DNA from: an uncultured archaeon
GTDB lineage: Archaea > Asgardarchaeota > Lokiarchaeia > Sigyniarchaeales > SOKP01
Length of the DNA stretch: 29,581 bases
Assembly (NCBI GenBank): GCA_964583985.1
Contig: CAZOYD010000045.1
Location: 1-29,581 of the forward strand
Direction: 5' to 3'
The notes beneath the pieces were generated by a model. It saw nothing but the letters and a program-made list of their open reading frames with translations. It did not search any database and was not told the origin of the DNA. Positions within the stretch are counted from its first letter, which is position 1. Each line of letters opens with the position of its first letter. Positions 1 through 29,581 of the stretch are shown in pieces. The position numbers and the translations under genes are program-made.

Positions 1-240
<240 letters not shown>

Positions 241-255
241 ACGTGATTTGTTATA

Positions 256-265
256 TTTTTATAAA
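256..265 (-). promoter_or_regulatory. Putative TATA box of the rRNA promoter (TTTATAAAAA)
   Basis: Archaeal TATA consensus about 200 nt upstream of the 16S 5' end. The TTTATAAA core is palindromic, so orientation is inferred from context. Confidence 0.45.
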
Positions 266-391
266 GAAGGGATTCATTTTAAATTTTGCCATTTTTTCAC
301 AGTATAGGGGTTTAGTTTTTAATTTTCGTAGTTTAAAAATGTACATTATAATTTAGAATTATAAATTTAATGATTGAGCAGGAAGATAAAA

Positions 392-1393
392 ATGGAATTA
401 AAAGAAAAGATAAGTATTCACTTGGATCAAATAAAGCAACTCAAAGGTGTTGAAAATGCTGTACTAACTCAAAGGGATGGAAATCCCATTCAATCAGCAG
501 GTGTCTGGTTTTCTAAAGATGAGATTTTTAATGTAAGTTCTGCTGCAAGCGCCATATTTAACGTTGGAATTCATCTCCATCCAGATGATTTGAAGTATAT
601 TTTAATAGAAGGTAAAAAAGCAAAAATATTAATTGCTCCCTTAAACAGCCCTTTGCACCATTCATTGAACAAGATACTTGAACAACAAGGAATATTTGAT
701 AACAAACATGAATATTTTATCGCTATTACAGCTCAACCAAATACGAATCTTGGAGGCATTTTTTTACAAACCAGTGAATGTTTGAAAAAAATTAAAACAT
801 CTCTAATAACCTCTGGAGAATCATTTAAACCGCCCTTAGTACAGTTTAATGATGAAAAAATTCAAGATATCATTCGTGGTTTTGATGTAAAAGAAAATGG
901 AGTCTTTGATTTTCAAATCAACTCATTCTCGCTTAGCTTATCTGAATATATCTCTTTAGAGTTAAGAAAGATACTTAATAACTTTTCAGTGGCAGTCCCA
1001 GATATGTCTCATGCATATATAACTCTTGAGGGAGGGTTCATCGCTTCACAAATATTAAATAGAAGTAATAGATTATATAAAAATTTAGATAATATCTCTG
1101 CAATGACTTATTCCTTGTTCCAAACAGCAAACCGTTGTGCATGGCTCTTAAAGAAAATGAATGCCGAAACAATCTTACTTGACTGTGAAAATGCTTTTCA
1201 ATTTATCTATGGTCTTGGAAACGCAATTTTTAGCACTGAAATTGCTAAAGCGAGACAAAAATTAGGGTTGATAAGATTAATCCTTCCACAATTCTCAAAA
1301 AAAATTAGCTATCTCATAAAGGAAGCGTCTCAAATTCAAGATCATAAATCATTCGATATTAGATCATTATTAGGAGAGCTGATAATTAAATAA
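392..1393 (+). CDS. Tandem (double) Roadblock/LC7, MglB-like protein
   Basis: Two Roadblock patterns: GVENAVLTQRDGNPI...SSAASAIF...ILIEGKKAKILI...NLGGIF, and VPDMSHAYITLEGGFIAS...ISAMTYSLF...LLDCENA...KLGLIRL. ATG 392 preferred over the TTG at 374. Confidence 0.88.
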   Translation: MELKEKISIHLDQIKQLKGVENAVLTQRDGNPIQSAGVWFSKDEIFNVSSAASAIFNVGIHLHPDDLKYILIEGKKAKILIAPLNSPLHHSLNKILEQQGIFDNKHEYFIAITAQPNTNLGGIFLQTSECLKKIKTSLITSGESFKPPLVQFNDEKIQDIIRGFDVKENGVFDFQINSFSLSLSEYISLELRKILNNFSVAVPDMSHAYITLEGGFIASQILNRSNRLYKNLDNISAMTYSLFQTANRCAWLLKKMNAETILLDCENAFQFIYGLGNAIFSTEIAKARQKLGLIRLILPQFSKKISYLIKEASQIQDHKSFDIRSLLGELIIK

Positions 1394-1396
1394 CAT

Positions 1397-1404
1397 AAGG
1401 TGAG
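1397..1404 (+). promoter_or_regulatory. Shine-Dalgarno-like site AAGGTGAG
   Basis: GGTGA core 5 nt before ATG 1408, supporting co-transcription with the upstream gene. Confidence 0.6.
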
Positions 1405-1407
1405 TAT

Positions 1408-2304
1408 ATGGATTTTTTTAACCTAATAGAAGATTTAAAGAAATCTGATTCTTCATTAATTTTTTATTGTTTATTGAACAGAATCCCTATCATTATAACT
1501 GGAGAGGATTCTGACATTATCGATAATTTATTAATCGATTTATCGGATTTAATGCATTTCCGAAAAGAGGTTGTTTTTTACACTGATTTTATTTCAAATT
1601 CAGAATATCAAGAGCTTTTAAAAAATGAAGCTATCGATTATAACTCTCAAAGAACTCATATACGATGTTCTTGTGATGTGTCTGGTAAATCCTTGATGGA
1701 AATCGATCAATTCAACTCCTGGATTATGGGTTTTGAACTGGATAATGACAAGCGTAAACTCGAGAATTTTATAAACTTTATAAAAGAAAAAATAGATTTT
1801 TTCTTAAATATTATGATTTTCTCAAAATCTATATCAATTTCCTGTGTAGGTTTAAATCTAAGACAGATAGATCTTACATTTGAGGAAAATATTTTACAAA
1901 AAATTTCACGAGATACGGAAAAAGCTATAGTAAAAATGAAAAGAGTTCTTCTAGAAAAAACTAAACCTGAGAAACTTGATAAAGAACTTATAAGAACTTT
2001 ACTCGATTTTGAAGTTGAAAAGAAAGAATTAAAAAAGAATATTTTAAAAAATGAAATACAAAAATTCTATTCCGGTTCAAAGAGATCATTTTTTATTTTA
2101 TCAAAACTCAGCTTACTAAATAGTTTTGAGATGGCAGTACGAATTGGAAACAAAACATTGCTAGAAATAATTGATTATGATGAGGCTACCATTGGAAGAA
2201 TGGTTTCCTTTATCGAAAAGGAATGGGGAGAGGATTTTTCCAATTTATTTGAAAATGGGAAAAAAGTGAACGCATTGGATAGTATGCAATCATTATGGGG
2301 TTAG
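1408..2304 (+). CDS. Hypothetical protein, possible DENN/folliculin-type core domain
   Basis: 298-aa ORF with SD. LLNRIPIIITGEDSDIIDNLLIDLSDLMH and later SWIMGF resemble the cDENN helix-strand-helix pattern. The ORF is solid; the function is tentative. Confidence 0.55.
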   Translation: MDFFNLIEDLKKSDSSLIFYCLLNRIPIIITGEDSDIIDNLLIDLSDLMHFRKEVVFYTDFISNSEYQELLKNEAIDYNSQRTHIRCSCDVSGKSLMEIDQFNSWIMGFELDNDKRKLENFINFIKEKIDFFLNIMIFSKSISISCVGLNLRQIDLTFEENILQKISRDTEKAIVKMKRVLLEKTKPEKLDKELIRTLLDFEVEKKELKKNILKNEIQKFYSGSKRSFFILSKLSLLNSFEMAVRIGNKTLLEIIDYDEATIGRMVSFIEKEWGEDFSNLFENGKKVNALDSMQSLWG

Positions 2305-2312
2305 TGAAAAAA

Positions 2313-2906
2313 ATGATATATGATTATGAAAATAAGATATTACAAATAAAAATTGTTTATTATGGTCCAGCTATGTCTGGGAAAACGACATCTATTAAAA
2401 AGTTATTTTCACATTTTAACAGACAAAATGATTTAGAATCGATTGATAACTCAGTTGGTAGAACGTTATTTTTTGATTTTGGAGTCTTAAACTTTCGAGG
2501 TGCGGAATGGGGATTAAAATTTTTGATATATTCAGCTACAGGACAAGATTTCTATGCTAGCACTCGACCAGCAACACTTAATGGCGTTGATGGTATAATA
2601 TTTATCGTTGATTCTCATACAAGTTGTCTAAGACATAACCTAAGATCATGGAAGGAATTAAATACGATGCTTGGTTCTGAGTTTTTCAATATTCCTGTGG
2701 TAATATGTATGAATAAAGATGACATTAATAATGATACTAAGATGAGTGAAATAGAGTTTAAAGATCATATAGATATTAATACTCTTAAAAATGTATACGT
2801 TCAAAAAACTGCAGCTATTAGAGGATATGGAATAATAGAAGCATTTAATCGAATGATTAAATTTATTTTTCCTCAGTTAACCTTAAATATGAACATGACT
2901 AATTAA
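2313..2906 (+). CDS. MglA-like small GTPase
   Basis: IKIVYYGPAMSGKTT (G1), GRTLFFDF (switch I with Arg), ATGQ (G3), GVDGIIFIVDS, NKDD (G4), TAA (G5). ATG 2313 fits MglA N-terminal length better than 2295. Confidence 0.9.
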   Translation: MIYDYENKILQIKIVYYGPAMSGKTTSIKKLFSHFNRQNDLESIDNSVGRTLFFDFGVLNFRGAEWGLKFLIYSATGQDFYASTRPATLNGVDGIIFIVDSHTSCLRHNLRSWKELNTMLGSEFFNIPVVICMNKDDINNDTKMSEIEFKDHIDINTLKNVYVQKTAAIRGYGIIEAFNRMIKFIFPQLTLNMNMTN

Positions 2907-2907
2907 A

Positions 2908-3090
2908 TTATTTTTCAATTTTCTGATACATATTTTTAGAGATCCGCTTTATATAACCTTGTTTATAAAATTGGTTTAATAAATTCCTTACTTTTCGAAC
3001 TTCTTGCGCTTCGATTCTTAATGCATCCATTAATTGGAAAATCGAAAATTGGTTAGGTATTTCATTTTTAATTGTATTATAAGTTCCCAA
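2908..3090 (-). CDS. Small winged-helix protein
   Basis: 60 aa, TTG start. FSIFQLMDAL...VRNLLNQFYKQGYIKRISKNMYQK is a typical recognition helix plus beta wing. Confidence 0.65.
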   Translation of the reverse strand: MGTYNTIKNEIPNQFSIFQLMDALRIEAQEVRKVRNLLNQFYKQGYIKRISKNMYQKIEK

Positions 3091-3369
3091 AAAATTTCAC
3101 TTTTCAACGTATATTATATATTAAGGATAATGTAAGAAAATATAAATAAATTTTTAAATATACACAAAAGTTATTAGAAATTGTTATTGGTTTTCATAAT
3201 CCTCAACGTAACTATAATTTATCATTCCTATTTTATAGGTCATTTAATTATATAATTTTCATAGGATTTTTACAACCAAAGGGAATTCCTCAAATATTAT
3301 TATAAAAACATTTAGGATGCTAACTATATTTTTCTATTTATTATTTTACCCAATAAAGATAAACCTTTA

Positions 3370-4125
3370 TCAAAATTTAGGACTCTCTTTCCTAAAACTA
3401 TCCCCTATAGGCGCTTTTCCATCTCCATATATTTGATACAGACCGATTCTCCTTGCGCATTCACTAAAACTACGATAAACATCTCTTTGTTTTTCATATA
3501 ATGCACATGTTTTATATATTATTGGATTCCAAGTAGATAATTCATTATCTGGAGTGAACCATAGCTTTTCTTCTTTTAATATTTGTTTAAAATCTTCTTC
3601 TCCAATTATCTCGTTTAAATCTTGTTTATTTAACATTATAACTAAGGGAATTTGCTTAATTAATCTGCATTCTGGAGATTTTTTTGTCCCGTATTGAGAA
3701 ATTCCTGAGGAGTTCTGGTTATTTATTTCCTTTTCTTCCACAAATGTGGTAACTTTTTTTAATTCTTTAAGTGATTCTATATTATCTTCAAAAAAGTGAG
3801 TTTGAGAATCAACTACGAATATAACTCCATCAGTTCCTTTAAAAATTCGCTCTCTTAAAGGTGAAAAACGACTTTGTCCTGCTACAGTATATACATGGTA
3901 AAAAACTTTATTTTGTTTGGTGGATTGAAAAAATCCTCTATCAAAATACAATGTAGAACCACTAGCCATACAAATTTTTTTTAATTCTGCAACAGGAGTA
4001 ATATCTTTATCTTGTTCTCTTGTAAGTCTATATAAAGTATCAACAACTGTTGTTTTCCCTGATCCTCCCATACCCCAGTAGAGGATTTTAATGTATATCT
4101 TATGATCTGGCAGAAATCGAACCAT
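3370..4125 (-). CDS. Second MglA-like small GTPase
   Basis: IKILYWGMGGSGKTT, STLYFD, YTVAGQ, GTDGVIFVVDSQ, NKQD, TCA. Strong SD (AAGGAGG) upstream of the ATG. Confidence 0.9.
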   Translation of the reverse strand: MVRFLPDHKIYIKILYWGMGGSGKTTVVDTLYRLTREQDKDITPVAELKKICMASGSTLYFDRGFFQSTKQNKVFYHVYTVAGQSRFSPLRERIFKGTDGVIFVVDSQTHFFEDNIESLKELKKVTTFVEEKEINNQNSSGISQYGTKKSPECRLIKQIPLVIMLNKQDLNEIIGEEDFKQILKEEKLWFTPDNELSTWNPIIYKTCALYEKQRDVYRSFSECARRIGLYQIYGDGKAPIGDSFRKESPKF

Positions 4126-4327
4126 TAAAGCGCCTCCTTAAAATAAAATTTTATCATCTAATTAGTCTAATATTAGATTTACATAATCAAAATTATTATT
4201 TAATAATAAGTTCTTTTAAACTTTATCATTTGATATTAATAAGTAATAATAGAATCAAACATTTATAATTCTTTTTCAGAAAACTCAGTTCATTAATTAT
4301 TTGGAAAATAACTTTATTATACTTTTT

Positions 4328-4564
4328 CTAAAAGTCAACTAAATAATTTCCTTTTCTAATATGATAATTACACCAGATAATTAGTTGATTATAACTTTCT
4401 CCGCAAAATTCTTTACGTATGATGACATTAATAATATCAGAATACATAATTGGGCGATTCTCTTTGATTATCTTCTTTAATTGGGTATATAATTCCTTTA
4501 ATAAGTCCATATTTTCTATTGGAATGTTTTCTATAAATTTTATTTTTTCATATATTTTATTCAT
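4328..4564 (-). CDS. Hypothetical 78-aa helical protein
   Basis: ATG start preceded by GGAGTGA; plausible composition; no recognisable family. Confidence 0.55.
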   Translation of the reverse strand: MNKIYEKIKFIENIPIENMDLLKELYTQLKKIIKENRPIMYSDIINVIIRKEFCGESYNQLIIWCNYHIRKGNYLVDF

Positions 4565-4801
4565 AAAAGATTCACTCCATTCTGATAATTGTTTTATTTG
4601 TAATTAATCAAATATCTTTTCAGTTGAACAATATAAAGTCCAATTTTTTTATTTTCAACTAACCCTCTCTGATAGTATCCAGAGTTCATTTCTATTCAGA
4701 AGTATTGAGAGTTCTAATCTTCGAATCCTTGATATGGATTATTCAAATAAAGGGATTTAAAATTTTATACTTTAAACCCTAAAAGTTAAAGGTGACAAAC
4801 T

Positions 4802-5827
4802 ATCATAAATAGAACATATTATCAAAAAAATTTTAAAGAATTATGTCCTGAATGTAGTGGAAAGATTATAAATACTAGTTACGAAATGATATGCAAGGAA
4901 TGTGGATTAGTTTTAGATAATTTATTCAAGGAATCTTCCTATGTTTTTAACAATACTGATGCAAAAAGTAATTTAAATAAACAATATGTTGCATTAGGCA
5001 ATAGATCTGACTTTATAGGCGGATTAGGTACCTTTATAGATTATGAAAATTCAAAATATCTTAAGGATAAATTTGGGAGATTACTACCCCCTCAAGAGCA
5101 AAAATTATACAGAAGACTTAAGAAAAATTATTCTCAATTCCTAAGGATTAAAAATCATGAAACGGAATACAGGATTTTTAATATTTTAAATAAGATTGCG
5201 TTATATCTTAATTTAAATCGAAATATTCGAAATAACGCCGCATATTACTACAAGAAAATCATAAAAAATGAGGAAAAAGTAATAAATAACATTTCGTTAA
5301 TCGCTTTTTGTATTTTTTATGCTGCTAGAAAAGAGCACCACAATGCACCATTAACAATCAATGAAATTTCAAATGCATTTCAAAATTTTGGACATCGAGT
5401 TAATCCAAGGCTAATTTTAAGAGATGGCATTAAATATAAGAAATATTTGAATAATCAAACAATACCACATAAAAGCGAAGATTATTTAATCAGGTTAATT
5501 AATGAAATTATTAATCATAAAGAACTTGAAAGTCGTTTTATAAGTAAAGGCATTAATTGGTCTAAAGAGCAGTTTCAAAATCATTTAACACTTAAATGCC
5601 GAGAAGTATTAAATAAATTATCTGTTTGGCATCGTGGAGGTAGAAATCCATTCATCTTGACGGGAGCAATAATCTATTTAGCTGATAAGCTTCTAGCGAG
5701 AGAATTCAATCAAAAAGCGATTTTAACTCAAAAACTGATTTCAGAAGCAACTAGTATAGCAGAATATTCAATACGAGATCATTATGTTAATTTATTAAAA
5801 CCGAACTTTTTCAATAAAGATTGCTAA
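4802..5827 (+). CDS. Divergent TFB/TFIIB-family protein (Zn ribbon plus two cyclin folds)
   Basis: In-frame CPECSG (4844-4861)...ICKECG Zn ribbon, cyclin repeats, GRNP motif and C-terminal TQKLISEATSIAEYSIRDHY helix-turn-helix. Start extended upstream of the track's ATG 4886 (see findings). Confidence 0.82.
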   Translation: MINRTYYQKNFKELCPECSGKIINTSYEMICKECGLVLDNLFKESSYVFNNTDAKSNLNKQYVALGNRSDFIGGLGTFIDYENSKYLKDKFGRLLPPQEQKLYRRLKKNYSQFLRIKNHETEYRIFNILNKIALYLNLNRNIRNNAAYYYKKIIKNEEKVINNISLIAFCIFYAARKEHHNAPLTINEISNAFQNFGHRVNPRLILRDGIKYKKYLNNQTIPHKSEDYLIRLINEIINHKELESRFISKGINWSKEQFQNHLTLKCREVLNKLSVWHRGGRNPFILTGAIIYLADKLLAREFNQKAILTQKLISEATSIAEYSIRDHYVNLLKPNFFNKDC

Positions 5828-6053
5828 TAATGCTCAAATAGAACCTTATTATTTTCTTTTTCATAATTTTTAAAATAAATTTTATGATATTAGGATTAAA
5901 CTTTCATAGATACTTATTATCAACTCTTAAAAATTAATATCCTAATCTTCCTTTTAAAATTAAAGAAAGAAATTGACGATACCAAAAACATTATTTTATT
6001 AAAATTATTAAAAGAATTAATATAAAATATATTATGTGCTATTTATTTAAATT

Positions 6054-6160
6054 GCTTCCGTAGTGTAGTCCGGTCAAATTAAACCTTAAATAACTTACGG
6101 AAAGACTAAGCATGCGAGGCTCTCACCCTCGTGACCCGGGTTCGAATCCCGGCGGAAGCA
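6054..6160 (+). tRNA. tRNA-Glu(CTC) with 32-nt intron at position 21/22 (intron 6078-6109)
   Basis: Acceptor GCTTCCG/CGGAAGC, anticodon arm CGAGG-CTCTCAC-CCTCG, T arm CCGGG-TTCGAAT-CCCGG. The D arm (GTGT/GCAT) is restored by removing 6078-6109. No encoded CCA. Confidence 0.93.
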
Positions 6161-6196
6161 TTATGATTACAGCTTGACTCATTATTCAACTATCTT

Positions 6197-6550
6197 TTAA
6201 ATCCTTTCATATAGATCCAAAAGTTTTTGTAGTAAATTTAAATATACTTCAATATTTGTTATTTGACTTTCATTTTTTATAATTTCAGAAATTTCTTGTA
6301 TTTTAAACGAAAGTATTTTTTTTAGACTAATTAAACTACTATCATCAAGTTTTCTATTTGAATCATCATTTTCATTTAAATATTTCTTATTTAACTTCAA
6401 GGATTCATCCGATAATTTATCATCAAATATTACGGGTCTATCACATATTGGGCAAAACATTTCACCGTTTTTCTTTTTAAAAATAGGATTATTACATACA
6501 GGACAGGATAAATTTAACATTTTATGACCTGATCTCAACATATTTGCCAT
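6197..6550 (-). CDS. UPF0148 / Sjogren-scleroderma autoantigen p27-family Zn-ribbon protein
   Basis: MANMLRSGHKMLNLSCPVCNNPIF...FCPICD matches the family's M-x-x-L-L-x-G-x-x-M-L-x-x-x-CPxC...CPxC pattern. Confidence 0.8.
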   Translation of the reverse strand: MANMLRSGHKMLNLSCPVCNNPIFKKKNGEMFCPICDRPVIFDDKLSDESLKLNKKYLNENDDSNRKLDDSSLISLKKILSFKIQEISEIIKNESQITNIEVYLNLLQKLLDLYERI

Positions 6551-6639
6551 TTTCTTTGTGTCTTGTTGAATCTTTCTCTCATCTCTTAAACAACATTTGA
6601 TATTTTTAAGTTATAAGGAAATTAATCTAAGTTAAATGA

Positions 6640-6834
6640 TTATTCTTTTTCTCTTATCTTCAATAAAGTTACTATATATCCGGAAATCCGATTTCGTAAA
6701 TGTTTTGAATCAGCTTCAATGAATTTATCTAATAATTTCTTATTATATTCAAAATCAGTTGTAAATACATCTGGATATTTATTAATTAATTCTTTTGATA
6801 CATTTTTAATTAAAATAGTTCGAACTTTTCCCAT
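6640..6834 (-). CDS. rps17e: 30S ribosomal protein S17e
   Basis: MGKVRT...FTTDFEYNKK...SKHLRNRISGYIV signature. Confidence 0.96.
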   Translation of the reverse strand: MGKVRTILIKNVSKELINKYPDVFTTDFEYNKKLLDKFIEADSKHLRNRISGYIVTLLKIREKE

Positions 6835-6941
6835 AATCTCATCTCAAGTTTTATTTATTAATCTACTTCAAATAGTTATTTCCAAAATAAATTTTTTTTG
6901 GATTTTGTATGACTTTTTATTCTTTGATTTGAATAAATTAC

Positions 6942-8144
6942 GTGTTTAGAAAAAATATATTTTTGGCTTTTTTATGCATTGGCCTAGTTTTTTTGTTTAT
7001 TCCTCAATTCACATTAGGATGGCCTATTTGGGATATAATATCCCTTCAATCAGATAAAGATACTTATTACAACTATGAAAATATGGAAATTAATGCGTCA
7101 TGGTATTTGTATTATGATAACCCAGAGATAGATTTCGTGCAAATTCATCTCTTAAATGAATCTGAGGATATTATTTGGAAATCACCAATATATAATAATA
7201 CAGGATATAATAATGATAATTGGATAATTTATATCCCTAATTTAAATATTAAAATTAAAAATGACTCTACGTTAATATTTGTAAAAGTTTGGATTTCTTA
7301 CTTTAATCATGTTCATGGATATACATATGACTTGGAATTCCTCTCCATTAAAATATTAAAAGCAAATGTTACTTGTGAATTATATGGATTTAAAAACTCT
7401 ATGACTTATGGCGAAAAAATTTCATTTATAGCTAAATTTTTTGAAAAAAATAATAGTTTACTTTTAATTAATACAACTATTAAGTTTCAGATCGAATTTA
7501 AGTTAGCGATCTTGTATCAATTTGAATTTGAGACTAATTTATCAGGTTGTATTTCTGTAAATATCTCCACAATCTCACATTTATCAATTGGAGTGAACAA
7601 TTTGAAATTTTTAATTATAGGGCATGAGATATATAATAATTCTCAATTTTCTTATAAATTAAGAGTAGAAAAAATACAAATATGCGGGGAAATAATTAAT
7701 ATTAAGGGAATTGATAAGAATAGGGGAACAATTGAATTAGAAAGTAATTTTTATTACTTTTTCAATGAAAGTATAATTCCTTTAGACAATTCTCTAGTCT
7801 TAGCGCATATATATCAAGGAAATTCACTAAAATATTCAAAAATCTTGAATACTAATATTGTAGGGTCAACTGTATTCACCTTTTCGCTTGGATCAATTAA
7901 TCTAGAAAAAATTTACACGAAAGTGAATATTACGATTATTTATAATGGTACTCAATATCTAAATAGCAAAATTTTATCAAGAACTATTACTATAAATGAA
8001 TATTTGTATCAAAATGCTTTAGATGCTATGGAGTTAATATATTTATCCAGTTTCTTCTGTTCAATGATTATATTCGGACTCATAGTTGTTAATAAAAGAA
8101 GAAAAAATGAGAAAAACTTAGCACACCTTTGTATCAAAATCTAA
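6942..8144 (+). CDS. Secreted, C-terminally anchored surface protein (beta-rich, Ig-like repeats)
   Basis: N-terminal signal peptide, beta-strand-rich body with many N-x-S/T sequons, YNGTQY motif, and C-terminal TM helix followed by a basic KRRK tail. Confidence 0.7.
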   Translation: MFRKNIFLAFLCIGLVFLFIPQFTLGWPIWDIISLQSDKDTYYNYENMEINASWYLYYDNPEIDFVQIHLLNESEDIIWKSPIYNNTGYNNDNWIIYIPNLNIKIKNDSTLIFVKVWISYFNHVHGYTYDLEFLSIKILKANVTCELYGFKNSMTYGEKISFIAKFFEKNNSLLLINTTIKFQIEFKLAILYQFEFETNLSGCISVNISTISHLSIGVNNLKFLIIGHEIYNNSQFSYKLRVEKIQICGEIINIKGIDKNRGTIELESNFYYFFNESIIPLDNSLVLAHIYQGNSLKYSKILNTNIVGSTVFTFSLGSINLEKIYTKVNITIIYNGTQYLNSKILSRTITINEYLYQNALDAMELIYLSSFFCSMIIFGLIVVNKRRKNEKNLAHLCIKI

Positions 8145-8343
8145 ATTACAAATCATATTAACCGACAAAAAAAACAGGTATACAATATATGCAAGATTCT
8201 TCATACCACGATAAATCTATAGATTATAATGGTTATTTTTATCATAATTAGGCTTATTCTTACAAGTTCATAATATAAAAAATTATGACTCTGTTTTTGA
8301 TTATAAACAATCATCATCTTATTTCTAATATTAAATTTTTTGG

Positions 8344-9558
8344 TTGAGTGTAATGATGATCGATTATTTTGATGAATTATTAAAACAACCTTCATTATTC
8401 AAGGATGAGAGTAAGCTTGATATCAATTTTGTACCAACAAAATTACTCCATAGAGAAAAAGAGTTATATCTTTTATCCCAACTTTTCTTAGTTCTAATAA
8501 CAAACCCAAATTCAGCATCAAGAAAAATTTTAATAACAGGAAAAACAGGAGTGGGAAAAACTGCGACGGTGAAATTCTTTGGAAAACTGATTGTAGACGC
8601 CGCAGTTAAAAGACAAGCTTTTATCCAACATATTCATATAAATTGTCGTAAAGAAAGAACTAGTTATAAGGTCCTAATAAAAATCATGACAACAATAAAC
8701 CCTAAGTTTCCAAAAAGGGGATACTCACCTCAAGAATTATTGGAGATAATATTGGAATATCTTAACAATTATGAATTACATTTACTAATTGTTTTAGATG
8801 AACTCAGTTATTTAATTAATGATGGAGGAGATCTAATTTATTCTCTGACAAGATTAAACGATGATTCCATAAATTTAAAACAAAGAGTATCAATAATTGG
8901 GATTGTTAGAGATATCAGCTGTTTAAGCAAATTAGATGCTAGTACTATGAGTACTCTTCAAAGAAATATAATTGATTTTAAGAATTACTCTAAGGAAGAA
9001 GTATTTGACATATTAAAATACAGATCGCAAATTAGTCTGATAAATAATGCAATCCCCGATGATTTAATGAACTCTATTACAGAATTAGTCCATATTAAAG
9101 GTGATATTAGGTATGGTTTAAATTTAATATGGCGAGCTTGTAAGATTGCTGAGAGAAAACATTTGCGACAGATTGATGCCGAATGTATACGTTTGGGTAA
9201 TCAAGATCTAATTCCATTTTCTGCTCAAGATATTTTGACTTCTTTAAATGAACAAAAATTGATCTTTCTTCTTTCAATAACTCGAGGATTAAAGCAAAGT
9301 GGCAAAACTCAAATTTCTATTGCAGAATGCATTAGTATCTATAAAATGATTTGTGAAAACGTGGAAATTAAATGTCGGTCATATTCTCAATTGTGGAATT
9401 ATCTTCAAGACTTCAAACGAGACAATTTTATTTCAGTTCTAATCCAAAGTGAATCATTTAAAGGTAGAAAAGGATTAATTGAAATAACAGAATTCTCATT
9501 ATTCAAACTTGAAACGGAATTAATTAGAATTTTAAAATCTAAGGGGTTTTTTGTATGA
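8344..9558 (+). CDS. cdc6: Cdc6/Orc1 replication initiator (AAA+ with winged helix)
   Basis: FVPTKLLHRE, Walker A GKTGVGKT, HINC, Walker B LIVLDE, GDIR sensor II. True start may be ATG 8353 or 8356. Confidence 0.93.
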   Translation: MSVMMIDYFDELLKQPSLFKDESKLDINFVPTKLLHREKELYLLSQLFLVLITNPNSASRKILITGKTGVGKTATVKFFGKLIVDAAVKRQAFIQHIHINCRKERTSYKVLIKIMTTINPKFPKRGYSPQELLEIILEYLNNYELHLLIVLDELSYLINDGGDLIYSLTRLNDDSINLKQRVSIIGIVRDISCLSKLDASTMSTLQRNIIDFKNYSKEEVFDILKYRSQISLINNAIPDDLMNSITELVHIKGDIRYGLNLIWRACKIAERKHLRQIDAECIRLGNQDLIPFSAQDILTSLNEQKLIFLLSITRGLKQSGKTQISIAECISIYKMICENVEIKCRSYSQLWNYLQDFKRDNFISVLIQSESFKGRKGLIEITEFSLFKLETELIRILKSKGFFV

Positions 9559-9839
9559 TAATTGATCAAAATAATAATATTGAAGATATATTAGGTTCTC
9601 GGGCGAAAGTTAGGATTTTGAAAACATTAGCTGTAAATAATGAACTTTCTATAAGTCAAATAATTAAAAATACCAGATTAAACCATTCGAGTGTAATAAC
9701 TCATTTGAATCATTTAGAATTACTTGACTTAGTACAAGAGAAAAATTTTGGACGCATTAAGATTTTCAGATATAAGAATGAAAACTTAAAAGCAAAGAGT
9801 TTAAAGAAATTTATTGAGATTTGGGAAGGAGATTATTGA
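9555..9839 (+). CDS. ArsR-like winged-helix protein, translationally coupled to cdc6
   Basis: ILGSRAKVRILKTL...LSISQII...HLNHLELLDLVQEKNFGRIKIF; ATGA overlap with the cdc6 stop. Confidence 0.8.
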   Translation: MIIDQNNNIEDILGSRAKVRILKTLAVNNELSISQIIKNTRLNHSSVITHLNHLELLDLVQEKNFGRIKIFRYKNENLKAKSLKKFIEIWEGDY

Positions 9840-9843
9840 TCTT

Positions 9844-10506
9844 ATGATTTTAGATTTGAAAATTCTTAATACTTGCTTTATAATGATTATTCTTTTATAT
9901 TATACATATTATGATTTTAAATTAAGGAGAATTTCAAATAGATTTTTTATAATTTGCATGTTTATTAGTGTTCTATTTAATTTTCTTGATTTAATCTATA
10001 ATTTAAATTTTTCAGTTGGAAATTTAGTGGGAAAGCTTTTTTTTGTTTTACTTTCTCTCGTAATTTCAGTTTATTTATTTTCAATTAGAATTTTAGGAGG
10101 GGCTGATGGTAAACTAATAATCATCCTCTTCTTTTCTGTACCAATCTTTAACTTTTTTCTTACTTTTGCGATATATTTTTTCTCTTTTTTTACTTTTATT
10201 TATATTGGATTAATTTTGGTGAAATTTATGATTAACGGTTGCATAAAGTACCGATTTTCATTTGATATTTATTTTAATACGACCTTTTCCATATCAACTT
10301 TAAAAAAAAAGTTCATCAAATCGTACTATATTTTCCAAGACTGGTCAAAATTATGTGATATTAAAGAAGAGAAATATCAATTATGCAACGGGGGATTATT
10401 TTTTAATGAAAAAACGTCAAAACTTCAGATTTTGGTTCAATATAGACCCCCTCTGACGTTAATTATTTCACTGAGTTATATCTTATCATTTTTGATGATT
10501 AGATAG
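9844..10506 (+). CDS. A24-family prepilin/pre-archaellin peptidase (PibD/FlaK/TadV-like)
   Basis: Polytopic membrane protein with YTYYDFKLRRISN (first Asp) and LGGADGK (GxGD-type second Asp). ATG 9844 preferred. Confidence 0.88.
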   Translation: MILDLKILNTCFIMIILLYYTYYDFKLRRISNRFFIICMFISVLFNFLDLIYNLNFSVGNLVGKLFFVLLSLVISVYLFSIRILGGADGKLIIILFFSVPIFNFFLTFAIYFFSFFTFIYIGLILVKFMINGCIKYRFSFDIYFNTTFSISTLKKKFIKSYYIFQDWSKLCDIKEEKYQLCNGGLFFNEKTSKLQILVQYRPPLTLIISLSYILSFLMIR

Positions 10507-10607
10507 ACAATATTTGAAATGTTTGGAATTTGCATTCTCAATAAAATTTTAAATGTGATAATTTTTATTAATTTATCTAAATAAATTGATTTTTGTGAAA
10601 AGTAAGA

Positions 10608-10985
10608 ATGGAAATTGAAAAGACTAGAGAAACAACATGGAAAATACGTTTAAAGAGGAATGACGAGATAATTGAATTAACATCAGTTGAAATAAGCGGT
10701 GAGGTTAGAAATATTAAATTAGCGCTTAGAAAAGAAAAAGAATTAATTAGAGTTGAAATGGGTAAAGGAGAATTTTTCAATTTTCTTTCTTTAATTTCTG
10801 CTTTTAAAGATGTAATTATTGGCGAAGATATAGATTATATACAAGATCAACTGACTGATGTTGAGATTTATGATGATCATAAAAAAATTACAACAGAAAA
10901 AGACAACTATAATGAAATCGTGAAGAATGATTATGACGATAATGAATCCGATGATTTAAATCCAGAAGAATGGGATCCTTGGTAA
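10608..10985 (+). CDS. Hypothetical protein with beta-rich core and acidic tail ending EEWDPW
   Basis: 125 aa; four predicted strands plus a helix, followed by a D/E-rich tail. Confidence 0.7.
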   Translation: MEIEKTRETTWKIRLKRNDEIIELTSVEISGEVRNIKLALRKEKELIRVEMGKGEFFNFLSLISAFKDVIIGEDIDYIQDQLTDVEIYDDHKKITTEKDNYNEIVKNDYDDNESDDLNPEEWDPW

Positions 10986-10989
10986 ATAA

Positions 10990-11478
10990 TTAAACCACTT
11001 TTTCAATCTTGAATCGGCAAGAGTCTAATTCCGGTTTTTCAAGTAGACAATCACCCTCAGTTACATTGACTCTGTATAAAGCATATTCTCCAAAACCTGC
11101 TAAAATTCCTGTTATATAATAACAAATATATTTGGATTTATTTTCTAGTTCGCTCGAAACATTATGATATAGATCGATAATGATTATCGTATCGGATATT
11201 TCTTTCGGTACAAATCGTCCCCATCCATGATTACTTATTATATTACAGAATTGGGTAACTAAATCATTTAATGATTTAGATTTTAAATTCTCGTCCCAAT
11301 CTTGTATCAATGCCCAGCCCGCTTTTTTGCCTAACCATACTAGTAGAGATTTCACACCTTCTCCATAGATTGATGAAAATACATCTATGATTTGTGGTGG
11401 GAAAAAGACAAATCTTTCATTAAATAATTGATAAGTCCCTTTTTCGTATTTTAATCCTTTTAATTTCAAATTTCTCAT
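10990..11478 (-). CDS. V4R-domain (Bet3/TRAPP-related fold) protein
   Basis: ERFVFFP, LGKKAG, HGWG, CYYITGILAG, E-x-x-C...CRF: the V4R motif set with C/E/C/C metal ligands. Confidence 0.85.
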   Translation of the reverse strand: MRNLKLKGLKYEKGTYQLFNERFVFFPPQIIDVFSSIYGEGVKSLLVWLGKKAGWALIQDWDENLKSKSLNDLVTQFCNIISNHGWGRFVPKEISDTIIIIDLYHNVSSELENKSKYICYYITGILAGFGEYALYRVNVTEGDCLLEKPELDSCRFKIEKVV

Positions 11479-11662
11479 AATAAAATACTACCTTCTTTTT
11501 TATAAAATTTTTACCATTACCCTCTTTAAAAAAAGATAATGATAAATAAATTGAAATATTTTGCAAATTTTTTTGGTTCCCAAATTATTCAAAAAGTGGA
11601 ATTAAAACGTACATATATGATTTTTTACGACTTTAAATATCCATCTCACTAAAATTAATGTC

Positions 11663-11953
11663 ATGTTTGATATAAATTATTTATTTTTTGAATTATTGTT
11701 TTTTATGATTTTTTTTATAATAATTTTTATAATCGCTTCATTTTCAGCTGATCAGTTAATCATATTTGCTTGTATTATTTTATTTTTAATTTTATTAGCG
11801 CCATATCTTGTTCTAATAAATAAATTCAATATTTTAAGGATTGGGAATAATAATTTCTATTATAACCTCTTATCTTTTTTTTCTCCATTAATAAATATCG
11901 TTATAGGGATCTTTTTATTTATTGATATAATTTATGTTCACTTTTTTGGCTAA
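11663..11953 (+). CDS. Small membrane protein (about 3 TM)
   Basis: 96 aa, strongly hydrophobic; fills the gap and ends 2 nt from the convergent gene. Confidence 0.6.
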   Translation: MFDINYLFFELLFFMIFFIIIFIIASFSADQLIIFACIILFLILLAPYLVLINKFNILRIGNNNFYYNLLSFFSPLINIVIGIFLFIDIIYVHFFG

Positions 11954-11955
11954 TC

Positions 11956-13482
11956 TTATACAAAATAGCTGATATTAAGAAAGGATATCATAAATATAAG
12001 AATAAATAAAATGCATGTGAAAATAATAAGAAAATAAATTTTATGCTGGTTTACAATTTTTAGGAAGAAAAATGAAGAAATCCCGACACATAAGATTAGG
12101 AAAATAAAGATTAACAAATAATTTACTATAAAATTACCATTTTGATCAATAAAAATTTGAAAAACACTTTCAATATCAACACGATTTAAAATTATGTAAA
12201 TAGAAGGAATTAAACCCCCGATGATGCCTAATATAAATGGCATTAAGAATAAATAGAGAAAAGCTTTAATCTTTTCACTTTTTATTATAACATCTATCTT
12301 TTTTTCGAGTTTTTGGTGATTATTAAGAACCGTTATGATGTCCATAATTTTACTTGATGACGTTAGAGAATCTTGTTGAAGAATTTTTTTTAATACCTCT
12401 AAAATTATTGAATATCGAAACGAATTTATTTGAGTTTTTAATTTTTCAATCATCTCATTAAAGGAATAAGAAAAATTAACCAAATTTGATGATTGATCTT
12501 GTAGATCGGAACATAAGAATTTAAGATGCGTCCTTTGTCGAGAAAAAGCTTTTATATACGCAACTTCAGGAGAAATATTTTTTTGCAAGTTCAGAGAAAA
12601 TATTTTTAAAAAGTCTATAAATTCATTAAATCTTAATTTTTCACGATTAGATAATTCAGATATTAATCCAATTAGAAATATATCTGACCTAACGAATTTA
12701 TTATTCAGATAATTTAAGATTAAAAAATAAATTGGAATAAATATTAATGATAACACAACATTAATGGTTTGAAATAAAATTAGGAAGCATATTCCTAAAG
12801 GAAAAAAGATTCCAATAAAGAAAAATATACTCAGTCTTGATTCCAATTGTTTTATAAACACTTTGAAACTGTCTTCTAATGAACCATCTTCAATTTGATC
12901 AAATTTGTTTTCAGGTATAAAATCACATAATAACAATTCTTTTATATAATTATCAAAATCTTCTGAAAATGTTATAAGATTTTCTAAATATTTTTCGGGA
13001 TTGCTTCCCTCTTGAATCTGTTTAACGGAATGAATAAACATTTTTGATATGGGCATTTCAGAAGTCAACACAAGTTTAATAAATGTGATTACTCTATCAG
13101 AGTCTGTTGAAAGGGATTTTTCGATGAGTGAATAATAAATTTTGATGAGATGAATGATTGCGTTAATTTTCATATCTTCCTTTTTTATTTCTTTATAAGC
13201 TTTTAAGTTAAAGAAATAAGCGATGTATACGGATATAATAAAAGTCACCAATAAAATCATAAAATTATCATAAGGAATAAAAGCTAATGAAATCCCCGTC
13301 GTACTCATAATTGATATGATTAAAATTATGAGTGTTGCTTTATTTATGTCTTCTTCTTCGATTTGATATATCTTCTTATAAATCTTCTTAATTCTCAGAT
13401 CTAGTTCTTTGAATTTTATTCCAGGAATTTTATAGTTATGAAATTTCCTGCAAAACTTAAGGTAATTACAGTTAAGATTCAT
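11956..13482 (-). CDS. T2SS-F / TadB-TadC / ArlJ-like membrane platform protein
   Basis: Two repeats of TM hairpin plus cytoplasmic helical domain (QIQEGSNPEKYL; LQKNISPEVAY), downstream of a secretion ATPase in the same operon. Confidence 0.75.
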   Translation of the reverse strand: MNLNCNYLKFCRKFHNYKIPGIKFKELDLRIKKIYKKIYQIEEEDINKATLIILIISIMSTTGISLAFIPYDNFMILLVTFIISVYIAYFFNLKAYKEIKKEDMKINAIIHLIKIYYSLIEKSLSTDSDRVITFIKLVLTSEMPISKMFIHSVKQIQEGSNPEKYLENLITFSEDFDNYIKELLLCDFIPENKFDQIEDGSLEDSFKVFIKQLESRLSIFFFIGIFFPLGICFLILFQTINVVLSLIFIPIYFLILNYLNNKFVRSDIFLIGLISELSNREKLRFNEFIDFLKIFSLNLQKNISPEVAYIKAFSRQRTHLKFLCSDLQDQSSNLVNFSYSFNEMIEKLKTQINSFRYSIILEVLKKILQQDSLTSSSKIMDIITVLNNHQKLEKKIDVIIKSEKIKAFLYLFLMPFILGIIGGLIPSIYIILNRVDIESVFQIFIDQNGNFIVNYLLIFIFLILCVGISSFFFLKIVNQHKIYFLIIFTCILFILIFMISFLNISYFV

Positions 13483-13499
13483 TTTTCTTCTTAAGACTT

Positions 13500-13904
13500 T
13501 TAACTCAATTTTATTCTTATATAATTGGACTCGAAAAATACATTTAAGATATATTCCATAGGGGTAAGATTATGATAGAAAGCTGTATGAAAAAGAGTTC
13601 CATATTTTTTTGAATTCGAATACGCAATATTATTAATTAAGTAATTATATTTTACTTCGTATCCAGAAACTGTAATATTTACTTCCTTTGGAAACAAGAG
13701 TTCCTCTTCATAGATATCTTCAGGATTTGATATAATATGTGTTATTGCTTGGTCAATTTCTTCAATAAATTTTTCTATATCTTGATTTTCTTCATCATAA
13801 TAATGAAGTAAGGTTCCAAAAAAGGGTTGAATAATTGAAAGAAATCCAATCAGAGTTAACAGGCCAAAACCAATTAATAATGATTTTTCAACCATATTTG
13901 TCAT
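13500..13904 (-). CDS. Type IV pilin-like protein (minor pilin candidate)
   Basis: N-terminus TNMVEKSLLIGFGLL aligns with the window's Flp pilin (GNLVEYALLLGFAL), followed by an amphipathic helix and beta head. Lies between the ATPase and platform genes. Confidence 0.65.
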   Translation of the reverse strand: MTNMVEKSLLIGFGLLTLIGFLSIIQPFFGTLLHYYDEENQDIEKFIEEIDQAITHIISNPEDIYEEELLFPKEVNITVSGYEVKYNYLINNIAYSNSKKYGTLFHTAFYHNLTPMEYILNVFFESNYIRIKLS

Positions 13905-13913
13905 GACATATTT

Positions 13914-16139
13914 TTACATGGAACAATTTAAATTCCGTGTATTTTTCCAATTATTCCATAAATCTTCTAATTGAGATGGTTTTTTAAACGAAAAATAAGA
14001 AATTGCGTCAAATAACTGGACTAAAGCCATATTTGATATTTTATTATTGGATTTGAGATAATTGAATATATCTTCATATATTTTAATGTAAAAATGATAC
14101 CTTTCTCTATTAAGGTCCTCAAATCTTTGTATATTCAGAACTGTTAATGTTTCATAAGCACTAATTTCCATTTCCCACCTTTCATATTTTGGATTATAAG
14201 TAAATATAGAATCGACAGGTTCTTCTTGTAATAATTTCTTATTTATTTCAGAAACTGAAACAATTCTTCTTTGATTATGATGTTTTTTCATTAAAATAAT
14301 CAGACCTAAATCATTTAAACAACTTCGGTCAATACCAAAATGATATAATAGACGATTTAAAAGGGAGTTGGTATCATTTGAATGAATGGTCTGAAATCCC
14401 CTCAAACCTGCAGATAAACAATGAAAAAGTGCTTTTGCTTCATCTGAGGTTAAAATTTCTCCTAAATATATAATATCGGGTGTTCTATGGAGTAATTTCT
14501 TAATTTGATTATGTTTTGAATATCTAACACTATTAGAATCTTCTAAAGAATCTACTTGGAATTTTAATTGATGTTTATGATAAATACTTTGATCCAATGA
14601 TTCAACAACATTTTCAATATAAATTTTTCTGAATTCTTTTGGAGTAATTAAGTCTAAAGCGTTGATTAAAGTTGTTTTTCCTGTGTCAGTTTCACCAGTA
14701 ACAGTAATATTTATTCTCCTTAAGATGTTGAAATATAAAAATGCTGCTATTTCCACGCTTAGAGTATCATTTTTTAGTAGATCTTGGATTGTCATTAAAT
14801 CTTTATTAAGTTTTCTAATATCCAATGCGAAATTGTTCAATTGAATTGGCGAAACATCCATTGCGAATCTACAATAGAAAAATTTATTTTTAATTACAAA
14901 TTTAATGCTCGGATTAGAGTAATCTAGACGTTTTCCACTATAAACTCTTAAAAAAGTCTTTAACCGTTCTGTTTCTCCCTTGCTAAGTTTAATGTGGGTT
15001 CTACAACGTCCAAATTTTTGATGATTTAGATAAATTGTTTCTTCTGGTGAATCTAGGAATATTTCTTCAACATAATCGTCTATAAGTAATGGAAATAATT
15101 TAAACAGATTAATCCTTACAATCGTTGCCAACAATGCAAATTTTTCAGCTTCTTCTTTTGAAAACCTGTATTTCTTATTTATGTAATTTAAGGCCTGATT
15201 TTTATATAATTCAATTAATTCTTCAAAAGACAAGATTCTATCTATTTTAATAAGTTCAAAATTCTTTCCTATATCTCTTGTTATTTTTTCAATATATACC
15301 TTATTCAAATTGTTTGAAAAATTAAAGTTTACGCTATAAAAGGATTCGATTTCATTATGGACGTCATAAATTTCAACTTGGAAAATTTTTTCTTCCCCTA
15401 TAAGGTAATCCTCTTTTTTTATTATATTTCTATTGATTTCGATTTCTCCAATTAAATTAGATTCTTTTAAATATTGATTTCTGAAAAATAGTTGTTTATA
15501 AAAGTTTGTTCTAGAGTTTAAATCCTTGCAAATAGATTGATCTTTCTGAAATTCAATAATAATTTTAAAATTATTCAAAATTTTTATAAGATTTAAAAGA
15601 AGGGATTGAAGATCATTCAAACATTTTGTACAGTATGAATCGTTGTCTTCCTTTTGAATAAAATTTAATTCAAATTTTTTAAGGTTTATATATAGTGCTA
15701 TAGGATCATCAAACACCTTTTCTGCGATATAAAGATGTTGATTTAAATTTTGAAATTGTTTACATTCAAAATCATTATAGACACATTTTTGTTCTTTTGT
15801 TGATATGATTTTATTCCAAATTCTTTTGATTTTTTTTTGGTTATTATAAAAAGAGATAAATTGGTTATATATTTGAGGTTGAATATTATAAGCCGGATCT
15901 CCCAATATCAGAGATTTAAGCCTACTATTCTTATTATCTTTAAGAGAGGTTAATACACAAAAAATGCAATCCTCTTGAAATTTATTTTTTTGTGCAAAAA
16001 AATCGCAATCTTTACAGTTAATAACTAAGAATTTTTCTTTTATTCCATTTAAGGTTTCTTTTTCTTGAATAAATGAGGATTTGTCTATATTAATTTCCAT
16101 AAAGTATATGTTTGAATATAACAATAAAAAGCACCCCAT
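13914..16139 (-). CDS. CpaF/TadA/VirB11-family pilus assembly ATPase with Cys-rich N-terminal extension
   Basis: PLLIDDYVEEI, LDIRK, Walker A GETDTGKTT, Asp box IENVVE, Walker B RTPDIIYLGEI, His box GFQTIHS. Start may be ATG 16100. Confidence 0.92.
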   Translation of the reverse strand: MGCFLLLYSNIYFMEINIDKSSFIQEKETLNGIKEKFLVINCKDCDFFAQKNKFQEDCIFCVLTSLKDNKNSRLKSLILGDPAYNIQPQIYNQFISFYNNQKKIKRIWNKIISTKEQKCVYNDFECKQFQNLNQHLYIAEKVFDDPIALYINLKKFELNFIQKEDNDSYCTKCLNDLQSLLLNLIKILNNFKIIIEFQKDQSICKDLNSRTNFYKQLFFRNQYLKESNLIGEIEINRNIIKKEDYLIGEEKIFQVEIYDVHNEIESFYSVNFNFSNNLNKVYIEKITRDIGKNFELIKIDRILSFEELIELYKNQALNYINKKYRFSKEEAEKFALLATIVRINLFKLFPLLIDDYVEEIFLDSPEETIYLNHQKFGRCRTHIKLSKGETERLKTFLRVYSGKRLDYSNPSIKFVIKNKFFYCRFAMDVSPIQLNNFALDIRKLNKDLMTIQDLLKNDTLSVEIAAFLYFNILRRINITVTGETDTGKTTLINALDLITPKEFRKIYIENVVESLDQSIYHKHQLKFQVDSLEDSNSVRYSKHNQIKKLLHRTPDIIYLGEILTSDEAKALFHCLSAGLRGFQTIHSNDTNSLLNRLLYHFGIDRSCLNDLGLIILMKKHHNQRRIVSVSEINKKLLQEEPVDSIFTYNPKYERWEMEISAYETLTVLNIQRFEDLNRERYHFYIKIYEDIFNYLKSNNKISNMALVQLFDAISYFSFKKPSQLEDLWNNWKNTRNLNCSM

Positions 16140-16227
16140 TTATGGTTGTTTCATAAATATATGAGGGAGAATACGAAACTTTTTTTATCTTGAATAATTT
16201 AAAATTCCAACATTCAAGTGATTTGTT

Positions 16228-17247
16228 ATGGGACATCGTAAAAAACACGCACCTAGACATGGATCATTAGCGTATCTTCCACGAAAAAGAGCAGCAGCGA
16301 TTAAAGGGAGAGTAAGAAACTGGAAAGATTCAGGAGATGAAATAAATTTTCTTGGATTTGCTGGATTTAAAGCTGGTATGACACACCTAACCTATATTGA
16401 AGATCAAAAAAACAGTCCATATTATGGAAAGGAATTGATGAAACCTGTGACAATATTAGAAGTACCTCCATTAATCTTAATAGGGATTAGAATCTATAAT
16501 GAAGATGAATATGGAAATTATATCGTTGGAGAAATATTATCATCTAATTTTAACCAATATTTAGGGCGTAAGCTTAATGTTCCTAATCCTGAAATGTATG
16601 ATTCTCAAAAATTAAAAGAAAAATTACTAAATAAATTAGACAATACGAGTGAGATTAGAGGTATTTTTCAGACTCAACCTTATCTTTCATCTATACCTCG
16701 GAAAAAACCGGATATTATCGAAATTAAACTTAATTCAATACGAGATCCTAAAAGTGAATTTAATTATGCATTTGAGAAACTTGGTGAGCAACTTAGAGCT
16801 CGAGATATTTTAATTGAAGGTGAATTAATAGATATTATTGCTATAACGAAAGGAAAAGGTTTTCAGGGTCCTGTTAAAAGGTATGGAATTAAGATCTTGC
16901 CTCGTAAAAATAGTAAGATTAGAAGAGCGGTAGCTTGCATTGGTCCTTGGCATCCCGCAAGAGTTTTATATACCGTACCACGTCCCGGTCAATTAGGATT
17001 TCACCAAAGAACAGAATATCATAAAAGAATTATGCTAATAGGAGAGAACGAAGAAGAAATTAATCCCAAAGGCGGATTGATTAATTATGGTAAAATTAAA
17101 GGTGATTACCTTATCATTTTAGGGACAGTCCCTGGTCCGAAGAAAAGATTAATTAGAATTAGAAAAACTATACGTCAAATTAAATCATTTGAAGCTCAAT
17201 CTCCAGAGATAACATTTATCAGTAGAGAGAGTCAACAAGGAAAATAA
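16228..17247 (+). CDS. rpl3: 50S ribosomal protein L3
   Basis: PRHGSLAYLPRKRA, GFKAGMTH, TKGKGFQGPVKR, ACIGPWHP, GQLGFHQRTE. Confidence 0.98.
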   Translation: MGHRKKHAPRHGSLAYLPRKRAAAIKGRVRNWKDSGDEINFLGFAGFKAGMTHLTYIEDQKNSPYYGKELMKPVTILEVPPLILIGIRIYNEDEYGNYIVGEILSSNFNQYLGRKLNVPNPEMYDSQKLKEKLLNKLDNTSEIRGIFQTQPYLSSIPRKKPDIIEIKLNSIRDPKSEFNYAFEKLGEQLRARDILIEGELIDIIAITKGKGFQGPVKRYGIKILPRKNSKIRRAVACIGPWHPARVLYTVPRPGQLGFHQRTEYHKRIMLIGENEEEINPKGGLINYGKIKGDYLIILGTVPGPKKRLIRIRKTIRQIKSFEAQSPEITFISRESQQGK

Positions 17248-17272
17248 AACATAAGCAGAACAGGTGTAATTT

Positions 17273-18061
17273 TTGGATAAGATCAATGTCTATAATTTAG
17301 AAGGGCAAGTAAAAACATCATTAGATTTACCCTTAATTTTTAATATCGCTCCTCGAATGGATTTAATTCGATTTGCGTGTGAAGTTTCTACAAGTAAAAA
17401 CAAACAAGTACAAGGAAGAGATAAGAGAGCAGGTTTAAGAAATACCGCAAAAGGATGGGGTACAGGACACGGAATGTCAAGAGCACCAAGAATACAAGGA
17501 TCTGGATTTAGCACGGCTCGAAATGTAGGAAGAGTTCCATATGCGAAAGGAGGCCGTACAACTCATCCGATTAAAGCAGAGAAAAAATTAGAAAAAAAAA
17601 TTAATAATAAAACTAAAAAATTATCATTAATTTCTGCCATATCAGCCTCAGGCAACCAATATTGGGTTAAACAACGAGGACATTTTGTAGAAGAAATTCC
17701 TGAAATCCCATTAGTTATTGATGATAAACTGCAAACTGTAAAAAAAACAAGGGAGATCTATGAAATTCTATGTGATTTAGGATTAAGTAAAGATTTGCTT
17801 AAAATTAAGAATACAAAAAAAATTAGACCAGGTAAAGGAAAAAGAAGAGGAAGAAAATATAAAATTAGGAAGGGCCCCTTGCTTGTAATAAAGGATGATT
17901 TTGGAATTGTTAAAGCCTCAAAAAATCTTTTAGGATTGGACATTTCAAAAGTAGAGGATTTATCAGTTGAACTTTTAGCACCAGGTGCAATGCCGGGACG
18001 TTTTATAATTTGGACTCAATCTGCTTTTAGTGAATTAAATAAATATGAGGATTTGATATAA
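17273..18061 (+). CDS. rpl4: 50S ribosomal protein L4
   Basis: WGTGHGMSRAPR, IRPGKGKRRGR, LAPGAMPGRFIIWT; TTG start after AGGTG. Confidence 0.97.
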   Translation: MDKINVYNLEGQVKTSLDLPLIFNIAPRMDLIRFACEVSTSKNKQVQGRDKRAGLRNTAKGWGTGHGMSRAPRIQGSGFSTARNVGRVPYAKGGRTTHPIKAEKKLEKKINNKTKKLSLISAISASGNQYWVKQRGHFVEEIPEIPLVIDDKLQTVKKTREIYEILCDLGLSKDLLKIKNTKKIRPGKGKRRGRKYKIRKGPLLVIKDDFGIVKASKNLLGLDISKVEDLSVELLAPGAMPGRFIIWTQSAFSELNKYEDLI

Positions 18062-18062
18062 T

Positions 18063-18326
18063 ATGGAAAGATTTTATAGTGTGATTAAAAAGCCGCTAAT
18101 AACAGAAAAAACATTTGATTTAATTGAAAGAGAAAATAAATTAGTATTTCTGGTTGAAAGAACATCAAATAAAAGTGAAATAAAAAGAGCTGTTGAAAAA
18201 ATACATAATGTTAAAGTTATACGGGTAAATACACTAATTACGCCTAAAGGAGAGAAAAAAGCCTTTATTAAATTACATCCTGATAATTCTGCACAAGATA
18301 TTGCCATTGATCTTGGCATTTTCTAA
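18063..18326 (+). CDS. rpl23: 50S ribosomal protein L23
   Basis: PLITEK...ENKLVFLV...VNTLITPKGEKKAFIKL. Confidence 0.97.
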   Translation: MERFYSVIKKPLITEKTFDLIERENKLVFLVERTSNKSEIKRAVEKIHNVKVIRVNTLITPKGEKKAFIKLHPDNSAQDIAIDLGIF

Positions 18327-19438
18327 TTCCACGAATTTTTTAATGAAGCATAATTAAATTGGGAAAAAACATCCATATCCAGTACTTTAAGATCTTTAAG
18401 TTGACTTATTTTTTCAATTTTGTTTAGTTTATCATACTCTTCTTCTTCTATAATAAGAATAATAATCTTATATTTTGAATAATATTTGTTTAATATTTTT
18501 GAAATATGATTAATGTCTGCTTCTTTAGTGATAAGGAATATTATTTTTTGTTCTATAAAAAATAGACATGGATTAATTTTTTGAAAACTAATATTATAAT
18601 TATTTAGACTACATTCGATTTCATCTGTAATCTCCCTTAGAGTTAATTTTATTTCAGTTTGTATACCGCAATCAGATTGTATTTTAGAGATTTGATTATT
18701 ATTTTTTAATGGTTTTCTCCAAATTATTGAAAAAACATCATTAAAATTTAGCCTAATGTTCTTTATTAATTCCCATTCGAAAAAGTTATTAATGTCTTCT
18801 TCGATAAAGGTTTTATCTTCTTGTAATTTTTCACTTACACAAATATATAAGGGGGTAGTTATAATTTTATTATGTTTATCAAATTGAACATTTAGCAGAA
18901 AGTAACCACCTAAATTTGAATCAATGAGATATTTTATAAAATTAGGAATTGAAATCACACTACTCTCATTTTTAAAGCGCAATTCATATAATTTAAAAAC
19001 TTTTGTCTCATTTTGGTTTTTTATCAGCAAGGAATTTAATGGTCTTATTAATTTGATATGTGAATTTAGATCATTTGTTAGTAATTCAAAAAAAATATTC
19101 TGAAGATTTTCATTTTTATAGAAACTCTTAATTTTACCCGTTTTATTCAAATACTCATAAACTATGTGAAAAGATCTAATAATGTTGTCTTTATTATCAT
19201 TATAATAGTTTATTACAATCAAATCCTCTCTCTTTTCCATAATATTAATTTGTACTGAAAAATAATTGATAACTCTTTCTTTTAACATCTGAATTAAATT
19301 TGGTAAAATATCTTGAAAATCTGAAACAAGGGCAATATTAAAAGCATTTAATTTATGATCTTTATTTAGACTTTTATAATAAATTAAAAAATCATTAACT
19401 AAAAATGAAGAAAGCTTAAATTTACTTTTTTTGGGCAT
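18323..19438 (-). CDS. Hypothetical 371-aa soluble protein
   Basis: Long ORF with mixed alpha/beta character and no recognisable motif; 4-nt tail-to-tail overlap with rpl23. Confidence 0.65.
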   Translation of the reverse strand: MPKKSKFKLSSFLVNDFLIYYKSLNKDHKLNAFNIALVSDFQDILPNLIQMLKERVINYFSVQINIMEKREDLIVINYYNDNKDNIIRSFHIVYEYLNKTGKIKSFYKNENLQNIFFELLTNDLNSHIKLIRPLNSLLIKNQNETKVFKLYELRFKNESSVISIPNFIKYLIDSNLGGYFLLNVQFDKHNKIITTPLYICVSEKLQEDKTFIEEDINNFFEWELIKNIRLNFNDVFSIIWRKPLKNNNQISKIQSDCGIQTEIKLTLREITDEIECSLNNYNISFQKINPCLFFIEQKIIFLITKEADINHISKILNKYYSKYKIIILIIEEEEYDKLNKIEKISQLKDLKVLDMDVFSQFNYASLKNSWN

Positions 19439-19581
19439 TTCATTAGATTTTTTAGATAAAAATATAAAAACAACTGCTTTTTTTATTTTGAAGAAGAAAA
19501 ATAATTTTATAAGTAGGAATGAAAGAATTAAAATTTGTCAAAATTATTGTTTAAATATTAATAAATTTAAGGAGATTATAT

Positions 19582-19764
19582 TTGAGTAAATTTGATAGAT
19601 ATAAAAAAGCAAATGAACTGTATATTTATCCTCATAAGCACTGTGAAAAATGTGGAGAAATGATAGAAGAAGCGAACAATTATTGTTCTGAATGCTATAA
19701 AAAGATTCAACAAAAAAAAGAAAAGAAGAGACGTCTAAAATTTAAAAAAAAAGAAAAGCAATAA
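19582..19764 (+). CDS. DUF2116-like Zn-ribbon protein
   Basis: PHKHCEKCG...YCSEC followed by a basic tail; AAGGAG SD before the TTG. Confidence 0.72.
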   Translation: MSKFDRYKKANELYIYPHKHCEKCGEMIEEANNYCSECYKKIQQKKEKKRRLKFKKKEKQ

Positions 19765-19770
19765 TATAAA

Positions 19771-21480
19771 TCATTTATCTAGAAAATTTAATCTCTGTTG
19801 TAACCATTCTTTATCTAAGAGAGAAATAAATGATCCGAGTCTTGGACCTGAATTCTTGCCAAGAATAACTAAATAGAATGCCTCAAATAATTCTTTTGGA
19901 TTAATTTGCAGACCATGTTTGGCAATTGTATAAATTTTATTTTGGATCTTTTCAGCATTCATATTTTCCTCTTTTAGAATAAAATCCCTAAATAATTTAA
20001 GACCTGAAATTTGATTCTTATTGAGTTTATCTATAAATGAATCGTCAATCTCAACTGGAATTGAAAAGATACCGATTTTATTCATATATGCCTTTTTTTT
20101 CTTTTCATTATCGATTTTTTTTAAGATGGATTTGACTTCTGTTATCCAATTTGTAGTTTTTAAAAGTAATTTAGTGAATTCTTCAAATGTTATCTCTGTT
20201 GCCTCTTTATCCACCCAAGAAAGCGCTTTTTTAAAGAGATTTTCTTTACTTAGAAGATTTTGTATTTGGGATAAGAATATCATTTTATTAAATGGAATTC
20301 TTATAGGTATAGTCTTGGGAACATTTTCAATCTTTGTTAAGGGATATAGATACTTAAAGAAATCTTTTTCTTGCTTAGATTCTGCTTCTTCGACGTTGTA
20401 ATATATATCCTCCATCTTTTCATAATAATTATAATATTGTGAGAGTTCTTCAATTCTCAATGAAATGTGTTTCATTGGATTTGTCCGTAATATGATCATT
20501 CTGTAGATTTCTGGGTCTGCTAATTCTTGAAATCTCTTCGGAGTAAAAACAATCCCTTTAGAAGTTTTCATATCTTGATCGCCTAATCTCAACCATTCAT
20601 AAGATAATTTAACGGGTCCTCGATATTTATATATTCGTTGGCATATCTCTAATCCTGTATCATAAGATCCTCCCTTGACACAGTGATCTTTTCCTGCAGG
20701 TTCACAGGAAGTATTAAATAAAGCCCATTTAGCGGGCCAATCTACACGCCAATTTAACTTCAGCCGACCACTGAATATGGGAATTTTTCCTTGATAACCA
20801 CATGCTGGACAAATATAGGACACACTATGATCATCTTTAAAATAAGAAATCACTCTGTTTGGTTTTATGGATCCATCCTTATCTTTCCATAGAATTCTAT
20901 CACATTTTTCACATAAGACCATTACCGGCATCCAAGATTTTTGCATTTCTACAAAGTTCTCTTTTTTTTCCTCATCTAAAGTCGGAAAGATATATTTTTT
21001 TAAAATTTTTTTTATCTCGTCTGTATTTTCCAAGGCGATGTTAATTTGTTCTTGCATGCCCTTTTCTTTATAAAGAGTAAACGCCCATATAATCTCATTT
21101 TTAATACCAAAACCTTTGAATGTAGAAATAAGTTCATTTCCGAAGTGTCTTGCATAACTCTCACATCCACAATCATTAAATGGACATGGTATTAGTGCAA
21201 ATGGTTTTCCTATATGTTCTTGTTGGAACTTAATATCAATATAATCAGGAAATCTTTTTGCAGCATCAAAATCATCCAAAAAGAGATAAAAATTTACATT
21301 TTTTCCTCTTTCATTAAAAATTCGTTTTAAAGCATCACAAATAATAATTTCTCTTAAAATCCCAATATGAATGTGCCCTGATGGCGTTTTTCCCGTAGAT
21401 AAAGTCACTTTCGGAGGTTTCCTACTCATAATTTGTTCTACTGTATCTTCAAGCCAATGAACTGAAAATTCTCTACTCAT
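19771..21480 (-). CDS. lysS: Class I lysyl-tRNA synthetase
   Basis: HW, TPSGHIHIG (HIGH), KLNWRVDWPAKW, EPAGKDH, MKTSKG (KMSKS-like), GPRLG. Confidence 0.97.
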   Translation of the reverse strand: MSREFSVHWLEDTVEQIMSRKPPKVTLSTGKTPSGHIHIGILREIIICDALKRIFNERGKNVNFYLFLDDFDAAKRFPDYIDIKFQQEHIGKPFALIPCPFNDCGCESYARHFGNELISTFKGFGIKNEIIWAFTLYKEKGMQEQINIALENTDEIKKILKKYIFPTLDEEKKENFVEMQKSWMPVMVLCEKCDRILWKDKDGSIKPNRVISYFKDDHSVSYICPACGYQGKIPIFSGRLKLNWRVDWPAKWALFNTSCEPAGKDHCVKGGSYDTGLEICQRIYKYRGPVKLSYEWLRLGDQDMKTSKGIVFTPKRFQELADPEIYRMIILRTNPMKHISLRIEELSQYYNYYEKMEDIYYNVEEAESKQEKDFFKYLYPLTKIENVPKTIPIRIPFNKMIFLSQIQNLLSKENLFKKALSWVDKEATEITFEEFTKLLLKTTNWITEVKSILKKIDNEKKKKAYMNKIGIFSIPVEIDDSFIDKLNKNQISGLKLFRDFILKEENMNAEKIQNKIYTIAKHGLQINPKELFEAFYLVILGKNSGPRLGSFISLLDKEWLQQRLNFLDK

Positions 21481-21568
21481 ACATCATCCCTTATTAATCC
21501 GTTTTCCTAATTGAATAAATGATAAAAATTATTTATCATTTTGCATTTTAAAATGTAGTGGATAAATT

Positions 21569-23377
21569 ATGAGAATTGCTGTTCTTAATAAGGATCGTTG
21601 CAAACCCGATAAATGTAGTCCATTTGGAGAAAAACCTTGTATTAAATATTGTCCTAAGGTAAGAACTGGAGATAAAACAATAACATTAAATTCGGATGGT
21701 AAAAGTGTATTTATTACCGAAAATCTATGCACTGGATGTGGAATATGTATTAAAAAGTGTCCTTTCAATGCAATTAGTATTGTTAATTTACCAGATCCAT
21801 TAGAAAGCCAAATAACTTATCGTTATGGTCCTGATCAATTTTCTCTTTTCAGAATGGCCATACCAAAAAAAGGGAAAGTGCTAGGATTAATTGGTCAAAA
21901 TGGGATTGGAAAAAGTACTATGCTTAATATCTTATCTGGTGAATTGAAAATGAATTTAGGGCGTTTTGGAAATAATGAACCCGAACCAGATGAAATAATC
22001 AATTTTTTTAGAGGATCTGAGCTTCAGCAATATTTTATTGATATGAAATCCCAAAAAAATAAGATTATTCTGAAACCACAAAATATTACTTCAATTCCAA
22101 AATTTATTTCAGGAAAAGTATTTGATTTGTTAGAAAAAAATGATGTTGGAGGAGAACTAGAACAAATTATTGATAAATTGAATTTAAGAGAAATTTTAGA
22201 TCGAGAAGTTTCTGTTTTATCGGGAGGCGAATTACAACGAGTTACAATAGCAGCAGCTTATCTTAAGGATGGGGATGTATACTTAATAGATGAACCAAGC
22301 TCTTATCTTGATGTTAGTGAAAGGATTAATATGGCCAAATTAATAAGATCACTTACTGATAAGGGAAAGACCGTTATTGTCGTAGAACATGATTTAGCCA
22401 TTTTAGATTATTTAAGTGATTATATATCTTTATTTTATGGTATTCCCGGCGTTTATGGAATAATTTCACATCCTCAAGGAGTAAGAGTAGGTATTAATAT
22501 ATATCTTAATGGATACATAAAGGATGAAAATGTGAGGATTAGAGAGAATCCTATTCAATTTCATGAACGCCCACCAATAAATTCTATTTTTGATTCTGGG
22601 AGTATAATTTTTACGTATAAGGATTTAAAAACTCATTTAGGAAATTTTGAATTAGAAGTTTCAGGGAGTGAAATTCATGCTGGTGAAATAATAGGGATTT
22701 TGGGACCAAATGGAATTGGCAAGTCAACGTTTATAAATCTGATTGCAAGTGAGGCTAAATCATTTTACAAGGCTCAGGATTATGAAGAAAAAAAACTAAA
22801 AGTGTCAATAAAACCGCAATATATTAAAATAGAGGATTTAAAAATGGTTTCAGAATTGATAATGAAAATAAAACTCTCAGCTCATCTAAGTCAATCGTAT
22901 AAAAAACGTCTCTTAAATAGTCTAAAACTAGAAGATATTAAAAATCGAAAAGTTTCTGAATTAAGTGGTGGTGAATTACAAAGAGTTGCTATAGCAAAAT
23001 GCATTACTACAGAAGCAGATATATATTTGCTGGATGAACCATCAGCATTTTTAGATGTTGAAATGAGATTAAGTGTTGCTCAGCTTCTAAGAAAATCTAT
23101 TGAAGAGTTGAAAAAAGCTGCTTTTGTTGTTGAACATGATATTGTTACCCAAGATTTTATAGCTGATTCTATTTTAGTTTTTGAAGGATCTCCAGGGTTA
23201 AAAGGAAAAGCTTTGTCTCCACAAAATTTAAGAGAAGGATTTAATCAGTTTTTGAAAATGATGGAAATTACATTCAGAAGGGATCCTATTAGCAAACGTC
23301 CACGGGTAAATAAACTTCATAGCAATAAAGATAATTATCAAAAGAGTATCAATGAATATTATTATATTCCTGAATGA
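21569..23377 (+). CDS. rli: Ribosome recycling ATPase ABCE1/RLI
   Basis: MRIAV...two Fe-S Cys clusters, two ABC domains (GQNGIGKST, GPNGIGKST, LSGGELQR twice), FRRDP...PRVNK. Confidence 0.97.
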   Translation: MRIAVLNKDRCKPDKCSPFGEKPCIKYCPKVRTGDKTITLNSDGKSVFITENLCTGCGICIKKCPFNAISIVNLPDPLESQITYRYGPDQFSLFRMAIPKKGKVLGLIGQNGIGKSTMLNILSGELKMNLGRFGNNEPEPDEIINFFRGSELQQYFIDMKSQKNKIILKPQNITSIPKFISGKVFDLLEKNDVGGELEQIIDKLNLREILDREVSVLSGGELQRVTIAAAYLKDGDVYLIDEPSSYLDVSERINMAKLIRSLTDKGKTVIVVEHDLAILDYLSDYISLFYGIPGVYGIISHPQGVRVGINIYLNGYIKDENVRIRENPIQFHERPPINSIFDSGSIIFTYKDLKTHLGNFELEVSGSEIHAGEIIGILGPNGIGKSTFINLIASEAKSFYKAQDYEEKKLKVSIKPQYIKIEDLKMVSELIMKIKLSAHLSQSYKKRLLNSLKLEDIKNRKVSELSGGELQRVAIAKCITTEADIYLLDEPSAFLDVEMRLSVAQLLRKSIEELKKAAFVVEHDIVTQDFIADSILVFEGSPGLKGKALSPQNLREGFNQFLKMMEITFRRDPISKRPRVNKLHSNKDNYQKSINEYYYIPE

Positions 23378-23621
23378 ATTTTTTTTATTTACTCCATCAT
23401 TTCTACTGCAAATCTTAAAATATTTTTTTGATAGATTCAGGAACTCTAGTTATGAATTAATAAAATAACTTAAATATAATGCAAATCGATATTAATAGGG
23501 GCCGTTAAACTATAAACATATATACACTTAATTTTAATAAGTTAAACTATTTTGCAATGGAAATAATGCAGTATTTATTTTTTTATTATAAAAAAATATA
23601 AAAAAAAATTTTTTTACGGAA

Positions 23622-23876
23622 TTATTCAGTAACCTTCCAAAAAACTAGAGGTCTTCCTCGATTTCCATAATTTCGTGTAAATTTTTCTAATAATTTTCTT
23701 TTCTGTAATTTCAATAAATTATCATAGATTGTGGTCCTAGGAATACTTAAATGATTAACTAATTCTTTACGGGTTGTTGGACCTTTCTCATATAATAATT
23801 TTATTAAACTATTTTGTAATGGTGTTAAAATTTCATTCATTTCAATATTTTCTTCTATATAAATTTTGTTGGCCAT
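23622..23876 (-). CDS. Small winged-helix regulator (TrmB/ArsR-like HTH)
   Basis: GPTTRKELVNHLSIPRTTIYDNLLKL...RGRPLVFW. Confidence 0.8.
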   Translation of the reverse strand: MANKIYIEENIEMNEILTPLQNSLIKLLYEKGPTTRKELVNHLSIPRTTIYDNLLKLQKRKLLEKFTRNYGNRGRPLVFWKVTE

Positions 23877-23909
23877 AATTTATCCCTCCACAATATTCTT
23901 AATTTTAAA

Positions 23910-23931
23910 TTCGACAATTTTTCGACAATTT
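23910..23931. repeat. Perfect tandem 11-bp direct repeat (TTCGACAATTT)x2
   Basis: Seen directly at 23910-23920 and 23921-23931, between two divergent DNA-binding protein genes. Confidence 0.8.
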
Positions 23932-24084
23932 AAATCTAAATTCTTAAATAGATTTTATAATAGAATATAAACTCATAGAATATATAAAGATGCTTATTTA
24001 TGCATTATTATCATCAACAAGCATAAATTTATAAACGACAAAAAAAATTAATATCATAGTTTAGAGGAGAGAAATAGATCAAAA

Positions 24085-24453
24085 ATGACTGATACCGCAC
24101 GAACAACAGTAACTTTGAGCAAAATTAGTATGAATCAAGTTGAAGAGCTAGTAGGAGTATTCGGTAATACTCCGGCATCAGTAATTAGTAGAATTGTGGA
24201 ACATTTCTTTGATTATGGTAGATTTGATGATGTTTTAGAAAAATTAAGAGCAAAAAAAAGAAAATTATACCCTCCTGATGAGCAAGTTCTAAGAACTAAA
24301 ATCATAGACTTATTTAAAGGAGGAGATAAGATCCCTTTTGAAGATTTTATAAATTATTTGGAAGTAGATAAAAATTTTGCTTTAAAAAATCTACATGAAT
24401 GGTCGAAAAAATTTGATATTAAAGTTGAAGAAAACTTAGTTATTAAACAATAA
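24085..24453 (+). CDS. Ribbon-helix-helix (CopG-like) protein with small C-terminal helical/wH domain
   Basis: ARTTVTLS...VEELVGVFGNTPASVISRIVEHF is an RHH pattern; GAGGAG upstream. Confidence 0.7.
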   Translation: MTDTARTTVTLSKISMNQVEELVGVFGNTPASVISRIVEHFFDYGRFDDVLEKLRAKKRKLYPPDEQVLRTKIIDLFKGGDKIPFEDFINYLEVDKNFALKNLHEWSKKFDIKVEENLVIKQ

Positions 24454-24561
24454 CAGTCAAAATCATTTCATATTTATGCATATTTTAATTCAATATCCAC
24501 TATAGTTAATAGTATCTTAAATCCTATTATCATAATTGCTTAAATTCAAGAATGACAAGAT

Positions 24562-24768
24562 TTAACCTCCAAAAATAGTGAAAAAATCATTAGATAATCC
24601 TAATGTCCAATTTAAGATAGAGGTAATTACACTTATAATTATAAAAAATACAAATAATGCAAATCCAAGGAGTAAAGCATATTCAACTAAATTACCTCCA
24701 TAATCATCCAAAGAAAATTCTAAGAATTTATTTTTTATTTTATTTAACAGATATTTGAGCTTTTTCAT
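24562..24768 (-). CDS. Flp/Fap-type (type IVc) prepilin
   Basis: 68 aa: basic amphipathic leader, DDYG|GNLVEYALLLG (G-1, E+5, Y+6), TM helix and short tail. Confidence 0.8.
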   Translation of the reverse strand: MKKLKYLLNKIKNKFLEFSLDDYGGNLVEYALLLGFALFVFFIIISVITSILNWTLGLSNDFFTIFGG

Positions 24769-24847
24769 GTAATTGTTATTGATTTTTTAATATTTTATTT
24801 ATAAAAAGCTTTAAAAACTAAACTATTATTTAGTTGTATATAGGATC

Positions 24848-25261
24848 CTATCTCTTTAATAAATCCAACATTTTTTGAAGATATTCTTCACTTGCCTGAG
24901 TTCTGGGAATTCTTATTTTAAATTTTGTATCATCTATAGTCCTTGGAATAATATGAAAATGGCAGTGATTAACTGCTTGTCCTGCTGCTGAGAAATTATT
25001 TTGTAGAATATTATAACCATCAACATTTAATTTTTGTCTGATTTTAATTGATAATTCTTTAACAATTATTATTACCTTTGCTAGGATACTATTGGGAATA
25101 TCTTCAATGTTTAAATAGTGTTCTTTTGGAATAACAATCGTATGACCATTAGAGACAGGAAATATATCTAGAAAAGCTAAAATTAACTCATCTTCATAAA
25201 TTATATTAGAAGGAATAGATTTATCGATAATTTGACAAAAAATGCAATCTTTTTTTTTCAA
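24848..25261 (-). CDS. hit: HIT-family nucleotide hydrolase
   Basis: DCIFCQI, FLDIFP, GHTIVIPK, AGQAVNHCHFHIIPR. Confidence 0.95.
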   Translation of the reverse strand: MKKKDCIFCQIIDKSIPSNIIYEDELILAFLDIFPVSNGHTIVIPKEHYLNIEDIPNSILAKVIIIVKELSIKIRQKLNVDGYNILQNNFSAAGQAVNHCHFHIIPRTIDDTKFKIRIPRTQASEEYLQKMLDLLKR

Positions 25262-25398
25262 AAATTAACTCACACCGTATTTAGAATTTCAGATTATTGA
25301 ATAGTTTAATTTTCAAGATAATAAATATTTTAATAAACCTTCAGACGGTTATTTTTTTTTAGAATTGATTTAAATATATTTCATATCTCACTATTACA

Positions 25399-26223
25399 AT
25401 GAAGAGTATGTATCTTACTGAAATTGAAACAATTTTAAAAAGTAAAATCTCCCCAAAATGTTATCAAATGGATTCAGAAATATATGGATTTCACTATAAT
25501 AGAACAAATAGAGAAAAATTTGTTAAGAAAATAGTGTTAACTGTTGATTTGAGTTTAGAATCGATTCATTATGCTATTAAAAATAAAGCAAGTTTAATAA
25601 TCTCTCATCATGGCCTATTTCAAGAAGTGCTTAGGAATTTTGATCCTCATCTGATCAATAAATTGTCCTTACTATCAAGATATCCAATTTCAATTTATAT
25701 CTTAAATACACCATTCATTGCAGCAGAGGGAGGAATTTCCGAAACAATAATGGAGGCATTGTATCTTAAATTAGATCGCCCGTTATATATAAAAAATAGC
25801 ACTGGAATTAAAATACCTTTAGGGAGAATTTGTTATCCCGAGATGTATCCAGGTAAAAAAACTAGTATGAATTTAGAAGACCTATTAAAGCGCATAAAAG
25901 TTAATCTTGACATGAAATCAATATCTTATGTAGGTGTATTGTTAAAAGAAATTAATCGAATTTGCATTGTAGGAGGAAATTATATAAATGAATACATAAT
26001 TAGAAAAGTAATTCGAAAAGGGTGTGATTGTTATATCTCCTTTAATATTGATCATTATCTAGCAAGCTTAGCTCGTGATTTAGGCCTAACTCTTATAGAA
26101 GCTTCTCATTATAATAGTGAAATTATGGCTTTAAGAAAGTTGTGCAATTTTTTTAGCTTAGAGTTTCCACAAACAGAATTTATGCTATTTGAATCAAGAA
26201 ATCCGATTAATTTTTTTGCATGA
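25399..26223 (+). CDS. NIF3/YbgI-family protein (partly degenerate metal site)
   Basis: LTVD, LIISHHG and EASHYNSE motifs. Confidence 0.85.
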   Translation: MKSMYLTEIETILKSKISPKCYQMDSEIYGFHYNRTNREKFVKKIVLTVDLSLESIHYAIKNKASLIISHHGLFQEVLRNFDPHLINKLSLLSRYPISIYILNTPFIAAEGGISETIMEALYLKLDRPLYIKNSTGIKIPLGRICYPEMYPGKKTSMNLEDLLKRIKVNLDMKSISYVGVLLKEINRICIVGGNYINEYIIRKVIRKGCDCYISFNIDHYLASLARDLGLTLIEASHYNSEIMALRKLCNFFSLEFPQTEFMLFESRNPINFFA

Positions 26224-26341
26224 TTTTTCTAAAATTTAAGATTTGAAGAATAAAATTGGAACTTTAATACAAACGCAATTAAATTAAAATAGGTGTAATA
26301 GATCATTATTTTATTAATATTAAAATGAGATTAGATTTTAA

Positions 26342-26923
26342 ATGCCATTAATGGAATATAATGGAAGAACTCCTACTATAAGTGAAAAAAGTTATGTATC
26401 ACCAATGTCTACACTTATAGGAGACGTAAAAATTAATGATAATGTAATAATTTGGCCAGGGGCTATCATTCGAGCAGAAAACTCACCAATTAATATTGGT
26501 GAATATACAACTATATTTGATGGAGTTATTTTATTCACAAGATCTCGAAAAAGCTCAATACATATTGGGCGATATTGCATTATTGAATCAGGAGTGACTA
26601 TTTTAGGGTGTTTTATGGAGGATTACGTACAAATTATGGAAGGATCATTAATTTATGAAGAATCATCGTTAGGTGAGGGGACAATTATATTAAATAAAAG
26701 TCAAGTCCCTCCAGGTTTGACTGTACCAGCAAGATCTGTATTGCGAGGTATTCCTGTAGAACCAATAAGAGAACAATCAAGAAACGAGGTATTAAAACAA
26801 AAAGAACGTGCAGAACATTATTCTCAACTCTTTATTAAGATCAAAAATCAACTCCCTAATGCACAGAGTTATGTATTAACATTACCAGATTTCTTAAAAC
26901 TCTATATTAAAAAAGAAACATAA
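26342..26923 (+). CDS. Gamma-carbonic-anhydrase-like left-handed beta-helix protein, non-canonical
   Basis: Hexapeptide repeats, LIGDVKI...IWPGAIIRAE...IG...VPPG...GIPVEPIR; the His ligands are absent. Confidence 0.85.
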   Translation: MPLMEYNGRTPTISEKSYVSPMSTLIGDVKINDNVIIWPGAIIRAENSPINIGEYTTIFDGVILFTRSRKSSIHIGRYCIIESGVTILGCFMEDYVQIMEGSLIYEESSLGEGTIILNKSQVPPGLTVPARSVLRGIPVEPIREQSRNEVLKQKERAEHYSQLFIKIKNQLPNAQSYVLTLPDFLKLYIKKET

Positions 26924-26937
26924 AAGAAAAATATTAT

Positions 26938-27825
26938 TTAACTTTTTATATTTATTTTGTTAACAAGTTCTTTATACCTTGAGCGAAGGGTTACCTCTGT
27001 TATGCCTACAATATTTGCAATGTCCTTTTGAGAGACTCTTTTGTTTTTCTTTTTACTCACGAGGTATAGAGCTCCCGCACACAATCCTTTAGGATCTTTA
27101 CCACTTGTAGAATTATTAGAAATAAAAACTTGTAAAGTCTTAATTGTCATCTTTTCAACGTCAGCATCTAATCCTAATTCTGCAACATATTTCGGTATTA
27201 AAGAAATGGGATCAGTTGAGGGAACCTTTAAATTTAATTCCCTTATTAATGTTCTATAACAACGGCGTACATTTTTTGCACTTATTGAACTCTCTTCTAA
27301 AATTTCTTGAAGAGTCCTTGGAATTTTACTCTCTCTACAAGTAAAATATAAACAAGCGGCAACCATTCCATTAATAGACCTTCCTCTAAGTAATTTCATT
27401 TTAAAGGCATTTATATATAAACGAATAGCTGCTTTTTTTACGTGATCCGGTAGGTTTAAATTACTTGCAATTCTTTTTAATTCTGTTGTAGCAATAAGCA
27501 TATTTCGTTTATCCCACGTCATTCTGGAATTCCATTTTGCAGCTCGTTTAAGATCTGGATTTTTAATCTTTGTTTTATCAATAATTGTACTAAGTCCCAT
27601 ATCAGGTAATAATATAGAAATAGGTGATCCTGTTCTCTCTCGTTTTTGTTTTTCTTGTTTAGTAAATGCTCGTTTATCACTATGAGATGTGTCTAAAATC
27701 CTTTCATTTACTACTAGTCCACATTGACCACAAACTATTTCTCCCTTCTCTTGAACAGAAATTGTCTTCCCTCCACATTCTGGGCATGAACTTGAAAACG
27801 ATTTAACTTCAATTTTACTTTCCAT
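26938..27825 (-). CDS. tfb: Transcription initiation factor IIB
   Basis: CPECGG...VCGQCG, RAF...RTGSP, LRGRSI, IPRTLQEI, GKDPKGL, SQKDIANIVGITEVTLRSRYKEL. Confidence 0.96.
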   Translation of the reverse strand: MESKIEVKSFSSSCPECGGKTISVQEKGEIVCGQCGLVVNERILDTSHSDKRAFTKQEKQKRERTGSPISILLPDMGLSTIIDKTKIKNPDLKRAAKWNSRMTWDKRNMLIATTELKRIASNLNLPDHVKKAAIRLYINAFKMKLLRGRSINGMVAACLYFTCRESKIPRTLQEILEESSISAKNVRRCYRTLIRELNLKVPSTDPISLIPKYVAELGLDADVEKMTIKTLQVFISNNSTSGKDPKGLCAGALYLVSKKKNKRVSQKDIANIVGITEVTLRSRYKELVNKINIKS

Positions 27826-28079
27826 ATCTATTTTCCTCTATAATTTACTTAAAATTAACTTTTAATGAATCTCCATTAAAAGTTTTCCTACCCCATACTG
27901 CTTGAATTACAAAATTGAAAATTTAAAGTGACTGAAATTTCTAATTTCCTTGAAAACAACAATATTATATGCAACTTAATTATATAAATCTTTCGCTACC
28001 TATTTTTATCGGTTATAATTTCTAAGAAAGTTGTCTTTTTTTAGTTATTAATGTAGCTGAATACTCAAAATTAAATATT

Positions 28080-28631
28080 TTAAAGTAGGTATGGTAAACA
28101 AGCGAATCCAAAGATAATAATTTGAAAAATTGATGATGTTAATAGAATAACAGATTTTTTAGGGCTACTAATGACCCGATTATTATTAACTAAATAAAAA
28201 ATGCTCATAATATATTGTAATATGGAAAAGAAAGAACATAAAGCAATAATTGGATAGATATAATAATCTAAACTGACCATATTCTTAAAAATTTCAGGTG
28301 GTAATGTTGAAATAACATAATTTAAAATGATCAAGAGTAATCCATTAAAATCATGACACAACCATATTAGAAAATACGTTAAATAATTAAAAAGAATACC
28401 AAACGCTAAAATTATATACGTACATCCTAATACAAGTCTAACTTTGTTTATAGCCTTATTAGAATTTTCGGGATCTTTTATTCTATTTTGAAGGTAAATA
28501 CCCCGAAGTCTAAGAAGGATTAATATCCCAATTAAAAATAAAACAATAACAAAAGTATATTTTAGAAAGATGAAAATTAATGGGATATAATTAAATAAAA
28601 AATCAAAAATGTCATAAATCATATTTATCAA
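28080..28631 (-). CDS. Hypothetical membrane protein (4-5 TM)
   Basis: 183 aa with multiple hydrophobic segments. Confidence 0.65.
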   Translation of the reverse strand: MINMIYDIFDFLFNYIPLIFIFLKYTFVIVLFLIGILILLRLRGIYLQNRIKDPENSNKAINKVRLVLGCTYIILAFGILFNYLTYFLIWLCHDFNGLLLIILNYVISTLPPEIFKNMVSLDYYIYPIIALCSFFSILQYIMSIFYLVNNNRVISSPKKSVILLTSSIFQIIIFGFACLPYLL

Positions 28632-28735
28632 TATAAGATTAAGCAGTTCTTTACTATATATCTGTAAAAATATATAAAAGGTAAGCGAAAATAGTGATCC
28701 TAGAAAAACTATCTTGTATTTTTCTTTTAAGAAAT

Positions 28736-29167
28736 TTAACTGATTTTTTCACACTCTTTATTGACCTCTTTTATAGTAGCGTTGAAATTTTGCCACCAAT
28801 CTTGTCCTTGCTGACTAACTAATATAGGATCCACCTTTCTTGAATCTAAACATCTGATTTCTTCAGTGTGAGCTTTAATCTTATCTTTCCATATTTGACT
28901 AAAAATATTTTGCAAATTAATTTTTACCTTTTTTATTAATTCCTCATATGTTACTGATACATCTACCGCTTTCTGTAATTTTTGGAGTTGATCAAACTTA
29001 ATTTTTTCTTTTGCTCGGTTTAAATCACCACAATTTATCGAAATAGTAAATGGATTTTCTTTTCCGAATTTACAATATTTTTGAATGTCACATGGAGAGC
29101 AAAACGATTCAAAACTAATTAAATACTCTTCTAATCCAATAATAGAATATTCTAATATTCGCGGCAC
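28736..29167 (-). CDS. Hypothetical Cys-containing protein
   Basis: 143 aa, GTG start, C-x2-C-x5-C motif plus further Cys. Confidence 0.7.
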   Translation of the reverse strand: MPRILEYSIIGLEEYLISFESFCSPCDIQKYCKFGKENPFTISINCGDLNRAKEKIKFDQLQKLQKAVDVSVTYEELIKKVKINLQNIFSQIWKDKIKAHTEEIRCLDSRKVDPILVSQQGQDWWQNFNATIKEVNKECEKIS

Positions 29168-29287
29168 GATGTCTCACATAAAAATTATTTTGTATACTTA
29201 AAACCACACTATCTATTAAAGATTTAGCTATTCATCTAATAAAAAAGAGTGAATGGTGTGTTAAAAATATAATAATTAAAGAAAAAA

Positions 29288-29509
29288 TCATCTTATAATC
29301 GGTGTAAGATCAAAGCCCTCTTTTTTAAAAGGATGGATAATTCCTTCCAATTCCTCAATAGCTAAGATAAGATCATCACTCAAACATTTTAGAACCGTTT
29401 TATTAAATGTGAGTTTGCAATCTGGACAATATATATTTGATTCAAGTTCCCAAACCTTGAATCCTTTACATCGAGGACAATGAAGAATGTTTTTACTGAT
29501 ATTTTTCAT
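29288..29509 (-). CDS. Small Zn-ribbon protein
   Basis: CPRCKG...IYCPDC; GATGG upstream of the ATG. Confidence 0.65.
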   Translation of the reverse strand: MKNISKNILHCPRCKGFKVWELESNIYCPDCKLTFNKTVLKCLSDDLILAIEELEGIIHPFKKEGFDLTPIIR

Positions 29510-29581
29510 TATTTTACCATCTCTTTTAGATCTTTCTTTAAGGGACTATTTAAACTCAAGTAATATTGAAATAGTGTAAAT

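Follow-up and report, generated by a model that had tools for sequence, protein, structure and literature searches.

The window analysed here, a stretch of 29,581 nucleotides from an uncultured Asgard archaeon (contig CAZOYD010000045.1), holds close to its start three genes, which we call g1, g2 and g3 (Table 1). They are co-oriented and tightly packed, with a gap of 14 nt (1394-1407) between g1 and g2, containing AAGGTGAG, and one of 8 nt (2305-2312) between g2 and g3; in layout the locus is as a first, sequence-only reading had described it, with all three reading frames found in place. A start of g1 at TTG 374 is possible, but was rejected: orthologue N-termini align to ATG 392. A start of g3 at ATG 2295, which would overlap g2, was likewise rejected, all 24 aligned orthologues beginning M-[IL]-x-x-[YWFR], as does the product of the start at 2313.

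Table 1. Features at the locus, in window coordinates
Feature	Coordinates	Strand	Description
16S rRNA gene, first 51 nt	1..51	-	Rfam SSU_rRNA_archaea positions 1-51, E 2.1e-8; runs off the contig end
g1	392..1393	+	ATG 392 to stop 1393, 333 aa; two predicted Roadblock/MglB-like domains in one chain
g2	1408..2304	+	298 aa; predicted core-DENN + downstream-DENN fold, no N-terminal longin domain
g3	2313..2906	+	197 aa; MglA-family small GTPase
60-aa ORF convergent on g3	2908..3090	-	Weak winged-helix-like matches only; HTH_69 E 0.021, all sub-threshold (Pfam)
Second MglA-like GTPase, 251 aa	3370..4125	-	Pfam Arf E 2.7e-13

The 16S rRNA gene is transcribed away from g1, that is, head-to-head with the operon. 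Both promoters must lie in the AT-rich spacer of 340 nt between the two (52-391). The same head-to-head place is taken by a 16S gene, whole or partial, at a second copy of the operon in the window's assembly and in every tested locus of the window's own genome family (f1) and of family f3; in the window's family and another family of its order, the operon begins about 340-400 nt from the 16S 5' end. The linkage was absent at the loci of the ten other genome families tested, Odinarchaeum included, and is lineage-specific. On the other side of the operon, the 60-aa ORF has counterparts of 50-90% identity in f1 loci (tblastn), is absent from more distant loci and stands beside the operon only within f1. 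Copies of the second GTPase, 59-90% identical, lie in the same place in f1 loci and are beside the operon only there; its G3 motif is TVAGQ and its switch I, GSTLYFDR, has serine where g3 has arginine.

Every one of the 52 loci examined has the order g1-g2-g3 on one strand, the genes separated by small gaps or overlapping slightly, and g1 directly upstream of g2. Fifty of these loci lie outside the window's own assembly, spread over 12 or more genome families of the phylum, and their g2 identity drops as low as 24%; neighbouring genes overlap by 1 nt at one extreme and stand about 100 nt apart at the other, with most distances below 30 nt. An order repeated in 52 of 52 loci is far more than chance would give, and synteny across Asgard genomes, which the sequence-only reading had named as a check on its proposal, speaks in its favour. 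Of 399 Asgard genomes searched with a g2 profile, 230 have the family; among the 89 of high quality the number is 65. By the same profile it is missing from several well-sampled genome families (0/31, 0/22, 0/12 and 0/12), and it is therefore not universal in Asgard archaea.

The third gene had been taken for an MglA GTPase, and MglA is by far its best solved relative: phmmer against the PDB gave T. thermophilus MglA at E 3.9e-24 and M. xanthus MglA at E 4e-23, followed by Arf1 at E 1.2e-9 as the next best match, with a Thorarchaeota Rab at E 7.8e-5 (the Pfam match is to Arf, E 2.6e-12). The motifs are a P-loop GPAMSGKT, a switch-I GRTLFFDF, which aligns residue for residue with the ERTLFFDF/DRTLFFDF of solved MglA, a G3 SATGQ and a G4 NKDD. 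R50, T76-G77-Q78, N134-K135 and D137 are invariant in 24 of 24 orthologues, and the first G3 position, where MglA has TVPGQ, is S or T in all of them. By sequence, g3 is an MglA-family GTPase that has all nucleotide-binding motifs together with the catalytic arginine and glutamine intrinsic to MglA (Arg50 and Gln78).

Pfam detects one Roadblock domain in g1 (Robl_LC7, aa 10-86, E 4.5e-7, 29.9 bits against a cut-off of 23) and leaves a second undetected. The AF2 model (pLDDT 79) has two units of alpha-beta-beta-alpha-beta-beta-beta-alpha, the Roadblock topology, at about aa 1-142 and 181-314; the linker at aa 147-181 is of low confidence, and a short conserved helix (aa 323-331) follows the second domain at the C-terminus. 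The N-domain matches MK-D1 Roadblock3 at Z 13.7 and M. xanthus MglB at Z 13.5, the C-domain T. thermophilus MglB at Z 13.1 with 132/133 residues aligned, and both halves lie within 1.5-1.9 Å rmsd of MglB/Roadblock structures. The double Roadblock proposed from the sequence is thus found again in the Pfam domain and in two modelled units, each at a Z of about 13 to MglB/Roadblock. We regard g1 as a predicted fused, single-chain pseudo-dimer of two MglB-like Roadblock domains.

The middle protein, g2, had been suggested to resemble a cDENN core. Neither Pfam, DENN-type models included, nor NCBIfam, which was uninformative for g1 and g3 as well, returned a match to the g2 of the window, and a HMMER profile built from the family, run against PDB sequences to an E of 10, picked up no DENN protein. 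DENN homology therefore rests on fold, weak sequence matches and language-model features. (The profile's sole matches in PDB sequences, to ferritin helices at E 0.0025, were dismissed as spurious.) The AF2 model (pLDDT 90, pTM 0.85) has a five-strand alpha/beta core, in which strands 28-32, 53-57, 83-87, 105-110 and 132-138 alternate with helices, and then a helical domain (helices 157-273). An exhaustive VIA-align comparison with 48,161 chains gave six best matches that are all DENN modules, at Z 12.8-9.6 and spanning model residues 1-275. The folliculin C-terminal domain leads at Z 12.8 (186/199 residues, model 1-275), and DENND10 (11.6), SMCR8 (11.1), C9orf72 (10.6) and DENND1A (9.6) are among the others; secretion ATPases come next at Z of 9.3 or less, the top one 3.5 below folliculin. 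Foldseek against the PDB, which had also been proposed as a check, was divided: it reached folliculin at ranks 7-8 with probability 0.98 and E 0.016, but gave no match at E <= 0.001, and folliculin stood there among P-loop ATPases. It is the exhaustive VIA-align, not Foldseek, that separates the DENN from the ATPase matches.

Sub-threshold Pfam matches to Folliculin_C occur in two g2 homologues, P0125 (E 4.8e-4, 20.2 bits) and P0137 (E 0.015, 15.3 bits), against a cut-off of 27 bits; both are in register and fall on the N-terminal segment that the sequence-only reading had flagged. The nearest language-model features in the Atlas are those of Folliculin_C/SMCR8_C (0.92), C9orf72 (0.90) and SPA/Avl9/DENND11 clusters, and an Atlas fold search with g2 returned only its own family's Thorarchaeota cluster (TM 0.82) and weak ATPase rows. 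The six top structure matches, Folliculin_C and the Atlas neighbours agree, and they point to a predicted core-DENN and downstream-DENN fold in g2, as in folliculin, SMCR8, C9orf72 and the DENND proteins.

The protein starts LLNRIPIIITGEDSDII... and has WIMG later in its sequence. Both motifs, on which the resemblance to DENN had been argued, coincide with the columns that vary least across the family. Little or no variation is seen at R25, P27 and R52, and almost none at W105; among charged residues R82, E74 and E159 join R25 and R52 as invariant or nearly invariant. The C-terminal tail of the chain is disordered and finishes in a conserved ...SLWG. A longin (uDENN) domain is absent, the DENN matches pairing model residue 1 with the point where the cDENN part of each target begins (folliculin 346-, DENND10 157-, DENND1A 170-). 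Longer family forms of 546-2000 aa were not found, in a search that is itself weak evidence, and relatives of 323-434 aa have no Pfam domain in their extra parts, so there is no Rosetta-stone evidence. No stretch of the 41-sequence alignment was conserved enough to serve as a search query. Homologues of g2 are still labelled 'hypothetical protein' in public databases.

An operon of this kind has been described. In the text of Liu et al. [quoted passage not shown] Their text places these three kinds of protein together in a putative operon conserved in most Asgard lineages; going by that description, the window locus is a member of their operon, and it adds detail to a module already known since 2020-21, not a discovery. 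The details, which are refinements and not differences of kind, are that the GTPase is MglA-type and not Rab-like (g3 matching MglA far better than Rab/Arf), that the Roadblock protein is a predicted fused MglB-like pseudo-dimer, that g2 is without longin, and that the operon is linked to 16S in the window's order. Fold, sequence and synteny thus agree with the earlier proposal that bacterial-type MglAB and a eukaryote-type DENN regulator are united in one three-part module, although the module is not new.

Like MglA of the bacterial MglA-MglB systems of M. xanthus and T. thermophilus, g3 has the intrinsic switch-I arginine and Ser/Thr for the Asp of DxxGQ, and the Roadblock domains encoded close by resemble MglB at Z 13.1-13.5. 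Bacterial MglB, however, is a homodimer, whereas the window's two Roadblock domains are fused in one chain, and bacterial mglBA operons are without the DENN-fold gene that is here inserted between the Roadblock and GTPase genes. With eukaryotic DENN modules (folliculin/FNIP, SMCR8/C9orf72, DENND1, DENND10) g2 shares the predicted cDENN alpha/beta core and dDENN helices, and it too is encoded together with a small GTPase and Roadblock-superfamily domains. It differs from them in that its own chain has no longin, so that any such role would come from g1 in trans, in that the GTPase is MglA-type and not Rab, Rag or Arf, and in a sequence similarity below family thresholds. The catalytic GAP arginine of eukaryotic FLCN and SMCR8 is in the longin domain, and their GAP mechanisms are therefore not simply transferable to g2.

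We consider it likely that the trio is an Asgard-wide operon for a self-contained small-GTPase switch, in which the GTPase is encoded with two regulator-type proteins whose binding and GEF/GAP roles we infer. In our model, the single g1 chain would stand in for the platform of two Roadblock domains that bacteria build from an MglB homodimer (PMC3521125 and PMC13408092 treat the mechanism of the MglB dimer on MglA and the relationship between longin and Roadblock). The platform would take up one g3-GTP and accelerate its hydrolysis by placing the intrinsic Arg50 and Gln78 of g3; homology, and adjacency in all loci, suggest such GAP activity. The g2 protein would join this platform, Roadblock (g1) and DENN (g2) together resembling a split longin-DENN module, and its conserved operon linkage with a GTPase suggests that it may regulate a small GTPase. 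It may act as an exchange factor for g3, in the manner of DENND1, or, like the DENN domains of FLCN-FNIP and C9orf72-SMCR8, it may scaffold and localise the complex. A complex prediction on three chains, in which g2 was scored as the partner of g1 and g3 and every chain had its alignment, gave 0.21 and 0.23 against a mark of 0.32; with no controls, these values count neither way on binding.

The DENN domains of FLCN-FNIP2 and C9orf72-SMCR8 are dimerising scaffolds, and it is possible, though on balance doubtful, that g2 is a scaffold or effector which binds the g1-g3 pair, or dimerises, and is not an exchange factor, all catalysis-related regulation then coming from the Roadblock platform. An MglB Roadblock platform can carry both GAP and exchange-promoting activity via its C-terminal helix, discussed in PMC13408092 and PMC10933270, and the conserved short C-terminal helix of g1 recalls it. 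Furthermore, g2 is nearer folliculin, DENND10, SMCR8 and C9orf72 (Z 12.8-10.6) than the Rab-GEF DENND1A (9.6), but Z differences of 1-3 between DENN subfamilies assign no function, and R25, R52, R82, E74 and E159 of g2 could equally form a GTPase-contact surface. It is very improbable that g2 lacks homology to DENN domains and is instead a degenerate P-loop/RecA-like (secretion-ATPase-like) domain plus a helical appendage, DENN-like in shape by convergence and serving a different purpose next to an ordinary MglA/MglB pair. GspE, FlaI, PilB and HP0525 do follow the DENN matches at Z 9.3-7.8 (VIA-align), secretion/pilus ATPases dominate the Foldseek and Atlas fold lists, and no Pfam DENN-type model is above threshold. 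Such matches are nevertheless expected, because the DENN core has been described with a minimal P-loop-NTPase-like topology (PMC3521125), and they cover mostly residues 1-150, whereas the DENN matches extend through the helical domain to 275. A Walker A motif (GxxxxGK[ST] after strand 1) is absent in 41 of 41 family members, the weak sequence matches are to Folliculin_C in register and not to ATPase families, and the language-model neighbours are all DENN-superfamily.

The trio could also be imagined as a sensor of growth or nutrient state like folliculin-Ragulator-Rag, its expression tied to ribosome synthesis via the divergent promoter region shared with the rRNA operon, but we find this improbable. 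Archaea are not known to have a TOR pathway, and the GTPase is MglA-type, not Rag-type. The operon does stand head to head with 16S at about 340-400 nt in two families of the same order, yet the absence of this linkage in ten other families makes it lineage-specific, and adjacency to an rRNA gene does not show co-regulation. What favours such a sensor beyond this is the FLCN/Ragulator analogy in the text of Liu et al. (bioRxiv 10.1101/2020.10.19.343400).

According to Tran et al., Asgard GTPase genes are generally outside operons with Roadblock or longin genes (PMC10933270), and this operon is one of few cases that tie an Asgard GTPase genetically to likely regulators. The partners to be tested together are for that reason already defined, and they are three small soluble proteins. 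In the membrane traffic and nutrient signalling of eukaryotes, Rab, Rag and Arf GTPases are under the control of DENN and longin/Roadblock complexes. We suggest, tentatively and as a speculation, that the trio may keep a pre-eukaryotic state of DENN, in which a lone cDENN/dDENN protein and an MglB-type pseudo-dimer act together, in trans, on a GTPase of MglA type and dock through the g2 SLWG tail and the g1 C-terminal helix. On this view DENN would have originated in archaea as an addition to the MglA/MglB switch, its third part, and eukaryotic longin-DENN proteins (folliculin, SMCR8, C9orf72, DENNDs) by fusion of both regulators and retargeting to Rab, Rag and Arf. The origin of DENN and longin/Roadblock regulators bears on the rise of eukaryotic cell organisation.

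The middle protein of the operon, g2, has a DENN fold in its AF2 model, as the sequence-only reading had proposed. The model, computed from a 41-sequence alignment (pLDDT 90, pTM 0.85), begins with an alpha/beta core of five strands (aa 1-150). The helical domain after it spans 157-273, and the tail is disordered. Foldseek gave an ambiguous result with this model, returning folliculin at a probability of 0.98 yet an E of 0.016, amid P-loop ATPases. When the model was aligned to 48,161 representative chains, the best six structural matches were all DENN modules: the folliculin C-terminal domain (Z 12.8; 186 of 199 residues, model 1-275), the same domain inside the FLCN-FNIP2 complex (Z 12.8), DENND10 (11.6), SMCR8 (11.1), C9orf72 (10.6) and DENND1A (9.6). 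Secretion ATPases follow, at Z 9.3 or less and mostly over the N-terminal core of g2 only, and the Walker A motif is absent from all 41 family members in the alignment. With DENN modules in the six top places, we regard the modelled protein as DENN-like. Every DENN target aligns from the start of its cDENN part, so a longin domain is missing from g2.

g2 itself has no match in Pfam or NCBIfam. Sub-threshold Folliculin_C matches occur in two homologues, P0125 from Helarchaeota (aa 5-62 on profile positions 4-62, E 4.8e-4) and P0137 (E 0.015), both in register and on the N-terminal helix-strand segment flagged by the sequence-only reading. A language-model feature search with g2 returned, among named clusters, the cluster of its own family, in which 12% of proteins carry a C9orf72-like tag, a cluster of eukaryotic Folliculin_C/SMCR8_C proteins (0.92), C9orf72 homologues (0.90) and SPA/Avl9/DENND11 clusters. 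About 320 relatives, almost all of 289-311 aa, were found in a collection of 5.8 billion proteins, where the named ones come from Asgard MAGs and are annotated 'hypothetical protein'; 89 were found among 1.84 billion cluster representatives.

Features of the operon and its surroundings in the window
Feature	Position	Strand	Remark
16S rRNA gene, 5' end	1-51	-	window starts inside gene
g1, Roadblock protein	392-1393	+	333 aa
g1 C-terminal helix	1355-1393		F-D-I-x-x-L-L-x-E-L
g2, DENN-fold protein (model)	1408-2304	+	298 aa
g2 C-terminal tail	2254-2304		D-x-x-x-S-L-W-G at end
g3, MglA-family GTPase	2313-2906	+	197 aa
Small ORF	2908-3090	-	60 aa
Second MglA-like GTPase	3370-4125	-	251 aa
TFIIB-like protein	4886-5827	+	ORF from ATG
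tRNA, weak	6093-6160	+	30.7 bits (cut-off 29)

The gene coordinates, spacing and motifs quoted from sequence were correct when ORFs and gaps were read again: the g1-g2 spacer is 14 nt, with AAGGTGAG inside, and the g2-g3 spacer 8 nt, in a window of about 27% G+C. Alternative starts at TTG 374 for g1 and ATG 2295 for g3 were ruled out, as orthologue N-termini line up with 392 and 2313. Synteny is strict. At 52 g2 loci, drawn from no fewer than 12 genome families and with 50 of them in assemblies other than the window's, g2 identity goes as low as 24%, and the g1-g2-g3 homologues keep the same order on one strand at every locus, spaced from 1-nt overlaps up to about 100 nt. As both a DENN match and a constant gene order were found, the proposed operon holds on these two of the points on which it could have been refuted. 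In a g2 profile search the family turned up in 230 of the phylum's 399 genomes and in 65 of 89 high-quality ones, usually as one copy; with five candidates scored per genome, it was not found in several well-sampled genome families (0/31, 0/22, 0/12 and 0/12). Named carriers include Lokiarchaeota/Promethearchaeota, Helarchaeota, Odinarchaeum yellowstonii LCB_4, Asgardarchaeia, Hermod-, Hod- and Heimdallarchaeota MAGs and a Thorarchaeota cluster.

In g1, Pfam finds Robl_LC7 at aa 10-86 only (E 4.5e-7, above threshold). The AF2 model (pLDDT 79) has two units of Roadblock topology, aa 1-142 and 181-314; the stretch between them is modelled with low confidence, and a short helix follows at the C-terminus. 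An exhaustive comparison of structures paired the N-domain with MK-D1 Roadblock3 (Z 13.7; 115 residues at rmsd 1.5 Å) and with MglB from M. xanthus (Z 13.5), and the C-domain with MglB from T. thermophilus (Z 13.1, 132 of 133 residues). Because both modelled domains match such structures, the suggested double Roadblock is borne out, and g1 is, by its model, a fused pair of MglB-like domains. Its terminal helix is conserved; the tail of g2 is disordered (pLDDT <50), and its last residues are conserved across distant orthologues. Both look like candidate docking elements.

Pfam sees only generic Arf/Ras in g3. Among all PDB sequences it is closest to the MglA proteins from T. thermophilus (E 3.9e-24) and from M. 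xanthus (E 4e-23), far ahead of Arf1, the next best (E 1.2e-9), and an Asgard Rab (E 7.8e-5), in agreement with the MglA-type assignment made earlier. GRTLFFDF aligns onto (E/D)RTLFFDF of MglA, the segment with its intrinsic arginine, and SATGQ onto TVPGQ. The catalytic motifs are intact, with P-loop SGK, R50, T76-G77-Q78 and NKxD invariant in 24 orthologues; from its sequence, g3 looks like an active MglA-like switch.

Upstream, the 16S rRNA 5' end and g1 stand head to head, 340 nt apart. This layout, at about 340-400 nt, recurs at every tested locus of the window's own genome family (f1) and of f3, a second family of the same order (L041, L042, L043, L049-L052, L005, L007, L018, L022, L053), and is absent from the tested loci of ten other Asgard families. 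This accounts for the many MAG contigs that start some hundreds of bases before g1, and two divergent promoters would both lie in a single short, AT-rich spacer. The region occurs a second time in the window's assembly (contig C19:44600-54462; L002, L053, L054), with 16S rRNA, again head to head, g1-g3 and downstream genes. This copy is collinear with window 47-9789 up to the C19 contig end, at 82-88% nucleotide identity (g1/g2/g3 proteins 94/88/86%). With contamination estimated at 5.25%, the copy comes either from a related organism binned together with this one or from a large duplication that takes in an rRNA operon.

Downstream, the small ORF is convergent on g3, with 50-90% identity within f1 and sub-threshold, winged-helix-like Pfam matches only. 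The second MglA-like GTPase, also convergent, keeps its position throughout f1, and in f1 only; it has an insert before NKQD, TVAGQ as G3 and Ser replacing the switch-I arginine (GSTLYFDR). The TFIIB-like ORF (Pfam TFIIB repeat, E 2.1e-5) takes in no more of the zinc ribbon than its end, and the tRNA is the window's sole Rfam match at gathering threshold.

The locus fits the operon description of Liu et al. (bioRxiv 10.1101/2020.10.19.343400), so the finding is already known; those authors proposed folliculin-like exchange-factor action for the Asgard operon. Our literature search found no later paper characterising it. Asgard GTPase genes generally lie outside operons with Roadblock or longin genes (Tran et al., PMC10933270), and the Roadblock-DENN-MglA operon is therefore a notable exception. 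The module is probably a GTPase switch with g1 and g2 as its regulators; the assignment of GAP, GEF and scaffold among the proteins is much less certain. By analogy with MglA/MglB (PMC10933270, PMC3521125, PMC13408092), the two Roadblock domains in the single g1 chain would serve as a platform, holding one GTPase and speeding up hydrolysis by means of the arginine and glutamine of the GTPase itself. From DENN biology, g2 may promote nucleotide exchange or scaffold the complex, and g1 and g2 together would correspond to a longin-DENN module divided between two proteins.

Follow-up and report, generated by a model that had tools for sequence, protein, structure and literature searches.

Asgard surface filaments are barely characterised genetically, and the latest survey (PMC13705601) describes Asgard type IV filament (T4F) genes as scattered and of ambiguous type, the most similar set described (4D) being taken for a pilin-less remnant. 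A 29,581-nucleotide stretch of archaeal DNA, hereafter the window, raises the question of whether such scattered genes make up a single machine and, if they do, what kind of machine it is. An initial annotation read five dispersed genes here as a Tad/Flp-like pilus system in a probable Asgard archaeon. All five open reading frames are present and exceed what chance would yield (Table 1), and the database names of their homologues agree with an Asgard host. The genes are, as claimed, interleaved with core genes (L3, L4, L23, LysRS and ABCE1 lie in between), and the window showed no mobility genes. DNA of the window was detected only in salt-marsh metagenome runs; no RNA runs were listed. We put at roughly two in three the probability that the scattered genes are parts of one resident minimal archaeal T4F machine, of a kind distributed across the Asgard archaea.

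Table 1. Genes of the candidate filament machine and its recurrent neighbours in the window.
Feature	Coordinates	Strand	Basis
Roadblock x2 - DENN-like - MglA GTPase operon, recurrent neighbour (association only)	374..2906	+	
TFB (TFIIB) paralogue travelling with the system	4886..5827	+	Pfam TFIIB repeat
Divergent Cdc6/Orc1 paralogue, syntenic neighbour, possible regulator	8344..9558	+	Pfam Cdc6_lid, Cdc6_C, AAA
ArsR-type winged-helix regulator	9555..9839	+	Pfam HTH_5, 1.1e-6
Class III signal (prepilin) peptidase, family A24, without methyltransferase domain	9844..10506 (alternative start 9814)	+	PF01478
V4R-domain protein, syntenic neighbour of the platform	10990..11478	-	NCBIfam MsvR C-terminal region, 1.5e-5
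Divergent unsplit inner-membrane platform protein (TadB+TadC / ArlJ class), 508 aa	11956..13482	-	hhalign to T2SSF-bearing Asgard proteins
Leaderless pilin-like protein, 134 aa	13500..13904	-	N-terminus after Met removal mature-Flp-like, Glu at +5
T4F assembly ATPase, ~330-aa N-terminal extension with CxxC motifs	13914..16139	-	Pfam T2SSE, 2.5e-16
Flp-like prepilin	24562..24768	-	68 aa: 24-aa basic/acidic leader, predicted cleavage G|GNLVEY, 44-aa headless mature subunit

Core components and their neighbours

All four features of the T4F superfamily core (ATPase, platform, class III pilin and class III peptidase) were found among the genes of the window, and in the 100%-complete genome each core role (ATPase, peptidase, Flp and platform) is filled exactly once. 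The peptidase scored 31.2 bits against Pfam PF01478 (cut-off 26.5), is the only A24 match in the genome, and carries both catalytic Asp motifs (YDFKLRRISN and GGADGK; D34 and D98), which are conserved across its homologues. The ATPase, for which public gene calls give a start at 16100 and a 728-aa product, is the sole T4F ATPase of the genome, the one other T2SSE match being a PIN-domain ATPase. Its Walker A, Asp box, Walker B and His box are conserved, and so are its Cys motifs.

The label 'CpaF/VirB11-type' given to this ATPase in the initial annotation proved too specific. Among PDB sequences, Archaeoglobus afGspE was the best solved-structure match (3.6e-29), followed by FlaI (8e-19) and CpaF (1e-11). 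Scores fell far below the NCBIfam cut-offs for the TadA family (69 bits versus 373) and for FlaI (87 bits versus 550), which places the protein outside both the TadA/CpaF family and the ArlI equivalog and sets the system apart from the archaellum (ArlI/ArlJ/ArlB). Asgard ArlI-like ATPases, by comparison, scored 400-545 bits against FlaI and formed a separate clade in our tree. There, the window ATPase fell in its own long-branched clade, neither inside nor beside two CpaF sequences; the tree is small, its root is one long TrbB branch, and it does not place this clade because Epd, Aap, Ups, system 2 and 4D references are absent from it.

The platform protein matched nothing in Pfam or NCBIfam. 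By hhalign it aligned over its full length (483 columns, 99.4% probability, E 6.7e-22) with Asgard proteins of ~510 aa that carry PF00482 (T2SSF) above cut-off, and it is through this homology, rather than a direct Pfam match, that we assign it to the T2SSF platforms. A profile search against PDB sequences and hhalign against single bacterial TadB and TadC sequences returned nothing, and a Foldseek search of its model against the PDB gave nothing significant. In four other families (f5, f14, f21 and f23) two distinct genes correspond to its N and C halves.

Genes for the ATPase, the pilin-like protein and the platform form an operon with gaps of 17 and 9 nt. The N-terminus of the pilin-like protein is conserved as MTN[LM][LV]EK.L..GFG, with M1, E6 and P27 invariant, and an AF2 model (pLDDT 89.8) predicts an N-terminal helix of 58 residues and, after it, a beta-sheet. 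An Flp query matched the orthologue of this protein in G023 at 5.8e-4. Foldseek of the model against the PDB gave nothing significant; a wide VIA-align search returned full-length type IV pilins (8pfb_G, 6xxd_A and 8tum_e) at Z 3.9-5.0, within noise. A complex prediction of two mature Flp chains with the leaderless protein scored 0.00, in a run made without controls. A protein-atlas search with orf371 gave leads that were all below threshold.

As a list of all minimal parts, the initial annotation holds for its five core genes but is incomplete, since it left out the conserved TFB paralogue. TFB homologues (37-46% identity) adjoin the ATPase in other Asgard families, overlapping the ATPase gene by 20 nt at one locus (L096) and standing first in a single-strand order TFB-ATPase-Flp at another (L097). 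The Cdc6/Orc1 paralogue is the weakest-scoring of four in the genome; in family f2 its counterpart separates the Flp gene from the ATPase, with all three on one strand. The place of the ArsR-type gene in f1 and f2 is always after the Cdc6 paralogue and ahead of the peptidase. The V4R gene, present twice in G029, adjoins the platform gene there and in G176. The Roadblock-DENN-MglA operon sits beside the platform and V4R genes in G029 and ends 10-23 nt before the Flp-like gene, on the same strand, in family f4, while in G008 an MglA gene abuts a second ATPase copy.

Several of these traits recall the 4D 'subclade/subsystem' of Pyrobaculum/Thermoproteus (Makarova, Koonin and Albers 2016, PMC4858521), in which the ATPase has an additional Cys-rich domain at its N-terminus and is accompanied by a membrane partner unrecognisable as TadC and by a TFIIB paralogue dedicated to the operon. 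All three features occur in the window system by architecture and linkage, with arCOG05557, arCOG05558 and arCOG05559 likened by description only. Surveys regard the 4D set of ATPase, membrane protein and TFIIB as possibly repurposed (PMC4858521, PMC13705601). The Asgard genes might likewise encode a T4F-derived machine without an external pilus, either a short pseudopilus or piston that stays embedded in the membrane (for protein secretion, uptake of DNA or remodelling of membranes or protrusions) or an apparatus with a transcription-linked role as proposed for 4D of Thermoproteales. The Cys-rich ATPase domain, the Pfam-invisible membrane partner and the TFIIB paralogue within or beside the operon are consistent with such a machine, as are the very long ATPase branch and our literature search, in which, strain descriptions aside, pili on cultured Lokiarchaeia went unmentioned. 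Yet 4D is described as pilin-less and a possible non-pilus remnant (PMC4858521), whereas the Asgard set has a linked Flp-like pilin gene, a leaderless gene and a peptidase. Its pilin-processing pathway is complete (intact class III site, peptidase and invariant Glu+5) and under purifying selection phylum-wide. We consider a machine without an external pilus unlikely, if a serious alternative.

The Flp-like prepilin and its linkage to the machine

The reading of the window as a filament machine gives the 68-aa Flp-like ORF the role of pilin. This ORF is the single one of its kind in the genome, which offers the sole A24 peptidase no other class III candidate. Its processing motif, DDYG|GNLVEY in the window protein, is conserved in the family as leader/G|GNLVEY, and the charged leader and 20-residue hydrophobic helix are family-conserved too, as is characteristic of class III pilins; cleavage at this site is a prediction from sequence. 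Glu+5 is invariant in the Flp family; some lineages have Ser, Thr or Glu in place of Tyr+6. Both the G/xxxxEY motif and a mature part under about 60 aa are those of a Tad pilin. The ORF is kept in 29 of 40 relatives with dN/dS of 0.09-0.36, indicative of purifying selection. The sequence ~35-45 nt ahead of the Flp ATG holds a TTTATAAA-like box, which is weak evidence in a genome of 27% GC, and a scan for bacterial-type promoters around the gene was uninformative.

Family assignment was indirect. The window protein had no match to Pfam Flp_Fap (PF04964) even at E<=10 and reached no NCBIfam threshold; across the Asgard family, Flp_Fap gave weak matches in 9 of 21 members (best 0.023). The family profile, however, retrieved 132 representatives; 117 of them were scanned, and 22 of these proved to be Pfam Flp_Fap members (E down to 4e-23), with no other family recurrent. 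By hhalign the Asgard protein matched a Roseinatronobacter Flp (83.6%, E 8e-6), in an alignment that spans the leader and the G/xxxxEY site and thus extends beyond the helix alone.

Could the 68-aa ORF instead encode a small membrane protein, Flp-like only by its charged leader and one hydrophobic helix, in a machine that uses the 134-aa protein or other pilins? Its standing below every curated family threshold would fit, as would the ease with which short hydrophobic sequences attract profile matches and the retention of the ORF in f4 with no detectable machine. The extent of the bacterial alignment, the recurrence of Flp_Fap alone among the profile matches, the lack of a rival substrate for the peptidase and a linkage to the ATPase kept in many lineages argue against such a lookalike, and we regard it as quite improbable.

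That linkage ties the distant Flp gene to its presumed machine. Of 150 Asgard genomes sampled, 124 have the ATPase and 130 a member of the Flp family. In at least nine other lineages (f2, f5, f7, f9, f14, f17, f21, f23 and f1-g14) a distance of 0.1-3 kb separates the Flp and ATPase genes. The four families with divided platforms have an operon of ATPase, platform N-half, platform C-half and Flp, and in G029 the order Cdc6-HTH-A24-Flp-ATPase-pilin-platform is contiguous. Dispersal of the Flp gene over 10 kb is confined to the source genus and a few other lineages. Because linkage is conserved in so many arrangements, the Flp gene of the window can be tied to the ATPase and platform, and the earlier view of a resident filament is borne out: the five genes belong to one vertically inherited T4F system with an Flp-like subunit.

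Two other searches bear on this distribution. Queries from the Loki system turned up no ATPase, platform or A24 peptidase of the Loki type in f4, which has the Flp-like gene; and no Flp-like ORF was found next to Asgard ArlI-like plus two-T2SSF loci or f9 platform genes. An apparent co-loss of the genes in eight genomes of the genus was rejected as an assembly gap, ribosomal protein L3 being missing as well and the contigs ending inside L4 or LysRS, that is, within the syntenic block. Co-occurrence in Asgard genomes, proposed at the outset as a check, thus supports the system phylum-wide and carries no weight within the genus, where gene absences reflect the assembly gap.

Relation to Tad, Epd and other filament systems

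The bacterial Tad/Flp pilus (type IVc; Flp, TadV/CpaA, TadA/CpaF, TadB and TadC) shares with the window system a short pilin that lacks a head, has an acidic end to its leader and carries a G|xxxxEY site, as well as an A24 peptidase that lacks a methyltransferase domain. Its tadA-tadB-tadC order matches ATPase, platform N-half and C-half of the sister Asgard families. The differences are substantial. Tad has two platform genes (TadB and TadC) with one T2SSF domain each, whereas the window has a single one; the window ATPase has a Cys-rich N-terminal extension of 330 aa and a clade of its own; the window Flp scores below the Pfam threshold; and the leaderless pilin-like protein and TFB paralogue belong to the Asgard set. 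Secretin (RcpA), TadZ, TadD and TadE/F/G were not among the Pfam matches of the window's genes. Judged by its genes, the system is not a bona fide Tad system, since its ATPase forms its own clade and its platform is unsplit in the window.

Epd, or 'T4F system 1', of Methanococcus maripaludis (PMC6668835, PMC13705601) is likewise archaeal, has a headless major pilin and a dedicated class III peptidase, and uses two platform genes, as the Asgard sister families do. Epd is held to be archaeal kin of Tad by these sources. Its headless pilin (PMC13705601) was overlooked in the initial annotation, which took typical archaeal pilins to be larger. Epd is defined by two adjacent platform genes and a headless major pilin; the window pilin is headless but its platform is unsplit, and Epd proteins were compared by description. 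Also encoded at Epd loci are many minor pilins and FlaH/MinD-like partners (PMC6668835, PMC13705601), neither of which was seen in the window. 'T4F system 2' resembles the window in its extended ATPase N-terminus, single platform gene and pilin-like proteins without a class III motif, and afGspE as the best solved-structure match of the window ATPase is a further point in common; it differs in having larger pilins with heads and, in the passages of PMC13705601 covered, no reported Flp-type motif, the likeness being drawn from descriptions.

Recent horizontal acquisition of a bacterial Tad locus that was then scattered is very improbable: the pilin motif is bacterial in style, nearly all of 234 matches among plasmid-borne bacterial ATPases are CpaF, which makes CpaF the nearest bacterial kind, and automatic annotations call the homologues TadA/CpaF and Flp, but synteny with core genes is kept across an order, the system occurs in most Asgard families, the ATPase is nearer archaeal afGspE and FlaI than CpaF and lies apart from the two CpaF sequences in the small TrbB-rooted tree, neither Tad accessory nor mobility genes were seen in the window, and GC content is uniform across the window at about 25-30%.

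The bearing on Tad origins claimed for the locus was upheld, in that the ATPase and an Flp-like gene are accompanied in sister Asgard families by two platform genes of half size. It is conceivable, if doubtful, that among living archaeal systems this Asgard-wide module stands nearest to the Tad pilus of bacteria, with the same headless G|xxxxE pilin and, within one orthologous system, an unsplit platform in Lokiarchaeia and fissioned TadB/TadC-like platforms in four other families. In that proposal the module would be wired to eukaryote-like regulators, a private TFB and an MglA-Roadblock-DENN GTPase switch; in one family of the Loki order, the operon for this switch lies immediately ahead of the pilin gene.

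Proposed assembly and significance

Gene identities, catalytic motifs, homology, conservation and linkage are what we observed, and from them we infer how the machine may work. The prepilin would enter the membrane, where the single A24 aspartyl peptidase would cut off the 24-aa leader at G|G, leaving a head-less, mostly helical subunit of 44 aa with Glu at +5. A hexameric ATPase docked on the 508-aa platform would then push subunits from the membrane into a thin Flp/Epd-like filament. The 134-aa protein, predicted to share the N-terminal helix, would need no cleavage because it has no leader, and most likely acts as filament primer, cap or base anchor. Expression would be under the dedicated TFB paralogue, possibly also the ArsR/Cdc6-like pair. 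Such a filament might conceivably serve adhesion to syntrophic partners, a function put forward for it purely by conjecture.

Collectively, the genes appear to specify a small machine resembling a type IV pilus, with a tiny subunit like bacterial Flp; it is common to most Asgard archaea and itself uncharacterised. What is new is that a tiny, easily missed Flp-like gene would be the linked subunit of a near-universal Asgard machine. The 'pre-matured' pilin-like protein may be an unusual way of providing a subunit that primes or anchors. The Tad pilus has been proposed to have arisen in archaea through fission of the platform (PMC6668835), and split and unsplit platform genes within one orthologous system make that proposal directly testable. 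The machine is also a specific candidate for work in cultured strains, where cell-cell contact matters for syntrophy and for models of eukaryogenesis.

Putative prepilin, peptidase and leaderless pilin-like protein

All five open reading frames (ORFs) attributed to a pilus system by the initial annotation were present at the positions assigned to them. The A24 peptidase retains both catalytic aspartates within the family motifs D-x3-[RQ]-[RK]-[IV]-x-N and G-G-A-D-x-K, and it is the only A24 match in a genome rated 100% complete.

Window features associated with the filament system
Feature	Position	Strand	Remarks
Roadblock x2 - DENN-like - MglA GTPase operon	374-2906	+	
TFB paralogue	4886-5827	+	
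Cdc6/Orc1 paralogue and ArsR-type HTH	8344-9839		divergent fourth Cdc6/Orc1 paralogue
A24 peptidase	9844-10506	+	ATG at 9844; Pfam A24, 31.2 bits (gathering score 26.5)
V4R-domain protein	10990-11478	-	MsvR C-terminus-like
Platform	11956-13482	-	508 aa
Pilin-like gene	13500-13904	-	134 aa; 9 nt after ATPase gene, 17 nt before platform gene
ATPase	13914-16139	-	T2SSE family
orf371	18323-19438	-	371 aa; between ATPase and Flp gene
Flp-like ORF	24562-24768	-	68 aa

The 68-aa ORF begins MKKLKYLLNKIKNKFLEFSLDDYG/GNLVEYALLLGFALFVFF..., the slash marking predicted cleavage, and in two pattern scans it was the genome's only convincing class III signal candidate. The frame is open in 29 of 40 relatives, 130 of the 150 genomes sampled from the phylum contain a family member, and dN/dS against congeners is 0.09-0.36. 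Glu at +5 is invariant in the family alignment and Gly (or Ala) at -1 nearly so. A profile of 21 members, searched against 1.84 billion representatives, retrieved 132 proteins at E<=1e-3, almost all of 45-100 aa. Curated Flp_Fap members made up 22 of the 117 matches scanned (best 4e-23), and no other family recurred. An hhalign alignment of the family with the Flp annotated in a Roseinatronobacter Tad locus (83.6%, E 8e-6) spans the leader and the G/xxxxEY site. Some homologues already carry the source labels 'Flp family type IVb pilin' or 'Flp pilus assembly pilin', and the literature searched contains no description of an Flp-like pilin in Asgard archaea. Judged by its sequence, the Flp-like gene is real. 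The best profile match, P0040 (73 aa), which is also the representative nearest to the Loki Flp family, is labelled 'Flp family type IVb pilin [Minisyncoccales bacterium]' at NCBI; its 4.8-kb contig may be a mis-binned Asgard contig.

The N-terminus of the pilin-like protein, MTN[LM][LV]EKALL.GFG, resembles mature Flp (GNLVEYALLIGFAL), such that loss of the initiator Met would place Glu at +5 with no peptidase needed. M1, E6 and P27 are invariant in this family, whose members occupy the same slot in the window's own family (f1) and its sister family (f2); one adjoins the ATPase in family f14. An AF2 model (pLDDT 89.8) consists of a 58-residue helix and, after it, a sheet of seven strands, a predicted fold with the general shape of a pilin. 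Foldseek against PDB returned no significant match to this model, and a wider structure search ranked full-length type IV pilins at Z 3.9-5.0, no higher than noise. Pilin-like proteins lacking the class III motif are known from archaeal system 2 (PMC13705601).

ATPase and platform

The ATPase (Pfam T2SSE, 2.5e-16) has intact Walker A, Asp box, Walker B and His box motifs and an N-terminal extension of ~330 residues containing CxxC motifs. Among solved structures it ranked closest to afGspE (3.6e-29), followed by FlaI (8e-19), CpaF (1e-11), and PilT and VirB11 (~1e-5). NCBIfam scores for FlaI (87 bits) and the TadA family (69 bits) were both far under cut-offs, and nearly all 234 matches to plasmid-borne bacterial ATPases were CpaF. 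Phylogeny had been proposed initially as a check on the ATPase. By IQ-TREE analysis of 24 sequences, the Loki ATPases formed one fully supported, long-stemmed clade apart from 13 Asgard ArlI-like ATPases and two CpaF sequences; the tree included no reference sequences from Epd, Aap, system 2 or 4D and thus does not give the clade's place among them. Only one other T2SSE match in the genome passes the cut-off, a 551-aa PIN-domain and PilT-like ATPase (L002, G000:C3:68648-72010) unrelated to filaments. Families f3 and f4 have similar weak matches of 576-588 aa, not scanned for a PIN domain.

The platform family is labelled hypothetical by sources and has no Pfam domain, with PF00482 matching nothing in the window's genome or in the sampled f1 genomes (0/24). 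Proteins of ~510 aa from families f9 and f15 match PF00482 above cut-off at residues ~113-234, and the Loki family aligns with them over 483 columns (99.4% probability, E 6.7e-22). The platform's AF2 model (pLDDT 73) contains only helices and places two bundles on the cytoplasmic side, between transmembrane helices; Foldseek returned no significant match to it. A one-gene platform is seen in Lokiarchaeia (f1, f2) and in f9/f15. The operon of f23, f14, f21 and f5 runs ATPase, 261-303-aa gene, 233-284-aa gene and Flp, the middle genes corresponding to positions ~1-270 and ~280-505, respectively, of the platform profiles. This two-gene platform is the trait that defines Tad and Epd-like systems, where it is ascribed to gene fission by Denise et al. 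(PMC6668835). The system, originally labelled Tad/Flp-like, is predicted to work as a minimal Tad/Epd-type pilus but falls outside the bacterial Tad family.

Other Asgard families have a separate locus in which an ArlI-like ATPase precedes two ~300-aa T2SSF genes (L075-L090, e.g. G080:C8:139154-142168 and G046:C23:23721-26774). These ATPases score 400-545 bits to NCBIfam FlaI, under the cut-off of 550, and no Flp-like ORF lies near these loci.

Conserved linkage across the phylum

Within the genus, 15 of 23 genomes have the ATPase, and the same 15 have the platform and peptidase. Co-loss in the 8 'lacking' congeners was rejected: ribosomal protein L3 was also absent in 5/5 tested, and in two (L071, G017:C5; L072, G014:C182) the contig ends inside L4 or LysRS with synteny identical up to the break. 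The absence of the region from several congeners is a repeated gap of assembly or binning that mimics gene loss. Co-occurrence, another check proposed initially, therefore yields shared genomes without evidence of co-loss in the genus; the real evidence that the parts belong together is conserved linkage in differing arrangements across the phylum.

Of 150 genomes sampled from the whole phylum, 124 encode the Loki-type ATPase. System genes are contiguous in f2, with the order Cdc6-like, ArsR HTH, A24, Flp, ATPase, pilin-like, platform and two V4R genes in G029, and Flp, Cdc6-like, HTH, short A24, ATPase, pilin-like and platform on a single strand in genera g2 and g9. The distance between Flp and the ATPase is 0.1-2 kb in f5, f7, f9, f14, f17, f21, f23 and genus g14 of f1, and ~10 kb in the window's genus, f15 and f24. 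The dispersal in the window is therefore local, an ancient and compact module having been rearranged. The system had been described as dispersed, which holds for the window's genus, f15 and f24 and not as a general trait.

G029 has two V4R copies next to the platform gene, and a V4R gene adjoins it in G176 as well. One congener (G008) carries a paralogous second cluster (L032 5758-10731, G008:C15) of MglA-like GTPase, ATPase copy, orf371 homologue and Flp-like gene with GNLSEY, and a second platform copy ~8 kb beyond. The orf371 product has no Pfam match and no atlas lead; the slot of its homologue in that cluster, between ATPase and Flp-like gene, suggests that orf371 may be an extra component. 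Family f4, which belongs to the same order, has an operon homologous to the window's Roadblock x2 - DENN-like - MglA GTPase operon, followed on the same strand after 10-23 nt by an Flp-like gene (L073 9962-12264, G032; L074 7450-10148, G026). In these f4 genomes the queries used detected neither a Loki-type ATPase nor a platform or A24 peptidase.

Candidate regulators and function

The TFB paralogue is a dedicated one. In four other families its homologues are immediate neighbours of the ATPase gene, overlapping it by 20 nt at locus L096 and forming a single-strand TFB-ATPase-Flp order at L097; the paralogue is also syntenic in f2. In families f1 and f2 the Cdc6/Orc1 paralogue and ArsR-type HTH always come before peptidase or ATPase, and some genera have them between Flp gene and ATPase on a single strand. 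The pair may be regulatory or no more than origin-proximal synteny.

A TFB paralogue, a Cys-rich ATPase N-terminus and a Pfam-invisible membrane partner are also features of archaeal subclade 4D (Makarova et al., PMC4858521), a likeness by described features only. PMC4858521 and PMC13705601 present 4D as a pilin-less, possibly repurposed remnant. That the Asgard machine was likewise repurposed for a non-pilus role is the main rival explanation, and we consider it unlikely. The window's Flp-like protein reached neither Pfam Flp_Fap nor any NCBIfam model; the reading that the 68-aa ORF is not a pilin fits the data poorly and is improbable. Recent import of the locus from bacteria, also a poor fit, is least credible of all. 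The window has a GC content of 27%, and its best-matching homologues are labelled Lokiarchaeota or Promethearchaeota by their sources. Adhesion to partners, the role suggested initially, is putative. Collectively, the sequence data favor a functional thin filament, with a probability of roughly 65%, as every role is filled once, the sole A24 enzyme has one evident substrate, and the whole processing and assembly pathway is maintained by selection across the phylum.
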